Source of the DNA: an uncultured virus (IMG/VR IMGVR_UViG_3300028603_000035)
Taxonomy: Duplodnaviria > Heunggongvirae > Uroviricota > Caudoviricetes > Crassvirales
Virus record (IMG/VR): IMGVR_UViG_3300028603_000035
DNA length: 64,000 nt
Strand: one strand, 5' to 3'
Under the pieces are notes generated by a model. It was not told the DNA's origin, did not search any database, and was given only the letters and a program-made list of their open reading frames with translations. Of the stretch, positions 1 through 64,000 are shown one piece after another. The position numbers and the translations under genes are program-made. Each line of letters starts with the position of its first letter. Positions within the stretch are counted from its first letter, which is position 1.

Positions 1-47
1 TTCCCTGGCGTATCTATACCGTGTCCGTTATCCAATATTACTAACAT
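1..47 (-). CDS. N-acetylmuramoyl-L-alanine amidase (Amidase_3) endolysin, 5' end only (runs off window)
   Basis: My translation of the reverse complement from ATG at 47 gives MLVILDNGHGIDTPG(K), the Amidase_3 N-terminal 'ILDxGHG' Zn-binding motif. Not in the ORF track. Confidence 0.85.
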   Translation of the reverse strand, partial: MLVILDNGHGIDTPG

Positions 48-157
48 TATAACCTATTTGCGTTTAATAAACTATTTTCATAGGCTTCTTTTTCTTCCGC
101 TGTTGCTTCTCTGTAATTGTCTTTTGTTGTTGCTATTTCTGTAATTGTTCGTGCCAT
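47..157 (-). CDS. small hypothetical protein (36 aa, MARTITEIATTKDNYREATAEEKEAYENSLLNANRL)
   Basis: ATG lies 1 nt after the tail-fibre stop, and its TAA overlaps the amidase ATG (TAATG coupling). It fills the gap exactly. Confidence 0.6.
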   Translation of the reverse strand: MARTITEIATTKDNYREATAEEKEAYENSLLNANRL

Positions 158-158
158 G

Positions 159-1685
159 TTACCAAGTATTTTGTTTTATTATTATCCATTCATATGTACT
201 CGCTCCTGTCTGCATACACATTTCCACATATGAGTTATTTGCATCAGCCCTGTATCTAATCGCCCCTGCGTTTGCAGCACTCGCGGATGCGGTATCGTTT
301 CCAATTTTTACACTTCCATTTACGTCTAATTTTGCTGCAGGGATAGTGGTGCCAATGCCAACGTTGCCGGCGCTAAATATTGTGTTACCAGAACCGACAG
401 CTTGCGGATTAATAACAAGATTCGTTCCATTATAAGTCAGCGTAGCGTTGTCGTGAGAACCTAAAATAAATTTCTTATTTGTAATTACTGCCAACCCGTT
501 ACCAGTAACAAAAGCTTGGGTCTTACCACCCCTCTGCAAATATATGTGTCCAGACTGAGAATTTAAAATTAATTGATTACCCGGATTAGTGTCAATATAT
601 ATATCGCTATAAGCGCCGGTGGTATTATTTAGTCGTATTCCATTTGTGTCAGAAGTTTGTTTTATGTCCAGCTTTACGATTGGTGCCGCATTCCCAATAC
701 CTACCCTATGATTTACACTGTCAACAAATAAAGTGTTACTGTCAAAATTTTGGTTCCCTGATATAGAATTACCTCCTGATAAATTGGCTTTTGCCCCTAA
801 CAACAAGTCAGCAGCGTTCTTATCATAATAGTCAGTAAGGTTCACCTTCTGTCCCTCTAACTCACTAATGCTATAATACCCCACCTGTAATGAACCTGTA
901 ACAGCTATGTCATCCAAAAACGTGGTGTCATCAACATATACATACGGAACACTACTACTACCAATAGCACTAATCCAATAGTCCGGAACCTCGGTGTCTA
1001 CTACATAGAAGTTCTTACCATAAGGGTAGGCAGTAGGAACAGCAGCATTTAGCAATGTTACTAAAGCAGCTATATCCGTTACTGTCTCTCCGTTGCCTGC
1101 TCCCTTAGCAATAGCATTCACCTCGTTGATAGCCGGCGTCAGCCTCTTATCAATAGTATCTAAAGAAGGTATAACGGTAGATACATCTAACTTAGCATCC
1201 CATGCTGATGTCTTAACATGAGTAACATGTATATCCTCATCACCAATATGACTTTGTATGTTCTCATTGGCAGGCTCAAAGTCTAATATTGGTAGGTCAT
1301 CAAGGCTGTTATAACTCTTCTCCGCTAAATCATTCAACTTATGATTATGACTCCTGTCCGAATACTCATTATCAAAAAAAGTCTTTAATAAAGCCTTGAC
1401 CTTACTAAAAGCTACCTTGATGAAATTACCCCCTCTGTCAGCCAACAACTCATCACTATCGCCAACAACATCCTCACTCGTGATGTCTAACTTCTGTACT
1501 ATGCTCGCCTTGTCCTCATCACCCGTGTTCTCACCCGATACCTTATCCAAAGCAACCCTGTTGCCGTGAGTGTGTGAATTACTATCCTTAGGAACAACAC
1601 AGCTTGCACCATCAATCTTAGCATTGTACAACGTGTTGCTACACATATCTACATCACTGCCTATATCATAACGCTCTTTAGCCAT
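159..1685 (-). CDS. tail fibre / receptor-binding protein
   Basis: 508 aa with trimeric-fibre repeats HRVGIGNAAPIVKLDI and GNVGIGTTIPAAKLDVNG, fibre-type segments HIGDEDIHVT and SYNSLDDLP, and a GAIRYR...CMQTG..W C-terminus. Lies next to the endolysin. Confidence 0.75.
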   Translation of the reverse strand: MAKERYDIGSDVDMCSNTLYNAKIDGASCVVPKDSNSHTHGNRVALDKVSGENTGDEDKASIVQKLDITSEDVVGDSDELLADRGGNFIKVAFSKVKALLKTFFDNEYSDRSHNHKLNDLAEKSYNSLDDLPILDFEPANENIQSHIGDEDIHVTHVKTSAWDAKLDVSTVIPSLDTIDKRLTPAINEVNAIAKGAGNGETVTDIAALVTLLNAAVPTAYPYGKNFYVVDTEVPDYWISAIGSSSVPYVYVDDTTFLDDIAVTGSLQVGYYSISELEGQKVNLTDYYDKNAADLLLGAKANLSGGNSISGNQNFDSNTLFVDSVNHRVGIGNAAPIVKLDIKQTSDTNGIRLNNTTGAYSDIYIDTNPGNQLILNSQSGHIYLQRGGKTQAFVTGNGLAVITNKKFILGSHDNATLTYNGTNLVINPQAVGSGNTIFSAGNVGIGTTIPAAKLDVNGSVKIGNDTASASAANAGAIRYRADANNSYVEMCMQTGASTYEWIIIKQNTW

Positions 1686-1705
1686 ATAACTACCATCTAT
1701 GTAAA

Positions 1706-2035
1706 TTAACCATTACTACTACTATCTCCTAAACCTCGCCGAACACTAACACTAACACTATCACTAACATCAGAAACATCATCCTCCACATCACTACAAC
1801 CGTCCAAACGATGATAAAAACAATCACAAGCAGGATGAACAGACACCTCACTGATACCGTCCTCCACAAATTCTATACCGCTATCATCACCCAAAAGAAT
1901 ATATCTAACACCGCCAAACAAAACCCTAAACAACCTATAAACACAAACAAACATGTCCGACAGACAATCCTCTCGTAAAGCAGTGCCTACACCACCCGAA
2001 AACATACTACCATTATTTCTGTCAAACATATCCAT
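1706..2035 (-). CDS. hypothetical protein (G/V/D/S-biased)
   Basis: 109-aa ORF packed between neighbours; its composition reflects the local strand skew. Confidence 0.4.
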   Translation of the reverse strand: MDMFDRNNGSMFSGGVGTALREDCLSDMFVCVYRLFRVLFGGVRYILLGDDSGIEFVEDGISEVSVHPACDCFYHRLDGCSDVEDDVSDVSDSVSVSVRRGLGDSSSNG

Positions 2036-2041
2036 AACCGC

Positions 2042-2737
2042 CTAATTATCCCTTTCTACCCGGCTTCCACCATCCTGAACACACTCTATATCTCCATCCG
2101 CTCCAACGCCAACAACAGCACCACTACCCGCATTGCAACCAATATCCCCGAAAGAACTTACATCATTATCATCCAAACAAGGCAAATAATCCTCATGCGA
2201 TAACTCCTCTATCAATAAACGAAATTGCTCTATGTCCATAGCACTCATACTGTCAGGAAAACCCCTGTAACTCATAGGATAAATGTCAAACTCCACATAC
2301 TCCGATAACTTCTTATCATATGCCTCCCGCAACTCACCCTCACGCTCCAATATAGAACCATAACGCTTGTCATAATCCTGTCTCGCTAAATTAAGCTGCT
2401 TTAAGCCCTCAGACGATAGCTTGTCCTCCTCGTGATACTTTATACCAAAACGAGAATAAAGCTCGTCTAAACCCCTGTAATAACCCTCTAACGGCTCAAT
2501 AATACTGCTTAACTCCCCAACAACATCCCTGACCAACTCCATATTCTTGTAACAATACATACCAAACCACTTCCCACTATTAAGACGACCCCACTTCAAC
2601 AACCCTAAATGTAATATACGCAACGAAACATAACGTACCTTAACTCTCGCCTTACGTAAACCATCACTAAAATACGAACGTACGTAATTCTCACCCGATA
2701 AACCTACACCACTAACAATAAATTCTCTGTCTAACAT
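2042..2737 (-). CDS. hypothetical protein, first gene of the leftward unit
   Basis: 231-aa ORF with an A-rich leader and a helical central part. Confidence 0.6.
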   Translation of the reverse strand: MLDREFIVSGVGLSGENYVRSYFSDGLRKARVKVRYVSLRILHLGLLKWGRLNSGKWFGMYCYKNMELVRDVVGELSSIIEPLEGYYRGLDELYSRFGIKYHEEDKLSSEGLKQLNLARQDYDKRYGSILEREGELREAYDKKLSEYVEFDIYPMSYRGFPDSMSAMDIEQFRLLIEELSHEDYLPCLDDNDVSSFGDIGCNAGSGAVVGVGADGDIECVQDGGSRVERDN

Positions 2738-2782
2738 AATTATTATATTTTAATCGTTTTTTAATATCTCTATTCCTAAACG

Positions 2783-2810
2783 CAAAATTATATAAAATTA
2801 TTATACAAAA
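2783..2810 (-). promoter_or_regulatory. possible Bacteroidetes sigma70 -7 element (TAATTTTG) for the leftward operon
   Basis: Minus-strand TAATTTTG (2790-2783) matches TAnnTTTG. The upstream TTTG is only 15 nt away, a non-canonical spacing. Confidence 0.35.
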
Positions 2811-3351
2811 ATAAAAAATTATAAATTTTATTAACTTTTTTTTGTTAAACATAAAAAACTAACAAATATAACATACACCCCCCTACGCCTTTCTTCCCCC
2901 CTTATAATCCCCCTATCTATCTATTACCCCCTATATCTACTGTCAGTGATATAGTAACTATATAACTATAACAACTAACAGTAATAATATTTATATAATA
3001 TAATATATAATAATTATAATATAATAATATATAATAACTATAGTAACTAAAAGAAATAATAATACAAATAACAAACTATAATAACTAATACTACTATCAA
3101 AAACTTCACTTAATAAATACAAAATTACTACTATCAAAATATCCCCTATACCCCCCTTACCCCCCTAACCCCCTTTAAAAATAAAAATATACACAAAAAT
3201 ACCCTATACACAATAACAAATACGACAACTATAGAAAACAAATAAATAACTCAAATATATTAAATACGCCCCACACACATAACCCCCCTGATAGCCCCCT
3301 ATGCTTATCTTAATAAATAATCTATTTAATAACTTTAAAAATTAATATCTT

Positions 3352-3840
3352 ATGGAAATGCAAAAAATACAAGAACTTTTTAAACAATTAGAAGACTTAA
3401 AAAAGGAAGAGAAACAAGAGAAGTCAGCAGAGACAACAGAATTGGAAAAAGTAAAGAGGGAGAAAGTGGGTAGTTGTTTGTACGATTTACGCACCGCCTT
3501 TATAAATAAAATCCCTCAAGGCTTGAAAGAGAGAAAATCATTTACATTAAATGTCGTTAAAATCGATGTAAGAAAATCAGATGTAAGCAATTTAATTGAT
3601 TGGCTACTAAAAAACGGGCGAGAAGATAGAGCTAACGAAATAGAAGCAAATAAAGATCGGTTTTTCGATATTTCAATAGTTGCAGATGATGGAAGTACTG
3701 AGCTATTTAATTCTGGGATTTTGTCGTATGACAAAAAAAATTCATTGGAAAAGTTAATAGTTAAATCTGGTAACGGCTTTGATTATTACGTAAATACGAT
3801 GACTTGGGACGCAAGCAATAGAGAGCTGTTTTTTGCTTAA
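3352..3840 (+). CDS. hypothetical early protein, monocistronic
   Basis: 162-aa ORF with an A-rich leader, followed immediately by a strong terminator. Confidence 0.8.
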   Translation: MEMQKIQELFKQLEDLKKEEKQEKSAETTELEKVKREKVGSCLYDLRTAFINKIPQGLKERKSFTLNVVKIDVRKSDVSNLIDWLLKNGREDRANEIEANKDRFFDISIVADDGSTELFNSGILSYDKKNSLEKLIVKSGNGFDYYVNTMTWDASNRELFFA

Positions 3841-3845
3841 AAATC

Positions 3846-3872
3846 AAAGGGACACCTTCGGGTGTTCCTTTT
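3846..3872 (+). terminator. intrinsic terminator
   Basis: AAAGGGACACC-TTCG-GGTGTTCCTTTT: stem with a cUUCGg tetraloop and U tract right after the 3840 stop. Confidence 0.85.
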
Positions 3873-3880
3873 ATTATTAA

Positions 3881-3931
3881 AACTCCTGAACATTAGCCAG
3901 CAGTTCGGGGGTTCGTTCTACGGCTGGCTAA
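3881..3931 (+). ncRNA. candidate H-type pseudoknot RNA
   Basis: S1 3881-3891/3903-3913 is 11 bp with 2 G-U pairs. Loop nt 3893-3901 (TTAGCCAGC) pair perfectly with 3923-3931 (GCTGGCTAA). Confidence 0.55.
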
Positions 3932-3989
3932 ACAGATAAGACGCTTCGCCATTCTATTGGAAGATGGTCAGTGAGAATGATATTGTTTT

Positions 3990-4038
3990 AACATAGAGAG
4001 AAAAAAAAAGAATACAAACACTCTCTATGTTTTTTTTA
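3990..4038 (+). terminator. terminator-like hairpin
   Basis: AACATAGAGAG...CTCTCTATGTT 11-bp inverted repeat followed by a T run. Confidence 0.55.
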
Positions 4039-4148
4039 ACAACACAGACAAATTAGCCACAAGTTGTAATTTTGTTCTTTGAAACATTTCATTCCTGCCA
4101 AAACAAGGAAGAAACATAGGAAAAACAGTAAAAAGGAACATATTCTCG

Positions 4149-4209
4149 TAACTGCTTGATTTCCATTAAATGATTATCAGTGAGTTAAGAGAAACGTAAA
4201 ATATTGATA
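4149..4209. promoter_or_regulatory. three IHF-consensus-like sites
   Basis: WATCAANNNNTTR matches at 4149-4161 (minus, exact), 4175-4187 (plus, 1 mismatch) and 4197-4209 (minus, exact). Confidence 0.5.
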
Positions 4210-4822
4210 ATCAAAGACAGGTCTCCGATTTATCGAGGGTGAGACAAGCCAAATATTTACAAGGGCTTTTTTAACTGTTTTAGCACTCGGTAACACTAGC
4301 CTGCTTTTATGTCTCTATTCCACGTAAAGGAATAATACTTAACAATATAAATATGATAAATCTATATCTATAGTAATATAAGTAATATAGTAGTAACTGG
4401 ATTATATTTTTATTTATAGTTCTATTTGTTTATTATTTATATTTCATTTATGTTTGTTTCTATTTATAAGTACTAGATATATTATGTTTATTTATATTTT
4501 ATTTATATTATTTATTAGATTATTTATTTTAATATTTATTTAGTGTTATTTTATGTCATTAAGATTATTTTAGGTGTTTTGATATTTTTTTTATTTTATT
4601 GTTTGTTTTACGGTTTTATTTTAAGTTTCAGGTACAATAATATAAAAATTAGGAGGTATTGTTTTTTAGTTTTTAGTTTTTGGTTAGTTTTTATATTTGT
4701 TTGGATAATTTATGAATGTAGGGATAAATCATGTATATAGGAATTGGGGTAATGGTTTATTTTTACAGGTTTATTATGGTAGTTATCGTTTAGCATAGTT
4801 TTTATTATAGGGTTTGTAGTGG

Positions 4823-4870
4823 TTTAGGGTTAGGTTTAGGGTTAGGTTTAGGATTAGGATTAGGATTAGG
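4823..4870 (+). repeat. hexamer tandem array (NTTAGG)x8
   Basis: TTTAGG GTTAGG TTTAGG GTTAGG TTTAGG ATTAGG ATTAGG ATTAGG read directly. Confidence 0.9.
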
Positions 4871-4968
4871 TGGGATGATGTTAGGCGGTGATGTGAGTTC
4901 GATTCTCACGATAGGCACTAAAATAGAATAATAATTAAAATAAATATTACCATTTAAAATTTATAAAT

Positions 4969-5133
4969 ATGAAGAATAAAGATTTAAACATAGTAGAATA
5001 TGTAGAAAAAGGAAGTAAAGAGAACAAAACCACTATCTTTGGGATAGATAAGGATAGTTTTTACGGCACAACGGCTGCCATAGTATTCTTTGGTTTCTTT
5101 TTAATTTTACTTTACGGCTTTATTGGAGCTTAA
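4969..5133 (+). CDS. small membrane protein (54 aa)
   Basis: My translation MKNKDLNIVEY...AAIVFFGFFLILLYGFIGA has a C-terminal TM helix and an A-rich leader. Confidence 0.6.
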   Translation: MKNKDLNIVEYVEKGSKENKTTIFGIDKDSFYGTTAAIVFFGFFLILLYGFIGA

Positions 5134-5154
5134 GGTAAATATAATAAAAAAAAA

Positions 5155-5292
5155 ATGCGTAAATATATTTATATAGCCGGTAGGGCTATAGATATAAAGA
5201 AAGCATTGAATATAGCATCGGAGGTGGTGATTGGATTGCTGTCCTTCGCTTGCTTGTTCTTCATATGCTATATGATAGCTTTGATAGCATAG
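5155..5292 (+). CDS. small membrane protein (45 aa)
   Basis: MRKYIYIAG...VVIGLLSFACLFFICYMIALIA: one TM helix, poly-A leader. Confidence 0.55.
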   Translation: MRKYIYIAGRAIDIKKALNIASEVVIGLLSFACLFFICYMIALIA

Positions 5293-5379
5293 CTGTATGT
5301 AGTATATTAAAACAGAAAAAAATAATAGAGAAAAAAAATAATTTTAACTAATATTAACTAAAAAATAAATATAAATAAT

Positions 5380-6114
5380 ATGAAAAATAAAGAGAGGTTA
5401 GACAGCAACCTAAAACTGTCGGAAGGGAATTTCTCAATTTCTCTTATCACGAGTAAAAATGATAGAGAATTAAGTGAGATAAATAAAAAAAACAAACAAA
5501 TTACAGATAAATTGAAAGGATTACAGACTATAGATAATAATCCATTTATTACAAGTAGAGATGTAAATGCTTTAAGGGTGTTTGCAAGCTTCACGGGAAT
5601 GACATTATTCGTCAAAAACAAAACGGAATGTTATTTAAAAGATTCTCAAAACCGTTATTGGTTTGTGGAGAAATCTTTCCAATACAAACCGTTTGTGAGA
5701 CGGACTATCTTTTATCGTTGGATAGAGAAGGTGGTTAAGACAACGAGAGAAGGTGGTAAAAAGGTAGAAAAAGAAGTAGAGAACACCGATTTAATACCTA
5801 TCAATAAAGGAGAGCAATTGTCGTACAACAATAAAGTGCGTAAGCACTATTATAAGTACGGCAATAAGACGTTATTTTTATCCACTGAGCAATTAATAAA
5901 GAACAATAATTGTTCTATATATGCGTTGGTGGTAAAAGACGTTAATGGTAAGGCTATTAATGTCAGCCATTTTTTATGGGAGTTGGCTGAATACGAAAGC
6001 CTCATCCAAAGACATACCATTCTTAAAGGTAAGGATTTGCTTTTAGGGAAAGTGGAGAGCATAGGCAGATATTTTGATGTTGTAATAAACAACATTCAAA
6101 GGTTGGTAGGGTAG
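5380..6114 (+). CDS. hypothetical basic early protein
   Basis: 244-aa ORF followed by a terminator. Confidence 0.8.
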   Translation: MKNKERLDSNLKLSEGNFSISLITSKNDRELSEINKKNKQITDKLKGLQTIDNNPFITSRDVNALRVFASFTGMTLFVKNKTECYLKDSQNRYWFVEKSFQYKPFVRRTIFYRWIEKVVKTTREGGKKVEKEVENTDLIPINKGEQLSYNNKVRKHYYKYGNKTLFLSTEQLIKNNNCSIYALVVKDVNGKAINVSHFLWELAEYESLIQRHTILKGKDLLLGKVESIGRYFDVVINNIQRLVG

Positions 6115-6134
6115 AAAAAAAAACAATATATAAT

Positions 6135-6171
6135 AGAGTGGTGGATATACAACGGCATTCACCGCTCTTTT
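6135..6171 (+). terminator. intrinsic terminator
   Basis: AGAGTGGTGGAT...ATTCACCGCTCT stem followed by T residues. Confidence 0.6.
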
Positions 6172-6300
6172 AACAACAATTAAAAAATAAAAAATAATGG
6201 AAGACATGATAAAAGCCCCAAAAGGGTATGAATTTAAGCAAGTTGATAAAAAAAACAGAGAGAAGGTAAGAATAATGAAACTAAATTAAATACACAAAAT

Positions 6301-6741
6301 ATGAAAAAGTTAAATATTATTATTATGTTTATTTTGTCCTTGTGCTTCACAGCACAGGGGCAAAAGCAGTATGCCTATGAAAAATATAATTTTGATTGGG
6401 AGTTTAATTATAGAGACGGATATTTCACTGATGCCGGCTTTACTATTTATAGTGTTGTTTATAATATAGGTATAAAAGTATATGGAGAAAAATTATATAT
6501 TATATTTGACGTCGATAGTGCAAATAAAGATATTTTGTGGAAGTACTATATAGATGAGGTAGATATAATAAGAGGGGAAAAATATGACAAATATAGATTT
6601 TTCTGTCTTGATATAAAAAACTATAGTTATATGGTTGTTGATTTTTATTTCAAAAAAAAGACAATAGAGATTTGTTTTTATTTTGTCGATGAAGAAGTAT
6701 TCTTTTTATTAGCAGATCCAAGAAAAGTAACAATAAATTAA
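6301..6741 (+). CDS. secreted/periplasmic protein with signal peptide
   Basis: MKKLNIIIMFILSLCFTAQG-Q is a typical Bacteroidetes SPI signal peptide ending before Gln; the mature part is beta-rich. Confidence 0.7.
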   Translation: MKKLNIIIMFILSLCFTAQGQKQYAYEKYNFDWEFNYRDGYFTDAGFTIYSVVYNIGIKVYGEKLYIIFDVDSANKDILWKYYIDEVDIIRGEKYDKYRFFCLDIKNYSYMVVDFYFKKKTIEICFYFVDEEVFFLLADPRKVTIN

Positions 6742-6755
6742 AAAACAATAACATT

Positions 6756-7178
6756 ATGATAAAAGCCCCAAAAAGCCAATATTTAAAAGTGGCAAGAGAA
6801 TTAAAAAAGAAAATATTAAACACTCCCGGAGAATATAAAGCATATTTGAATAAAAGAGTGGTTTCAGCTAAACAAGTGTATTATACGTTATTTATTTTTG
6901 ACTCTTCCGGAAAGTTTTATTTCTTAGTAGGAGACCTCGACTCAGAGGTGGGTAATTTATTTGATTGGAGAGAAGAATTTGTAGGTCTAGACAATCTCTT
7001 AATCCATTTTACGGGAACTATAAGTACATTATCTAAAGTGAAAGTAGATATTGCCATGTTAGCTTCTTGGATAGAAGCATATTATATATTAGAAGCATAT
7101 TCTTTAAATGACAAGAGCGGATATTATAGTTCTTTACAAAAGCAAATAAAATATGATTTTATAAATTTCTTAATATGA
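6756..7178 (+). CDS. hypothetical protein
   Basis: 140-aa ORF in the operon. Confidence 0.7.
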   Translation: MIKAPKSQYLKVARELKKKILNTPGEYKAYLNKRVVSAKQVYYTLFIFDSSGKFYFLVGDLDSEVGNLFDWREEFVGLDNLLIHFTGTISTLSKVKVDIAMLASWIEAYYILEAYSLNDKSGYYSSLQKQIKYDFINFLI

Positions 7179-7207
7179 TTTTATAAGTTTCTTAAAAAAA
7201 GACAACA

Positions 7208-7723
7208 ATGAGAGATAGAAATTTAATAATAATACTTGTTTTTTATCTGTTAGCTATTTTAGCTTCGATAGCATTTATTTTAAAGATAGACCCTTATACG
7301 GAGAATAAGCGAGAGAATAAGCGAGAGAATAAGCGAGAAAAGAAGGAGGTAAGGGTAGATACTGTCTATTACACTCCGTCGGATATGGAGTTAGTGCTGT
7401 TTGCTCTTATATGGCAAGAGAGTAAAGGCAATACCACTGCTATCTATAAAGAGGCAAGAGGGGTATTACAGATTACGCCTATATATATCCGAGAGGTGAA
7501 TAATCGTTTTAAAAGCGATTTTAAGCCTTCTGATGCATTTTCTTTTCAAAAGAGTGTTCTTATATGGAAAATGTTTCAAGATGCCCACAACCCTTCAAAA
7601 CACCCTAAAAAAGCTATCTTACTTCATAATCCAAAAGCAAGAGATAGATATTTTAATGAGGTGTGGGATAAATATAGGATGTTAAAATATTACACAGAAA
7701 ATATAGAAAAGGTAAAACTATGA
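7208..7723 (+). CDS. membrane-anchored lytic transglycosylase / lysozyme-like protein (paralogue 1)
   Basis: N-terminal TM helix; ALIWQESKG...ARGVLQITPIY matches the catalytic Glu 'ES' and 'GxxQ' motifs of the SLT/lysozyme-like fold. Confidence 0.75.
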   Translation: MRDRNLIIILVFYLLAILASIAFILKIDPYTENKRENKRENKREKKEVRVDTVYYTPSDMELVLFALIWQESKGNTTAIYKEARGVLQITPIYIREVNNRFKSDFKPSDAFSFQKSVLIWKMFQDAHNPSKHPKKAILLHNPKARDRYFNEVWDKYRMLKYYTENIEKVKL

Positions 7724-7869
7724 ATATAATCGTAGATATAATAGAGATACTATCGGTGATGGTGGGAGTTTCTGCCCTCCTTGCTATCATCGTTCTCTAT
7801 TTGATATTAGGGGTAGGAAAGAAAAGTGAAGATAAACTAAATAATATTTATAAAAACAAAATTCATTAA
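7720..7869 (+). CDS. small membrane protein (49 aa)
   Basis: ATGA overlap with the previous stop; ILSVMVGVSALLAIIVLYLILGV TM helix followed by a basic tail. Confidence 0.55.
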   Translation: MNIIVDIIEILSVMVGVSALLAIIVLYLILGVGKKSEDKLNNIYKNKIH

Positions 7870-7871
7870 AT

Positions 7872-8996
7872 ATGAGTAAAGTAATACAAGTACAAGAACG
7901 TCAAGATGCCCTTCTGAAAGCATCTGACCTCCCGGAAGTGAAAAAAGCAGAACTAATGCTGAAAATGCAGTCTTATACGGACACCATAAAACAAATGAAA
8001 CAACAAGCTGACGCATTAGTAATAACAGATAGTTCTCAAACAGACCTTATCAATGCTGCTAAAGACGGAGCAAGACATATTGCTAAAGTGAGAATAGCTA
8101 TAAATAAAGTACGTAAAAACCTCGGAGGAGATTACTACAAACAATATAAACTTATCAATTCTATAGCGAATATTCTATTAGACGAACTAAATCCTATAGA
8201 AGAAGATTTAAAGCTAAAAAGTAAATTTGTAGAAATAGAGAAAGAGAAAAAAGAAAAAGCTCTATCGGAAGAAAGATTATTGCTTTTAGAGCCGTATAAG
8301 GACTTTATTCCTAAAGAAGCTAATTATGGTTCGATAAGCGAAGAAGAGTTCCAGAACGTGCTTAAAACGGCTAAATTAGCCTATGACCAAGCACAGAAGA
8401 TAGAAAGAGATAAGATATTAGACCTGATAAATACAAGAGCGGAAAAATTAAAAGATATGGGCTTTGAATATAACAAGCAATATCATTCTTATTCTTACTT
8501 CCATGAAGGGAATATGGAGTTGGACATATCCATAGACCTTATTATTTCTAAATGTACAGATGAAGAATGGGAGCTTGTATTAAAAGAACAAGCTCAAAAA
8601 TTATTAGCCATTACACAAAAATATCAGGTATATAAAGATGAACAGGCTAAAAGAGAAAAAGAAGTAGAAGAACATCTCAAAAAAAGAGAAGAAGAATTAA
8701 TCAATCAAAAAATAAAAGAAATAGGATTGATAAAAGATGCTCTCAGAAAAGAGATGAAAAAAAATATTCCTACCTCTACACCTATAGTCAAAGACGAAGC
8801 TAATATAGAAAGAGATGATATGCTTCCTGTGGCTAAAACAGAAAAAGATGAACATTATGCTATGCGTTATATACAGGAATATCTTTCAAATATGAAGTTT
8901 CCCGATGTTCGTAAAGGATATAAATACGAAAAAGAATATAAAGGAATACAGAAACGAATAAGCGATATATTAAAGTATTTAAAAACTATTTTATGA
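7872..8996 (+). CDS. coiled-coil phage protein
   Basis: 374 aa, K/E-rich and helical throughout. Confidence 0.75.
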   Translation: MSKVIQVQERQDALLKASDLPEVKKAELMLKMQSYTDTIKQMKQQADALVITDSSQTDLINAAKDGARHIAKVRIAINKVRKNLGGDYYKQYKLINSIANILLDELNPIEEDLKLKSKFVEIEKEKKEKALSEERLLLLEPYKDFIPKEANYGSISEEEFQNVLKTAKLAYDQAQKIERDKILDLINTRAEKLKDMGFEYNKQYHSYSYFHEGNMELDISIDLIISKCTDEEWELVLKEQAQKLLAITQKYQVYKDEQAKREKEVEEHLKKREEELINQKIKEIGLIKDALRKEMKKNIPTSTPIVKDEANIERDDMLPVAKTEKDEHYAMRYIQEYLSNMKFPDVRKGYKYEKEYKGIQKRISDILKYLKTIL

Positions 8997-9015
8997 GAAA
9001 TATTAAGTTTTAAAA

Positions 9016-9382
9016 GTGAAAAATAAAATGGGAGAATTTAGAAAAAAAACAGTGGTAATCGAAGCATTGGAATTGGATGAAACCAAAACCACGTTTGAAA
9101 AAATAGATTACAGCAAATATGAATGTCCTTATTCTCATTTAGAAAAAGAATGTGGACATGAATTGCATAGCCCAGAAGGCTACCAAGATATATACAGCGT
9201 ATGGTGTCAATGTGGATTTCGTGCACCAGTATTTTACTTAGACCCTGTTGTTTTAGGGTTAAAGCTAAAAGGTAGAACTGATGATAGCAAATAGGTTTGT
9301 CAAAAATGTGGCGAACTTGTTGACGGGTAGAAATGTAACATTTGAAGAATATCACGAAGGTTGTGGCGGTCGCTGTGTATAA
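9016..9382 (+). pseudogene. chimeric/degraded Zn-finger ORF
   Basis: FRKKTVVIEA start and Cys-rich middle. After the TAG at 9292 the frame continues VCQKCGELVDG, and a shifted frame continues RNVTFEEYHEGCGGRCV*. Confidence 0.5.
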
Positions 9383-9390
9383 TTACGCAC

Positions 9391-9450
9391 AACATCGGAA
9401 TAAACGAAATAAATAATTAACTTAATTAAAAAATTAAATAAATAATCAAT
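9391..9450 (+). repeat. 60-bp direct repeat, copy 1
   Basis: 58/60 identical to 10402-10461. Confidence 0.9.
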
Positions 9451-9463
9451 AAAAAAAATAAAG

Positions 9464-9940
9464 ATGAAAACCCTTAATAGAATTTCACTTTGTTTATGTG
9501 TTGCTTTAATAATTTACATTTTCTTTTCAGAAATTCAATCCATTAAAACTGAAATTCAATCCATTAAAACTGAAAAACAATTTGTTCCATTAACCGACTT
9601 TGAGCTTATCGAACTTGCAATTATATGGCAGGAATCGAAAGCAAATCCAAATCCGAAATACTCTGACGGGAAAAGTGAAGGTATATTACAAATAACTCCT
9701 ATTTACGTAAAAGAAGCAAATCGAATCTTAGGAAAGAACAAATATACCCTCTATGACCGCAGAAACCCGCTAAAATCGCACGAAATGTTCCTTGTGGTAC
9801 AGAATTACCACAATCCAGAAAAAGACGTGGAAAAAGCCGTTAAATTGCATAATAAGGGCAAGCGGTATTTTGAGGAGGTTATGGATAGGTACAATTGTTT
9901 GAAATTACATCAAGAAATATTAAAATTTAAAAACAGGTAA
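9464..9940 (+). CDS. membrane-anchored lytic transglycosylase / lysozyme-like protein (paralogue 2)
   Basis: TM helix; AIIWQESKA...SEGILQITPIYVKEAN...HNP...A.KLHN aligns with 7208-7723. Confidence 0.75.
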   Translation: MKTLNRISLCLCVALIIYIFFSEIQSIKTEIQSIKTEKQFVPLTDFELIELAIIWQESKANPNPKYSDGKSEGILQITPIYVKEANRILGKNKYTLYDRRNPLKSHEMFLVVQNYHNPEKDVEKAVKLHNKGKRYFEEVMDRYNCLKLHQEILKFKNR

Positions 9941-9943
9941 GAT

Positions 9944-10201
9944 ATGAAAGATCAACTGACAATAATAAGCGATGACCTAAATTACGACATCATAACTGAA
10001 GAAGAAGCACGAACCAAGTTATTGATTTTATTGGGTGTTAGAGATTCGTTGCCTATTAAAAGATACGATATTGATTTCGGAGGTAATGTAATGGCAGGAA
10101 TAGAGATAAAAGGACAATCACTAAAGGTATTCGGAGCTATGAATGGGTATGGTGATGGAATTGACGACGAAAGAATAAAAATAACTGAACGTAGGCAATG
10201 A
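9944..10201 (+). CDS. hypothetical protein
   Basis: 85-aa ORF starting 3 nt after the previous stop. Confidence 0.6.
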   Translation: MKDQLTIISDDLNYDIITEEEARTKLLILLGVRDSLPIKRYDIDFGGNVMAGIEIKGQSLKVFGAMNGYGDGIDDERIKITERRQ

Positions 10202-10401
10202 CCGCTAATAGCAGATTAGAAAGCAATGACTATCGGATTAACTTAAATATTAATTAGAAGCAATAGTGTTAAAACCAAGCACCATAACCGCTATTGCTGT
10301 TATACATTGTTATGGTGCGGTAAACCGATTGATAGTAGATATACTCCATGTTGCAGTTTGAAATGTTGGGATAAAAAATTTCTCTAAGCAAACTGTTTTA
10401 T

Positions 10402-10461
10402 AACATCGGAATAAACGCAATAAATAATTAACTTAATTAAAAAATTAAATAAATAAGCAAT
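10402..10461 (+). repeat. 60-bp direct repeat, copy 2
   Basis: 58/60 identical to 9391-9450; runs into the HNH start codon. Confidence 0.9.
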
Positions 10462-10807
10462 GAAAAAAGAAATAAGAATAAAAGTATATGAAAAATACGA
10501 CGGACATTGTGCGTATTGTGGAAAAGAGATAGCATATGAAGATATGCAAGTAGACCACCAACAGCCTAAAAGGCACGGCGGAAAAGACACCATTGATAAT
10601 CTTTTTCCTGCTTGTAGAAGATGTAATCATTATAAACGAGATATGAATTTAGAAACTTTTAGAATATATATAACAACTTTGCACGAAAGAGTGTCTACGC
10701 CTTATATTAACAAAGTAGCAATAGATTATGGTATACTGAAAGTAATACCATTTTTGGGAACGTTTTACTTTGAAAAAATTGATAAAAACATTCAGCAACG
10801 AAAATGA
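10460..10807 (+). CDS. HNH endonuclease
   Basis: CAYCG...QVDHQQPKRHGGKDTIDNLFPACRRCNHYK is a canonical HNH motif with Zn ligands. Confidence 0.92.
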   Translation: MKKEIRIKVYEKYDGHCAYCGKEIAYEDMQVDHQQPKRHGGKDTIDNLFPACRRCNHYKRDMNLETFRIYITTLHERVSTPYINKVAIDYGILKVIPFLGTFYFEKIDKNIQQRK

Positions 10808-10898
10808 TTTGGTAGTAGATTTAACAATGGGAAGCGGAAGTACAGGAGTTGCTTGTAAAAAACTAAATCGTAAATTTATTGTAAAACAAAATAAGTGA
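10779..10898 (+). pseudogene. C-terminal relic of a beta-class N6/N4 DNA methyltransferase
   Basis: My translation LIKTFSNENDLVVDLTMGSGSTGVACKKLNRKFI matches the SAM-binding motif I region; no catalytic DPPY part upstream. Confidence 0.75.
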
Positions 10899-10902
10899 AA
10901 TT

Positions 10903-11238
10903 ATGGGATATAAATGGAAACCTAACAAATCGCAAAGAAGGGCTTTTGCAATAGCAATGCAAGACTCAGACTTCGCCGCTTCTTATTATGAAGCTAAAGC
11001 AGAAAAAGCAGCTAAACGCCGTGCCACTTCAAAATTTAATTATGAAAGTGCAGGTGGGTATTATGTTCCCACGAAAGAGCAACACGACGCTGCATTTAAA
11101 TGCTTCGACGAATTAAAACTCACTCCTCAACAAGAGGAAGCGTGTAATAGAGTGATAAGCGGATATAGTCTTAATGAAAAAATACATCACGACAATATAC
11201 ATATCGTAAACGAATTAAAACGTGAACATAACTTTTAA
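10903..11238 (+). CDS. hypothetical phage protein
   Basis: 111-aa ORF with normal composition. Confidence 0.75.
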   Translation: MGYKWKPNKSQRRAFAIAMQDSDFAASYYEAKAEKAAKRRATSKFNYESAGGYYVPTKEQHDAAFKCFDELKLTPQQEEACNRVISGYSLNEKIHHDNIHIVNELKREHNF

Positions 11239-11249
11239 ATAATCTAATC

Positions 11250-11492
11250 ATGATTTATGTATTAACAGAATATAATGAAAAAGGGTCAGGATATGTTGCT
11301 TTGGTAACTACAGATAAGAAAGAAGCAATGAGCGAAAGACTATGTACATTAACAATAAAACAAGCATTGAAAAAGTACGGATTTAATTATTTTTACACAG
11401 GCTTTAGTGTAAAATCATCCGTAATAGCAAGCTATCCTTCTAAAAAAGCAATGAATGAAGGACGGTTTAAAACAAGAAATGAATGGTATTAA
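11250..11492 (+). CDS. hypothetical protein
   Basis: 80-aa ORF in the operon. Confidence 0.6.
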   Translation: MIYVLTEYNEKGSGYVALVTTDKKEAMSERLCTLTIKQALKKYGFNYFYTGFSVKSSVIASYPSKKAMNEGRFKTRNEWY

Positions 11493-12034
11493 TATTAAAA
11501 AAAACAAGTAAAAATTATATTATTATGGATGAATACGATAAACAAGCACAAGAGTTTTTAGATAAAACAAAAACAGAGATAACAATAGAATATAAAGAAA
11601 ACAACTATTACTTTAAAGATGATAGAAGTCCAAGAGATATTTACGATGTTACCCTTAAAAGAGGAAGTAGAGAATATAAATTTACATATGGAAATAGTCT
11701 TATACATAGCAAGCATTATGTTTCTCTTATAGACGAAAATGAATGGTTCACACTATCAGGATTTAACCTAAAAGGAAGACTTAAATGTACCAATGAAAAT
11801 TATTTAGAGGATTATTGTAAATTAATAGAAGGGAAACCTCCAAAACCGTATGCCATATTAGCTTGTTTAGAAAAACACCCTTACGGTTCATTTGAAGACT
11901 TCTGTTGTAATTATGGTTATAGTAACGATAGTATATCAGCAAAAGAAATATATGATAAAGTAAAGATTGAATATATGAGCTTAGCTACGCTATATAGTGA
12001 AGAAGAAATAGAGATGCTTAGAGAGATACAATAA
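11483..12034 (+). CDS. hypothetical phage protein (true start probably ATG 11525)
   Basis: MDEYDKQAQEFL...YAILACLEK..GSFEDFC.NYGY.NDS, a recurring phage hypothetical pattern. Confidence 0.7.
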   Translation: MVLILKKTSKNYIIMDEYDKQAQEFLDKTKTEITIEYKENNYYFKDDRSPRDIYDVTLKRGSREYKFTYGNSLIHSKHYVSLIDENEWFTLSGFNLKGRLKCTNENYLEDYCKLIEGKPPKPYAILACLEKHPYGSFEDFCCNYGYSNDSISAKEIYDKVKIEYMSLATLYSEEEIEMLREIQ

Positions 12035-12083
12035 AGAAGAATAGAGTACGTTAATAACTAACAACTGAAAATCTAAAAAAAAA

Positions 12084-12767
12084 ATGAGTATAGACGTAAA
12101 ACAAGAACTAATCGATTTAATAGCTGATATGGCAGTAGCTATAGAAGCAAGTAAAATAGAAGATGCCGAGTCTTTAGTGCAACGTGCCGACATCGCCTTG
12201 GAAACGCTAAAACAAGACTTGGATTATTATGATATAGTACAGTTTCATCCGGATGACCTACAACAAACATCTCTTAACAATATAACACTATTACGTTATA
12301 ACACTCCGGAAGTAATGGATAACATAGCGGAAAAACTATCTGAAATGATGCGTAGCGATGTATACTTCGATTCATTAGAAGTAGCAGCAAATTGTATTTA
12401 CGGTAAAGCTATGCGAGAACCGTTACCAAGAAATATGATAGCCGACAATTGGAAAGACTTCTATCGTATTATAATGAAAATGTACGATGAACAAATCACT
12501 GTAAGCATACAAGAAGAATGTGTTTTCAATGTATTAAAAAAGACGGTAGTAGAAATCGATAACGGTCGTGTAGTAGATGTTGTTATTTACAATAAAGAAT
12601 GTTTTAAAAGTTGGAAACGGTTAGATGACAATTATGCTGATGATTTAAAGATTAGCATACAAAATAAAATCAATGAAGACATCTACAATAAAAGTGAAGA
12701 AAAAGAATTAGACGACTTAGATGTCTTAGCAGATAGAAAAAACGATAATAATAAAGATTTAAAATAA
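12084..12767 (+). CDS. acidic hypothetical protein
   Basis: 227-aa ORF with a poly-A leader. Confidence 0.75.
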   Translation: MSIDVKQELIDLIADMAVAIEASKIEDAESLVQRADIALETLKQDLDYYDIVQFHPDDLQQTSLNNITLLRYNTPEVMDNIAEKLSEMMRSDVYFDSLEVAANCIYGKAMREPLPRNMIADNWKDFYRIIMKMYDEQITVSIQEECVFNVLKKTVVEIDNGRVVDVVIYNKECFKSWKRLDDNYADDLKISIQNKINEDIYNKSEEKELDDLDVLADRKNDNNKDLK

Positions 12768-12774
12768 AAATATT

Positions 12775-13374
12775 ATGGCTCAAGAAAAGAGAACAGGGAA
12801 GTTAATAGACTTCAAAGAAAAACTAAAAAATGGCGTACAAGACACGTGGGAACGTAAGGACTCCAAGACAGGACTAACACAAAAGTTTTTTATCTTCAAC
12901 GTTGCTTTCGACAATGGGGATACAGGAGAGGCTATGGCAACAAAAGGTATTCCTAATTGGACTGTAGGAGAAACTTATAATTACGTGTTGGAAAGCCGAG
13001 AATACAACGGCAAAACGTTTTATTCTGTCAGAGGAATGAACAGCACGTCTTTTAAGAAAGGTGCTGCCTACACCGCTAAAACAGCCAAAGAATGGCGTAG
13101 TCACGCTATGCAAGTAGCAATACGATGTACAGCACTATTGTACCAAAACAATAAAACATTATCTTTAAAGAAAGAACACGCCAACGCTATCACTACTAAA
13201 AATTATGATTGGATTATAAAAACAGTGGGCGATGACGACACCCTTTATTGGAGAGCTTTCAGTGTTTTGGAAAGTGCTATCTTATTTTATACGTCTTCAC
13301 ACTATGAAGAACTATATAAGATAGAACAAATCTTTAATTTGGCAACAGATAGTTTTATAAAATGCACGCTCTAA
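12775..13374 (+). CDS. putative single-stranded DNA-binding (OB-fold) protein
   Basis: Beta-rich N-terminal domain (TWERKD..FFIFNVAFDNGDTGEA..NWTVGETYNY) directly before the exonuclease and helicase; function inferred. Confidence 0.45.
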   Translation: MAQEKRTGKLIDFKEKLKNGVQDTWERKDSKTGLTQKFFIFNVAFDNGDTGEAMATKGIPNWTVGETYNYVLESREYNGKTFYSVRGMNSTSFKKGAAYTAKTAKEWRSHAMQVAIRCTALLYQNNKTLSLKKEHANAITTKNYDWIIKTVGDDDTLYWRAFSVLESAILFYTSSHYEELYKIEQIFNLATDSFIKCTL

Positions 13375-14306
13375 AAAGTATAAACAAAAAAGATTATCCT
13401 TTCAAAAGTATCAACCAAACACTCATAACTAATATAGTTAGCAATAGAGAAAATATAGACGACGGTTTTTTTATGTATAAAGAATATTGCCCGCAAAGAA
13501 TATTCTATAGAGACATCGCTAAATTGGTGGATGAAGTCCCTACGGAATCTCAATATAAAGGATTGTATTTTGAAAGTCTATTATTAGATAAGGAAGCTAA
13601 GACTATCCCTCTTACCAAGACAGGCAAAGTGCCTATAGACTATGAGAGGATACAAAAGCAAGCCACCAATGCTCAATTAATATTCTTAAAAAATGGCATC
13701 TCTGTAAGTAGAGGTATCAACACACAAGTGCCGTTATCATTCTATCAAAAAGAATTAGATATTGTCGTAAAAGGAAAATTAGACTTATTCCCCGCTCAGG
13801 TGTTTCTCGACGGAGAACTAAAAAAATGTATTGTCGATATTAAACTAACAGGCAATATAGACGATACATTTAGTCCTTATTCATGGGGAGACCCTACTAA
13901 AAGAGATAACATACAAGGGGATATGTATATGTGGCTTGTCAGAAACGTATTTCAAAATAATCTGTTCAAGGAGGTAAAAGAAAGAAATAAAGATTATAAC
14001 TATTTCTTTGTTTTCAATGATGATAATATAAGAGAAATTGTTGAAAAAGGAATATTATTCTTTTATTTTGTGTTCGGATATAAAGAAAGCGAAGAAAAAC
14101 CTTTGATGGAAAACGTTAAGATAATAGAGAGAGTAAGAACAGAACATAAAGAATATCAGATGTTGGGACGAATGGCGCAGGCTATAGAAGCCTTACGCAT
14201 AGACGAAGATAACGGTTGGAAGGCTAAGCCATCACAGATAGCGTGCGACAAATGCCCGCTAAAGAATATAGTATGTAATGAATATTTAGAAACTTTTAAA
14301 TGTTAG
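13362..14306 (+). CDS. Cas4/RecB-like PD-(D/E)XK exonuclease
   Basis: CPQR; KGKLDL...IVDIKLT; Q..MY; C-terminal CDKCPLKNIVC Fe-S-type cysteines. Confidence 0.8.
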   Translation: MHALKSINKKDYPFKSINQTLITNIVSNRENIDDGFFMYKEYCPQRIFYRDIAKLVDEVPTESQYKGLYFESLLLDKEAKTIPLTKTGKVPIDYERIQKQATNAQLIFLKNGISVSRGINTQVPLSFYQKELDIVVKGKLDLFPAQVFLDGELKKCIVDIKLTGNIDDTFSPYSWGDPTKRDNIQGDMYMWLVRNVFQNNLFKEVKERNKDYNYFFVFNDDNIREIVEKGILFFYFVFGYKESEEKPLMENVKIIERVRTEHKEYQMLGRMAQAIEALRIDEDNGWKAKPSQIACDKCPLKNIVCNEYLETFKC

Positions 14307-14310
14307 AAAT

Positions 14311-14538
14311 ATGAAAGAATTAAATTTAAAAGTAAAAGTAAAATACCATATTGAAGGGAACATCCCCGAAAGTATTAAAGAAGATGCCGTTATTACGGCT
14401 TTATTTAACGGTACACGCAACATCTCAGCTCAGGAATATGTATGTACTTTATCGAATATAGAGTTGCTTAAACAGCCTGTAAACGAATTGGATTTTGAAG
14501 TGAAAATAGAAGAAATAAAAACAACAAGAGATGAATGA
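14311..14538 (+). CDS. hypothetical protein
   Basis: 75-aa ORF, tightly packed. Confidence 0.6.
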   Translation: MKELNLKVKVKYHIEGNIPESIKEDAVITALFNGTRNISAQEYVCTLSNIELLKQPVNELDFEVKIEEIKTTRDE

Positions 14539-14803
14539 TTATTTCACAGATATTCATATATCTAAAACGTTTTACAATAACATCATAGCAGGATATAAAT
14601 TGTTCTCTTCCAAAGATAACGATAACATATTTGATAGTGCTACTATTATGGATAACGTAGAATCTAATATATGTGTAATACAAAACTCAGTTTCGGGTTG
14701 TTGTATCTTTATTCACTTAATTGCTTGCAACCCTTTAAAATACACAAAAACATATTTTAATATAGAAGATTTTATCAAGGAATGGAAAGACCGAACGATA
14801 TAG
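14531..14803 (+). CDS. hypothetical protein
   Basis: 90-aa ORF overlapping both neighbours. Confidence 0.55.
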   Translation: MNDYFTDIHISKTFYNNIIAGYKLFSSKDNDNIFDSATIMDNVESNICVIQNSVSGCCIFIHLIACNPLKYTKTYFNIEDFIKEWKDRTI

Positions 14804-16608
14804 ATGACGTTAAAAATAAAATAATACCGTTATCAAAGGACACTCCGCCTATTATAGATAGTCTGGTAGCTCTTTATCAAAAGGAGCTACCTTACGACTA
14901 TAAATTAGAATGTGCCGTATTGGAACATATCTTCACAGGAACGTTACCCTATAAAGCCTTTAACCATTATATGACTTCCGATGTATTCTATTTCAAAGAC
15001 CACCAAAACATATACAAGACATACATACTATGTATCAATAAGTATAACAAATCGGATGCTGTCTTAATGAAGAAAGAATGGGAAGCAAATAAAATATCTG
15101 AAAGAAACTTCGTAGAAATATATTCCAAGATAACGGAAAAAGCTAAAGCGATAAACTCTTTAATGCTATCACAAGAAACTCTGCTATCCTATATTCAAAT
15201 CCTATACGAATTATATCTGAGGCGTAAATATATTTATTCTAATGCTTACAACTTAGATAAAGCATTTCGTAGCGATGAAGATATTTTTAATCTCTATTCT
15301 AAATCTATTACTACCTACGAAAAACTTATCAATGTAGGTTTTAAAAATAGTCTGATAGAGACATCGGTGAATAATGCAGTAGACTATATCCTCAACAATG
15401 AAAAGATAGGATATTTCAAACTACACGATGATAAATTGGCTTCTTTCATACAACTAAAACCTAATCGTATCGTATTATTCCCTTCCGACAAAGGTGCGGG
15501 CAAAACATCTTTCATATCTTGGATAGTAGAAGGACTGTTAGAATGCAATGATAACATTGCTTGCTTATGGTTCTGCTTTGAAGATAGCGTCAACGAGATG
15601 ATATATAAATTTATCTCTCGAAAGACACGTCTCTCAGTAAAACAACTACAAGGAGTAGACTATGAATTGACGGAAACAGATAAAAAGAAAGTTAATGACG
15701 TAGCTACTATTCTTAAAACTAAGAATATTCAATTCGTAGATGAAATCTGTAGTGTAGAGGAAATAAAGAAATACACGAAGAATTTCAGCGAATACTTTAC
15801 CAAAAAGAATATAGTTGTTATTATTGACAATTTTGGTCTCATTTCTAAACGTGGTCTCACAGGAGATAATATAGAGAAAGAAAAGCAAATGGTAGAAGCT
15901 CTCAATAACCTACGTAAATCCACTAACAGTTGCATCTTAATACCGCACCATATAAATAAAGCTGCAACGGAGAAAGATAACTACAATGAAGGTTATAGAA
16001 TAAGAGATAACGATGTAAAAGGAGCAGGCGAACTACTAAACTACTTCCCTCAATGTTACTCTATCATCCGTCCGGGAAAGTATACCGACGTTGCCTCTGC
16101 TTACGAAAGCAATAGGCTTAATAGAAAGTATACCGACAAACCGTCTATCAAAGATTTTGAAAAGGACATTTGGGCTATCAACCCTAATGGCGACATTGCT
16201 AATGCTTGGGTGAAACTGAACATAGTCCTTAATTCTGTAACCAAAGACGGAGACAACAATTTAATAGACTATTCTTATGTCGTTAATAGATGGCGAGAAC
16301 ATATCAACGGTATGAATAGGATAAACAACAGCCGTGATGAAAGATTTAGAAGCAAGCTAACACCATTTGCAGAATTTATAGAAAACAAAATGTATGTGAA
16401 GACTAATGATACTACATCATTGCCTTTTGATAAGTTTTACTATGGCAAGATAAAGAAAAGACCGCATATCAACAGAATGTTTATAGTCGAAGCCATACGA
16501 GACCGATATAGTGATTTCACAGATAAAGATAAGGCGGTATTCAGATACCACCACGCCTTAGAATATAACGATTTTAAACCATTATACGATGAACCGAATG
16601 ACAATTGA
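14782..16608 (+). CDS. dnaB: DnaB-like replicative helicase
   Basis: DnaB N-domain pattern (LECAVL...FYFKDHQNIY), Walker A SDKGAGKTS, FEDS, Walker B VIIDNFGLI, and PHHINK. Confidence 0.85.
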   Translation: MERPNDIDDVKNKIIPLSKDTPPIIDSLVALYQKELPYDYKLECAVLEHIFTGTLPYKAFNHYMTSDVFYFKDHQNIYKTYILCINKYNKSDAVLMKKEWEANKISERNFVEIYSKITEKAKAINSLMLSQETLLSYIQILYELYLRRKYIYSNAYNLDKAFRSDEDIFNLYSKSITTYEKLINVGFKNSLIETSVNNAVDYILNNEKIGYFKLHDDKLASFIQLKPNRIVLFPSDKGAGKTSFISWIVEGLLECNDNIACLWFCFEDSVNEMIYKFISRKTRLSVKQLQGVDYELTETDKKKVNDVATILKTKNIQFVDEICSVEEIKKYTKNFSEYFTKKNIVVIIDNFGLISKRGLTGDNIEKEKQMVEALNNLRKSTNSCILIPHHINKAATEKDNYNEGYRIRDNDVKGAGELLNYFPQCYSIIRPGKYTDVASAYESNRLNRKYTDKPSIKDFEKDIWAINPNGDIANAWVKLNIVLNSVTKDGDNNLIDYSYVVNRWREHINGMNRINNSRDERFRSKLTPFAEFIENKMYVKTNDTTSLPFDKFYYGKIKKRPHINRMFIVEAIRDRYSDFTDKDKAVFRYHHALEYNDFKPLYDEPNDN

Positions 16609-17224
16609 AGAATATAAAGAATATCAAAGGACAGGTAAGCTCCCCGTAGAAAGGGAGCTTGCTACTCCGTCTCAACCGTGGATACACCCTGACATCACTA
16701 TAGACAAGCTACGAGAGAAAGTAAAAAACAAAGAAGCTATTTACATTCCGTATAATGTACCGTCGTCGAAGAACAGCAGAGAGGTTAAATCACGTTACAC
16801 GGGATTTTCCGACTGCTGTAATAGTAAATATCAAAAATTAGGTAAAAATGTCTACAAGTGCTTAAAATGTGGCTCTATTTGCAAATTAGGAACACGTATT
16901 ATCTTAGACTATTCAAAGACATGCTACACCTACTTTGAAAATACTAAATTCTACTTCATAAAAGAAAGAAATACCTTCCATAATATGAACCTACAATATC
17001 CTGTAGACTTAGGCTTCTTTTACTTTCGTGATAGCAAGAGAATATTCGACGGCATCAATGCAGCACAGGTGCTATGCGACCAAATGGTAAAGAATGATTG
17101 GGTGAAAGACGATAATATGCAATATATACGACACCACGACTTAGGATATGAAGTAAATAAAGCAGCAGCAGGTGTTATTATAGTGCCATTAGAGATTAAA
17201 TATAAAAATTTTAAAAATAAATGA
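16589..17224 (+). CDS. RusA-like Holliday junction resolvase with Zn-ribbon insertion
   Basis: NVPSSKNS; FYFRDSKRIFDGINAAQVLCD...WVKDDN matches the RusA DxxN..D..DD catalytic pattern. Confidence 0.75.
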   Translation: MNRMTIEEYKEYQRTGKLPVERELATPSQPWIHPDITIDKLREKVKNKEAIYIPYNVPSSKNSREVKSRYTGFSDCCNSKYQKLGKNVYKCLKCGSICKLGTRIILDYSKTCYTYFENTKFYFIKERNTFHNMNLQYPVDLGFFYFRDSKRIFDGINAAQVLCDQMVKNDWVKDDNMQYIRHHDLGYEVNKAAAGVIIVPLEIKYKNFKNK

Positions 17225-17283
17225 TTAAAAGATTTGAAGCACATATAAGCCAAATGACATTATCACTCTAAACAAAATAAAAT

Positions 17284-17592
17284 ATGAAAACAAGTAAAAT
17301 ATTAAATCACTTTAAAGCAGACCTTGTAGAGACGCACCAACGTCTCTACGAACACCTGCTTGCTCACCCAAAAGGAATGTCTACCTATAAAGAAGACATC
17401 TTCTTCGCATCAGGACGTGTCAAAAGATTGGAATATTATATCTACGACAACACCATAGAAGACGTGAGAATACAAATAAGAAACCTTACGGATGAAGAAA
17501 TGGTAATAGGAGACGTAGAAGATGATATAAACATAATACAATTCTATCTGCAAGAAGCTATTAAATACATAAATAAAAAGAAAAAGAAATAA
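17284..17592 (+). CDS. hypothetical protein
   Basis: 102-aa ORF. Confidence 0.65.
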   Translation: MKTSKILNHFKADLVETHQRLYEHLLAHPKGMSTYKEDIFFASGRVKRLEYYIYDNTIEDVRIQIRNLTDEEMVIGDVEDDINIIQFYLQEAIKYINKKKKK

Positions 17593-17612
17593 TTTATGTT
17601 TTATTAATATGA

Positions 17613-17847
17613 CAGAGCGTAAAAACCACAGGTCGTTTTCGCCTGTGGGATGTAAGCGACAAAAACATTTGGTAGTTCAAATTAAAAGTTGTATGTTTGC
17701 ATTGTCAGTATAAGACATTAAAACCTCGTAAGGGACTTGCGAGTACACGTGTGGAGCGACAGTAAGACTTCTAACTCTTCGGAGCAGTAAGCAAGTTGCT
17801 GTGAAGCACGAAGCCCATTCATCACGAAGTGTGGATGGGTAGTTCAC
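17613..17847 (+). mobile_element. non-autonomous IS200/IS605-family mini-element (left end, promoter, omegaRNA/right end; tnpB deleted)
   Basis: Left-end hairpin CCACAGG-TCGTTTTCG-CCTGTGG followed by GATGTAAGCG. Right end GAAGCCCATTCA...TGGATGGGTAGTTCAC. The residual frame reads a TnpB-type C-terminal tail (GTCEYTCGATVR...VKHEAH). The exact left boundary is uncertain. Confidence 0.8.
17668..17699 (+). promoter_or_regulatory. Bacteroidetes sigma70 promoter
   Basis: TTTG (17668-17671), 20-nt spacer, TATGTTTG (17692-17699): exact -33/-7 consensus. Confidence 0.8.
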
Positions 17848-17863
17848 CAGCTATGGAACTAAA
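17705..17863 (+). ncRNA. TnpB-type omegaRNA (reRNA) scaffold plus ~16-nt guide
   Basis: Hairpins CTCGTAAG/CTTGCGAG, AGCGAC/GTTGCT, CTC-TTCG-GAG and GCCCATTCA/TGGATGGGT; pseudoknot GTGAA (17801-05)/TTCAC (17843-47); flank CAGCTATGGAACTAAA. Confidence 0.65.
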
Positions 17864-17983
17864 TATAGATTTTAAATCATCATTTAACTGACCTACTAAG
17901 ATATTTCTACGATACTTAGTAACTAAAATTAGATGACATTTTAAGTAATGTTTTGAACGATTTGTACTGATGTAGTGAGACAT
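17848..17983 (-). pseudogene. tnpA: IS200/IS605 Y1 transposase, 5' fragment (45 codons)
   Basis: MSHYISTNRSKHYLKCHLILVTKYRRNILVGQLNDDLKSIFSSIA carries the TnpA 'H.i.vtKYRr.il' motif and is cut exactly at the mini-element right end. Confidence 0.88.
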
Positions 17984-18028
17984 ATTGTAAAAGTTTTTTA
18001 CCCGAAGACGGAAACTTTTACAATATGT
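17980..18028. repeat. perfect 17-bp inverted repeat containing two divergent ATGs
   Basis: ACATATTGTAAAAGTTT / AAACTTTTACAATATGT. The left arm holds the tnpA start; the right arm holds ATG TTG, possibly the former tnpB start. Confidence 0.85.
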
Positions 18029-18101
18029 TGAACGGTATGGTATGACAAATTTACATAAAACAGCATTTTGGCATAAATTTTGATTCTTTAAAACAGTGGA
18101 T

Positions 18102-18809
18102 ATGGAAAAAATAATAGAAAAGATTATTAAATTTTTAAAAAAGAATGCTGTTATTATTATACTAACAGCAGTACTTATCATCACTGCATTACTTGCTATG
18201 CGACAATGTAGTCATAACAAACAAATAAATAAAATGCACGAAGCTATCAGCGACACCTTAAAGACATATAAGAATAAATACAACCAAGAGGTGGCACGTA
18301 TAGGCATTATACAAGCTGAAAGAAACAAAGACTTTCTAAAACTAAAATCCCAAGACTCTACTATCATAGCCTTGCAGGATTTAGTACGAGAATATAAAAA
18401 GAAAATAAAACAAGGAGGTACTGCTACTATAATAGAAGTCGAAACATTAGTACACGATACTACCCTCGTTTATTATACGGATAGTGCAATCTTCTTTTCA
18501 GACTATAATGAATGGTTAGAATTAAACGGAGAGATAAGAGACAACGTTCTTGACTATCATCTTATAGTTAATAATAAATTTAAAATGGTAACAGGAAAAG
18601 AGAAAGGAAAGCCTTTTACAGAGTTCATATCCGAAAACCCATACACGCATACCAATGTATTGCGAGTGTATCAGAATACGGGTAAGAAGAAACACTTTGT
18701 TCTTACTACAGGGTTAGGAGTGATTGGTGGTGCTGACTTATTTACAGGTAAGCCCGCTTTAACAGGAGGTGTATTCTTAGGATTAGGATGGAAGATATTA
18801 GATTTTTAA
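18102..18809 (+). CDS. membrane-anchored coiled-coil protein, putative spanin-like lysis accessory
   Basis: N-terminal TM ending LLAMRQC, coiled-coil middle, Gly-rich amphipathic beta C-terminus ending in F; function inferred. Confidence 0.5.
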   Translation: MEKIIEKIIKFLKKNAVIIILTAVLIITALLAMRQCSHNKQINKMHEAISDTLKTYKNKYNQEVARIGIIQAERNKDFLKLKSQDSTIIALQDLVREYKKKIKQGGTATIIEVETLVHDTTLVYYTDSAIFFSDYNEWLELNGEIRDNVLDYHLIVNNKFKMVTGKEKGKPFTEFISENPYTHTNVLRVYQNTGKKKHFVLTTGLGVIGGADLFTGKPALTGGVFLGLGWKILDF

Positions 18810-18854
18810 GGTTTTATTACAGTACTACTTTCAAATTTCCCGAAGGTAGTACAC

Positions 18855-18888
18855 AAAAAAGGAGGGCAAAAGCTCTCCTTTTTTTTTT
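18855..18888. terminator. bidirectional intrinsic terminator between convergent early and late units
   Basis: A-tract, GGAGGGC-AAAA-GCTCTCC stem-loop, T-tract. An extra hairpin GTACTACTTTC/GAAGGTAGTAC lies just upstream. Confidence 0.88.
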
Positions 18889-18925
18889 AGCTATAATATA
18901 GCTAATGAAAACTAATCACAAAAAT

Positions 18926-20656
18926 TTACGGTTGCTGTTCACAACTTCCTACGGTCTTTACGTATACATCTGAATATGTGTATTGCTGTATGTCGTTATC
19001 CCACACCCATGTACGGGTGTATTCGTTCAAACTACCATCTTCACATTTATAAATGATTTCTTCTAATTGTGGAGGGTCTCCGCATCTACCTACGGTCTTT
19101 ACGTATACATCTGAATATGTGTATTGCTGTATGTCGTTATCCCACACCCATGTACGGGTGTATTCGTTCAAACTACCATCTTCACATTTATAAATGATTT
19201 CTTCTAATTGTGGAGGTGTGCTTTCTGCACATTCTTCAGGGTCGGACATCTCAACAGGGTCTCCCTCGCTATCCATAACCCACTCCGTATCCCCAAAACA
19301 TTTCTCCCATACATTTACTTTTCTATACTTCTTACCTCCCTGACAGAAAAACAACACTTGATCGTAAGTCTCCCTACAGCCATTTAACACTGTAGATACA
19401 AGCGTATGCACATCTTTATAGGTGTTCTCTATAGCAGCATCAGGGTCTAATATATATGTTACCTCATAAGTAGTCTTATTACACCCATTACATAATTCAT
19501 ATGTGAAAGGTGTTACCGTAGGGGTGATGATAAGAGGTTCTTCCGACTCCTTAGTTAAAGAGAAGTTAAACTTACAATTCAAGAACTGTAAAGAGAAAGC
19601 CTTCTGATAGTAAGCATCCGTAATAGGAATAGTAACCGTGCCGTTATCGCTATCATAATCATAATTACCACTTGGCAACTCCACATTATTCAAGAACAAA
19701 CTCATATCCGTAGCATCAGGATACGGAGCTTCTCCATTCAAGCTGACAACCATATTCTCTCCTTGCTGTGTCATAGAAAAACTATACAAACAAGGAGTAC
19801 TTAACTTCTCATAAAACGAAGGACAGCCTGTCAACCTAACGTTATTATAGTTATGAGCATTCTTAATGATAAGTTGACCTTCCTCATATTTTATGTTGTC
19901 TCCGTCTATATCTACAAGCTCGCCGTCTAAGGCTATTTTCATGCGTTCTGACGATACTTCGGGAGAAATAGATATGATATATCTCCCATTAGATAAGTAT
20001 GCCCCAGAAGCCGTAGAATTGCATTCTTCTTTTATTCCTCCACCATTATAATAACAACCGTTATTCCATATCACCACGTCGTCGGGGTCGGTAACACAAC
20101 CCGGCTCTATATATATACCTCTACTGTCGTGAGTGAAACACGGTACTATACGCAACCAACCGTCCTGTCGTACATAAACAAGATACTTCTCGTAATTATA
20201 AACGTCGTTGCTGAAAAATCTATAACCCGTAAGTTCTTCTCCCGAATGAATAGGCATATAATAAAAGATAAGCTCACAGCGTAAGCCTTTATAACATTTG
20301 CTTTGCTTGCTGATAAAGTCTATCTTCTTGTCAAGCCCTTCAAAGATGTCTATACCATACCGACAATAAAGAGTGTCTCGTATACACACCAACTTATATT
20401 GAGCAAACACCTCCTCGTGTGTCCACCCCTCACCGTTGACTTCCCTTAACGATATATCCTTGCCTATGATACGTAAGTATTCCTCTAACCATAACATATC
20501 AGCAGCACGCTGTAATGACTTACATACCTTATTACGCATCACAACACCTGCAAAGACCTCCTCAACATTAAACTCATACTCGTTAAAGAAGTCTTCTGCC
20601 GATATATTTATCTTATCGTATAACGAATAGTCCTTCCATAATCCATATATCTTCAT
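18926..20656 (-). CDS. putative virion/tail-associated protein with duplicated C-terminal module
   Basis: 576 aa, Cys-rich and beta-rich; last gene of the structural operon. Confidence 0.6.
   Translation of the reverse strand: MKIYGLWKDYSLYDKINISAEDFFNEYEFNVEEVFAGVVMRNKVCKSLQRAADMLWLEEYLRIIGKDISLREVNGEGWTHEEVFAQYKLVCIRDTLYCRYGIDIFEGLDKKIDFISKQSKCYKGLRCELIFYYMPIHSGEELTGYRFFSNDVYNYEKYLVYVRQDGWLRIVPCFTHDSRGIYIEPGCVTDPDDVVIWNNGCYYNGGGIKEECNSTASGAYLSNGRYIISISPEVSSERMKIALDGELVDIDGDNIKYEEGQLIIKNAHNYNNVRLTGCPSFYEKLSTPCLYSFSMTQQGENMVVSLNGEAPYPDATDMSLFLNNVELPSGNYDYDSDNGTVTIPITDAYYQKAFSLQFLNCKFNFSLTKESEEPLIITPTVTPFTYELCNGCNKTTYEVTYILDPDAAIENTYKDVHTLVSTVLNGCRETYDQVLFFCQGGKKYRKVNVWEKCFGDTEWVMDSEGDPVEMSDPEECAESTPPQLEEIIYKCEDGSLNEYTRTWVWDNDIQQYTYSDVYVKTVGRCGDPPQLEEIIYKCEDGSLNEYTRTWVWDNDIQQYTYSDVYVKTVGSCEQQP
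18948..19216. repeat. 128-bp identical direct repeat (18948-19075, 19089-19216; period 141 bp)
   Basis: Both copies encode PPQLEEIIYKCEDG...VYVKTVG. Confidence 0.95.
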
Positions 20657-20665
20657 AATATATTA

Positions 20666-21277
20666 TTATTTACAATTAACACAAGGGTTACTTATAGGTA
20701 CTATCACTCTCTCTTTACAAGAGGTGCAAAACCTACTAATAGCATTTAGCTTCTCTACTAAATCTTTTATCCTTATCACTAACACATCTCTATCTTCATC
20801 GCCAAACTCCTCTACAGTCTTAGAGTAACGCTCTACATATTTAACAAGCTCATAATATATCATCATCATCTCTTGTAGCTTGATATTATAAGCCATTATG
20901 TCCGCCCCTTGCTTGTCGCAGTCGTGCCTTGTATTGATGCCTATAGTACCGCATAGCACCTCTTGTAGCAGTTGTTCCTTGCATTCCGTAATCCTACACA
21001 AGCATAACATAAGAGCATACATATAAACGTCGTCTTCTTCTTCCACTTTTTTATTAACCTCCAACATATATACGCCGTCGTCATCAGCGTGCAACTCTAC
21101 CGTTGTCGTATCACTACCTTCCTCTAATGTTATCTCATTATAATAATCAGGCTTACCTGTTACCACGCTATAAAACTTATAGCCATAACTTGCTTCTGCA
21201 CTTACAGTGGTATCTATCGTAAGAGACCAGCTATTGCAATTCTTTTCTTGTATTGTTACTTCTTCCATATCTATCAT
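20666..21277 (-). CDS. putative tail-hub-like structural protein
   Basis: Ig-like N-terminus (DDGVYML), helical Cys-rich C-terminus ending PCVNCK; inferred from architecture. Confidence 0.4.
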   Translation of the reverse strand: MIDMEEVTIQEKNCNSWSLTIDTTVSAEASYGYKFYSVVTGKPDYYNEITLEEGSDTTTVELHADDDGVYMLEVNKKVEEEDDVYMYALMLCLCRITECKEQLLQEVLCGTIGINTRHDCDKQGADIMAYNIKLQEMMMIYYELVKYVERYSKTVEEFGDEDRDVLVIRIKDLVEKLNAISRFCTSCKERVIVPISNPCVNCK

Positions 21278-21309
21278 ATTTTATTTATTGTTTTTAATTT
21301 CATTATCTA

Positions 21310-24300
21310 TTATCCTTCGTCGTCCTCTGTCATCATATCGTAGAGATTAGAGCCTGTCGTAGCCTCCATAACGGCACTCACGGTATTTGCTCCCGGTACA
21401 TAAGCAAGAGCTCTCCTTGCATTGAAGTTAAACCTACCTTTATAGTCTGTGAACACGGATGCTATCCCGTCAACAACAGGAAACGGATGCCATATCCTCT
21501 GTAATGCGTCGCTGTACATAAAAGCAAACAGACCTTCGGAAGCATAGTCGAAGTTCTTAAGTAACCTATACTCTTTAACAATACCATACTTATCGTCATC
21601 ATCCCATTCAGAGATGATAAGGAAGTTATATGCTATCTTCAACATCACCCCTAATCCTACCGTAGCAAACATCCTCTTGAGGTTATTACGTTGGAAGTCG
21701 CTCTGCACGTGATTCCACACCCTAAGGTCTCTACTACGCCACGCACGCTTGCCTATATTCGCCAACGTGGTAAGCATACCTTCACTGAAATAAACATCCT
21801 TATATACATTACCTGCATCGTCAACATTGTATTGGTAGATGCTATCGTGCTTCATACTCTTACCTACGAGACCTTTCATTGCCGACGGAAACCAAGAGAA
21901 GTATGTCATCGCCATACGCCCCACCACCGAGTTCTTGATGATGCTACTGCCAAGATTATCGTAATTACCCGCTACACGCTTATCACTATATTCTTTGATA
22001 GCATTGTATTCGCCCATAGTAAAAGGTCGTGTGAGGTGTTCTACGCCGTTGCTGTCAACCCTCAACGCCACACCCTCACTACGATGTATCTCTTTCATCT
22101 TATTCCAAAAAGCCTTCTGTGCGTCGGTCTGACTGCCGTCCTCATTAAACATACGTGGGTCTTTAGTATCATCATAGTTCTGTAGGTCCTTATCGTAACC
22201 TTTGATAGCACCGCTATCCATAAGACGTGATATTAGCGTCGATACCCTAAAATAAGAGTCGCTAGCCCACGTCATAAGCCCGGCAGTATAGCTCGTGAAC
22301 CAACTCTTGTTAGACACGCTGCCCGCATAGCCTGCCCTGTAGATGTCTTGTTCCGTCTGCCTGACGATACCGCTGTCCACAGCCAACATAAAGCTCTTAT
22401 TGATATTCCTCATAGTGTAACGTAAGGACTTGCCGAAACTCTTACCTGTGAAAGGGTCTTTAGCAAACTTCTCCGTCAACGACTTCAAAAGATTGATAGT
22501 AGATACGTTTATAGCTACGTTGATATTAGCGAACATCTGTCCTGCTACCATTCCTTTCGTTACCATAGTAGCGAACTCCCCTACCGACGTGTTACCTACA
22601 GGAATAAACTCTTTAATCTTATACGACGACCCTTTAATACACATCTCAATCATATTTCGTATTATATCCACCTGAGCTTTTAAGTTCTTATCGGCACTGT
22701 AAGCCTTGCCGAACTCTATCACTCTTGTAAACTCGTTGATGAAAGGCAGAGTCTCCTTCTCGTGGGTCATCTTACGCTCCATAACCAAATTGAAATAGTC
22801 AAAGACGCTCTCTAAGTTCTTATTTATATTCTGATTTAAGCTTTCACCGTTGCCCTCACGGAAGACCACCTCGCCTGTAACGTCGTCTCTGATAAGACCG
22901 AGATAGAAATTACGCTTGACGTGCATCTCATAGTTGTCGATAGCAGGCGATATGTTATCAGGGTCTCTCTGTACTTCGAGGTTAAGCTCGCTGGCAGCAA
23001 TCTGGTCTAAGAAGATGTTGGTGATGCTGTCTACGGCACGCTCGCTGTCGGCAGCGTAGAAGTTTAAGGTAGCCTCAGCATACTGTGTCCCCGTCAATCG
23101 TTGCTCTATCTTCCATTTCTTCAATGCCGACTTCATACCGTCGATATAGTTTTTTTGCATTATAGGTATCATCCCTCGCTTAAAGCCTCTCTTGTATAAC
23201 TTCTCACGCCATTCATCGTCAGTGAGCTTCCTAACCTCTTTATGCTCCCTACCTAAAGCGTCAGTGCGGTATTCCACCACGTCCTCGCTACCCGTCTTCT
23301 TCCACTGTTCGTGTTTCAACAACTTTATATAGACGTTCTCTACTTCTATAGCTATCTCCTTAGCCATATCAAGGTCTTGTTGTGTGAGCTTACCTTCGGC
23401 TATCATCTGCTGTGCTTGCCTGTAATTGATGCTGTCAAGGTCTTTATCGGTAGTCCATAGTATCATTCCGTTGAAAGCTCTCTTGCCGTCCTTAGTGATA
23501 TGCGAAGCAAAGAGGTCTTCAAAGAGATAGTACGAATTGGTAAAACGTTTCCTGCCGTCGCTCTTATGCTCTAAGAAGTATTCCCATATATGTTTCATCT
23601 CTTTCTTCTTCTCACGCACACGGTAGACAATTTTATTCTGTCCGTTGATGATATGCTGTCTTACAAACTGCACCTCCTCACTCTCTATGTCGAAGGTATT
23701 ATAATATCTGTTTACAGCGTGCAGGACGTCTTCTGTCGAATAGTTACTGACAAACCTTGCCGTCTCATCAAAGTGCTTGGAAATGTCTAAAAGAAGCCTT
23801 CTTTCGCTTATCTGATAGTCGGTCATACTCTCGGATGATATGTTGCTAAGCTCCTTCAACCGCCAACGAATAAGATTTAACTTCTGCTCTCGTGTGAGTG
23901 TGCCGTCAATGAGGTTATCATACGCTCCGTAGATGACCCTATCATAAACACCCTCTCCATACTTCTTCTTAGGATGAGCATAGTAGTCGGTGTAAAGACT
24001 TCCTAACAAATCCCAATAGTTAATGTCATTGATAAATAGTTTTTCCTCCGGCTTCTCGAATACCTTCTTTATATCTTCATTCTTGATAAGGCTATTAAAA
24101 CCTTCCACTTGATTTAACAGCACTATATTATGGTTCATACGTCGCATATCGACACGCTTGTTGGCAGTGGAACGGTCGTCTTCGCCGTAGTTTAGCTTGG
24201 TAACCGACACATCACGTACCTTAATGCCTTTATCTTTTAACATATTGGTCATCACCGTAAGCATAAGAGACCTCACGTCAAACTCCTCATTCTTAAGCTC

Positions 24301-27300
24301 TATGCCTAAGGCAGCAGCCTCTCTGTCTAACACACCAAGTCTAAAGGCTATGTTCTTACGCCCTACCAATGGGTCTACATTGCTAAAGCCCTTAGCAGTG
24401 AAGTCATAGATAGAGATTATCATCTCCTCGCCTACATACTCTACCGCTATGATAGGGTCAAAGCCTTCAAAGTCCTTCATAGAAGCAAAGGCATCGGCGA
24501 ACTTAGTCATATTCTTATCCATAATGCCGTTGGTATTCTTAATCATATCGGACAACAGGTAGTATCGTTTAGTCTTATCCACCTGTAATATCTTCGATAG
24601 GTTGACACAACTCTGAATAGAATACAAAGGCTTGTCGTATTCCGTCTTACCAAGATTATTCTGTAGCAATCCTACCAACGTAGTCTCGTCGGAAGTTCTA
24701 CCGTTGAACTCAACAATACTCTTTATGATATTTTGTTTAGCATTATGCATATTCATTGACAAAAAAGGAACTATATCCTTTCTTATAGTCTTCTTAATAT
24801 CCTCTTGGCTCATAGCCTTGAAGTCGTATATCCTATTGTTGTAAGCTATCTGACTGTTCTTACTCTTAAGGACAGCATCGTATATCATATCTGTAATCTC
24901 ATCGTCTGTCTTCCCCTGATATTTATCCGTCGACTCAGAGAAGCAGTTATACAAATCATGAATAGTATTGATAGATGAGGTAAACATACTGTTAAGTTGC
25001 GTGCCGTAGGTGTCGGCGACATCTTCGCTGGTCATATAACTTAATGCTTTACCCGTAGCTATAGCGTCCATAATAACATCTCCTAAATCTCTAATGGTCA
25101 TATTACCGTCTACACGTAGGTTCTTACCTCCGAAGATACGCTGTATTGACTTGCCTATGTTTCTGAATGCAGCTTTCACCGCTTCCCAAAAACGTCTAAA
25201 GATATTCTTCTGTTCTTGCGAAGCATTAAGTTGCAACATAAGTGCCTCCATAGCATCCGCATTCTCGATTTGCAGTGTGTTGCCTATCACCTCATAGAGC
25301 ATACTCTCATTGTCTATCTCTCCGTAGTGTTGTCTTATCATCTGCACTACAGGAGCATTATTATTAACCAACTCTTGAGCTTCACGCATAAGGCTATTGT
25401 AAGCGTCTATGTTGGTAGCTTTAAGTATGATAGTATATATATGTCCGAGTTCGTGCAGTGCCACGTCAGCACCTATCCTATCCATATTGATATAGAGAAC
25501 GCCGTTTTTAACGTGCGAGACAAAGCTTCCTCTGTTAAGGTATTCTATCCTTACGTTTGGGAATACCCTCGCCAAATGGTCTAAAAACAGCTCTAAATGG
25601 CGTTTTGAAGTGCGGTTGCTAATTCTGTTCTTAGCAGGTATGCGAGCCTCCAACTTTTTATCCTTCGTCGTCTTCGTAGCTTGTAGTATTACCTGCCCGC
25701 CTGTTTCAGGCTGTGTGATGTCATAAACAGTGCTACCAAGAAGCACCTTATCTCCCACCTTACGCTTAAGGAACTTGGCGATGCTCTCCTCAGCTTTCTT
25801 CTCAGCCTCCTTGACCTCATCGGCATTCATCTCCTCGAAAGCCTTTTCGGCAGCAGACAACTCTTGCGTCTCTTGAATATAGTTTACCTTCTGGTCTGCT
25901 TCCGTCAACAGTATATCTTCTTTCTTCATCGCCTTTGCCAACCACGCCTCGCTGATATATGCCATCGTATTATTGCCCTCTTTAAGTATAGGCGTAGCCC
26001 TGCCGTTGATACCGTACATATTGAAAACATAACCCCAAGGGTTGATATAGCTGTTTCTGTCAGCATCGAAGAATGCAGTGGCATTAGTAACGCCGTCGGC
26101 AACAGACATCGTGTATGCGGCTTCCTTGTCATCGGTAACAACCTCTACCGTATGACCCTCCACTATATTATATTTAGTATCTATTATTCCTTTAGCAGCA
26201 CCGCCACGCATAACTAAGTACCTATAAAAGCCTTCGTTGATATGTGAGTCATCAGCAGTGTTCTTAACCTCTTTATGGTTGACACTATCGATAATCTCAT
26301 TTATCATAGCATCTACATTTTTAGCTTTATGTACATCATAAATGTTATACTTAGGTGTAATAACGGATGATAAATCTAAGCTGTTACCATGATACCCTTG
26401 CTGTAACATATTCATACTCTCTACCACCCTCAACACCGTTTCTGCATTTTCAGCAGTGGTAGTATTGTTGCTATTGGAAGCATTTACTATCTGATAGTAA
26501 GCTGCCGATAGCTTTTTCTTCTCCGTGTTTGCAAGATACTTAAGGTTCGGAATACCGTAGATAACATTATTCTTAAAAGAAATAGGTCGTATAGACTGTA
26601 GGAAGTAGTTGTCTGGAAACAATTCTCGTATGTCCGCTATTATATCTTTTAGGTTATGAAGAAAATCAAACCGTTGTTCTGTTGTTAAATCATAAGTGAT
26701 ACCGCCAACGGTAACAACATTATTTACCATATTACCGGTGTATAGCTTGTCTACCTCTTTACGTAGTAAGACGAAATCACTTCTTTCGAGGTAACTCATT
26801 TTGTTTTCCATAGTAAACCTGTTGACCACAGCATCTATCAATTGTTCTGTCATAAACATATTGTTCTTGACAGAATACATCTGTAGTAACATTTGTATTT
26901 TAGACTGTAAGTATTTATCGTATTTCAACAACATCATATAATCAAAAACATCATAAAGTCTGTTATATTCCGACGTTTTAATATTATATCGTTGTTGTGC
27001 TTGTGATAAGTCTACCTTAGGCTCTAACCCTTTGTTTATATCGTCGATAGTACGTTTTAGGTTATCGGCTACAGTATTCTCTATCACTTTCTTGCCGTCG
27101 ACAGTCTTTGTGGTCTCTGTTATTCCTAATGTTTTAGCTATGTTAAAGATGACATTATACATCTGTTGCGGTTCGTGCTTGAAGTCTTCCAACTTCATTT
27201 TACTATAAGCACTGACAGCGTCTCCTATATCTATAGCCATTTTAATAACATTAGCTTCTTCTTTGGATATTGTTATTTCTTCTTTAGGTTCGTAGCGTCC

Positions 27301-30300
27301 CGACAAGATGTCTAAGTACATACCTATATTCCGTCTTGCTCCCATTACACCTTCGTGAGGTTTGAGATTATCTTTGATGACGGCTTGCACTTCGGGTTCT
27401 TCTCTTAGCATAACAGCTATATCATTCATATAGTTACTATATCTCTTTTTATCTACGACAGCGTATTTAACAATATTATCTTTCTCTTGCTTTTTCAACC
27501 CGTAACTCTCAAGCATAACCTTTTCATTAAATCCTTTCTTTTCAGCTTCGGGTAGGCTGTTAAACGTACGCTCATACAGCATATCAACAAAATCTTTAGT
27601 CTTGATGACATTCCTATGCATAGCCGTCGTCGTACTTCGCTTATTAACATCTACCTTATACCTGCTTATCTCCTTAGCAAGAGAATACCTATTGCCCCAA
27701 CCTCTACCTATCGGTACATTCCTATTAGACTCCACCTTTCTGCTTGCCTCCTGTACGGCAGGAAGCAACAATATATGTCGTATTACCTCTATAGCATATT
27801 CGACAGGTTTATTCTTTTCCGTAGCATCGTTTATAGTATAATATGTATTGTTATCCTTTGTAACCTTTTTTAAGCCGTATTCACGCACCATCTCATCTTC
27901 CGAATAGTTATTATCAACCGCACGCTTGGACTCGTACAAGAGCTTAAAATAGCCCTCATTTTCGATACTCATTATTATCCCTGCCACCAACGAGAAATTC
28001 TCCGTGCTTACACCTAACTTACCAATAGCATTATTCAACTTCACATTGTCGGTACAAGCGTTGACAAGCTCCAAAGTAATATCCAAAAACCATTGCTTTA
28101 AACTGTCATCATTAAACAGCCTTAGCTTATTAACCATTTCAGCTTCGTGGTCGGTATGCTTGTCATCAGCAAGAACCTTATTGTATAAAGCCGATATGTT
28201 ACCCACCGACGTCTGCATATTGATAAAATATCCTATAAGGTGTTTAGCCTTGATAGCTTCTTCATACTGTCTGTAAGTATGGTTTATGGTGTTATACGTA
28301 CCCTCTATAGCATCTATATCTTCCGTTACCTTCTTGATGTTATCCGTAGTGATACTATTAAGAATACTAACAGCATTATCGGGGTTGGCATAGTAAGACA
28401 TTATACTATCCACCACTAAACGTCGTAATTGCTTATTAGCATTTAAATCTCCCATAGGACTTGTAGGTAGATAGTAAAGGTTAAGTTCGTCAATATCGAA
28501 GTCTGAGCCGTCTAACAATGATTTCTTAGGGCTTACCAACATAGTACTGCCGATAGTGTTATCCCACTCTACAATACGAGAGGGGAAGCCTGCCGACATC
28601 TCATTAGTAGGTATACGTAGCGAATACAGATTGCAAGCATCGTTAAGATAATAATAATACGATGCCAAAGCATAATTAACAGCATCAACGGATATAGTAC
28701 CGCCGTGCTTGGTAGTCTTAACGAAATGGTCTACGATATACTTCTTGACATTCTTATTATATCCTTTCAACATACCGCCCACCTTAACACGTATATCCTT
28801 TTTCTTATTATCTTCTACGACGAAGCTCTTAGCACCGTTAAGTTCTTTATCAAAACGCTGTTGGTTATGTAGTGCTATACGCTCTTTTAACTCCGTCAGC
28901 GTCTCTTTAGCAGTAAGCCTACCTTCTTTCTCGCTGTACTGATAGTCCTCGCTGGTATAGAACAAATCCATAATATTACCTTCTTCGGTGTTTCGCACCG
29001 TAAACACATCTTGCAAACTATCATCCTTAGAAAGACCATACTCATTAAGATAAGGGAATGCCATTACTACCTCCTGCAACCTTATCTTCATACCGCCCTT
29101 TTTATCTTTATTTTTTATATCTTCTAATAATAGTTCTTTACTTGTATACTCATTACCGTCAGCGTCTAAGATACCAAACGGTCGTAGAGGCATCTTAACA
29201 ACCTCACCGTTATCACCTCGACGCAGATAGCTGTCGCTCGGATGCTGTACTACCATACCGCCGTCAACATCCGGATTGAAAACTCTGCTTATCTCCGAAT
29301 AAATGACATTCATTATTTCAGGTTTGACAGCTTCTAATGTGTTATTGTCTAAAGAGAAATGCCTTACCTTTTCGTCGGTATCATTAAAGACTTTATCTTT
29401 AATCTTTTTCACATAGTAATTGACAACCTCATCGACATTATGTTTATTTTTAAGTTTTAACTTGTTAATCTTTTTTATTTCATCGTTAATGATATTGGAT
29501 AGACTTTGCTCTATCTTATCGTAGACCTCTACATTCTTATCGAACATACCGATAATACGTATGGTCTGCTTCATTATACTTTTGTTTTCAGCCTGTGTAG
29601 TATGTATTTTGTTTTGTTGTAGTCCGTAGTTCTTATTAGACATCTTCATTATAGGAACGTCATTACCTGTCGGAAACTGATAGCTACCGTCGGCAGTCTT
29701 ATTCCAATGCACCATACCTATCTGTCCTACCTTCATAGCACTACCGAATATCATCTTATGTCCTACCATATCATAAAGGCGTACCTTATTACCATTATCA
29801 TCGATAGCAGTGGTGTTCCATAGGTATTCAAGGAAGTCATCGTTAGCCTTGTTAAATTCCTCTTGCGTGATGTAACCGTCGTGCTTGATATTCTCCATAA
29901 ACTTATCATACGGATTGATATTGGTTCTATTCCCTTTGTTGTCTTCTACCGTAACCACTCTGTCCAACAGGGTTTGATATATGGTCTTACCTATATCTCT
30001 ATTCCATATAGAAGCTCCTATAGGCATCTCAGAGCATTTCATATACTGCACTATTCCTTGATTGGCATCGGCAGAGAAATTAACGGTCTTGATAGCACCG
30101 TCTCCGACATAGCTCATACTGCCACCCGCACTATTGCTTAATACCGTTTTATAGAAGCCAAGCATATAAACAACACCGTCCGTAGCCAATGCATCTTTGA
30201 TACCGCCAAAGAGACCGTGTCCGTCGGGAATATCCTGAGCCAACACATAGTTAGAATATAATCCTATGTTGGGAGTTTCAGATGCAGGGTCTCCTACTAT

Positions 30301-31434
30301 AGCGTTAGAGGGTGAGGTGTACCCTTCTACCCTCGACAGGAAGTCCGCATCACCACTCATATATTCATTAGAGAAAGCCATATAGTTGGATATGCTCTCG
30401 TTGACCAAGAAAGAAGCAAGATAGTAGGCTTCCAACATAGGGTTATTTCTATTGCTCATAGTTCCTTTCTCTTTGATAGAACCCTTTATCCCCTTGTTAT
30501 ACCTAGCAAGGTCGGACTTATAGCCTATCTTATAACCCACTTCATCCAACATCTCATAGAAAAGGTCTTTGTCTACTTCCAACATATCGTTGAGGTAGGT
30601 GTAATAGTCTTCGTCTTTGTCGAACCTATATTTACCTTTGGCACTCTTGATAGCTTCAACACCGAACAGTCTGTTAGTACCTGCACGTCCAACGACGTAG
30701 TAGCCGTTTTCTATGGTGTAGTCTATGTTCTTCAATAACATTCTTTCGATATACTTAGCTTCTTCCGATTTGTTGATTTTATCAAACGCCACTTCTTTTC
30801 CATTATAAAGCAGTTTTCCGCCTCTTACAGACACTTTCTTTGCATTAGCCACTCTTACCTTACTCATATCGTAAACACGCTTATTAAAGCCTACAATGCC
30901 TTTTACAGCCTTTCCTATAACATCCTTCTTAGGAGTGATAGTTCTCTCTATTTTATCGTGATTAAAGAGAGTATCTATCTTAACGGACGCAAGCAAAGCC
31001 GTAGGTCTATCCCCCGTATGAGTGATGAGAATATCCATATCGTCTTCATTGTTACGTATAACGAAATTATCCAATAGCGTTTTTATCTTGTCGTGCAAGC
31101 TCATACTATCCCAATTCTTACCTTCTAAGGTGGTAGGATTACGTACTCCCGACAGTTCTGCTAAGTTGCCTATCTTGATAACGCCATCCACTAAAGGGGT
31201 GATGCCTTCTAAAGCAGCGAGCTTAACAGGCTTAGATTGCACTGCTACCTCTTTAACTTTAGCAATACGATTAAAGAGTGCAGGATAACCCTCGTCTTTC
31301 ATTTTACGAGCATAAGCATTCACTACACCTCTTTGTTGTCTTATATACTTCTTGACGTCATCTACGTTGTCGAAACGTATTATCTCTCCGTTTATGTTCA
31401 AGGACGGTAAACATCCTGCTTTTCCTTTTGCCAT
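21310..31434 (-). CDS. virion-packaged RNA polymerase polyprotein (catalytic double-psi barrel region plus zincin)
   Basis: RIPT...LDGSDFDIDEL (28489-28509) is the crAss-type catalytic DxDxD motif. ATDG and YMK fit the second barrel. LHELGH zincin at 25441-25455. Confidence 0.9.
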   Translation of the reverse strand: MAKGKAGCLPSLNINGEIIRFDNVDDVKKYIRQQRGVVNAYARKMKDEGYPALFNRIAKVKEVAVQSKPVKLAALEGITPLVDGVIKIGNLAELSGVRNPTTLEGKNWDSMSLHDKIKTLLDNFVIRNNEDDMDILITHTGDRPTALLASVKIDTLFNHDKIERTITPKKDVIGKAVKGIVGFNKRVYDMSKVRVANAKKVSVRGGKLLYNGKEVAFDKINKSEEAKYIERMLLKNIDYTIENGYYVVGRAGTNRLFGVEAIKSAKGKYRFDKDEDYYTYLNDMLEVDKDLFYEMLDEVGYKIGYKSDLARYNKGIKGSIKEKGTMSNRNNPMLEAYYLASFLVNESISNYMAFSNEYMSGDADFLSRVEGYTSPSNAIVGDPASETPNIGLYSNYVLAQDIPDGHGLFGGIKDALATDGVVYMLGFYKTVLSNSAGGSMSYVGDGAIKTVNFSADANQGIVQYMKCSEMPIGASIWNRDIGKTIYQTLLDRVVTVEDNKGNRTNINPYDKFMENIKHDGYITQEEFNKANDDFLEYLWNTTAIDDNGNKVRLYDMVGHKMIFGSAMKVGQIGMVHWNKTADGSYQFPTGNDVPIMKMSNKNYGLQQNKIHTTQAENKSIMKQTIRIIGMFDKNVEVYDKIEQSLSNIINDEIKKINKLKLKNKHNVDEVVNYYVKKIKDKVFNDTDEKVRHFSLDNNTLEAVKPEIMNVIYSEISRVFNPDVDGGMVVQHPSDSYLRRGDNGEVVKMPLRPFGILDADGNEYTSKELLLEDIKNKDKKGGMKIRLQEVVMAFPYLNEYGLSKDDSLQDVFTVRNTEEGNIMDLFYTSEDYQYSEKEGRLTAKETLTELKERIALHNQQRFDKELNGAKSFVVEDNKKKDIRVKVGGMLKGYNKNVKKYIVDHFVKTTKHGGTISVDAVNYALASYYYYLNDACNLYSLRIPTNEMSAGFPSRIVEWDNTIGSTMLVSPKKSLLDGSDFDIDELNLYYLPTSPMGDLNANKQLRRLVVDSIMSYYANPDNAVSILNSITTDNIKKVTEDIDAIEGTYNTINHTYRQYEEAIKAKHLIGYFINMQTSVGNISALYNKVLADDKHTDHEAEMVNKLRLFNDDSLKQWFLDITLELVNACTDNVKLNNAIGKLGVSTENFSLVAGIIMSIENEGYFKLLYESKRAVDNNYSEDEMVREYGLKKVTKDNNTYYTINDATEKNKPVEYAIEVIRHILLLPAVQEASRKVESNRNVPIGRGWGNRYSLAKEISRYKVDVNKRSTTTAMHRNVIKTKDFVDMLYERTFNSLPEAEKKGFNEKVMLESYGLKKQEKDNIVKYAVVDKKRYSNYMNDIAVMLREEPEVQAVIKDNLKPHEGVMGARRNIGMYLDILSGRYEPKEEITISKEEANVIKMAIDIGDAVSAYSKMKLEDFKHEPQQMYNVIFNIAKTLGITETTKTVDGKKVIENTVADNLKRTIDDINKGLEPKVDLSQAQQRYNIKTSEYNRLYDVFDYMMLLKYDKYLQSKIQMLLQMYSVKNNMFMTEQLIDAVVNRFTMENKMSYLERSDFVLLRKEVDKLYTGNMVNNVVTVGGITYDLTTEQRFDFLHNLKDIIADIRELFPDNYFLQSIRPISFKNNVIYGIPNLKYLANTEKKKLSAAYYQIVNASNSNNTTTAENAETVLRVVESMNMLQQGYHGNSLDLSSVITPKYNIYDVHKAKNVDAMINEIIDSVNHKEVKNTADDSHINEGFYRYLVMRGGAAKGIIDTKYNIVEGHTVEVVTDDKEAAYTMSVADGVTNATAFFDADRNSYINPWGYVFNMYGINGRATPILKEGNNTMAYISEAWLAKAMKKEDILLTEADQKVNYIQETQELSAAEKAFEEMNADEVKEAEKKAEESIAKFLKRKVGDKVLLGSTVYDITQPETGGQVILQATKTTKDKKLEARIPAKNRISNRTSKRHLELFLDHLARVFPNVRIEYLNRGSFVSHVKNGVLYINMDRIGADVALHELGHIYTIILKATNIDAYNSLMREAQELVNNNAPVVQMIRQHYGEIDNESMLYEVIGNTLQIENADAMEALMLQLNASQEQKNIFRRFWEAVKAAFRNIGKSIQRIFGGKNLRVDGNMTIRDLGDVIMDAIATGKALSYMTSEDVADTYGTQLNSMFTSSINTIHDLYNCFSESTDKYQGKTDDEITDMIYDAVLKSKNSQIAYNNRIYDFKAMSQEDIKKTIRKDIVPFLSMNMHNAKQNIIKSIVEFNGRTSDETTLVGLLQNNLGKTEYDKPLYSIQSCVNLSKILQVDKTKRYYLLSDMIKNTNGIMDKNMTKFADAFASMKDFEGFDPIIAVEYVGEEMIISIYDFTAKGFSNVDPLVGRKNIAFRLGVLDREAAALGIELKNEEFDVRSLMLTVMTNMLKDKGIKVRDVSVTKLNYGEDDRSTANKRVDMRRMNHNIVLLNQVEGFNSLIKNEDIKKVFEKPEEKLFINDINYWDLLGSLYTDYYAHPKKKYGEGVYDRVIYGAYDNLIDGTLTREQKLNLIRWRLKELSNISSESMTDYQISERRLLLDISKHFDETARFVSNYSTEDVLHAVNRYYNTFDIESEEVQFVRQHIINGQNKIVYRVREKKKEMKHIWEYFLEHKSDGRKRFTNSYYLFEDLFASHITKDGKRAFNGMILWTTDKDLDSINYRQAQQMIAEGKLTQQDLDMAKEIAIEVENVYIKLLKHEQWKKTGSEDVVEYRTDALGREHKEVRKLTDDEWREKLYKRGFKRGMIPIMQKNYIDGMKSALKKWKIEQRLTGTQYAEATLNFYAADSERAVDSITNIFLDQIAASELNLEVQRDPDNISPAIDNYEMHVKRNFYLGLIRDDVTGEVVFREGNGESLNQNINKNLESVFDYFNLVMERKMTHEKETLPFINEFTRVIEFGKAYSADKNLKAQVDIIRNMIEMCIKGSSYKIKEFIPVGNTSVGEFATMVTKGMVAGQMFANINVAINVSTINLLKSLTEKFAKDPFTGKSFGKSLRYTMRNINKSFMLAVDSGIVRQTEQDIYRAGYAGSVSNKSWFTSYTAGLMTWASDSYFRVSTLISRLMDSGAIKGYDKDLQNYDDTKDPRMFNEDGSQTDAQKAFWNKMKEIHRSEGVALRVDSNGVEHLTRPFTMGEYNAIKEYSDKRVAGNYDNLGSSIIKNSVVGRMAMTYFSWFPSAMKGLVGKSMKHDSIYQYNVDDAGNVYKDVYFSEGMLTTLANIGKRAWRSRDLRVWNHVQSDFQRNNLKRMFATVGLGVMLKIAYNFLIISEWDDDDKYGIVKEYRLLKNFDYASEGLFAFMYSDALQRIWHPFPVVDGIASVFTDYKGRFNFNARRALAYVPGANTVSAVMEATTGSNLYDMMTEDDEG

Positions 31435-31438
31435 AATA

Positions 31439-31669
31439 TTATTTTATTTTATTTTTAATTTGCCAATCAGGGAACAAACTGCCATCATCGGCATAATCTT
31501 CCATTACAGGTAGAGTTTCAACAAGTTTATCTATGCAACCATGACAGCCTTCCTTTAACTTCTCCTTCACCCAAACAGCCTTGTCTTTTGGTATTATCAC
31601 TTTATCCCCCGCCTCATTGACGAGAAACAATTCCCTATCTTCTACTTCAACTTTCATTCCTTTATCCAT
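31439..31669 (-). CDS. small protein between the two giant cargo genes
   Basis: 76 aa; VEVEDRELFL...GCHGCID...YADDG; tightly coupled to both neighbours. Confidence 0.7.
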   Translation of the reverse strand: MDKGMKVEVEDRELFLVNEAGDKVIIPKDKAVWVKEKLKEGCHGCIDKLVETLPVMEDYADDGSLFPDWQIKNKIK

Positions 31670-31682
31670 ATCTTCTTAATTT

Positions 31683-34600
31683 TTATTTTTTAGCTATCAA
31701 CAATCCATTCACAGCAAGCACATCACCGTCCTCACGAGCGAAGGTAAAACCTCTATCTGTGAGCTTGATGTCAATACCGCCCTCGCTGTGCGTAGCACCG
31801 TCAAACTCCTCTATCATCGTCCACTTACTGCCCTTAGTGAAATCATTACCACGCATACCTTCTTCCACCTTAGGAACGGTAGGAACACAAGGATTATTGT
31901 TCTCATCGGTGTATATCAACGTCTCATCGTCTATCATCATATCTATAATATCTTCTATATCGCCGTCCTCAAGTTCGACAGTGTCGTCAAAGGTATACTC
32001 CGTAGCTTCTTTCACTAACTGTTCTATAACTACAGCATCCGGATTATACATCGTCATATCTTGCGACAACGATGCTATCTTACCGCTATTGTTTAACGCC
32101 AATGTAAGCGGTGTCTTTACTTTTATATTACTCACATTCTCCCCTTCGGCATTCTTAGACGTGCTACTCAGGATTACCTCTATCCCTTGATTTAACAACG
32201 ACACATAACTTAACGGTATCTCAGGCTTGACGCCAAGAGCAGGATTGAAAGTATGAAGCATATCTATCACCTGTATAGCCGTATTGACAGCCTTCCTGTT
32301 AACTCTATACTTCCCTTCATTCTGCAACGAAGGATTATAGATATTCTCTGAAACGATATAGTTGTCGTATACCGCCACAAGAAGTCTTTCTATCGCCTGT
32401 ACGTCTTCTACGCTAAACTCCTGTAGCTTGGTATTTATCTTCCCTTGCACTACAACGCCATCACCGTTAGTGTATTTATAAGTGATAGTATCCTTGTAAC
32501 CGTTAATCTTATATTCTTTTTTCAGCTTCTTAGCTCTGTCGGTAAAACCATAGTTCTCATTATGTTCTTCAAACATATTGTTATAGGCTATGTCTCCTAT
32601 CATTTTGTTAGTACTTGACGATGTAAAGTTGATCATACTGACAATAGTGTTATCTACATTAGCAACGTGGCTGTTGACAACATCCATACTATTAAAATAA
32701 TTGACAAAGGTGTTTATGACGTTAGCAGTGATAGCGGCTCTTTTCTCAATAAGGATTGCTTCCACCTGATTATAGAAATTACCTGTAGCATCCTTCAACA
32801 ACTTATTGGATATACTCCCTTCTTCTAAATAGTCATTGATACGTTGTAACATAAAACCATAACCGTAGTTGTTAAAATTAAAACCTTGATAGTTATCCGA
32901 CCACTCATTGTAAAAGAAAGTGTTCATACTCTCCTCGTTGTTCTTATCATACCCCTTAGGTGCTTCATTAGAGAAATAGCTATATATGGCTTGTGTGGTA
33001 TATTTACTGTTAGTGCCGTCATTGATTTGAGATTTTATCAATGCCATAATATCATCATAACCTAACACTATCTTATCTTTGAACTTATTATTTATATCTT
33101 CCGTGAAGATAAGATTACACTTCTTAATGATAGAGCTGAACTCCGAGAATGAGACATTACTCATAAACTTACCTTTCCTATAAGTGATGTTCTCTATCAT
33201 ATCTTTAAATTTATAATTGGTGTGGTCATTAACACCCGACGGCTTATTGAAGGTCTGACTTGACGTCAGCATCTTATGGTCTATCTTCTTACCGTGTTTT
33301 TCCTTTTGTTTCACAAGTCTCTCGGTGTCGCTTATCATCTCACGCATATCTATAAAGGGGTCTAACATCTGCATATAGATATTGACCATATCATTATTTC
33401 CTTTATAAGCTCTCTCCATCATCGGATAATGGAATGCCAATGTTGCTAATGCTAATTTAGGATTACTATATATATGCCCCGTTATATCTCCTGCCAACCT
33501 TCTTATCAGGTCTGCATTTCCAATATCGGATTTGATATTAGGATTAGTGGTCATCTCTGTAAACATAGCCACGTCCAATTCGTTGTTGTTATATAATAAT
33601 TCTTTCAAGGTAAGTTCTTTTTCTACCGTAACGCCGTCCTCAACGACATTATACGAAATAACGAGACCGTCTATCTCCTCGAAGTTAGCCTCAGAGATAA
33701 GGTTAAGATATACCGATGCCACCTCCCTATAGCTGTCTTTAGGCTTCAACACTATTTTGCCTGTCTCTATAGAGCGGTTAAGGATAATCTTTAGTTGGGT
33801 GTCCAACACATTATCTATAATGTTTATCTTACCACCATAGAAATTAGATAATTCCGTTACCGCCTCGTAGCTGTTGTATTCGTTAGACAACGAACCTCGT
33901 GCTATAGCATATCTGTCTTCACGAAGAAGATTATTATTGTATTTATGTAAGGCTTCGTTGGCGTAGAAGCCACTGTCGGCACGACTGTACAACTTCTCTA
34001 TCGTACGTCTATTTTTCATAAACCTTTCAAAAAACCTTTTTAAAGCATAATAGAGGCGTTCTAAGAAATTTTTAGGTTTAGTCGATGGTTTATACTTATA
34101 ATTCTCGAAACCCTCGCAAATCGCCTCTAATACGTCCGTATCGGTAGGAACAGTGCCTTCACCTCTCATCTTATGCTCCCGCATCAGGATAGCCCTTTGT
34201 GCCGACATCACCCTGTCATACTCATCAGGAGACAAGCAGAAGTCAAGGACAAAGTGCATAGCCTCGTGTCTCGCTATAACAGGCATAAGACTTCCCGAAC
34301 GGTAAGATAACGTTATGATATTACCCGACAACTTACCGAAGACCTCTCTGCTTACACCCTCCTCTATTATACGCTCATTAAACTTCAAATTGTTAGAAAC
34401 AAAGCTATCGCCTACGATACGTTGCACTTCGGCAGTAGCAGCACGTACATCGTCATCTGTAGACATATCGACAGCCTCACCCTCCTTAGAAATCCTAAAG
34501 ACACTAAAACCATTACCCTCATTATTATTAAAGAAAGGGTCTCCCTTAACTTGATTATCTAAATCTTCTGTTCCAATACCTGATTCTTGAATAGAACCAA

Positions 34601-37600
34601 ACGATTTTTTATTAAATTTCTCAACCCAACTTTTAAACTGCTCTACATTACCATTAGGATTTTGTTCTAAATATTCAGAATATAGTTGTTGAGCTTCTTG
34701 TTTTTGTTCTGGGGTTATTTGATTAGTAGATTTATATTCTTTTACTAAACTATCAAAAGATTCCTTCACAATGTCATAAGCAGTTGTATTTAACCCCAAT
34801 AGTGTAACAATCTCACTTATAATCTTTTCAAAAAAAGATTGGTTATCAGAAAATGTTTTCTTTTTTAATTTATTTACAAAATTTTTATTAGCTAATTCGG
34901 CTAATAATTCATTAGCGTTCGTTAAGCCATATTCTCCAAAAAAGTCTCTATCTTTTTTAAGCTCTTCAATAAGATTATTGAGATTATTTAAAGCTGTTTT
35001 TTGAACATCTGTTAAAATAGCATCTTCTTCTAAATTTATAAATGTAGCAGCATGGATTATCTCATGTAATAAGGTCCTTCTGAAATCTGAATTTGGTAAA
35101 TGCAGTATTTCTAAATTGATGGTCTTATTAGTAGAGTCATAATACCCATTTCTTTTTTTACCTACTTTATTTAAACTGCCAAACCTGAAGGTTATTTGTG
35201 GTAAAATACTTCGTAAATCATTATAAATATCATTATCAAATATACTATTATCGAGTAAGCTTTCTAATTCTGAAAAACTATATAATTTACCTTGCTTTAT
35301 ATTGTTTTTATTTGCTATTTCTATTCGTTTTCTAATATTAATATTCTGCTTAACTCTTGCTTGCATTTCAGAAAAAGATTCTCCTTCTTTTTTAGGAATT
35401 TCATTTTCTTCTATAGAAAGTAAATCTTTGCTAATAGAGACTCCTATTTCTGGTTTTGTTTTAAACCCTAAAGCTTCATATACAGCATTAGCTAATTCAG
35501 GATTAGATTCAAATAACTGTTGAGCTTGTTGTTTTTGTTCTGGGATTATTTGAGTGTTAGTTTCTTCTTGATTATTAATTGTATTATTTATATTAGACGC
35601 TCCTCCAACAGGAGGTTTGCTGTCAGCACCCTTCTCGGTAATCTCTAACGTGGGCGTAGAGACATCGATAACCTTAGAGACAAGATTGTTTAAATACAAT
35701 GTTTCGTTGGAAGCAGCAAGGACATTAGTCATAAAGATAGCCTTATTCCAAGCCATATCCAAAGCTCCCTTCCTGCTGTTGTCTGCAATCTTAATAGCAA
35801 GGTCTATCTGATTTAACATATTAGCCATAGTATTCTTAACGTTGACCTTACCACCTTTAACTTTCTTCTTATTGCCCAACTTAAAATCAATAAACTTCTT
35901 GCTGAAATCATAAAGGTTAACCTTCTCTAATCTCTCCCTGTTAGCGTATAAGAAGTCCGTAAGCTCACTCGCCTGCATTTCCATAGCTAAACGTGCTATG
36001 TCATTACCTATAGCAGCCTCATCACCTTTTAATATCTTATTATACCTCTTACGAAAGTCTTTAGCCATAGTCTTCATATTAGCGATATAGCTATCGTCTA
36101 CCTTAGCAGCATCGCAGTGTATATCCACCTTCCGTCCGTCAATCATAAAAGTAGCAATAACGCTGAACCTATTACTATCGGCTTGCTCCCAATCCACTAT
36201 GCTCTCTCCTTTATTTACCCTTCTGCCGACAAGCTCCTGCAACGGATAAGCAATCTCACTAATGATATGAGTGCCATTGCTGACATCACCAACAACATAA
36301 CTCCCTTGCTTAAATGCCACCTTGCGGATATTCTTTATCTTATCTATCTGATAAGCCACATTGCTATCATCGAAGCTGTGGTCTTCCGAATACTGCTTCT
36401 CACAGTCCATAAGCCACCGCTCTATATCATTCAATATATCACTTGCTTCTTTTTCATCTTTAGCCTTCACATATTTGGCAACCATAGCGTCAAGTTGTTT
36501 ACGTGTAGCTTCGGTGTTGTTGCTGAAACGTAAACGCTCCTGAACACCTACTATCTTGTCGCCATCCTTATATAACACCACATTATAATAAGTAACGCTC
36601 TTAGTGCTTTCAGTCTTACTATCCCATTGGAAGAAAGAAAGTTCTTCGTGGTATTCCGCTTTTACCTCCTTACCTTTAAGTTTATAAGCACCGTCGCCAC
36701 GTAGCTTCTTAAAAAACGGATGGTCGTAGAACTCTACCCTGCTCTGAGGAAGGTTCTGTCCTTGCACAGCTATAGCAGGGATAGCATTCAACGGCGTACG
36801 TATATGCCCATACAGGGTAGCACCAAAATAATATTGCTTCTTCTCTTTATTCTCCACCCTCTGATAGGTATGACCAAACTCTACATCCGTCAACACATCG
36901 CCATTGGCAAGATGATAATAGACAACTTTATCTCCCATTACCATTTTAAGCTCTTTCCCGACAATATAAGAAACGTTCTTTGTTTTTAGGTTCTGATACC
37001 TACTATTACGCTCAGCGTCCTCTAAAGGCATTATAACGCCTAATTTAAGCAATGCATCCTTGTCGGCAAAAATATCTTCCACCTTGACTTCCTCACCCTG
37101 CTCCGACTTAATAGAGCTATATATGCTCTCGTAACTCTTGCCGTCGAAAACAAAAATGGTATCGTCGGTAGTAAACCTATTGTTGAAAGTCGTCGTTACT
37201 CGCTTGCCGGGAGTGAGAACGAAATTCAAGAAGTGAACCTTGTTTACCTTATAGCCTTTAGCTGCTAATATAGCTATAGCATAAGCAGCCTTCTTCTTAT
37301 TGCCTTCCGCAACCTCGTCAACATTATTCCTTGGCGATTGCGATATGTCCAACTCGTAAATATCAAAGATAGGAGTGAGTGTCTTATCGGCATTCGTCTC
37401 ATAACCCACCACATTAACCATAAAAGGAGTGGCTACATAGTCCGTACCGCCTATATTGACATTTAAATTAGGCGATATTATAGCCGTGTGCTTATTCATA
37501 TCCGCCATCACCTGAATACCGGTGTCGGATATGCTATTCAGTACGACATTATGGATGATATAGAGAATATCCTTTTCGGTGTAATTACCCATATTTATCC

Positions 37601-40600
37601 CTTGTGTGGCGTAATGCTTAGCGATAGCCTTGATAATATCTCCATACACCTTATCAAAATCGGCAGTGTTAGGCTGTACGCTGAACTTGCTTATATTCAA
37701 CACGCCCTCTTGCACCTTCCTGTATATTATCTTCAAACCCTCACGGACAATATTATTTACATTCATAGCCACTTCGTCAGTGCCACTTATATTCTCATAC
37801 ACCTTATCGGATATAGGCTTAGCACCGTCGATAGCTTCTTCGCTACGCATCTCCTCTATCACGTCAGCCATAGTGTCGCTTATATCCTCATACACCTGTT
37901 GTATGTCTTGCGTGGTAGATTGTATGTCTTGCGTGGTAGATTGAGGTATCTCTTGTTCAGGGTCTGTCATACGTATATAAGAATTATTCTGTAAACGTAA
38001 TGCCGTAACTGCCATAGAACCAAACTCATTTATTATCTCTTTAGTATCAACACCATAGTCTATATCCAAAGTGTTCTTATACTGCAACAATATATCATTA
38101 GCTTCCACTTCCGTGGAATGAACATCGCCATTAGGATAATACAAGCTAACATAGCCGTCGCCACGAAGACGTGTGATAGCCGTGTTGAGCATCTTGGCAT
38201 GTAGTCTATATAAATCACTTTTTAAAATGGGTGCTGCCTTGTCAATATACTTGCCGTCGACAATAACAAAGACATTCCTGCTATTACGTCCCGACACATT
38301 AAAATCTTTATCTCCGTACTCTAAAATATAAACATCTTCGGGGACTACACCTAAGCTCTCATACTTAGAAAGTAGGTTAGCCTTATCCTTAGCCGTGCGT
38401 ACTATTATCATATTACCGTCGCTATTGGTCTTCTTAGCATCTAAGTAGTCCTGTATGACATCGCTGACATTACCTGTTATCCTGACACCCTTCTTATTGC
38501 CGTTTACGTCTTTCTTCCACTTAGCATTGAAAGGTACGCCATTCCTCGTCAACGGCACAAGACCATTGTTAGCGGTACACTGAACAGCATAAGCATCGTC
38601 GCTAAAGATATTAGAAAGTACATTTAAGTCTACGTAGCCTGTACGGTGTCGCATCTGCAACGGTATAGTACGCTCCCCTAACATAGTTGTTATCTCAGGG
38701 GCTGAATAATTACGCATATTAGCAGTCTGATTAGTATCGTAGATAGCAACCACGTGCTGTGGGTTTACCCTGCGAACCATATCCATCAAGACACCATAAT
38801 CGGAATACTGCTTGTCTTCCTTAGCAGCATTTTTATTTTTATTATTATCTATCAACGACGCCTCGTCAATAACGATAATATCTATATCGTTAAGGTTCAT
38901 ACTTTGCATATCGTGAAAGGTAATCTTAACAACATCGGCTTCGTCGCCATAGACCTTCTTGATGTTAGCCTCTTGAATATTGTTCACAGCGTGTGTAGGC
39001 GAAGCCACTAATATCTTAACTTTCTTTTTAGTAGGTATCACCTTGCCGTTGTACGTCTTACGCTCCTTAGTCAATATCTGCTTAGTAACATAATAATAGT
39101 TCTCTAACACCATAGTACTCTTACCTGTGCCTCCTGCACCGAGAACAGCCACCGACTTATCCAACAAAGTAGCAGCATCTTTATCTTCCATCAGCACTCC
39201 TAACATATTATTGCCGTCGGAATGACGATAGAAACTCGACACTAAATGTATTACGGCATACTCCTGTTCTAAGGTGATAGCCGTGTTAAGAGAGCTATAT
39301 ATCATCTTAGCGGTAGCTCCCAAGTCATCTATATCTTTAATATCTTCCAACACATCTAAAAGAGACTTCATAGTAGCCTCCTCATCCATTATGCCGTCTT
39401 TGATAACGATAGCCTTCCTTATCTTCTTAGCAACACTATCGCTTAACTTCCTGCCGTTAAGTTGCATTCTGTCGATAAGGCTGTCTATGACATTCTGCTT
39501 GATATGTCCTAAACACTGCATCACCGTCATATTGTTACCACCCATAAAATTGTCTATCCCCATATTGGTAACGATATAATGCAATGCCGTATCCCTATTC
39601 ACTTTACTATTTTCTATCTTGTCAAGGAGAGCGTCTCTTAACGCTTCCGTTTTAGTGCTGTCATAGCTTTTTAATTCTTCGGGTGTCATCAGCATACGTG
39701 TCGTAGCTATGTTCACAAGCTCATTGTAGTCGCTACGCTGAATGTCGTTGACGGTATCGAACAGCATAGACTTGCCAAGCTGTAAGTCTCCGGGAGCAAA
39801 AGTCCCTCTATAGACAATATCGTTACCTGTCGTCGTGCTGTCTTCGGGAATATACAGTTTAATGCCTTTGTGCTCACCCAATGCTTTATAAACTAAATCA
39901 TTATGTTCCGCTACCGCTTCCGTCCACAACAAGAACGGCGTCATCTTACCACTCAGTTGCTCTCTGTACTTCCACTGTAACACATACATCTCATTCATCA
40001 TAGCCGTGAAGTCAGTAATAGCTTTCTCTTGGTTTTGGCTTGTATCGCTAAACAGACGCTCTAACATAATGTTTACAGCATTAGGGTCGTGAAGATTTAC
40101 AGTACCGCTATTACCGCTCTGCTGTGGCGTGCCGTACCATTTGTTCATTAGGTCTTGCACAGCATTGAAATAGGCGTCTAACACCTTCTTCACATCTTGG
40201 ATGTTATCATCCATAGCTTTTAATATCTCCTGTAGCTTAGCCTTACGCTCTTTCTCATTAGGATACTTCTTCTCCAAGTAAAGCTCTATCCTTTTCTTAA
40301 GGAAGCTCTCTACCGTGCCGTCCGGAAGATTGTCGGGCAACGACACAACGCCGTCCTTAACGTCGAAGAACCTTGTGAGGTACGGTATAGCCGTATGGTA
40401 TAAGGTATCCGTCATATACATATTGGTATTGGACAGATGTGCTGCCTGATACCGTAATTCCTCTTTGAGCTTAGAGAAACCGTTCTTCTTCATATTCTCG
40501 TACATCAACGATATTTTATCGTGGTCATCTATCAACTTCATCTCTAAGTTAGCACGTTCATCTATAAAACGTCGTGTTATCTGGTTGTCGTAAGTATGCC

Positions 40601-43600
40601 CTTCCTTCAACATCTGGTTGGTATCGGCAGTAGCCTTCAACGTCTCCAAGCCCCATAGGTACATACCGATATTGTTCATATGAGCCTTATATATCCTTAT
40701 AGCCTTATCTAATGCCAACATAGTATTCATATCCATAGGCGATGTCTTATTGGCATCTATGAAGTTGATAAGGTCTGCAAGACTGTAGTTTCTAAACATT
40801 AAAGGTATGTCTTCCATCGGTGCTATCTCATAAAGCATAATACCGCTGATAGCTTTGTTCTTTATCTCCTCAAATAATTTATCCAACTTCTGTTTGTCGT
40901 CCGTCGACTGAACGCTGTCAGCTTCTATCGTCTCTACCGTCAGCTCCTCAGCTTCCAAACGACCTTCGGTAACATAACTGTCTATACCTTGAAAAGCATC
41001 CGTTACATTCTTGCTTATAGCGTCTTGTATAGTGAAGTACTCCTGAAGCATATCATCTACCTCCGTATCTTTCATCGCTTCATTTAAACTACCTATATCT
41101 CCTAAAGCACTTGTTATGTTTGTTATGTCATTGCTTAATGCTTCCGTGAAGCCGTCGTACGTCCACCCCAACTGCTTGCCAACGCTCTCCAAGCTCTCGC
41201 CTCCGAAGATGTCTTTCAGCTCGTCGTTGACAGCCTGCTGTAGGCTTACGATGTCTATCTCCCCCTTACGTCTTTTTTCTATCAATCCCTTTATGTTTCC
41301 TAATTTCCCTTTTAAGGCGTTTTTTAAGGTATCTGCTGCATCTTTGGTCTCTTGGGAATGTATCTGCCCTACCCTGTCGTTAAATGCTTTAAAAAGCCCC
41401 GATAAGCCGTTATAAACAGGTTTGCCCGTTTTCACGTTTATAGAGTTAGGCTCTACCCTACCGAAATATTCATGGTAAGCGTGAAAAATATCCAAGAACC
41501 TATCCGAGTTAGCAAACAACTCAGCAAAGCCCTTACTGCCCGCTATATTCTCATCTACATCCATACCCAACTGATAAGCCTTAGTGATGATATATTTATC
41601 AGCAGCAAAAGAAGTGTTGATAATACTCCTACGTATACCCTCGCTATACTTATATCCCGTCAACACCTTACCGTCATACTCGACAGTATCCAAAGGTTTA
41701 CTCCAATGGTCTAACTTATTCTCCCAATAAGCAAGAGTGTTATCATTCCTTAAGTCTGTAGCCGTTAAAGTATCCAACTCATCGGTGAGCTTATCCTTCT
41801 CCTCACTCTTAAGATTAGGGTCATTGAGACTTTCCTGTATAGCTTCAATACGCTCACGTTTCTGCTTTACATTCTTATATGCTAATGCTGCCTCGACAGC
41901 CATATTGTTTTTCACGTCAGCACTGATAAGAAGGTCGCTGTCTACATCCTGTGAAATCTTAGTACCCTTGATATAGTCGAATATCTCAGCCTCACGCAAC
42001 CCTTCCATCAACATATTATAAGCATTCATATCCGCCTCCGTGCGTAAGATGTCCCCTAACACAGCAGCAAAAGGACTATCAGAGATGTCCATAGTCTCAC
42101 CTATAGGATTGCCGTCAGCATCCATTTTAATCTGATTGCCGTTTATATCGTGGTTAGTACTTCCAAGCTGACCGTTAGCACGTCGCTGTAATATATTAGA
42201 TTGAAATTCCTTAACCACCTTGTCAGTGCCTTTAGCAGCAAACAACGAATATAACATATAGTTGTCGTCCTTAGCACGTTTCTCCTTGCTGTACCGTATA
42301 GCAGAACCAAGCGTTGTCATACTCGGTATCACAGACGCACCAAAGCCCATAAGAGAACCTAAAATAAACTCACTACTGTCAGCACTAAAGAAACCGTCCA
42401 CGTCGTACAAGCCCTCGCCAACACGCTTAGAATAATCACCTCTGTTATATTTGTTATATATCATCTGCGTCCAGCCTATCATAGTCCCTTCTACATACTC
42501 CTGCGCTCCTTCCATAAAAGCGTTAAGACCGAGTTCCAACGACCAAGCTCCGACACCCTTGCCTTGAACATTCTTCAACAACTCCGTAATGCCGTTTCTA
42601 ACGAATTTAGAACGTCCTTCCTTAGTAACAACCTGCAAACCCATTTTAGAAACTAAATTATTAACGGTGCTATTGACGACGTTCTTATCGAGTTTAACGA
42701 ACATACCCGAACGTATCCACGTAGGCTCTAACAGACGACTCGTCCCTAATGTTATCGCTGCTGCAAGCAATGATATTCCTGCTGCATCGTGGTCTACGAC
42801 ACCCGACTCCAACCCTTCACGGTACGTACCGAAGCCCGACTGCCCCGCTGCGGGTACTGACCAGCTTGCCGTACGTAGCCACCGCTTGCCGTGCTGCTTG
42901 ATGACAGTCTGCTTGAGAGGCTGCTTGACCATAAGCATACCACCCTCACGTCCTAAGAACACCCCAGAACGTACACCCTGATTTACCGCCTGCTTCTTAA
43001 CTGTAGCCTTAGCAGTGGCTTTAACAGTATTCTTAACAACACCAGATACTACTTGAGTCGCCTTGAGAGCTATACCACTAGCACTAATAGCTCCTGTCAT
43101 ACCTGCCGTTATTATAGACGGTAACATCTGTGCTAACAAATCCCCCGTCATCTTAGCTATATTCCTGTTGTAATACGGACTTTCAGTGGTAGAAGGGATG
43201 CCAACAGGGTTCTGGTACTTACGCATAAGGTTCTCGTAATATATGTCGTCCCACTTCTTGTTATCAAATATCATATTGCCCATCCAAGCGTACATATCGA
43301 AATACGACTCTTTAAAAGAATGCCCCACCCAAGACATAAAGCTATTCCTGTCTTTGTAATATGTGGGTTGTTTATGTTGCTTGACGCTGATAGCGTCTTT
43401 GTCGCTCCACACGGTGAACGTGGCAGCACCTAAGTGGTCATAGCTACCGCCAAACTGCTTTTCTAAGACATCTTTTAAATCTAACGCCTCTTTTAAATCA
43501 TAATCATCATATTCTTTTTGACCACCGAGAAACCTGTTAGTAGTATATCTATTACCGTTCTCATCTATAATGATAGACTTAACTTCTTTCTCTACGCCGT

Positions 43601-44396
43601 CGCTATCTACATAAGTGAAGTACTTACCTTTCTCTAACAGCCTACTTGCCGTCTGGCGTGGTCTATAGATGAACATCTCTCCACCCATAGGCATCGTAGT
43701 GGCGAGACCGTGCGTGGTCTTATCTTTGGTGTCTATGACCCTATACACATAACCGTCTCCGTAAGGGTCTTGCTGTAATACCGTCAACGGATACGAATAG
43801 CCGCTCTTACCGCTGGGAGCGAAGTCTCTTATAGCAGGCGACCCCGATTGTATGTTGCCGTCGGCATCCAAATAATAATCTTTCATCTGTGCCGACGTGT
43901 TAGGGTTGACATTATGTGTGAACTTAACGTTAGAGATAGTATTCATTCCGTACATAGAATGCATCACGTGCGATAGGTTCTTGCCGTCGGCATTACCTGT
44001 TGCGTAGTTGCCTATCTCGCCTGTATTATACACGCTTTGCCAGCCTGTATACAGCTCCCGCATACCGTCTAACATATCATCGGTGAGGTTAGGATACATA
44101 GCCTTATAGTAGTCGTTGCTCGCATTCATCGTCCATAGCAGTCCTTTCTTCTTACCGTTAATTTCTATGCCTTTTATGTTCTTATAGTCAAAGAGCATAT
44201 CTTGCGGTCTGATGTTACCTTCAGGGTTAGCCTGTAACGTGCTTATATACGACTTCACTAAGTCTACAGCTTCGGGGTTGTCGCTGTCGGACACCCCTGC
44301 TTCGGCTTGCTCCATCTGACGTATGAAAACGTCGTCCGTAGCACTCAACGCACTACCTTTAAGATTTTTATCCTTATCGTTATCTATCATTTCCAT
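31683..44396 (-). CDS. giant virion cargo polyprotein: SF1 (RecD/Dda-like) helicase plus two zincin metallopeptidase motifs
   Basis: GAGGTGKST (39114-39140), ASPTH, IVIDEASLI, YDTNQ, RHRTG, NTAITR; HEIIH (35052-35066) and HEAMH (34254-34268). Confidence 0.85.
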   Translation of the reverse strand: MEMIDNDKDKNLKGSALSATDDVFIRQMEQAEAGVSDSDNPEAVDLVKSYISTLQANPEGNIRPQDMLFDYKNIKGIEINGKKKGLLWTMNASNDYYKAMYPNLTDDMLDGMRELYTGWQSVYNTGEIGNYATGNADGKNLSHVMHSMYGMNTISNVKFTHNVNPNTSAQMKDYYLDADGNIQSGSPAIRDFAPSGKSGYSYPLTVLQQDPYGDGYVYRVIDTKDKTTHGLATTMPMGGEMFIYRPRQTASRLLEKGKYFTYVDSDGVEKEVKSIIIDENGNRYTTNRFLGGQKEYDDYDLKEALDLKDVLEKQFGGSYDHLGAATFTVWSDKDAISVKQHKQPTYYKDRNSFMSWVGHSFKESYFDMYAWMGNMIFDNKKWDDIYYENLMRKYQNPVGIPSTTESPYYNRNIAKMTGDLLAQMLPSIITAGMTGAISASGIALKATQVVSGVVKNTVKATAKATVKKQAVNQGVRSGVFLGREGGMLMVKQPLKQTVIKQHGKRWLRTASWSVPAAGQSGFGTYREGLESGVVDHDAAGISLLAAAITLGTSRLLEPTWIRSGMFVKLDKNVVNSTVNNLVSKMGLQVVTKEGRSKFVRNGITELLKNVQGKGVGAWSLELGLNAFMEGAQEYVEGTMIGWTQMIYNKYNRGDYSKRVGEGLYDVDGFFSADSSEFILGSLMGFGASVIPSMTTLGSAIRYSKEKRAKDDNYMLYSLFAAKGTDKVVKEFQSNILQRRANGQLGSTNHDINGNQIKMDADGNPIGETMDISDSPFAAVLGDILRTEADMNAYNMLMEGLREAEIFDYIKGTKISQDVDSDLLISADVKNNMAVEAALAYKNVKQKRERIEAIQESLNDPNLKSEEKDKLTDELDTLTATDLRNDNTLAYWENKLDHWSKPLDTVEYDGKVLTGYKYSEGIRRSIINTSFAADKYIITKAYQLGMDVDENIAGSKGFAELFANSDRFLDIFHAYHEYFGRVEPNSINVKTGKPVYNGLSGLFKAFNDRVGQIHSQETKDAADTLKNALKGKLGNIKGLIEKRRKGEIDIVSLQQAVNDELKDIFGGESLESVGKQLGWTYDGFTEALSNDITNITSALGDIGSLNEAMKDTEVDDMLQEYFTIQDAISKNVTDAFQGIDSYVTEGRLEAEELTVETIEADSVQSTDDKQKLDKLFEEIKNKAISGIMLYEIAPMEDIPLMFRNYSLADLINFIDANKTSPMDMNTMLALDKAIRIYKAHMNNIGMYLWGLETLKATADTNQMLKEGHTYDNQITRRFIDERANLEMKLIDDHDKISLMYENMKKNGFSKLKEELRYQAAHLSNTNMYMTDTLYHTAIPYLTRFFDVKDGVVSLPDNLPDGTVESFLKKRIELYLEKKYPNEKERKAKLQEILKAMDDNIQDVKKVLDAYFNAVQDLMNKWYGTPQQSGNSGTVNLHDPNAVNIMLERLFSDTSQNQEKAITDFTAMMNEMYVLQWKYREQLSGKMTPFLLWTEAVAEHNDLVYKALGEHKGIKLYIPEDSTTTGNDIVYRGTFAPGDLQLGKSMLFDTVNDIQRSDYNELVNIATTRMLMTPEELKSYDSTKTEALRDALLDKIENSKVNRDTALHYIVTNMGIDNFMGGNNMTVMQCLGHIKQNVIDSLIDRMQLNGRKLSDSVAKKIRKAIVIKDGIMDEEATMKSLLDVLEDIKDIDDLGATAKMIYSSLNTAITLEQEYAVIHLVSSFYRHSDGNNMLGVLMEDKDAATLLDKSVAVLGAGGTGKSTMVLENYYYVTKQILTKERKTYNGKVIPTKKKVKILVASPTHAVNNIQEANIKKVYGDEADVVKITFHDMQSMNLNDIDIIVIDEASLIDNNKNKNAAKEDKQYSDYGVLMDMVRRVNPQHVVAIYDTNQTANMRNYSAPEITTMLGERTIPLQMRHRTGYVDLNVLSNIFSDDAYAVQCTANNGLVPLTRNGVPFNAKWKKDVNGNKKGVRITGNVSDVIQDYLDAKKTNSDGNMIIVRTAKDKANLLSKYESLGVVPEDVYILEYGDKDFNVSGRNSRNVFVIVDGKYIDKAAPILKSDLYRLHAKMLNTAITRLRGDGYVSLYYPNGDVHSTEVEANDILLQYKNTLDIDYGVDTKEIINEFGSMAVTALRLQNNSYIRMTDPEQEIPQSTTQDIQSTTQDIQQVYEDISDTMADVIEEMRSEEAIDGAKPISDKVYENISGTDEVAMNVNNIVREGLKIIYRKVQEGVLNISKFSVQPNTADFDKVYGDIIKAIAKHYATQGINMGNYTEKDILYIIHNVVLNSISDTGIQVMADMNKHTAIISPNLNVNIGGTDYVATPFMVNVVGYETNADKTLTPIFDIYELDISQSPRNNVDEVAEGNKKKAAYAIAILAAKGYKVNKVHFLNFVLTPGKRVTTTFNNRFTTDDTIFVFDGKSYESIYSSIKSEQGEEVKVEDIFADKDALLKLGVIMPLEDAERNSRYQNLKTKNVSYIVGKELKMVMGDKVVYYHLANGDVLTDVEFGHTYQRVENKEKKQYYFGATLYGHIRTPLNAIPAIAVQGQNLPQSRVEFYDHPFFKKLRGDGAYKLKGKEVKAEYHEELSFFQWDSKTESTKSVTYYNVVLYKDGDKIVGVQERLRFSNNTEATRKQLDAMVAKYVKAKDEKEASDILNDIERWLMDCEKQYSEDHSFDDSNVAYQIDKIKNIRKVAFKQGSYVVGDVSNGTHIISEIAYPLQELVGRRVNKGESIVDWEQADSNRFSVIATFMIDGRKVDIHCDAAKVDDSYIANMKTMAKDFRKRYNKILKGDEAAIGNDIARLAMEMQASELTDFLYANRERLEKVNLYDFSKKFIDFKLGNKKKVKGGKVNVKNTMANMLNQIDLAIKIADNSRKGALDMAWNKAIFMTNVLAASNETLYLNNLVSKVIDVSTPTLEITEKGADSKPPVGGASNINNTINNQEETNTQIIPEQKQQAQQLFESNPELANAVYEALGFKTKPEIGVSISKDLLSIEENEIPKKEGESFSEMQARVKQNINIRKRIEIANKNNIKQGKLYSFSELESLLDNSIFDNDIYNDLRSILPQITFRFGSLNKVGKKRNGYYDSTNKTINLEILHLPNSDFRRTLLHEIIHAATFINLEEDAILTDVQKTALNNLNNLIEELKKDRDFFGEYGLTNANELLAELANKNFVNKLKKKTFSDNQSFFEKIISEIVTLLGLNTTAYDIVKESFDSLVKEYKSTNQITPEQKQEAQQLYSEYLEQNPNGNVEQFKSWVEKFNKKSFGSIQESGIGTEDLDNQVKGDPFFNNNEGNGFSVFRISKEGEAVDMSTDDDVRAATAEVQRIVGDSFVSNNLKFNERIIEEGVSREVFGKLSGNIITLSYRSGSLMPVIARHEAMHFVLDFCLSPDEYDRVMSAQRAILMREHKMRGEGTVPTDTDVLEAICEGFENYKYKPSTKPKNFLERLYYALKRFFERFMKNRRTIEKLYSRADSGFYANEALHKYNNNLLREDRYAIARGSLSNEYNSYEAVTELSNFYGGKINIIDNVLDTQLKIILNRSIETGKIVLKPKDSYREVASVYLNLISEANFEEIDGLVISYNVVEDGVTVEKELTLKELLYNNNELDVAMFTEMTTNPNIKSDIGNADLIRRLAGDITGHIYSNPKLALATLAFHYPMMERAYKGNNDMVNIYMQMLDPFIDMREMISDTERLVKQKEKHGKKIDHKMLTSSQTFNKPSGVNDHTNYKFKDMIENITYRKGKFMSNVSFSEFSSIIKKCNLIFTEDINNKFKDKIVLGYDDIMALIKSQINDGTNSKYTTQAIYSYFSNEAPKGYDKNNEESMNTFFYNEWSDNYQGFNFNNYGYGFMLQRINDYLEEGSISNKLLKDATGNFYNQVEAILIEKRAAITANVINTFVNYFNSMDVVNSHVANVDNTIVSMINFTSSSTNKMIGDIAYNNMFEEHNENYGFTDRAKKLKKEYKINGYKDTITYKYTNGDGVVVQGKINTKLQEFSVEDVQAIERLLVAVYDNYIVSENIYNPSLQNEGKYRVNRKAVNTAIQVIDMLHTFNPALGVKPEIPLSYVSLLNQGIEVILSSTSKNAEGENVSNIKVKTPLTLALNNSGKIASLSQDMTMYNPDAVVIEQLVKEATEYTFDDTVELEDGDIEDIIDMMIDDETLIYTDENNNPCVPTVPKVEEGMRGNDFTKGSKWTMIEEFDGATHSEGGIDIKLTDRGFTFAREDGDVLAVNGLLIAKK
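37900..37943. repeat. 21-bp tandem repeat in an interdomain linker
   Basis: TGTATGTCTTGCGTGGTAGAT x2, encoding STTQDIQ STTQDIQ. Confidence 0.85.
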
Positions 44397-44408
44397 AATA
44401 TCATTATT

Positions 44409-47225
44409 TTATTTCTTCTCGTATACTGCCGATGTTACGCTTGCACTCTGTCCTAACATCTGTTTTTGTTTAGCGTCAAATTGTTTGACTAGCTCGTTGT
44501 ATCTATAGTCTAATTTGTTAATTGGATTGCCTATCTGAACAATAACATAACCATCTTTTTTATATTTTCCTTTTGTGTTTTCAGTCCATTTATCTCCATC
44601 TTTTTCTACTAAGATAAGACCATTACGGTTAGTTTCGCTGTTATACGCCATAGCTTTAATAGCATTTTTTTTACTACCGTAAGCCTGTTCTGCTGTAACA
44701 GTAACATAATACCTCCCTGTCTGCTCATTCTTCTTGATTATACCCTGTTCTTTTAATTGTTGTTTTATCATTTCCTCTATATCTTCTCGAAGCCTATCAT
44801 CCATATAGTCTATAAACTCATCAGTCCACAGATGTGTTTGTCCTCGTTCTTTTCTATAAACAGTTCCTCCTTTATTTTTATTTTTATATTCTTTTTCATA
44901 CTTTTCTGCATTCTCATTCCTTAAACGAAACAAAAATTTTCCAGCGTCGGATTGAGAATAATGAGATGTAGGCACAGACCTTTGATCTTCCTTATATGTA
45001 ATCCACCCCGTTTCCTTGGGTGTACCTTCTCTAATTCTTTTCTTTTCAGCTGCCTGTCCTGCAAACTCACTCATCAAATCCGAAATCTTAACGTCTCCAA
45101 AAGTACCACTTCCTACAAAATCCAAAACTCTTTTAAAGATATTTCTATCTGTTTTTAATTCTTGTGTTTTGAAATAATCAATATTATTCTCATCTAAATC
45201 AACAGTGATATAAGATTGAGATAAATAGTCGTCGGTAGGGATAAGAACATACGTGGACATATACATAGCCCTATCGCCTAAAATATTACCCTCTTCATCA
45301 AAACCCAAAGGCTTACCCTCTAAGCCTTGAAACAAATTACCCTTACTCGACAACCCTGAAATCATCTGATTATTGACCTTGACAATGAAAGCTCCGTCGC
45401 CATCACCATTGTAAGAGAATACATGGTCTTTACCGTCAATACCGACAATAGAAATAGCATTCTTGCTAGTAGCATACGGCTGAAATGACATAGTCAATTT
45501 ATTCAAATTGACATTCCCTATCGAACGTATAAAGGTGGCTTCTGCCAATTGATTTGCTTGATTTAAGATCTTACACTCATTATGTCCAAAAACAAAGTCG
45601 GCAACATTCTGCTTGACGGAAGTCAAATACAAATCACCCGTACCCATTATAGGGTCTTCTCCACCCTGCATATACGTTACGCTCTTAATAGAGAAATCAT
45701 CACTGTCAAAGAAAGAAGGAATATTATTCTCTTGCTCCGTTTTCTGACTATTAGGGTTAATCCTAAACGAACCTTTAATCTCTCTTTGCCTTTGTGCATT
45801 GACCCTCATAAAGGCTATGTCTTGCACCTCAGCAAAGCCTATCTGCTCAGCAGTAGTGGAGACAACGGCGTTAAGCATATTGTTTAAATGGGTACGTGCG
45901 ACGTCGTACGCCTCTATCTGGTCTTCTTTGATAGTGCCGTCCTCATTAAAATAGTCAGCTTGTTCCCTGATTATGCCGTCAGTGTCGTAGCCGAAATCGT
46001 TAAGCTCCTTAGCGATTATCCGGAGGTTCTCATATTCATAAGTGGAGAAAGCATAATGTCGCACGTCTACGTCCTCATCAGAAACAGAAGCAGCAAGGAT
46101 ATTAGATAGCGTCTTGTCGTCTTTGTCGGTGGCAATAGCTAATAGGTTGTACAATGCCTGCATAGACTTCTCTGAATGCTCTCCGCCATCCTTAATAGGA
46201 TGTAACATCTGTCTGTCATAATACATAGTATATTTACTCTTGTCCGTCTCACTGACAAGCTTAGCATCGCCTTTAGAATTGAAAATATAAAAATTATCTT
46301 CAACACCTTGCGACATCCTATAACCGCTATACTTATTACCGTCCTTATCGTAGTACGACACAGATTGGTAGATAGTGCCGTCCTCCGAAGCCCACATATT
46401 ATAAGCCCCTTGAATGTTAAAATGGTGCTTCCCGTCTTTCTTAGTATACGTACCGTCTCGATTTAATATATCCGCACCTTTAACAATAGCTTGATGCTTG
46501 TACTTCTCGTCTCCCTGAAAGGCAGCCATAAAAGCGATAGCCTGTAAGCCTATATGCTGATAGTTATCCTTTATCTCACTGCCGACACTAAAGTTATTAT
46601 TCATATACGAATGAGCCTGTCTATAAGCGTCGGTATTAGAAGTTAAAGTGTATCCACTTGCACCTAAATCAAGCATTATCGTATTCATCTCATTGGTGTT
46701 GAAATGCATCGGGGAGTAAAACGATTTAAAAATACCGTTCTTGTCATACAACGACATAGTGTTATTAACAAAATTATGTCGTTCTTTTTGGTTCGTTATC
46801 GAGGGGTTTAAAGTGCTGTCTAATGTAGAGGCATAACTAAAGAAAGAACCGATAGTGCCGTTGTCGCTCACATTAGAGCCGTTCCAGAACCTCTTGTTGT
46901 CTTCGAGGTCTTTAGTGCCGTTGTCGTAATTAGCTTTCACCTGATTGATGTTAGATGTCAAGCCTGCACGAGCATTCCTCAACTGCATGAGCTGTGGGAT
47001 AAGCTCCGTCTCACCGTTATTCACTCTCTGCTCTAACAACGCTATGTTGTTATCCATCTCACTTATAGAGTAATTTAACGTTGATGCTTGCGTTTGGTAG
47101 CCTTGCACGTCTACAGGGTCGCTAAACTTCAAAGCCTCCCTCTTAGGCTGTGCAAACAAAGGGGCTAACAAATCTACATTATTAACATCAACACCGTAAC
47201 TGTATTTACTTGCTAAAAATGCCAT
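44409..47225 (-). CDS. putative virion cargo/ejection protein
   Basis: 938 aa between the muzzle-like gene and the polymerase polyproteins, matching crAss-like synteny. Confidence 0.55.
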   Translation of the reverse strand: MAFLASKYSYGVDVNNVDLLAPLFAQPKREALKFSDPVDVQGYQTQASTLNYSISEMDNNIALLEQRVNNGETELIPQLMQLRNARAGLTSNINQVKANYDNGTKDLEDNKRFWNGSNVSDNGTIGSFFSYASTLDSTLNPSITNQKERHNFVNNTMSLYDKNGIFKSFYSPMHFNTNEMNTIMLDLGASGYTLTSNTDAYRQAHSYMNNNFSVGSEIKDNYQHIGLQAIAFMAAFQGDEKYKHQAIVKGADILNRDGTYTKKDGKHHFNIQGAYNMWASEDGTIYQSVSYYDKDGNKYSGYRMSQGVEDNFYIFNSKGDAKLVSETDKSKYTMYYDRQMLHPIKDGGEHSEKSMQALYNLLAIATDKDDKTLSNILAASVSDEDVDVRHYAFSTYEYENLRIIAKELNDFGYDTDGIIREQADYFNEDGTIKEDQIEAYDVARTHLNNMLNAVVSTTAEQIGFAEVQDIAFMRVNAQRQREIKGSFRINPNSQKTEQENNIPSFFDSDDFSIKSVTYMQGGEDPIMGTGDLYLTSVKQNVADFVFGHNECKILNQANQLAEATFIRSIGNVNLNKLTMSFQPYATSKNAISIVGIDGKDHVFSYNGDGDGAFIVKVNNQMISGLSSKGNLFQGLEGKPLGFDEEGNILGDRAMYMSTYVLIPTDDYLSQSYITVDLDENNIDYFKTQELKTDRNIFKRVLDFVGSGTFGDVKISDLMSEFAGQAAEKKRIREGTPKETGWITYKEDQRSVPTSHYSQSDAGKFLFRLRNENAEKYEKEYKNKNKGGTVYRKERGQTHLWTDEFIDYMDDRLREDIEEMIKQQLKEQGIIKKNEQTGRYYVTVTAEQAYGSKKNAIKAMAYNSETNRNGLILVEKDGDKWTENTKGKYKKDGYVIVQIGNPINKLDYRYNELVKQFDAKQKQMLGQSASVTSAVYEKK

Positions 47226-47331
47226 TTCTTTTTTCCTCTCTTTTATATTGTTTTTTATTATCCCTCATCTTCTTATGTTTAGCTTCACGCTTCAAAGCTT
47301 TTCTGTCCTCTCTCCATTCTTTCATCTCTCA

Positions 47332-48198
47332 TCAATTGCTTGTCACAGAACTGCCGTTGAAAAGCATACTGTAATCCTTATGCTTTGCATTCATCATCGT
47401 CTGTGTGTTCTTCATATCTTTCATCACGTCATTGGTTATATACCGTTTGTCTTTAGCGAAATCACTTTCAAACAAAGGCTGTTTATGAACCATTTTATTC
47501 TGCCACCCTTCGTACACATTATCTACAGCAGTCATATCAGGATTGGCTGTGGCGGTCTTATTCTTCTTGCCGAACATACCTATCAGAGCATCTAAATCTT
47601 CTTTCCCTAACAGCTTGTTAAGCGTACTGCCAAGGTTAGCCTTCTCACCCTTGCTACCAAACTCTTTACGGTTACCACCTCCTAATATGTCGAAGATATT
47701 CTCTCCTGTCTGAGCGAGGTTCTTACCCTCAGAAGCCAATTTAGCAGCGTTTATAGCCGTTACCCCGCTCTCAATTAATTTTCCAATGTTCTTTATCGAA
47801 TCGTAGCCTACCCCTGCCATAGCGGCTATTTCTTGCTGTTTATTGATTTCTCTGAATATGATGTCGCTCGTACGCATCGGGTCGTCGCTGACAGCAGCAT
47901 CATAAACCATATCAGCACCCTTACTATATCTACTCTGCGACCTATACATATCGCCGGTAGCACTTACGTTCTGCGACCCCTCATTAGCACGACTACTCGT
48001 AGAAATAGACTTCCCCGTCCAACCGCTAACACCCTTATATATATAGGGACTTATAGTCTCGTAGGCTAAAGTGGGCGCCCAAGAAAAAGCCTTAGTCCAC
48101 GGTATCCAACTCAACGCCGCTGCCTGAGCCTTATTTCGTGTTTCGTAAATATTATCTAACGTCTTTAATTGACCGTACTGTTCTCTCCGTGTTGCCAT
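47332..48198 (-). CDS. putative cargo/ejection protein
   Basis: 288 aa, A/G-rich and helical; directly follows the muzzle-like gene. Confidence 0.5.
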   Translation of the reverse strand: MATRREQYGQLKTLDNIYETRNKAQAAALSWIPWTKAFSWAPTLAYETISPYIYKGVSGWTGKSISTSSRANEGSQNVSATGDMYRSQSRYSKGADMVYDAAVSDDPMRTSDIIFREINKQQEIAAMAGVGYDSIKNIGKLIESGVTAINAAKLASEGKNLAQTGENIFDILGGGNRKEFGSKGEKANLGSTLNKLLGKEDLDALIGMFGKKNKTATANPDMTAVDNVYEGWQNKMVHKQPLFESDFAKDKRYITNDVMKDMKNTQTMMNAKHKDYSMLFNGSSVTSN

Positions 48199-48201
48199 AT
48201 A

Positions 48202-51200
48202 TTATGCGTATGAAATGTTAAAATTAGTAACTATATTATTTATAAATATCTCCTTATCTCTGTTATCTCCGTTATATATCAATGTCGTCCGCATCCACGT
48301 ACCTAACATAGAACTGTCCTTATAATACAAGTCTTCCTCGTATTCGTCGGATATGTTATCTATCTGTATAGGCACTTGCCAATGGTGCGACAGATACTCA
48401 GGCTTGCTCCACCACTTATCTTCATCCATAAACGGATGCTCCGCCCTCTGGTCTTTAGTCTCAAACACTATCTTGCTGAACGGCGTCTGCTGACTCTCGA
48501 TGTCCATACTTTCAAACATCTTACTTAACATCATCGTATTCCTTTGCTCCGTAGCACCGTTGACAGTGATAGTAAGCATAAAGTCATGTCCGTAAAATGA
48601 ATTGTAGAAATGCTGTCTGAAGCTCTTGGCGTTATTATGCAGATACACCCTTCGCCCTGCATTATCCTTCCTTATCACACTAAACATATCATTCTTGATA
48701 TTAAAATATAGATAAGGGGTGAAGCTATATAACGACGTATAAGCTCCTAACATTTCCGACAGACATATCGTGATAGACTTATAGCTGTTTAAGAAAGTAA
48801 ACAACACCTCTCTGTATTTCCTGTCGTAGCCTGCTATCACGCCGAAGCCTCTAAACGAAGTGTCGGGAAATGTAGACAAGACATCACTAACATTAAGGCT
48901 CATACCGTGTGTCCGCTTAACGTTATTGATATATTTATTATACCATTCCTGTATTCCGAGCGTGCTGCTGATGACATCGCAGCTTAATGCTGCCCTCGTA
49001 GTCTCGTACATAGTAGGCTGCTGTGAGCGTCGTACCGCCCAAAGAGCGTCTTTATTGGTGTCTATACCGTAGATGCCGATGTCGGTCTTGACAAGAGCGT
49101 CCTTATGTGATAGCCCTATCTCAGATATGAGAACGGCATTCCTGCTTAAGATGAAGTTACCACCTACAGACAATATCTGTTCTTCCGTAACTTGCACCTC
49201 ATCGCCTGAATAGCTATGCTGTAACATACCGTTGTCCAAGAACGATACCAATGTGCCGTCTATATCGTTAATACGAACTATCTTGCCGTGTGATGATATA
49301 TAGTCGTGGTAAGCTCCTAAGTCCCATATAGCCCAACCGTCCTCGACGGCTTTGCTGTCGGCGAAATAACTCCACCGTATCCTGTTAGGATAAGAATACT
49401 TTAAGAACGATTGGTCGTTCTCCATAGTATAGAAGAAGTCGCTAAGCGTTCTATGATATCCGTGGTTATATGAAAGATTATAATATAGAGGGTACGTACG
49501 TCCTCCTGCTCCGGACACGTCATTGTGCGGATATACTAACACCCTATTCTTACGAGGCACTCTCACCTCCCCTGCTATCGTCTTATTAGGCATCAGCATA
49601 GAATAAGGATAGCTGTTCATCACCGTGCTGTCAGCACGTCCCTTAAGAGCGATGTTGAATTTGTTCTCCGTGATAACACCGACGGTAACGCCGTGAGCGT
49701 AGCTCGTCAAGGCAGACGTGAAGTGTCCCGTATAGCTATGGAAGTTGTCTCTACCGCCTATAACCTCCCAATTAGTGCCTACCTTCTTAGTAGTCCAATT
49801 AGGGTCACCGCCGGCAACATCGTTATTCCCCATACTAAGTTCCGTGCTGAACCACGACGTATGCTTAAAATATGTGCGGTCTAAGAAGCAATCTCCCTTT
49901 CCTAATACTACATCACGTTTATCTTGCTTGCTGTTGTCTCTGGCGATAATATCCTGCGGGAATGCCGTTCCTATCTCGTAATACGCCTCCGACGATATAT
50001 CATAGAATTTGACAATATCATCTATGTTCTCAGGGTCTGTTTTGTATAGGTTGACCAAAGACAAATCCTCATAGTTGTAATCTAAATAAAAATCTTTTCG
50101 TCCATATTGTTGAGGAAAGCCATCTCTATTCTGTGAGTTGTTGACAGTATTCACACTTGCATTAAGGTCTTTGAACTTCTTCTTCGTCGTCCCTTCGATT
50201 ACCACCTTGCTAAGCTGAACAGTTCTGTCATAATAGAAGTTAGTATAATCTCTCATACAACGATAGTCGTTATCCGAATAGCTTATTGATGGCAATTCAT
50301 CGTCGATGTTATGCTTACTGTCGTCAAACGCTAAGGCTATATACGGTGCGAAGACGGTATTCCTGTTAGAGGCGATGAAAGAGCGTGCGATAGTTTTATC
50401 TAAAAAAGTGCTAGATAACCCTAAGTCGATAGTTACAAACAGGCTTGACGACTTGCCTTTCATCAAATTAAACATATCTCTTGATGTAAGCTTTCCCGGA
50501 GCAGCATTACCGTCGGAGGCATTCAATAAGAAATTCGGGTTCTTTACCTGTGCAAAGTCGGTAGCATAGCTTATATATCGTTGTAAGTTATGCATATTAG
50601 CGTCTATGTCAGCACCTCCCGACTGTCCTCCCGACGACGTGTAGTCTATATGATTCGGCGCACAACACTTACCTGCCGCCAGACCCTCTAACTTCTTAGC
50701 ATCCATAATAGGACAGCACTCACGAGGGTTCTCCACCCTGAAGTAGCTCCTCACGCTATGCAGTAAGAATGCAGGGTTCTGCTTCAACGACACTGCTGCA
50801 TTAGGGATAGACGTGGGTAGATAGAAAGCATCAGCAGCATCGACACCGAAGGCTTTCAGGGATGCTCTGTACCTATGAACGAAGCCGCCGCCCCACCAAT
50901 CGTCGTTATCTTCATATAAAGTATATTCGCCAAAATTAAGATAGTCTCTTAATATAGGCTTTTGATAGAAGTCTGTGATAGACGGATAAGCGAAGAAGGT
51001 CTTCCATCCGTCGGCTTTAAAATAAGACTTGCTTATGTCCGTATTCGGCGTTAGACTGTTGTAGTCTGCTAACCCTTGCAGTCCGCTATATATAGTCTTA
51101 CGTATAGGCTTGATATATTTAACGGCTTCTACGTTTACCTCGGCTCTGCCGTAGATGAAGTCAGGCGAGAAGAAAGCTCTTGTCTTATCATAAGGATGAT

Positions 51201-54200
51201 ACATACACCGTGTGGTGTAGCTACGAGCTTGAGCAAACCTTAATGAGCTAGCATTACTTGTTCTACCTATACGCTGTATGCACGGCATATACCCTTTGAA
51301 GAAAGGAACTTTAATACTACCGCCCGTCTCGGCAAGTGGATACTGTAGGTATTGTGCGTACTGACCTCGTCCGGAAGAAAAAGTGGCAGAAGAAATATCG
51401 CTTTTATTATCGTAATCATACCAACGCATATCCAGACAAGGCGTACTGCCTTTGTTTAACTTATCTACAAAGATGTTCTGTTGCGGATATGAGTTGATAA
51501 ACCGCCATCCGGGGCCATCAGTGCCTCGTGGCTGACTGCCCATCTCTCCCCATATAAAGTCCGAACACGAATAAGCATAGTGATGTTCTGCATTATTATT
51601 GATGAAAGCTCCGAAAGAGACAGCACCTAACGCAGGCGGTGCTTCAAAGAGCTTGTGTGACTTTCCGCGCATAGTATGGTTTCTATCGGCTCTATCCAAA
51701 CACGACGAATTTTCGTTGTACTCGGAATAGAAATATGAATCCCACCTAAAGTCGACAGCATGATGCGAATACTTACCCGAATAAATGAATGACTTAGCAT
51801 TAAACATCCTTATATTATCATTAGCATCTAACTGAACGTAAGACTTAATGGTATATAGCTTAGCAGGGAAAGTAACATCACCCCTATCATTAGCATCGCC
51901 ACTGTAACTCCTGCTGTCGAAAATCTTAATAGAACTATTACCAAGCTGTCCGTGCAGGTGTAACTTCCTACCTATATTCTGTTTTGCATCTTTATCATAA
52001 CTACACATATGCTCTATCGTCTCGAAGTTGTACGATATTAGCTTCTCGAAACTACGATGATTATATGTTACCCCGCCGTCGGGTCTAAAATCTAAACTTT
52101 CGTATTCGTAACGCTTAGGAAAAGGTATTATCGTGTTTGGCTTTTGGATTATACCTTGTGCAATGAGGTTATTAGCCATTCCCGTGCGTTCTGCACGCAG
52201 AAAAACTATTTTTGATAGTTTACTACGTAAATTTATTATCGTCGCTGTATCGTCGTATTCTTGACTTTGAACGTCATATTGCGTGAGCCAATTATAAGCC
52301 TCACTGAAATCAAAGCATACCTTGAATATCCTAATGACACTAGTGAAGTTGTCGCCTTCTACATTCAAACGTTGCGTGAGATTGAAAGCGTCATCGACAT
52401 ATCCATTCATACTATAATCAGCGACATTCTTGATACCGTCATACTTGATAAGATTGTCTTTGCTGTCTAACTTCTTAACATAATTACTCCTTGACGGAAA
52501 CCTATATATTCCATATTGGTTTTTCTTAAACATCCTCGTTCCCGGCACTACGGTATACGGCGACGGGCTGTCAGCCTTCAAGTCTCTAAAACGTAATCCC
52601 GGCTCAGCGATAAGACCACCGCAAGGCTCGTAAGCCTCGTAATCCAAATCACTCTCCTTGTTAGCGTAATAATGGTCTATGCCCGTGCAAGGGAAAGCAC
52701 CGTACTTATTACCGTATATATCTACCGCCATCAACGAGAAAGCATATATCTCGCCTCCGAAATAACCCACATCTTCAATGATATGTTGCTGTTCGCTGTA
52801 ATAAGCATCGTTGAAGTCCATTTCGCTTATACTATCGGAAATGAAGGTATGACTGAAAGGCGACGACAGATACACCATTCTGCTGTCATAGTCTATATGA
52901 CAAACAATTTGATGCATGCTGTCATAAAGAACATTGGATATCACCTCATACGTCGTACCTGCGTGAAACACTGTCGGCATCATAATATAATCTCCATCTA
53001 TACCGGCGCTGTTATGGCTATACTTGATATGAACACGAGTGCTATGTATAACAGTAACATAATCTCCTGCTACATGTTTAATACCTTCATCGCTATTATA
53101 CTCCTTATTAAAAGAAGATATTTCCTCATAGTTATAATTTGAACTGTTATTAGTATCTTTAACCAACCATTCATCCATATCGTTGGTAGTATGAAATTCA
53201 TAACCTTCCAAGTCAGCGTATATGGTTTCATCGAATACCAACTTAATATCATAGTTCGTTTCCATTGACGCTTCTACGCTCGTGAACTCAAAAGTGAGAT
53301 TGATAGCAACGCTACCTTCGTTTAATGAGAAGTCAACAGAGCCATTGTCGTCGCCTCGCAACTTAATCTCTATCTTATCTTCGTTATGATAGTTATAACT
53401 CGTGCTGTCTATCGTTATATTCCCTACTACCCTAAACGGTATTCTATCGCCCTCCAAACTCTTACTTATACTTATACCACCCTTGTCTGTCGGCATAGGA
53501 AGCTCGCCGTCCTTGACAACACAGCGTACCTTAACACGTTTAAAGAACTCACGAAGCAAATTCACGTCTAACACCTCATTACTCATATTAGCTTGGTATA
53601 AGACATTATTAACGGCGTGTATATCTCTCGGTATCATCTCTATCGTACGTAAGTTCTCTTGTTCGTCGAAATCCATTACATTATCGCTTACATTAGTAAT
53701 GTTTACCTCTAACGTGGACATATCACTACCTATAACGAAGTTATCTGTCAGTATACCTTTCTTATTGATAATATTAAAACCGTCGCTCTCGTCCGACGCC
53801 CTGAAAGAATATCCTACCTCTACCTTCTTGTATGCCGACGACACAGGAATAGTAATAACGATACTCTGCTGTGAGAACTTATCAGGAGCATACATATCGC
53901 CTTGAGCAAACTTCTTATCGTTATCGTCGTCTTCTGTGGGTTCGTAAGTGTCTACACCTATATTGATAGGCGGTGTCTCAAACAGCCATAACGTCTTATC
54001 ATAGGTGTCCTTGACGAACCTGAAAAAGAAAATCCAATTACCGTAAGGGATATTACCGCCACTTTTCTTAATTCTGATATTGCTATGTTCTATTACGGTG
54101 TTTAGAATATCCAACGACGGTGTTTTCAGCAACCTCGTAGCTTCCTCAAAGCTAACTCTATCATACTTTCTATGCGAAAGATATATGCCTGTCTTAATAT

Positions 54201-54714
54201 CAAAGCCGTTATTGACAATCCTAAGCATATCCTTACCTGTACATATATACATATTGACGGTATTATCGTACTCTATCTTGATGACTGTGGTCATACGAGT
54301 GTCTGTCGTCCACCCAAAGATGTTACTCGGAAAGTTACAAGCACTGTTGTTGCCGTCTTTAATATTCAATAGCGGGCTGTATTCACGCTTGAAGCCACCC
54401 CCTTGATTAGGGCTTGGAAAGCACCCTATCTCCATCCTGTTGATTCTTCCGTTGACAGAGAAGATAAAAGCTACACCGCCAGCTTCCGTAGCTCCTACGA
54501 CAGTATAACCTTCGTTGACCTGTAGCTCAGCACCCTCCATAGTGCCTATATTGTCCTGATTGGTATTGCCAGGGATATTGGTAATGCTAAAACCTTTACC
54601 GTTATTATACACCCTTGCATTCAACGTGGGGAAAGTCCACTTGTCGTTAGACTGATACATGGGAGCTAAATCGCTGTTTAACCCTTTGTTAAATATGTTT
54701 AATTGACTTTCCAT
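48202..54714 (-). CDS. tail muzzle / stabilisation protein (P22 gp10-like)
   Basis: N-terminal FNKGLNSDLAP..LNARV; C-terminal YPNRIRWS, HGKIVRI, GYDRKYREVLFTF, TSLYSFTP beta-propeller patterns; position after the ring genes. Confidence 0.75.
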   Translation of the reverse strand: MESQLNIFNKGLNSDLAPMYQSNDKWTFPTLNARVYNNGKGFSITNIPGNTNQDNIGTMEGAELQVNEGYTVVGATEAGGVAFIFSVNGRINRMEIGCFPSPNQGGGFKREYSPLLNIKDGNNSACNFPSNIFGWTTDTRMTTVIKIEYDNTVNMYICTGKDMLRIVNNGFDIKTGIYLSHRKYDRVSFEEATRLLKTPSLDILNTVIEHSNIRIKKSGGNIPYGNWIFFFRFVKDTYDKTLWLFETPPINIGVDTYEPTEDDDNDKKFAQGDMYAPDKFSQQSIVITIPVSSAYKKVEVGYSFRASDESDGFNIINKKGILTDNFVIGSDMSTLEVNITNVSDNVMDFDEQENLRTIEMIPRDIHAVNNVLYQANMSNEVLDVNLLREFFKRVKVRCVVKDGELPMPTDKGGISISKSLEGDRIPFRVVGNITIDSTSYNYHNEDKIEIKLRGDDNGSVDFSLNEGSVAINLTFEFTSVEASMETNYDIKLVFDETIYADLEGYEFHTTNDMDEWLVKDTNNSSNYNYEEISSFNKEYNSDEGIKHVAGDYVTVIHSTRVHIKYSHNSAGIDGDYIMMPTVFHAGTTYEVISNVLYDSMHQIVCHIDYDSRMVYLSSPFSHTFISDSISEMDFNDAYYSEQQHIIEDVGYFGGEIYAFSLMAVDIYGNKYGAFPCTGIDHYYANKESDLDYEAYEPCGGLIAEPGLRFRDLKADSPSPYTVVPGTRMFKKNQYGIYRFPSRSNYVKKLDSKDNLIKYDGIKNVADYSMNGYVDDAFNLTQRLNVEGDNFTSVIRIFKVCFDFSEAYNWLTQYDVQSQEYDDTATIINLRSKLSKIVFLRAERTGMANNLIAQGIIQKPNTIIPFPKRYEYESLDFRPDGGVTYNHRSFEKLISYNFETIEHMCSYDKDAKQNIGRKLHLHGQLGNSSIKIFDSRSYSGDANDRGDVTFPAKLYTIKSYVQLDANDNIRMFNAKSFIYSGKYSHHAVDFRWDSYFYSEYNENSSCLDRADRNHTMRGKSHKLFEAPPALGAVSFGAFINNNAEHHYAYSCSDFIWGEMGSQPRGTDGPGWRFINSYPQQNIFVDKLNKGSTPCLDMRWYDYDNKSDISSATFSSGRGQYAQYLQYPLAETGGSIKVPFFKGYMPCIQRIGRTSNASSLRFAQARSYTTRCMYHPYDKTRAFFSPDFIYGRAEVNVEAVKYIKPIRKTIYSGLQGLADYNSLTPNTDISKSYFKADGWKTFFAYPSITDFYQKPILRDYLNFGEYTLYEDNDDWWGGGFVHRYRASLKAFGVDAADAFYLPTSIPNAAVSLKQNPAFLLHSVRSYFRVENPRECCPIMDAKKLEGLAAGKCCAPNHIDYTSSGGQSGGADIDANMHNLQRYISYATDFAQVKNPNFLLNASDGNAAPGKLTSRDMFNLMKGKSSSLFVTIDLGLSSTFLDKTIARSFIASNRNTVFAPYIALAFDDSKHNIDDELPSISYSDNDYRCMRDYTNFYYDRTVQLSKVVIEGTTKKKFKDLNASVNTVNNSQNRDGFPQQYGRKDFYLDYNYEDLSLVNLYKTDPENIDDIVKFYDISSEAYYEIGTAFPQDIIARDNSKQDKRDVVLGKGDCFLDRTYFKHTSWFSTELSMGNNDVAGGDPNWTTKKVGTNWEVIGGRDNFHSYTGHFTSALTSYAHGVTVGVITENKFNIALKGRADSTVMNSYPYSMLMPNKTIAGEVRVPRKNRVLVYPHNDVSGAGGRTYPLYYNLSYNHGYHRTLSDFFYTMENDQSFLKYSYPNRIRWSYFADSKAVEDGWAIWDLGAYHDYISSHGKIVRINDIDGTLVSFLDNGMLQHSYSGDEVQVTEEQILSVGGNFILSRNAVLISEIGLSHKDALVKTDIGIYGIDTNKDALWAVRRSQQPTMYETTRAALSCDVISSTLGIQEWYNKYINNVKRTHGMSLNVSDVLSTFPDTSFRGFGVIAGYDRKYREVLFTFLNSYKSITICLSEMLGAYTSLYSFTPYLYFNIKNDMFSVIRKDNAGRRVYLHNNAKSFRQHFYNSFYGHDFMLTITVNGATEQRNTMMLSKMFESMDIESQQTPFSKIVFETKDQRAEHPFMDEDKWWSKPEYLSHHWQVPIQIDNISDEYEEDLYYKDSSMLGTWMRTTLIYNGDNRDKEIFINNIVTNFNISYA

Positions 54715-54721
54715 AATTATC

Positions 54722-55711
54722 TTATTTGTTTGTTGGTGGCACTACTACTAAGGTGTACGTGGCATTAGCGTCGTAGTTACACGACGTGAGGTCTACCGTG
54801 ATAAAAGCAGGATTACACTTAACAGGAGCTATGAAGACACTGCCATTCTTATATAATATTACAGCACTATCCTCGAAGGTGTCTAACCCTAACGAAAGGT
54901 CTAAGGGGATAGTCCATATATTACCTGCGAACATACCGTTAGTGCCAAGAATATAAGTAATAGACTTAGTAAACGGTTTCTCTTTTAACTTATTATTGAT
55001 AATATCTATATAATTATCCATTATTTTTCGTATATCCATAATATCCAAATTTAAATCTTCTTTGTTTTCAGGCAACACTATCTCTCGTCCTGCTAACGAC
55101 GTAAGCGGTAAGCCCGTCTCTCCTGCTCTCTCTGCTAATCTATAATACAAATCTTTAAAAGGCTCGTTGTAGCGATGTAGCGACAACGATGCTATAGCGT
55201 CTATCGTCCACTCTCTAAACCCTTGCTTAGCACGTAGCACGCTACCGGAGAACTCAGCCCACCTGTTAGCTTGTATCCTATAAATATGAGCGTCTAAAGC
55301 AGCCTCGTCCTCAAAAAGCTGTATGATAACATAACGCCGACAGGCATCTCTATGGCTCGCTGCCACCAACGGCATACAGTCATAATCCATAGCAACACCC
55401 AAGAACTCTATCTTGACATGCCTATTCTCATACGCTTTAAGTCCGTGAATATAGCTACCGCTGACAGCCTTATTCTCGATAAGCCTACCGTCCTCATCCT
55501 CGATAAGCAATATCCTATATATATTCTTAGGAAGGGTTATCCTTCCGTCAATAACTTTCGTAACATATACGTAGCGGTGCATAATGTCTACATCGCAAAT
55601 GTAGTCTGTCTCTACCTGCATACACCATTCCACTACGTCGTATAACGAAAACGTCCTACTCTTATACGTTCTCGCCACGTCCATATAAATCTCCTCCGGT
55701 CTGATATACAT
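54722..55711 (-). CDS. tail ring protein
   Basis: DVVEWC, RITLPKNIYRI and IEFLGVAMDYDCMPLV resemble crAss ring proteins; directly upstream of the muzzle-like gene. Confidence 0.6.
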   Translation of the reverse strand: MYIRPEEIYMDVARTYKSRTFSLYDVVEWCMQVETDYICDVDIMHRYVYVTKVIDGRITLPKNIYRILLIEDEDGRLIENKAVSGSYIHGLKAYENRHVKIEFLGVAMDYDCMPLVAASHRDACRRYVIIQLFEDEAALDAHIYRIQANRWAEFSGSVLRAKQGFREWTIDAIASLSLHRYNEPFKDLYYRLAERAGETGLPLTSLAGREIVLPENKEDLNLDIMDIRKIMDNYIDIINNKLKEKPFTKSITYILGTNGMFAGNIWTIPLDLSLGLDTFEDSAVILYKNGSVFIAPVKCNPAFITVDLTSCNYDANATYTLVVVPPTNK

Positions 55712-55717
55712 AATATA

Positions 55718-56230
55718 TTATTTTAAATAGTAAATATCTTCGCCTTTAACTTCTATCTTGTTAAGAGTGATGTCTTCGCTGGCATTGAACTTAACCTTAC
55801 CTGCTACCTTAACATTACTCTTATTTTCTTTCTGTAGTTTTTTCCACAACTCAATGCCGTTATGTTCTACTTTGCCGTGTATGTCCACGCCTATAGTGTC
55901 CAATATAAGTCCTCTTATATCGCCTGACCACTGCATCTGATACTTGTCTCTCCACCATTTGGCAATACTACGCTTATCGTCGGGAATGACATTGTCATCT
56001 TCTACCACTACGTCGGTAGGCAGTATCCACCATTCATCGCCTTCAACATATCTGTATGCCTCTACGGTAGTCATCGTAATAGGGTCTACAAGGATATTCA
56101 GCTTACCTTCCGCCATCACCTGTTCACGGAAAAGAAAATAACGGTATACACCTTTATTACTCCTTGCCGTGTGATTGCACGTGAAGGTTACCATAACCAC
56201 CCTTATATTATCAGCATTGTTATTCTTCAT
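55718..56230 (-). CDS. hypothetical late protein
   Basis: 170-aa ORF overlapping the upstream gene. Confidence 0.6.
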   Translation of the reverse strand: MKNNNADNIRVVMVTFTCNHTARSNKGVYRYFLFREQVMAEGKLNILVDPITMTTVEAYRYVEGDEWWILPTDVVVEDDNVIPDDKRSIAKWWRDKYQMQWSGDIRGLILDTIGVDIHGKVEHNGIELWKKLQKENKSNVKVAGKVKFNASEDITLNKIEVKGEDIYYLK

Positions 56231-56927
56231 CTTCCATAGTATCTATCGGTTGTTGTTGTCGTGCCTGTGGCATCAACCCTAATCGTCTTAACTCATCTCT
56301 CTCGTTGTTATATTCATCAGGATATATATGATACGCTTGTAAGATATGCTGTATCGTCAGCACTTGCAGTCTATAATCGCTGGGACACGGATACGGTGTC
56401 TCGTCAGTGAAGTTGCAAGCGTCGATAGGATTATCCAAAAGCAATATTCCTGTTAATAGTTTTAACTCCTCGTTATTTCTTCTTGGGACATTCTTCAACA
56501 GCACTCTGTCGCCTAAAACAAGATAATGGAACTTGTCCGCCACATATCGTGAGTGATGAAGCATAGAAAAGCCCTCTACGCTTAATTTCGTGCCGTTAGA
56601 GAGCATATCGTCGCCTCCAAGGTATTTTATATCGTGTGGCGACATATCCTTCACCAAAGGCGGTAAAACGACTTGTTTCGTACCTTCACCGCTTATGGTG
56701 TATCCTACATACTCACACTCGTTGCTTACACACTCTATCTCCAAGCAAGGTATCAGTTGATAGAAAGAGCTGTCTACGCCCTTAGGCTTCTGTTGCCGTA
56801 TGAGAGCAGCACGTACTATATTCATAGACGCTAATATCACCTCATCGATAATATCCGTCTTGTCAAAAGTCTTATACGAATGCAAGGTCTCTCTGATAAG
56901 CTCTATATGTTCTTTTGCCGTCGCCAT
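56220..56927 (-). CDS. tail ring / tubular protein
   Basis: RAALIRQ..YQLIPCLEIECV..LP...DETPYPCP pattern typical of crAss ring proteins; synteny. Confidence 0.6.
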   Translation of the reverse strand: MATAKEHIELIRETLHSYKTFDKTDIIDEVILASMNIVRAALIRQQKPKGVDSSFYQLIPCLEIECVSNECEYVGYTISGEGTKQVVLPPLVKDMSPHDIKYLGGDDMLSNGTKLSVEGFSMLHHSRYVADKFHYLVLGDRVLLKNVPRRNNEELKLLTGILLLDNPIDACNFTDETPYPCPSDYRLQVLTIQHILQAYHIYPDEYNNERDELRRLGLMPQARQQQPIDTMEDEE

Positions 56928-56952
56928 AATGATTAAATTTAAATTGTTATTA

Positions 56953-57003
56953 AAAGAATGTTAGTGCGAGGGTGGACACGCCACCCCCATACCAACTAAC
57001 ATC
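56953..57003 (-). terminator. terminator-like hairpin after the auxiliary capsid gene
   Basis: Minus strand ATGTTAGT..GGGGTGG-CGTGT-CCACCCT..ACTAACAT-TCTTTT. Confidence 0.65.
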
Positions 57004-57013
57004 ACCCCTTCTT

Positions 57014-58597
57014 TTATTTCCAAGATGAAATTGCTGTTCCTGTCAAATATGCCAAGATATCTTCAAAATTGACACCAGGACTTGACGCCGTGTCAGCCTT
57101 TAATACATTCCAATTACTTGAAGGAGTATCCCATTTTTTCGTTTGAGCAATAGTCTTCGGAACATATATCAACACTCTTTGCTCATAAGCGTTGACGTGA
57201 GAAGCTCCGTGAAGGTCAGGAGTAGACATATCCACACCTAACTCGTAGCAGATATGCTCTTTCGCAGTGGGCATACTACCGCCTTTAACGGCTTCCAAAC
57301 CTGTAATAGATAAGCTATAACCTCTGAAATCTTCTTGTATTCTCTCTAAGGTAAGAACAGGGAATGACCCTCTACCTAAAGAGTGGAAGTTGATGTCATC
57401 AAAAGTTTTTAACTGTAAAATATTATTTAGGTTCACAAGACCGTCGGGAGTAGTTGTCCCCGTATTGTAATAGTTAGTACCGCCTGTATCTTTGATGTCT
57501 ACCTTGAAATAGGACACCTCAATGTCGGCTTTAGGAGCATATGCTTCCAAAACGACATACGAAGAAGCTCCTCGTATCCACAAACGATAGTCTACCGTCA
57601 AACCTACAGCACTTACATAGAAGTCTTCAAAGTCTTTAGTACCCATAATAGCGATGCTACCACCGATATTAGCAACTACATACGGACTTAAATAGTTAGT
57701 ACGATAGAATATACTTCCTGCCGTCTTAACCTCATCAACGGGGATAACCGTCGACGCAATGGTATTGTCAGTAGGAGTAGAAACCACTTGTTTTAAGTTA
57801 TACTCAACACCTTTGGTAAAGGTAAAATCACTTGCTGTTCCAAGAGTTCCTTCGGTAGCCTTGTAAACAGGTTTAGAGCTAGTGTTGATACCCATAGCTT
57901 GAGCTTCAGCTTCGGTAACGGTAATATCACCCGATGCTGTCCCCCACGCTACATAGTCGGCACCGGAAGCAGCAGCCTCAACGGTATAACGTACCGTATC
58001 CGCAGCCTGTGCTACCGTATGTGTCATATCGGACTTAACAGTCATATTACCATAAGACGATAACAATGCCACCTTACGTGCTATAGCAGATGTGTGCAAA
58101 CGGCTCTCATAGCTCTTATTCGATAACGGAATATACGACGTTTGGATGTCTTTCATCAAAAGAGCTTTCATTATGTTCATATCTGCTTCGGATACTACAC
58201 CGCCATTAACGGACGGACTTAGCACCTCGCCTGTGAAGACACGAACCTCTTTGTTACCACGAGAGGTGTCAAAGCCGGGACGCTCTACAAACTCACGTAT
58301 GCCAAGCGACAAGCTCTTACCACCGTCGACGTTCACTCTATTGTTAAACTTAACCAAGAACGAACTTGGATAGCCATAATTAGTTACTGTTCTACTTAGG
58401 TAGTTGATACCCTTTTGAACTTTCGTTGCTGTCGGCACGTCATAACCAGCGCCGGGGTTCGTCCCTTTGACGCTAAACCCTTCGTTAGCGATGTTCAAGA
58501 CAAATCTATTGTCTGAACTGTCAACGAACAGCTTTACATTCTTAATGTCCACATCGGACAAGAACACTTTCTTTTTTGGATATTTCAAATTTTGCAT
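57014..58597 (-). CDS. putative auxiliary capsid (decoration) protein
   Basis: 527 aa, T/A/S-rich, followed by a terminator; position matches crAss-like synteny. Confidence 0.5.
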   Translation of the reverse strand: MQNLKYPKKKVFLSDVDIKNVKLFVDSSDNRFVLNIANEGFSVKGTNPGAGYDVPTATKVQKGINYLSRTVTNYGYPSSFLVKFNNRVNVDGGKSLSLGIREFVERPGFDTSRGNKEVRVFTGEVLSPSVNGGVVSEADMNIMKALLMKDIQTSYIPLSNKSYESRLHTSAIARKVALLSSYGNMTVKSDMTHTVAQAADTVRYTVEAAASGADYVAWGTASGDITVTEAEAQAMGINTSSKPVYKATEGTLGTASDFTFTKGVEYNLKQVVSTPTDNTIASTVIPVDEVKTAGSIFYRTNYLSPYVVANIGGSIAIMGTKDFEDFYVSAVGLTVDYRLWIRGASSYVVLEAYAPKADIEVSYFKVDIKDTGGTNYYNTGTTTPDGLVNLNNILQLKTFDDINFHSLGRGSFPVLTLERIQEDFRGYSLSITGLEAVKGGSMPTAKEHICYELGVDMSTPDLHGASHVNAYEQRVLIYVPKTIAQTKKWDTPSSNWNVLKADTASSPGVNFEDILAYLTGTAISSWK

Positions 58598-58619
58598 TTT
58601 TATTTAATTTTTTATGTTA

Positions 58620-59342
58620 TTACTTTTTAGTAGGAATATTTGACGCTTCCTCATTCAAGAAACTTCTATACCTTTCTTCTTTTACTCTCTCTAAGTACAG
58701 CCTTATACAATGGTTGAGGACTTCCTTTCGTTGAAAGTCATTCACATCGTCATAGCGTGTGTCGTTCCACTTACGTATATCGGAAGGTGTCATCGCAGGT
58801 GCTGGTGCTAACATCATATTAGGGTATCTGTAGTAGCTCACAAGAGCCTTAACGACATTAACCCTGCCATTGGTGTTAAAACGCACCTCGTTATTAGTCC
58901 TCACATAATACACCCTATTCTCACTCGGTCTTCTAAATACTGAATTACGAATAGTAGCTTCCTGTCCCGTACGCATAACGTGAACCTTCTTCCACTCACT
59001 TAAACCTTTACGTTTACATCTATCGCAATATAAAGAATCGTAATCTACCTTAACCATAATATTAGCCATACGGAAGTATTTATGATTTAAATCTTTAATG
59101 GCAAACTTATTATCTATAAGGTGCGAAAGCTCCTCTTTATATACTAATAGTGTTTCAAGGTCATCCATTTGCTTTGTAGTAAGCTCTATACCTTCTTTGA
59201 TAGACATATTATCGGCTATCCACTGCATCATACCCCACTCATTAAACAAACGTGTGAAGACAGCAGGATGAACAGTACCGGTGTATGTCTTCTTGATACC
59301 GTCTAAGAAGTAGGTAAACATTTCTTTGTTAGTATTCAACAT
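58620..59342 (-). CDS. tail ring / head-tail connector protein
   Basis: NSVFRRPSENRVYY and SYYRYP motifs; two genes after the major capsid gene. Confidence 0.55.
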   Translation of the reverse strand: MLNTNKEMFTYFLDGIKKTYTGTVHPAVFTRLFNEWGMMQWIADNMSIKEGIELTTKQMDDLETLLVYKEELSHLIDNKFAIKDLNHKYFRMANIMVKVDYDSLYCDRCKRKGLSEWKKVHVMRTGQEATIRNSVFRRPSENRVYYVRTNNEVRFNTNGRVNVVKALVSYYRYPNMMLAPAPAMTPSDIRKWNDTRYDDVNDFQRKEVLNHCIRLYLERVKEERYRSFLNEEASNIPTKK

Positions 59343-59353
59343 AACATTATCGA

Positions 59354-60550
59354 TTATTCGTCAAACATCATTGCTTGTATCTCGCTTTCTAACTTCTTGT
59401 TTTTCTCTATCTCGAACAGCTCTACGAGTAGCTTACGTTTGTCGTCTATGTCTTCAATCTCCTTATAGCGGTCTTTATACTTATTGAACATACCGTTAGG
59501 AGGGTAAACGTGTGCGTTAAGACTTCTTAAATCTTTTTCGGCAACTTCTTTTTCAAACTCCTTAGTCTCGTATATCACTTTCTTCTTACCGACTTCACGA
59601 TATAGAACGACATAGTCTTTAGTGTAAGTATCACCTATACGACCTTTGTATTCCTCCATAAGCTCCCCTGCCGTGAAAAGGTCGTCTTCTATTGAGGCTG
59701 CTATTTTATCTCTTAGCTGGTCTAACGAGCATTTATCTTCACTTGCTGCCACTCTATCACTAATAAGAACATCGTAATAAGGTTCTACCTCTTTCAATGC
59801 CGTGTAAAGCCTGTCCTTCAACGAAGCATTAGCATCTAAGTAGGCGATAGCTTTTACCATTGTCGTACCTAAGTAAGCCGTTTCCTGACTACCTTCACGA
59901 ACGACATAGTTAGCTCCCTTCTTAACGATGAGCTTATGTTTGATACAGTAGGCTATAAAAAGCTGTTCCTTCACTTGAGGGTTGTGCTTAGTACTACTAT
60001 TCAAGATAGCAGCGGGTGTCTTTTGTGCGGTCTTATACAACGCCGACAGCTTCTGATTGTCGGTATGTATTCCTTCCATATTGGTAACACCGGGTTGCAA
60101 TGACACTAACAGAGTGAGAATATCTAAATCTTCCGTTTTAGTCTCCTTGATAACATCGAATGCTGCTGCCACCATATCAAACTCCTTAAGTTCTGCGTTA
60201 GCTTCCACCTCAGGGTCTATAATATAACCGTCGTGGATGCCGTCTCTGTATTCCACCTTTGACGCTGCTATCCTACCACTCAACAAGGCTGCCTTTATGA
60301 TTGCCTTAGCCTCCGGATTGTCGGGGTCTATGTTCACATTATGCCTTATCTTATGCGGTACGTTAGGGTTTATCACAAACGGATACTTGACGCTTTGCTG
60401 TTCCGTCAACGGTTCTTCCCCTACCATCTGTTTATAGGTGAGGTCTTGACCCGTCAGAAACCTGCCGTTGTCTTCCACTATAGGTATAATATAACCCATT
60501 TTTCTTGCTGCTACGCTCTTTAACCAAAATCTTACTTTTCTATTACTCAT
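59354..60550 (-). CDS. capsid/portal-vertex-associated protein
   Basis: 398 aa immediately after the major capsid gene; YLGTTMVKAIAYL pattern; synteny. Confidence 0.5.
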   Translation of the reverse strand: MSNRKVRFWLKSVAARKMGYIIPIVEDNGRFLTGQDLTYKQMVGEEPLTEQQSVKYPFVINPNVPHKIRHNVNIDPDNPEAKAIIKAALLSGRIAASKVEYRDGIHDGYIIDPEVEANAELKEFDMVAAAFDVIKETKTEDLDILTLLVSLQPGVTNMEGIHTDNQKLSALYKTAQKTPAAILNSSTKHNPQVKEQLFIAYCIKHKLIVKKGANYVVREGSQETAYLGTTMVKAIAYLDANASLKDRLYTALKEVEPYYDVLISDRVAASEDKCSLDQLRDKIAASIEDDLFTAGELMEEYKGRIGDTYTKDYVVLYREVGKKKVIYETKEFEKEVAEKDLRSLNAHVYPPNGMFNKYKDRYKEIEDIDDKRKLLVELFEIEKNKKLESEIQAMMFDE

Positions 60551-60581
60551 ATCTTATTTTTTTAATTGTTAAATAACTCTT

Positions 60582-62084
60582 TTAATTGAATGCGTAAATG
60601 GTATTCGGATTCCAAGGTCTCTCAACGATGAAAGGAGTGTTAAGAGAGATGATACCCACTTGCCACAACATATGTACGTGCGTACCGTCTACAGACGAAG
60701 CGATGTTACCACCTTTGTCTATACCTGCTACCATACCTTTCACGCTCGGACGTAACGTACAGATAGTCTGTCCTTGTTGTCCTGCGGGAGTGTTACCTGT
60801 AGGAATAATATATCCCATCCACTCATTGCTACGGCTTCCGTCATTCAACGGTATGCCTGCACGGTTTTTGAAATGGTCGCTTTCAAGCAACACCAAACGT
60901 ATTCCTGAGAACTCATAATAGTTGTAGGTGTCTATAATGCCTGATTGCTCTCCACGTTTATACACCATATTTTGCACTTGAACGTGTTTGTTCTTACGTG
61001 CCAAGAAGCTGTTGAATGACATTTTAAGTCTACTACCGCATATCATCACTACTTCACGCAATCCTTCGTTATCGGTGCTTACATAGGGGTCTATCTCGCT
61101 CATAAACGACTCAAACCATTGGTCTGTAAAACCTTTAGATGTGATAGGAAAACGCATTGCTCCGTCGCCACTATACATTATACCGCTACCTGCTAACAAC
61201 TCACGTCCTCTTTCGTCTGTCAAGACGCATTTGTTGAGGTCTTGTGATACAGTAGTTTTACCTTCTAACAAAGCATTCTCTTGGAATTGAGCTGCTATAC
61301 GTGTCATCTGATAGTCTGCTTCGGTGATGAAGGATTGTACTCCTCCGTGTTCCATAAAATATCCGGATACCTTTTTAGCTTTGTCGATAGCCGCTGCCGT
61401 TCCTGAATACGAATATTTGATACGTTGTAAGGTAAGATATGCACGACCGATAGCTCCTGCAAAGTAACGTTCGTTACCTCTTTCGGAGAAGTCTTGCTCG
61501 TGTAGAGTGTGAATCAATTGAAACTCCATACCGTCGGCAAGCAAATTTTTGTTTACCACATCGGCATACTCTCCCGATACCAACTTAACGAACAACTTAT
61601 AAGTGTCGTTACTACTCGGTTCAGGGTCGTTGATGATAATCAACTGTGTCTGTCCGTCGGCAAGAACAATAACGTCTTTGTATCCGCTGACATTGTTATC
61701 AGTGAAAATCCAAAAACCTTCTTTCCCTTTACCGATATTATCGGCACTATTAAGGTCGTCAATATAGGTTTCTCCGTCGGCATTAGCCCTGAATAATCCG
61801 ATAGGAATATCAGCTTTCTCGATACGATACTCAAGGACATTAGAACCTACGGCTCTATACTTACCTGTGATATTACCACTCTCGTCGAAAAAAGACGAAG
61901 AATAGTTAAGACCTCTTGTCATTTTATTTTTAGACACCAAAAACGACGTCAAAGGTGCTACGTCTTTGTGTGCCGACATAATAATAGGAACATAGTCGGC
62001 ATTCATTCTTCCCAGCTCCATCAACATCTTGGAACTGATACTTTCCTGTGCCACCACCTGTGGCGTTGAATTTAATCTTTTCAT
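60582..62084 (-). CDS. major capsid protein
   Basis: 500 aa after the scaffold-like gene, with KLVSG, HEQDFSERG, GSGI and a C-terminal IASSVDGTHVHML..VGI segment characteristic of crAss-like capsid proteins. Confidence 0.82.
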   Translation of the reverse strand: MKRLNSTPQVVAQESISSKMLMELGRMNADYVPIIMSAHKDVAPLTSFLVSKNKMTRGLNYSSSFFDESGNITGKYRAVGSNVLEYRIEKADIPIGLFRANADGETYIDDLNSADNIGKGKEGFWIFTDNNVSGYKDVIVLADGQTQLIIINDPEPSSNDTYKLFVKLVSGEYADVVNKNLLADGMEFQLIHTLHEQDFSERGNERYFAGAIGRAYLTLQRIKYSYSGTAAAIDKAKKVSGYFMEHGGVQSFITEADYQMTRIAAQFQENALLEGKTTVSQDLNKCVLTDERGRELLAGSGIMYSGDGAMRFPITSKGFTDQWFESFMSEIDPYVSTDNEGLREVVMICGSRLKMSFNSFLARKNKHVQVQNMVYKRGEQSGIIDTYNYYEFSGIRLVLLESDHFKNRAGIPLNDGSRSNEWMGYIIPTGNTPAGQQGQTICTLRPSVKGMVAGIDKGGNIASSVDGTHVHMLWQVGIISLNTPFIVERPWNPNTIYAFN

Positions 62085-62128
62085 TTTTTTAATTCTTTAT
62101 TTAATTTATTTTTTTTAGTAACTGCTGC

Positions 62129-63259
62129 TTAACGTTGAGAAAACGACTCTACCATCATATCTTTTATTTCCAAGTCAGGTTTTCCTGCTACGGCAGCACT
62201 CTGCTCCTTACTGTTATCTAAGCGGTCTAACATATCCCACTTAACCTTTTCCGTTAATAGTGTTGAATAGCTATCAAGTTTGCCTTTAGCTTTCATCCAC
62301 AAGAAAGGTATAAGCTCGCTTATGGCTTCGGGGTTTTTTATCATCTCCGTCAGCTGCACCTCAGCGGGGGACATAGCAACCATATCTCCATTCTCTAACT
62401 TTATCACTTCTCGCTTCATAAACGTAGGAATGTCTTTTAAGTATTCTTCTTTGTCGGATTGACCGAATTTGAAACCACCAAAGACATCTTTAGTCTTAGC
62501 TTGCTCTACAAACAATTCTAAAGCCTTCTCAGCGTCTTTATTGTATTTAGCTACGTTATCATTAAAAACTTTAGTTTGTTCGTCAAAAGCTCTCTTTCTA
62601 TCGTCTAATTCTTTTTTTCTCAACTCCTCTTTGTAATCGGCAAACAATAGCTTCTTGTCAGCTTCGGAGAGTGAATTCAGCTTCTCCTCTACCTCGTCAT
62701 CTGTTAAGTTGGCATCTGTGCCTTGTCCGTACTTCTTAGTATAGACTTCCCTTACGATTTCGTCGGTAGTCTTCCGACCACTACCACTGCCTTTATCTAT
62801 ATAGTCGTTAATATCAAATTCCTTATCAAAAGACTTGCTTATCAAGTCTCGGACAAAAGTGTCTACATCCTTATTGCTTCCTAACTGCACCCAGTCTAAT
62901 ATAGCACCGAAGATAGCAGACTTCTTATCCGCTATGGTATAATCCGTGCCGTCGGCTTTCTTGTCCGTGAAGACCGCCTTGTTGAAAGCTATCTTCAGAT
63001 TATCATCTTCTACGCCCTCGTTGAGGATATTAGATATGGCGTCTAAGTGAGACCCATAATCTATAACTTCTTCTGCCGTCGCACTTGATTGTTTACCTTC
63101 GCTACCCTCAGGACTACTCTGTCCTCCTCCTTCTTTACCGCTACTACCGCCGTCAACACCTTCATCTCCCGACGGCATGTCTATTGCTACAGGCTCTTTG
63201 CCTTCCGCAAAAGGTGTTACGTCTAACATATCCTGTATTCCTAAATCTTGTTCTGTCAT
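62129..63259 (-). CDS. putative scaffolding protein
   Basis: Acidic, disordered N-terminus and helical body; directly upstream of the major capsid gene. Confidence 0.6.
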   Translation of the reverse strand: MTEQDLGIQDMLDVTPFAEGKEPVAIDMPSGDEGVDGGSSGKEGGGQSSPEGSEGKQSSATAEEVIDYGSHLDAISNILNEGVEDDNLKIAFNKAVFTDKKADGTDYTIADKKSAIFGAILDWVQLGSNKDVDTFVRDLISKSFDKEFDINDYIDKGSGSGRKTTDEIVREVYTKKYGQGTDANLTDDEVEEKLNSLSEADKKLLFADYKEELRKKELDDRKRAFDEQTKVFNDNVAKYNKDAEKALELFVEQAKTKDVFGGFKFGQSDKEEYLKDIPTFMKREVIKLENGDMVAMSPAEVQLTEMIKNPEAISELIPFLWMKAKGKLDSYSTLLTEKVKWDMLDRLDNSKEQSAAVAGKPDLEIKDMMVESFSQR

Positions 63260-63301
63260 ATCTTTTTTTTTTTTTTTTTTTTTTAATAAATATTTTTTTC
63301 T

Positions 63302-64000
63302 TTATCCACCTGAGCCGTAAGTAAGAGGTTTATCCCTTGCATCACGTCTTTTACTTCTTCTTTTTGTCTGAGCATAACGTCTTGCCGTAGCTTTATCGTA
63401 AGCTGCCTTGTTACTATCGCCTTTTTTCTCAAGCCACGCTCCTAAAGACTTTAATATTTCAGGGTCTTCGGCAGAGAGAGCATAAATCATATTGCTGATT
63501 TCATTATCTCTATTCTCAGTCATAGAGTTCTGATAGTCCGACAAAGTCTCCCTTATATTAGTAATGTTCTCGCTCTGTGCCGCTCCTCGCATAGCCTCGT
63601 GCTGTGCGTGCATCTGCTCGTCGAAATGTCTGTTGCTGACGCCAAGTTGTATGCCTTGCATCATAGCACCCATGTTAGCATTATCGGCAGCCATTTTAAG
63701 TTCTGCATTCTTAGCGTCTATAGAACCTCGTATCTCAGCAGCCTTATTATCGGCTTGCTTCAACACGGTAGGAATAAGGTCTTGTCGTCCTGCTCCACGT
63801 AAGTTACGTATAGCAGCAATCTTGCCTCTGTTGATGTCTTGTAGGTAAGGGTCGGCACTGATACGTTGCCCTACCATAAAAGGAACATCGGGAACACTAC
63901 CTCTCTGATACGGCGGCTCTTTCTTATTATGAAAATATTCAGCGATAGAGATAGCATCGTTAATGAGCTTGTTTCCTATAATATCGCCTTTATTCTTCTC
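63302..64000 (-). CDS. putative cargo protein, 3' part (start outside window)
   Basis: The frame stays open to the window edge (EKNKGDIIGNKL...PFMVGQR); A/Q/M-rich helices and a basic C-terminus. Confidence 0.6.
   Translation of the reverse strand, partial: EKNKGDIIGNKLINDAISIAEYFHNKKEPPYQRGSVPDVPFMVGQRISADPYLQDINRGKIAAIRNLRGAGRQDLIPTVLKQADNKAAEIRGSIDAKNAELKMAADNANMGAMMQGIQLGVSNRHFDEQMHAQHEAMRGAAQSENITNIRETLSDYQNSMTENRDNEISNMIYALSAEDPEILKSLGAWLEKKGDSNKAAYDKATARRYAQTKRRSKRRDARDKPLTYGSGG

Follow-up and report, generated by a model that had tools for sequence, protein, structure and literature searches.

The window analyzed here, a stretch of 64,000 nt from an uncultured phage with a 72,801-nt (72.8-kb) circular map, contains two opposed gene blocks with inverted skew, a layout described for crAss001 (PMC6235969). 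Membership of the phage in Crassvirales is tentative. Opposed blocks are found at the crAss-like divergence point as here, and a 3374-aa ORF with no Pfam hit has a DFDID sequence at residue 978, a motif-only match to the DFDxD of giant virion-RNAP-like proteins. The capsid candidate matches phrog_11589 ('major head protein', E 1.4e-11) and has 59 representative clusters in 1.8 billion proteins; no match at 1e-5 was found by tblastn against 50,697 phage records.

The features found around the divergence point are listed in Table 1. Family and fold searches with the 231-aa protein gave no match; its four homologues are 81–96% identical, none was found in 10 related records, and the AF2 model has a pLDDT of 53. 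The N-termini of the 109-aa and 231-aa ORFs are paralogous, and in P0004 a 109-aa-like N-terminus is fused to the body of the 231-aa protein. The product of the 162-aa gene has 82 homologue clusters; the gene is 19.6% divergent from the independent metagenome contig L003 (0.7–2.4% in the flanks), with a pN/pS of 0.27. The structured stretch next to it has no Rfam match. ARAGORN found no tRNA, and the hairpin at the end of the C-free run has neither an Rfam match nor an exact match in the genome contigs. The 1.1-kb non-coding stretch of the window sits where, at the head of the early block of phi14:2, long intergenic regions correspond to highly transcribed non-coding RNAs (10.1101/2020.03.07.982082).

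Table 1. Features around the divergence point (positions in the 64-kb window).
Feature	Position	Strand	Remarks
Tail-fibre-like gene, 508 aa	159–1685	−	Follows the two skewed genes; matches PHROG tail fibre families, E 1e-5 to 1e-7
109-aa ORF	1706–2035	−	Coding strand C 7.6%, G 32%, T 40%
Hexamer array, 4.7 copies, TTAG-type on outward strand	1742–1769	−	Tandem repeat finder; outer edge of left block
231-aa ORF, first gene of leftward block	2042–2737	−	Coding strand C 9.5%, G 32%
Divergent intergenic region	2738–3351		Outward (minus) strand A.32, C.03, G.21, T.45
Four-G-run cluster	2878–2935	−	C6, C6, C5, C5 read on plus strand
AT-rich repeat stretch, candidate unwinding element	2940–3140		Plus strand nearly G-free
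Canonical G-quadruplex motif	3143–3173	−	G-tracts 5, 6, 6, 4; loops 3–4 nt
Third G-run cluster	3268–3300	−	Adjoins skew flip point
162-aa gene between blocks	3352–3840	+	Ordinary purine-skewed composition; swapped allele cassette
Structured non-coding stretch	3841–4345	+	RNA fold z −4.8; terminator hairpin 3846–3871 and further hairpins
Right C-free block, non-coding	4380–4890	+	A.26, C.03, G.19, T.52
TTAGG-type hexamer array, 8.5 copies	4821–4871	+	Outer edge of right block; copy number variable
Hairpin like tRNA T-arm and 3' acceptor strand	4893–4918	+	C-free run stops just upstream
First ORF of rightward block, 54 aa	4969–5133	+	3' of C-free stretch

G is scarce in the plus strand on the left (109 of the 1600 residues at 1701–3300, 6.8%, or 0–14 per 100 nt; C 454/1600, 28.4%), C on the right (14 of the 500 residues at 4401–4900, 2.8%; G 96/500), the window averages being 16.7% for G and 21.5% for C. 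The longest G-free run of the whole window (170 nt, 3054–3223) falls on the left, the three longest C-free runs (4636–4729, 4795–4885 and 4474–4556) on the right. Base counts per 100 nt and GC skew both confirm the depletion that an earlier note had described. Monitored in 300-nt windows, GC skew reaches −0.82 at 3001 and +0.80 at 4601, extremes which lie five to six standard deviations outside the rest of the window (late minus block, mean −0.18, sd 0.10, minimum −0.46; plus block, mean +0.13, sd 0.13, maximum +0.51). At this scale the asymmetry is far above the ordinary skew of the genome, in line with the earlier remark that it appears stronger than ordinary replication skew.

On each side, the outward-reading strand, whose 5'-to-3' direction leads out of the control region, is nearly C-free, and rich in G and T. 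The anomaly lies on an axis other than that of ordinary gene-strand skew, being G+T-rich, not purine-rich. The G+T excess of the skewed blocks ranges from +0.31 to +0.45, while bulk coding strands are purine-rich and have a G+T excess around zero (late 0.01, sd 0.07; early −0.09, sd 0.07), and GC skew and AT skew are opposite in sign within the skewed blocks only. Both blocks had been said to flank the divergence point, with a skew strongest next to the centre. This holds true for the left block, which reaches 3340, but not for the right one, which starts at ~4380, about 1 kb off centre. GC skew is indeed strongest near the centre on the left; the G+T excess, in contrast, forms a plateau from 3340 to ~1450, decays from there, and peaks in the outermost windows (0.47 at 1701; 0.44–0.45 at 4401–4601). 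Folded as single strands, the two strands of the blocks show unusually little structure (z +1.2 to +4.8 vs. GC-matched expectation, and above +2.8 everywhere except in the left intergenic part), a low self-structure which is what a single-stranded DNA template or a displaced strand would need.

The two left-block ORFs (1706–2035 and 2042–2737) have coding-strand GC skews of 0.62 and 0.54, found at all three codon positions, and a negative AT skew. Both are outliers with respect to 34 other ORFs, in which GC skew varies from −0.03 to +0.40 and AT skew is at least 0.01. Their products contain 11.2% G, 8.8% V, 10.3% D and 10.6% S (6.3, 6.4, 7.5 and 6.6% in late genes), percentages bearing out a previously noticed bias towards these residues, and are stripped of threonine (0.3% vs. 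5.9% in late genes), proline, alanine, histidine and glutamine. In the same genes, C-ending codons are 18 of the 93 two-fold pyrimidine codons (0.19 vs. 0.42 in late genes), and G-ending codons 38 of the 42 two-fold purine codons (0.90 vs. 0.55). Four-fold sites (n=83) feature T.65, C.06, G.16 and A.13, as compared to T.40, C.18, G.19 and A.23 in late genes. As G is not raised at four-fold sites (0.16 vs. 0.19), the A-to-G shift is seen only in two-fold codons and amino-acid usage. On the outward strand these synonymous shifts run from C to T and from A to G, and match the signature left by deamination of single-stranded DNA in mitochondrial H strands, deamination of both C and A on one single strand being known to produce the two changes in mtDNA (PMC3269012).

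At synonymous sites the skew forms a plateau from 2737 to ~1450, and decays from there to 159, within the tail-fibre gene. Going outward along this gene, the distal part of which differs between strains, A occupies 5 of 48 four-fold sites on the side of the centre and 20 of 65 at the distal end, and G drops from 0.71 to 0.38 of the purine-ending codons. The left edge is thus soft at synonymous sites, whereas the right block has a sharp edge at 4885/4886. In the plus block, GC skew per kb starts at 0.33 at 4 kb and has dropped to about 0 by 19 kb. The cumulative G−C curve has a minimum at about 3.3 kb, the inflection proposed as a check being therefore present, and a second extreme, a maximum, at 19 kb, where gene strands converge. 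The two extremes divide the circular map into arcs of 15.5 and 57.3 kb, and the skew of the late block is unchanged near ~40 kb, the point opposite the putative origin. Genome-wide skew tracks gene orientation, not two replichores. The earlier note had suggested a bidirectional or strand-displacement origin or a genome-entry end; the polarity of deamination of single-stranded DNA which this implies is found at synonymous sites, the two replichores are not. Transcription from the divergence point shares its polarity with the replication reading.

The region is not an assembly junction, since contig L003 is colinear across it at an identity of about 98%, and since it is contained in 20 public runs belonging to 14 studies. 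None of these runs (0/20) is recorded as RNA. The left block diverges among strains by 0.7–1.8%; compared with L003, 7 mismatches were found in 1706–2737, and 11 in 603 nt of the divergent intergenic region. The right block differs in length, as L003 lacks 205, 14 and 30 nt, including all of ORF 4543–4740, and remains C-poor despite 249 nt fewer. The window and contigs L003, L004 and L005 differ at 89 sites, which fall mostly within a recombinant patch of the tail-fibre gene and show no clear directional bias; about 25 sites vary among strains in 1706–2737, equally without directional bias. Sites are too few for the polarised (C>T) substitution spectrum of the strains to be informative. In strain L004 an IS605-family TnpB element resides at window position 2820/2821, oriented as the C-poor strand. 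The IS605 family inserts into single-stranded DNA, and this one event lends slight support to the single-stranded reading.

The G residues of the blocks come as runs and arrays, and are not scattered. Nine of the 17 long C-runs (C5+) of the window fall within 2878–3299, and the G-quadruplex motif, identical in contig L003, is the sole canonical one (G3+ x4) found in the 64-kb window by a regex scan of both strands. ATAGGG-type motifs are found five times in 400 nt on one strand, out of 19 copies on the minus strand of the window. Sigma-70-like promoter sites are at shuffle level (18 vs. 20.1), and the Bacteroidota-type composite promoter motif is not enriched (4 vs. 2.1).

The composition of the anomaly, its codon-level signature and its localisation are established, as are its recurrence in independent assemblies and the low self-structure of the two strands. 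From these we infer single-strandedness, transcripts, R-loop or G4 formation and a possible priming role. In the explanation proposed, which is tentative and held at somewhat less than even confidence, the blocks are outward initiation zones in which transcription, R-loops or G-quadruplexes hold the non-template strand open; such zones may also prime replication. The two outward-facing zones would be the heads of the two opposed gene blocks of the phage; in each, changes from C to T and from A to G would have enriched the outward strand in G and T, such enrichment being the presumed footprint of a recurrently single-stranded strand. Outward initiation from the divergent control region would leave the non-template strand displaced for long. 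This may occur through R-loops formed behind G-rich, C-poor transcripts, through G-quadruplexes formed by the G-run clusters on the outward strand, or through a virion RNA polymerase transcribing an opened single-stranded template, as in crAss-like phages, the virion RNAP gp66 of which is reported to transcribe single-stranded, not double-stranded DNA (10.1101/2020.03.07.982082). The open structure could also prime DNA replication. Selection has probably acted on the G-run clusters and hexamer arrays; mutation probably accounts for most of the skew, the distorted composition of the 231-aa and 109-aa proteins included. As the gene at 3352–3840 is unskewed, the right block needs a start of its own near 4380; its abrupt end at 4885/4886 looks more like the edge of a module than a mutational gradient.

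The skew might be replicative and the locus an origin proper, bidirectional forks exposing the outward strand, as lagging-strand template, longest near the origin (because of a long-lived D-loop or slow helicase loading, for instance). The polarity fits, as do the minimum of the cumulative curve, the AT-rich region with its 170-nt G-free run flanked by G-run clusters, and the repeated ATAGGG-type motif; moreover, prototypic crAssphage origins are predicted at the strand-divergence point (PMC10983915). An origin is nevertheless unlikely, the second skew extreme being located at strand convergence and not on the opposite side of the map, where the late block does not change. DnaA boxes are not enriched (23 vs. 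18.5 expected) nor clustered, no initiator gene was recognised beside the control region, and the unskewed 1-kb centre is left without explanation. An unskewed middle (3352–4340) would be expected if the virion genome were linear and ~1.7–4.9 kb were its long direct terminal repeat, the copies of which had collapsed into one in the circular assembly. The 3'-ended strand, left single-stranded by end resection or incomplete lagging-strand synthesis before concatemers, would then be deaminated. Were the termini placed at the outer edges, the strand ending 3' would be the minus one on the left and the plus one on the right, which is the polarity seen; the sharp right edge, the G+T peaks in the outermost windows and the imperfect inverted TTAG-type arrays at both outer edges point in the same direction, and packaging of crAss001 uses direct terminal repeats (PMC6235969). 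The crAss001 repeat is merely 576 bp long, however, complementarity between the left and right arrays is only 71%, and the resemblance of the two non-coding arms does not exceed what composition predicts (score 67 vs. 51.8, sd 6.8). Synonymous skew, in addition, runs past 1700 into the tail-fibre gene and decays outward, the opposite of the cut-off expected at a terminus. On the whole, a terminal repeat is rather improbable.

Selection, in place of mutation, may have favoured C-free RNA or G-free template DNA, the motive being lack of folding, scarcity of CTP or dCTP, escape from C-dependent nucleases, or the loss, through one-strand C depletion, of G/C-containing palindromes from DNA exposed to restriction until counter-defence is expressed. 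The markedly unstructured strands, the sharp right-hand edges, the clustering of G residues in runs and arrays, and the composition kept in L003 while length varies are all consistent with selection, as is the scarcity of G/C-containing 4-mer palindromes, which amount to 8 per kb in the blocks and 14–18 per kb elsewhere. Yet no depletion is seen for 6-mer palindromes (4.9 and 2.0 per kb within the blocks vs. 4.5–4.7), and the feature is absent in relatives sharing the same lifestyle. Synonymous sites, non-coding DNA and amino-acid usage all changed in the same direction, and the skew fades gradually in the neighbouring gene, which suggests mutation pressure. Selection is on the whole a doubtful cause. 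Enzymatic editing, by a host or phage deaminase hypermutating the first-exposed strand (DNA or RNA) early in infection, would resemble the action of APOBEC enzymes, which hypermutate retroviruses. The depletion is comparable in size to that of hypermutated viral genomes, and is restricted to one phage lineage. But two distinct deaminations, of C and of A, would be required, no deaminase gene is present among the ORFs scanned, and the sequence is stable across strains, so that editing is most improbable. Blocks derived from a replicon with another strand composition, and retained as a foreign cassette, would suit the mosaic neighbourhood (the swapped allele of the 162-aa gene, the variable distal part of the tail-fibre gene) and the lack of homologues of the 231-aa gene in related records. 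Two blocks of opposite polarity, both outward, should however have been acquired in the right orientation, the resident tail-fibre gene adjoining them has synonymous skew too, and a donor was searched for and not found; very little weight is given to such an acquisition.

The feature is missing in the 10 related records and in crAss001, and is therefore not a conserved requirement of the clade. At the crAss001 divergence point, |GC skew| is at most 0.52 and the G+T excess at most 0.18 in 300-nt windows, values typical of ordinary skew; in the best relatives skew reaches 0.60–0.61, and is one-sided and of the purine type. The outward initiation zones proposed have parallels in more distant systems. 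Vertebrate mitochondrial DNA replicates by strand displacement, and CSB II is, like its ColE1 counterpart, an R-loop/G-quadruplex priming element. The mitochondrial H strand is, as the outward strands of the phage are, G+T-rich and C-poor as a result of C to T and A to G changes, which reshape codon and amino-acid usage (PMC3269012), and a cluster of G-tracts is found on the non-template strand of the non-coding mitochondrial control region (CSB II), as here (PMC3488243, PMC4176368). Unlike in mitochondria, where it is genome-wide and concerns one strand, the asymmetry of the phage is local (~2.3 kb plus 0.5 kb of a 72.8-kb dsDNA) and mirrored. In CpG-island R-loop promoters, as here, G strongly outnumbers C in the non-template strand just past a divergent start, an asymmetry which decays over 1–2 kb (PMC3787257). 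The phage is AT-rich, and with G at only 19–32% stays below the usual G-density criteria for R-loop zones. Immunoglobulin switch regions, GC-skewed and R-loop-forming, are a further parallel. In phage N4, the virion RNAP recognises early promoters in the form of single-stranded hairpins, with the help of host SSB; the idea in common is that an injected polymerase requires its template to be opened locally for early transcription, but N4 has short hairpin promoters and not a kilobase strand asymmetry, and the polymerase families are unlike. T7- and T5-type terminal repeats resemble the region in being discrete blocks, with short tandem arrays at the bounds and small early genes (T5-like); to our knowledge, no comparable skew occurs in them.

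Asymmetry due to single-strandedness is well known genome-wide in bacteria and mitochondria; here, a local, mirror-image asymmetry of mitochondrial strength is found inside an ordinary-looking dsDNA phage. A control region like that of mitochondria, in which an open zone held by G4, a virion RNAP preferring single-stranded DNA, C-free outward transcripts and R-loops priming replication are combined, with spontaneous deamination of the persistently single-stranded displaced strands rewriting ~2 kb and the amino-acid make-up of two proteins, is a speculative and rather unlikely possibility; if true, kilobase-scale G+T skew would be a sequence-only marker of such zones in uncultured phages. If the region is a long terminal repeat instead, the skew would provide a novel sequence hallmark for the ends of phage genomes. 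If it is a persistently open initiation zone, a concrete target is given for footprinting and end-mapping, and sequence alone would mark the start of early transcription or replication, which is otherwise very hard to locate from metagenomes.

The mirror-image skew around the divergence point is real and statistically extreme. As the earlier note had claimed, the left block is G-poor on the plus strand (G 6.8%, C 28.4% over 1701-3300), and the right block nearly free of C on the same strand (2.8% over 4401-4900). At 170 nt, a run in the left block (3054-3223) is the longest without G in the window, and the three longest C-free runs all fall within the skewed region. At its extremes, GC skew measured in 300-nt windows is -0.82 and +0.80. 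By the same measure the long minus-strand gene block (late block) has a mean of -0.18 (sd 0.10, minimum -0.46), and the plus-strand gene block (early block) a mean of +0.13 (sd 0.13, maximum +0.51). Coding-strand GC skew at all three codon positions is 0.62 in the 109-aa ORF and 0.54 in the 231-aa ORF, and these are the only two of 36 ORFs with a negative AT skew. The worry that the region might be an assembly artefact is dispelled by the JGI metagenome contig L003, colinear with the window over ~790 to 9020 at ~98% identity, the exceptions being indels and one diverged gene. Parts of the skewed region are present in two more contigs. Landfill, wastewater and bioreactor samples from 14 studies account for 20 public runs in which the stretch was found; in 19 of these, half or more of the words sampled from it are present.

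Over most of the genome the A+G excess of the coding strand is +0.13 to +0.19; its G+T excess is 0.01 in the late block and -0.09 in the early block (sd 0.07 in both). The outward strand of the skewed blocks, which reads 5' to 3' away from the centre (minus on the left, plus on the right), shows little purine excess, its G+T excess being +0.31 to +0.45. The blocks are hence G+T-rich where the bulk is purine-rich, and the anomaly is not an intensified form of the ordinary gene-strand skew. In the skewed genes two-fold pyrimidine codons end in C in 18 of 93 cases (0.19 vs. 0.42 in late genes), and two-fold purine codons end in G in 38 of 42 (0.90 vs. 0.55 in late and 0.23 in early genes). At four-fold sites the skewed genes have T.65, C.06, G.16, A.13, and the comparison set T.40, C.18, G.19, A.23. 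Deamination of single-stranded DNA yields C-to-T and A-to-G changes on one strand, and is described as the accepted cause of the G+T-rich mitochondrial H strand (PMC3269012). Discordant with this pattern, four-fold G is not raised in the skewed genes. Thr, Pro, Ala, His and Gln, the codons of which need C, make up 7.8% of the 231-aa protein vs. 19.4% of late proteins, and 7.9-10% of the four homologues of the former.

The synonymous-site signal is flat from 2737 to ~1450, and then decays through the tail-fibre gene, along which, moving outward, four-fold A climbs (5 of 48 near the centre, 20 of 65 at the far end) and the G-ending share of purine codons drops from 0.71 to 0.38. On the right side GC skew per kb drops from 0.33 to ~0 between 4 and 19 kb. 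Physically, the composition of the blocks leaves both of their strands unusually low in self-structure (z +1.2 to +4.8 vs. the GC-matched expectation).

Features of the divergence region and gene blocks of the phage (window positions)
Feature	Position	Strand	Remarks
Tail-fibre-like gene	159-1685	-	third gene leftward from the centre
109-aa ORF	1706-2035	-	second gene leftward from the centre
TTAG-type hexamer array	1742-1769		outer edge of left block
231-aa ORF	2042-2737	-	first gene leftward from the centre
Divergent intergenic region	2738-3351		614 nt; three minus-strand G-run clusters, very AT-rich repeats between
G-run clusters	3268-3300, 3143-3173, 2878-2935	-	
162-aa gene	3352-3840	+	ordinary composition, own terminator hairpin
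C-free block	4380-4890		non-coding; ends in 8.5 TTAGG-type hexamers
Hairpin	4893-4918		tRNA T-arm-like, with 3' acceptor-like strand; exactly at end of C-free run
Early block	3352-18809	+	DnaB-like helicase, RusA-like resolvase domain, HNH endonuclease
Late block	18926-64000	-	giant ORFs of 3374, 4237 and 2170 aa; major head protein

In the intergenic region, the middle G-run cluster is the sole canonical G-quadruplex motif in the window, both strands scanned, and 9 of the 17 C runs of at least 5 nt in the window fall within 2878-3299. The N-termini of the 109-aa and 231-aa ORFs are related. The metagenomic homologue P0004 is a chimera in which a 109-aa-type N-terminus continues into the body of the 231-aa protein; recombination between paralogues may well have produced it. 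PHROG, Pfam and PDB gave no match to the 231-aa protein and the Atlas no usable one; the AF2 model of this protein has a pLDDT of 53. In the strain represented by contig L004, an IS605-family TnpB element (L004:1-953) resides at 2820/2821, inside the divergent intergenic region. The element matches Pfam OrfB_IS605 (1.6e-27) and a Cas12f1-like TNB domain (4.5e-27); its gene, split over two frames, has the same direction as the 231-aa gene and the C-poor strand.

On the other side of the centre, the 162-aa gene is 19.6% divergent from L003 vs. 0.7-2.4% in the flanks (pS 0.52, pN/pS 0.27), and is a swapped allele cassette. Its 82 homologue clusters, 64-96% identical, all reside on short contigs; neither PDB nor Atlas gave a match to the protein. 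Lying next to the control region, the gene may serve in specificity or regulation. The 500-nt non-coding stretch which follows is unusually structured (RNA fold z -4.8, DNA fold z -2.6), and L003 is devoid of a 77-nt hairpin-containing piece of it (3904-3980). In the C-free block, 205 (4506-4710), 14 and 30 nt (five hexamer units, 4830-4859) are absent from L003, yet the contig is still C-poor there. The one sizeable ORF of this block (4543-4740) was rejected as a gene, being wholly absent from L003. The hairpin at the end of the C-free run may be a tRNA remnant, by analogy with crAss001, which features a tRNA array at the equivalent place, where the window phage has a non-coding stretch. ARAGORN called no tRNA, this hairpin included, and an Rfam search of 1-9000, with E allowed up to 1, gave no family. 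Exact-pattern scans gave no match to the tRNA-like 25-mer in genome_contigs, and viral_contigs scanned for a 32-mer from the right edge and a 23-mer from the G-tract gave none either. With a score of 67, the two non-coding arms, left and right, resemble each other no more than composition-matched shuffles do (51.8, sd 6.8, maximum 70).

The window represents most of the genome of an uncultured tailed phage of crAss-like architecture. The 3374-aa ORF (21310-31434), for which Pfam gave no match, carries a DFDID motif at residue 978; DFDxD is a motif, of the catalytic type, of crAss-like virion RNA polymerases (10.1101/2020.03.07.982082). The gap between two giant ORFs at 31435-31682 hosts an unlisted minus-strand ORF of ~75 aa, and a 68-nt G-free run on the plus strand. 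Window position 1 is joined to 64000 by an IMG/VR contig with 8,801 extra bases (L002:234-9034). Since this contig bridges both ends, the map inferred from the IMG/VR contig pieces L002 and L006 is circular or terminally redundant and 72,801 nt long, the window making up 88% of it. On the closed map the minus-strand genes from 2737 to 159 are the first of the long leftward block, and there is one divergence point (~3.3 kb) and one convergence point (~18.9 kb) per genome. A ~55-nt element is found in nearly identical copies (~9400-9463 and ~10400-10459) ahead of the ORFs at 9464 and 10460, the latter an HNH endonuclease; it may act as a promoter, or may mark where a mobile cassette ends. By tblastn the capsid protein had no match among phage records; in a set of 1.8 billion proteins its matches were confined to 59 representative clusters. 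Phage records searched with DNA gave no match, nor did four neighbouring proteins scanned singly against viral contigs. The tail-fibre protein scanned against viral contigs hit two loci (in contigs L001 and L002), neither of which covers the skewed region.

All candidate processes of the right polarity leave the outward strand single-stranded, be it as the non-template strand of outward transcription, as the lagging-strand template in bidirectional replication from the centre, or as the 3' tails of a terminal repeat. The analysis rejected a linear, self-replicating element bounded by 1728 and 4871, as strand displacement from its ends would give the opposite polarity. The skew minimum, the AT-rich stretch and the repeated motifs speak for a replication origin proper at the divergence region, but a second skew switch opposite to it is missing, DnaA boxes are at chance level and no initiator is recognisable; we hold this reading unlikely. 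A long terminal repeat with edges at ~1.7 and 4.9 kb, the 3' tails of which are single-stranded, neatly explains why the middle is unskewed, why the right edge is sharp and why either edge has a hexamer array; contradicted by the outward decay of the synonymous-site signal past 1700, it is quite improbable. Selection for C-free strands, to which we give similarly little credence, fits the absence of structure and the retention of composition although length changes; palindromes containing G/C are depleted modestly at 4-mers, and not at 6-mers. As 6-mer palindromes are not depleted, restriction avoidance is a weak candidate for the driver of the skew. Enzymatic editing is very improbable, and an origin of the region as a foreign cassette is equally hard to credit.

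The reading we favour, tentatively, is an open zone linked to transcription, which may also act in priming. Genome-wide, skew tracks gene orientation rather than replichores; the synonymous-site signal decays outward from both block heads; and the G-run clusters lie on the would-be non-template strand. The IS605 family integrates into single-stranded DNA, and the TnpB insertion in L004, a single event, lends the open zone weak independent support. A crAss-like precedent also argues for transcription. In the one crAss-like phage with biochemical work behind it, the injected polymerase is described as transcribing single-stranded, not double-stranded DNA, and abundant non-coding RNAs come from long intergenic regions heading the early block (10.1101/2020.03.07.982082). 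Counting against the transcription-linked reading, the search for sigma-70-like promoters was at chance level, as were the TAnnTTTG promoter motif (57 vs. 66.8 expected) and a composite promoter motif (4 vs. 2.1 expected), and none of the 20 runs with the stretch is on record as RNA. The lack of skew in the 162-aa gene, the nearest to the centre on the right, the sharp edges of the right block, and the lack of directional bias in strain polymorphisms, among very few sites, count against it too.

A locus scan with a 5-sequence capsid alignment yielded 44 related IMG/VR loci. Ten of these records were compared, the five longest and five others, including the closest (71% capsid identity). The divergence point is inside the record in only three (G002, G004, G005) and at the record ends in G003, the other six being uninformative in this respect. 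Neither a homologue of the 231-aa protein nor a |GC skew| above 0.61 in a 300-nt window was found in any of the ten. The genome-wide maximum of G004 and of G003 (0.60-0.61) is at the head of a gene block and one-sided; in G004, where the type was checked, it is a purine skew. Around the divergence point of crAss001, |GC skew| does not exceed 0.52, and G+T excess 0.18. Across the ten related records and crAss001, the extreme skew is confined to the lineage of the window phage; a mild local rise of skew where gene blocks begin may be more general. None of the literature searched in full text describes a mirror-image G+T skew on the kilobase scale in a phage. The description that suits the feature best is that of a local, mitochondrial-type strand asymmetry at a phage control region.

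Follow-up and report, generated by a model that had tools for sequence, protein, structure and literature searches.

Why would a crAss-like phage carry an omegaRNA that has its own promoter, lacks a tnpB gene and ends in a guide made of tnpA sequence? This question is raised by an intergenic locus in a 64,000-nt stretch of DNA from an uncultured virus, hereafter called the window. The guide of a TnpB nuclease consists of the nucleotides 3′ of the right end (RE) of its element, which is established TnpB biology (PMC10097598). A preliminary description of the locus had therefore proposed a guide RNA directed at transposase genes or hosts, keeping a nested insertion followed by deletion as the fallback.

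Host phage and occurrence of the locus

In Pfam searches of the window, a crassvirus major capsid protein passed the cut-off (60582-62084, minus strand; E 7.9e-9), and a CrAss tail-ring protein was matched weakly. Together with ORFs of 3374, 4237 and 2170 aa, these matches assign the window to the genome of a crAss-like phage. Of its 35 ORFs of at least 150 aa, 32 were searched, and none hit TnpB/OrfB; a tblastn search with two TnpB proteins of the family concerned gave no match in the window (best E 0.08), and profile and tblastn searches detected no TldR gene there. We obtained no blastn match in the GenBank phage collection and no match in the nearest record (G001, a 25-kb fragment), and the 237-aa phage protein encoded downstream had no relatives in the viral contigs. 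A 901-nt stretch or portions of it occurred in 20 runs from 17 studies, comprising landfill, biogas fermenter and anaerobic digester metagenomes. Four runs (X1, X3, X4 and X6) were compared, all four as assembled contigs, and X1, which carries the exact junctions of the window, may be the sample it came from.

An ORF-less element with conserved ends and a promoter-like sequence

Positions 17609-17847 (plus strand) form a 239-bp ORF-less element of the IS200/IS605 family, composed of a left-end (LE) hairpin, a promoter-like sequence, a complete omegaRNA scaffold and an RE closing in GGGTAGTTCAC (Table 1). The IS605-type hairpin noticed at the left end has the arms CCACAGG (17626-17632) and CCTGTGG (17642-17648) and sits in the frame GAGCGTAAAA(A)CC-hairpin-GGGATGTAAGCGAC, which is common to many full-length IS605-family elements; the window has one substitution in this frame (AAAAACC for AAAACCC). 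The element had been located correctly, except that comparison with other copies moves its start from 17613 to 17609 (ATGACAGAGCG...), as L036 and an X3 contig read TTTAT directly followed by ATGACAGAGCG. The pentamer before the LE is TTTAT in 90 of 118 unique LE flanks, whereas TTAAT is found in the window alone (1/118), making the left side of the element atypical. Both the LE and the RE (GAAGCCC-hairpin-GGGTAGTTCAC) are shared with L014, L018, L028 and others, and conservation ends sharply after TTCAC (17847) in 14 of 14 aligned sequences (13 viral contigs plus the window).

Inside the element, all ORFs are 56 aa or shorter, and tblastn with TnpB and TnpA found nothing, in agreement with the reported lack of a tnpB between promoter and scaffold. 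The promoter boxes are likewise exactly as described, with TTTG at 17668-17671, a spacing of 20 nt and TATGTTTG at 17692-17699, an arrangement that we take to be the Bacteroidota-type promoter consensus. This consensus has three matches in the 64-kb window against 0.83 expected, a number reached by 2 of 100 shuffles, and the boxes are retained in other copies of the element, with TATATTTG in L098, L149 and L164 and TATCTTTG in L004.

Table 1. Features of the locus, in coordinates of the window.
Feature	Position	Strand	Evidence or remark
Whole polymorphic stretch, 480 nt	17605..18084	.	Near-identical phage has an unrelated 66-nt spacer
TAM-like pentamer TTAAT	17604..17608	+	Directly 5′ of LE; family consensus TTTAT
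Left end (LE): ATGACAGAGCGTAAAAACC, hairpin 17626-17648, then GGGATGTAAGCGACAAAAA	17609..17663	+	85-90% identical to LEs of L018 (short copy), L055, L070, L083, L075
Promoter-like TTTG (-33) N20 TATGTTTG (-7), Bacteroidota type	17668..17699	+	Consensus match; kept in other copies; putative function
TnpB omegaRNA scaffold and RE	17711..17847	+	Covariance model match; structure support in 30 tnpB-linked relatives; homologous to tnpB 3′ end and RE in L014, L018
Stem A, with loop GGGAC at 17732-17736	17725..17743	+	Part of omegaRNA scaffold
GTGGAG	17751..17756	+	Part of omegaRNA scaffold
Extended helix B with UUCG loop	about 17766..17797	+	Part of omegaRNA scaffold
RE hairpin, with terminal GTAGTTCAC ending 17847	17814..17839	+	Part of omegaRNA scaffold
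Guide position, 16 nt 3′ of RE (CAGCTATGGAACTAAA)	17848..17863	+	Antisense to tnpA codons 40-45 and first base of codon 46
tnpA relic, IS200-type Y1 transposase: start codon, 45 codons + 1 nt	17848..17983	-	Pfam PF01797 E 1.9e-6; 95.6% identical over 45 aa to intact TnpA
17-bp perfect inverted repeat (19 pairs with two G-U), covers tnpA start codon	17980..18028	.	Conserved in L028, L024, L027, L036
tnpB upstream (promoter/5′UTR) region, cut 11 nt before tnpB ATG, after TTTTGAT	18029..18084	+	Alignment to L028, L024, L027, L036, L014

A complete omegaRNA scaffold

In 30 full-length relatives the sequence homologous to the scaffold overlaps the last ~40 tnpB codons and ends at the RE. For the structural comparison we used the last 125 nt of 30 distinct elements with an open frame of at least 390 codons ending in the RE; 28 further RE-bearing stretches, among 58 unique ones in total, were short or broken and were excluded. 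Across stem A, helix B and the RE hairpin, 93.1% of cells form standard pairs in the 30 tnpB-linked scaffolds, compared with 34-48% when the partners were slid by 1-3 columns as a control. Compensatory (two-sided) changes occur in 15 of 21 pairs, and the covariation score was reached by none of 500 shuffles. A covariance model built from these relatives gave a single match in the window, at 17711-17847 on the plus strand (68 bits, E 2.3e-16, model positions 1-131 of 131). With the same model the short copies score about 41-81 bits, the bare RE hairpin of L003 28 and the tnpB-linked L018 121. These scores and the full coverage of the model indicate that the window scaffold is diverged but complete rather than decayed, which answers the concern that a covariance model might expose it as a decayed copy and upholds its description as a full scaffold. 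Within the match, stem A and the RE hairpin pair normally, and the outer pairs of helix B beside its insertion are non-standard. Rfam gave no match at gathering score in the window, its hits being at chance level (E at least 0.7).

The pseudoknot first assigned to the scaffold, GTGAA with TTCAC, fared less well: it is paired in 85.3% of cells in the relatives and every departure is a break. By comparison, the GGRAC loop of stem A and GUUC at -6 to -3 pair in 98.3% of cells and show no changes other than wobble-preserving ones, although the invariant 3′ strand makes two-sided covariation impossible. In the window, the loop GGGAC (17732-17736) can pair with GUUC at -6 to -3. The GTGAA/TTCAC assignment is thus probably mistaken, and a GGGAC/GUUC pairing, assigned by analogy with ISDra2, would fit better. 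In the ISDra2 omegaRNA, the pseudoknot pairs -5U to -3C with -103 to -105 and not with the nearer partner first predicted (PMC10097598).

In ISDra2 the functional scaffold measures 116 nt, and the 5′ part is dispensable (Nakagawa et al, 2023; PMC10097598). With about 137 nt, the short element covers this minimal scaffold and retains slightly more. Other likenesses to the ISDra2 TnpB-omegaRNA complex (8h1j/8exa) concern the TnpB of the relatives (E 5.9e-80 between that of L028 and 8h1j), the location of the scaffold, which coincides with the tnpB 3′ end and the RE, the sequence G-U-U-C-A preceding the guide, and a stem-loop on the 5′ side whose GGRAC could form the same pseudoknot. In contrast to ISDra2, the putative TAM is TTTAT rather than TTGAT, helix B has an extra UUCG-capped extension in the window subfamily, and no tnpB is present in cis.

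Full-length relatives of the element

An exact RE 25-mer was found in 13 viral contigs. Five of these viral records were checked, and two of the five carry TnpB genes (4 and 2 matches), one with three Y1 TnpA matches. L014 is a tnpB-only element with a window-like LE frame, a 400-aa tnpB with its TAG stop codon within GGGTAGTTCAC, and an RE that terminates in TTCAC. In L018, the LE is followed by a tnpA in opposite orientation, the intergenic hairpin, a 398-aa tnpB and the RE; a second element at that locus is a short deletion derivative with an LE hairpin resembling that of the window. The TnpB proteins of L028 and L014 contain OrfB_IS605, TNB and HTH domains (Pfam). In bacterial genomes a gapped LE pattern retrieved 76 stretches, mostly from Bacteroidota (Sphingobacterium, Chitinophagaceae, Flavobacteriales, Algoriphagus and others). 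An exact 20-mer of the RE hairpin variant of the window was absent from 185,579 species genomes, a result that concerns this hairpin variant only, since the LE pattern finds those 76 stretches.

TnpB genes have been reported in epsilon crAss-like phages (PMC11054128). One 93-kb viral record rated 100% complete (G002, the record of L002, L014, L016 and L018-L022) contains four TnpB and three Y1 TnpA matches as well as short derivatives from this IS family; for a phage, such a transposon load is unusually high. In an RNA-library contig (X3 record 11), two elements stand in tandem, the right end of one being followed by 13 nt ending in TTTAT and then by the left end of the next copy; this contig may represent DNA or read-through.

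Short copies at other sites

Other short copies were found at L098, L149, L164, L167, L154, L281, L283, L005, L004, L006 and L001 and on one X4 contig. Pattern scans contributed to this set as follows: among 80 loci with DNA matching the promoter-junction pattern, 6 are such elements and 74 are unrelated, and the scaffold pattern gave seven loci, two of them new. Eight other loci belong to the subfamily of the window, each with different flanks, and run X4 adds one further flank; there, a scaffold copy with one mismatch in 128 nt lies at another site and has the same flank as L281. L098, L149 and L164 share the layout LE, TTTG-N20-TATATTTG, scaffold and RE, with TTTAT on the left and unrelated sequence on the right. 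The same layout is seen in L004, from a more distant subfamily, while L167, L154 and L283 are partly truncated. The same architecture at many sites with unrelated guides identifies the promoter and scaffold design as a family trait of a mobile mini-element. A tnpA adjoins 1 of the 12 short ORF-less copies at different sites, namely that of the window; within 1.6-2.5 kb around each of the other copies, TnpA or TnpB was found near 0 of 11.

Several of these loci have further peculiarities. The stems of the RE hairpin differ (CCCATTCA.., CCCATTTG.., CCCATTGG..) among L098, L149, L164, L154 and the window, whose promoter and scaffold are nearly identical, and the LE and RE stems within one element are often unlike, which suggests that end hairpins are exchanged as modules. 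One copy lies between phage tRNA-Val and tRNA-Leu genes (L005, 2334-2525) and another upstream of seven phage tRNAs (L001, 2501-2800). In L003, L009 and L012 (2501-2545), the last 39-45 nt (RE hairpin and TTCAC) occur alone in an 80-nt gap between two genes, either as a solo right end or as a hairpin reused as a terminator-like element.

The guide position and its target in intact tnpA genes

The sequence that follows TTCAC is, as first described, the antisense strand of a truncated tnpA, so that the guide position is filled with tnpA sequence (Table 1). The region 17848-18084 corresponds to one contiguous piece of the full-length elements L028, L036, L024 and L027 (92-94% DNA identity). Its 17980-18028 hairpin is the normal tnpA/tnpB intergenic hairpin of a full-length element and gives spurious miRNA-like Rfam hits.

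A protein search with the 53-aa open frame returned 66 viral loci, of which the closest 19 were examined; a 133-codon open frame is present in 16 of these 19. Intact tnpA genes of viral contigs read TTAT followed by CAGCTATGGAACT... in antisense, and ATTAT stands directly before the equivalent of 17848 on the antisense strand at 11 of the 19 closest tnpA loci. The check proposed earlier, for a TAM beside the target, thus found a TAM-like motif, although the tnpA target site has ATTAT and not the family motif TTTAT. The 16-nt guide matches with at most one mismatch at 4 of the 19 loci (L025, L026, L029 and L030) and with at most two at 7. In the intact tnpA of L025, L026 and L030, TCTGAATTAT is joined to CAGCTATGGAACTGAA, and the same joint between TCTGAATTAT and 17848 is found at a loose end in run X1. 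No exact 18-mer of the guide or junction was present in the viral contigs. TTAT next to the target in intact tnpA implies insertion at this point by normal TnpA targeting, with the guide as a by-product of the landing site. Since a TAM-like motif is expected from TnpA insertion, it provides no independent evidence of purpose.

Recent replacement of an intergenic spacer by a polymorphic composite

In the metagenome contig L089, identity to the window reaches 99.4% over 16200-17604 and 98% over 18079-19145, and 66 unrelated nucleotides stand in place of the 480 of the window. In X4 record 16 and X6 record 23, 17558 is connected to 18085 by 113 nt, and RNA-library contigs carry the empty-site phage variant plus IS pieces. 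In the conservation check proposed earlier for related phages, near-identical phages lack the 480-nt composite; the mini-element itself is present at many other sites. Its absence from near-identical phages indicates that the composite is a recent, polymorphic replacement of an intergenic spacer and is not fixed.

Phage DNA, and not the remainder of tnpA, flanks the mini-element on the left, which requires at least one additional rearrangement after the nested insertion. The right junction (TTTTGAT/TCTTT) falls after a TAM-like pentamer. For this junction and the left flank we considered microhomology, aberrant TnpA excision and recombination between two mini-element copies. One route would need a single illegitimate junction, namely recombination of a phage mini-element copy with a copy nested in tnpA elsewhere. 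A single rearranged element (circular permutation) was also considered and is ruled out, as the RE end adjoins the TTAT target site precisely.

The neighbourhood shows three other peculiarities. At 18029-18104 the tnpB upstream region of the IS fragment now adjoins the 5′ leader of the phage gene 18096-18809, in place of the 66-nt native spacer of L089, and this gene may now be driven by the tnpB promoter of the transposon. At 17210-17215, contigs of X3, X4 and X6 break at 17211/17214-17215, the loose end in X6 being an IS605-family RE (…GGGTAGTTCAC) that adjoins 17215 after TTTAA; this junction marks a second polymorphic insertion of the IS605 family in relatives of the window phage, lacking in L089 and the window. 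At the equivalent of 17589-17604, L089 (reverse strand) has TAGTTCAC directly before GTTTTAT at the end of a 102-aa ORF, where the window has TAATTTAT; TAGTTCAC equals the terminal 8 nt of the family RE, followed by a TAM, and could reflect either an old footprint or chance.

Discussion

We consider it very likely that the locus is a protein-free PATE/MITE of an ISDra2-like IS605 family that was mobilised by TnpA into the tnpA of a full-length relative, acquired an incidental guide there and was later rearranged. The anatomy and homology of the element, its conserved scaffold structure, the target motif in intact tnpA genes, the multiple copies and the absence of the composite from near-identical phages make up the observed basis of this reading. 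The element is non-autonomous, with the ends of a family common in Bacteroidota and their phages, a Bacteroidota-type promoter and a minimal omegaRNA scaffold. Its occurrence at multiple sites, together with a near-identical copy elsewhere, points to mobilisation by TnpA in trans. It would have transposed into the antisense strand of tnpA, directly 3′ of TTAT, which would leave 16 nt of tnpA in the guide position by accident of insertion. A later rearrangement would have spared only the middle of the host element (17848-18084), from tnpA codons 1-45 through the intergenic hairpin to the region upstream of tnpB, and the composite now stands in place of the 66-nt intergenic spacer of the crAss-like phage. 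If the promoter fires, the RNA may load TnpB from another element, the window having none, and the loaded complex could cut unoccupied tnpA alleles or the empty site of the element itself, following the ordinary homing and retention logic of TnpB. The nested insertion with subsequent deletion that had served as the fallback is therefore the explanation favoured by the junction, homology and empty-site evidence.

Several alternatives have to be weighed against this. That the element has lost transcription and mobility, and that the composite is neutral debris heading for deletion, is conceivable but unlikely. The absence of the composite from the nearest relatives, the atypical TTAAT and the substitution in the LE frame, the model score of 68 against 121 bits for L018, and the lack of a complete tnpA and of any tnpB in the window would all suit an inert scar. 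However, both promoter boxes match exactly, stem A and the RE hairpin are paired, GGGAC can pair with GUUC, only the outer helix B pairs are non-standard, and the X4 scaffold copy, which has a single mismatch in 128 nt and lies elsewhere, speaks for recent mobility within the subfamily. Two other readings assign a purpose to the guide. The element might be a hyperparasite of its own IS family, whose promoter-driven omegaRNA steers the TnpB of autonomous elements to uninterrupted tnpA genes with TTAT and a 16-nt match, for homing or destruction; we regard this as very unlikely. A dedicated anti-transposon or competitor-cutting device, a guide RNA kept by the phage that cuts or silences intact tnpA with TnpB or TldR of the host or of a co-infecting element, is to be considered highly unlikely, although the guide has at most one mismatch in 16 nt in 4 of the 19 closest alleles and at most two in 7, ATTAT precedes the target in 11 of 19, the scaffold is complete, the promoter exact, and a family residing in Bacteroidota genomes and phages means that TnpB could be met in trans. 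Against these points, the TAM beside the target follows from the insertion mechanism and adds no evidence, tnpA adjoins 1 of 12 short copies with neither TnpA nor TnpB near the 11 others, the exact junction is absent from all other viral contigs searched, near-identical phages without the 480 nt mark it as recent and not fixed, and no tnpB or TldR gene was found in the window. The anti-transposon or host-cutting role initially proposed is thus not borne out; we found no further support for it, or for a hyperparasitic role, beyond this single polymorphic instance.

The orientation of the locus also invites a regulatory reading. IS200 is controlled in its 5′ region by an RBS-sequestering hairpin and by the antisense RNA art200. 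Here, too, the tnpA start codon lies within a strong hairpin (17980-18028), and a mini-element transcript would be antisense to the tnpA 5′ region; unlike in IS200, the hairpin belongs to the host element and not to the omegaRNA, and the antisense layout is an accident of one insertion. Such a transcript, which would continue past the RE for 136 nt complementary to the 5′ part of tnpA mRNA, might repress related tnpA mRNAs in trans. The orientation suits this reading, the 136 nt share 92-94% identity with live tnpA genes, and no terminator is predicted between the RE and the hairpin. Nevertheless, the local tnpA is a dead 45-codon stump and the other copies have no tnpA downstream, so that the arrangement again appears as a by-product of insertion, and we hold this to be the least probable of the readings.

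Gene-less PATE-like elements occur in Geobacillus stearothermophilus, and PATEs often encode omegaRNAs that need TnpB in trans (Meers et al, 2023; PMC10055086). The ISGst PATEs and the mini-element both combine the LE and RE of a TnpB-bearing IS family with the lack of a protein gene and with an omegaRNA that would need TnpB and TnpA in trans. They differ in that the mini-element resides in a crAss-like phage, belongs to a Bacteroidota IS family, has a consensus promoter directly before a minimal scaffold and is nested in a tnpA relic. The guide RNAs of phage TldRs are similarly phage-borne, of TnpB type and with a fixed target, but TldR loci have an adjacent nuclease-dead TnpB homologue and a conserved host-promoter target (Wiegand et al; PMC10705468). 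Here, there is no TnpB-like gene in the 64-kb window, and guides differ at every copy. A limited literature search found no report of a mini-element nested in tnpA. The locus is best read as an ordinary case of nested insertion, involving an element of a kind described before, and not as a dedicated anti-transposon device.

The tnpA-directed guide illustrates that nested insertions automatically yield guides against the parent element, although one polymorphic instance does not establish a function; if the hyperparasitic reading were true, a carrier phage would disarm or cut IS-bearing competitors and hosts. More generally, an apparently active ISDra2-like IS605 family has colonised crAss-like and other phages of landfill and anaerobic digester communities, in which it occurs in full-length, tnpB-only and protein-free forms. 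The protein-free form, trimmed to promoter and minimal scaffold, gives a natural hint as to which part of the omegaRNA stays without coding constraint, and the family supplies natural combinations of TnpB, omegaRNA and TAM (TTTAT) as a ready set.
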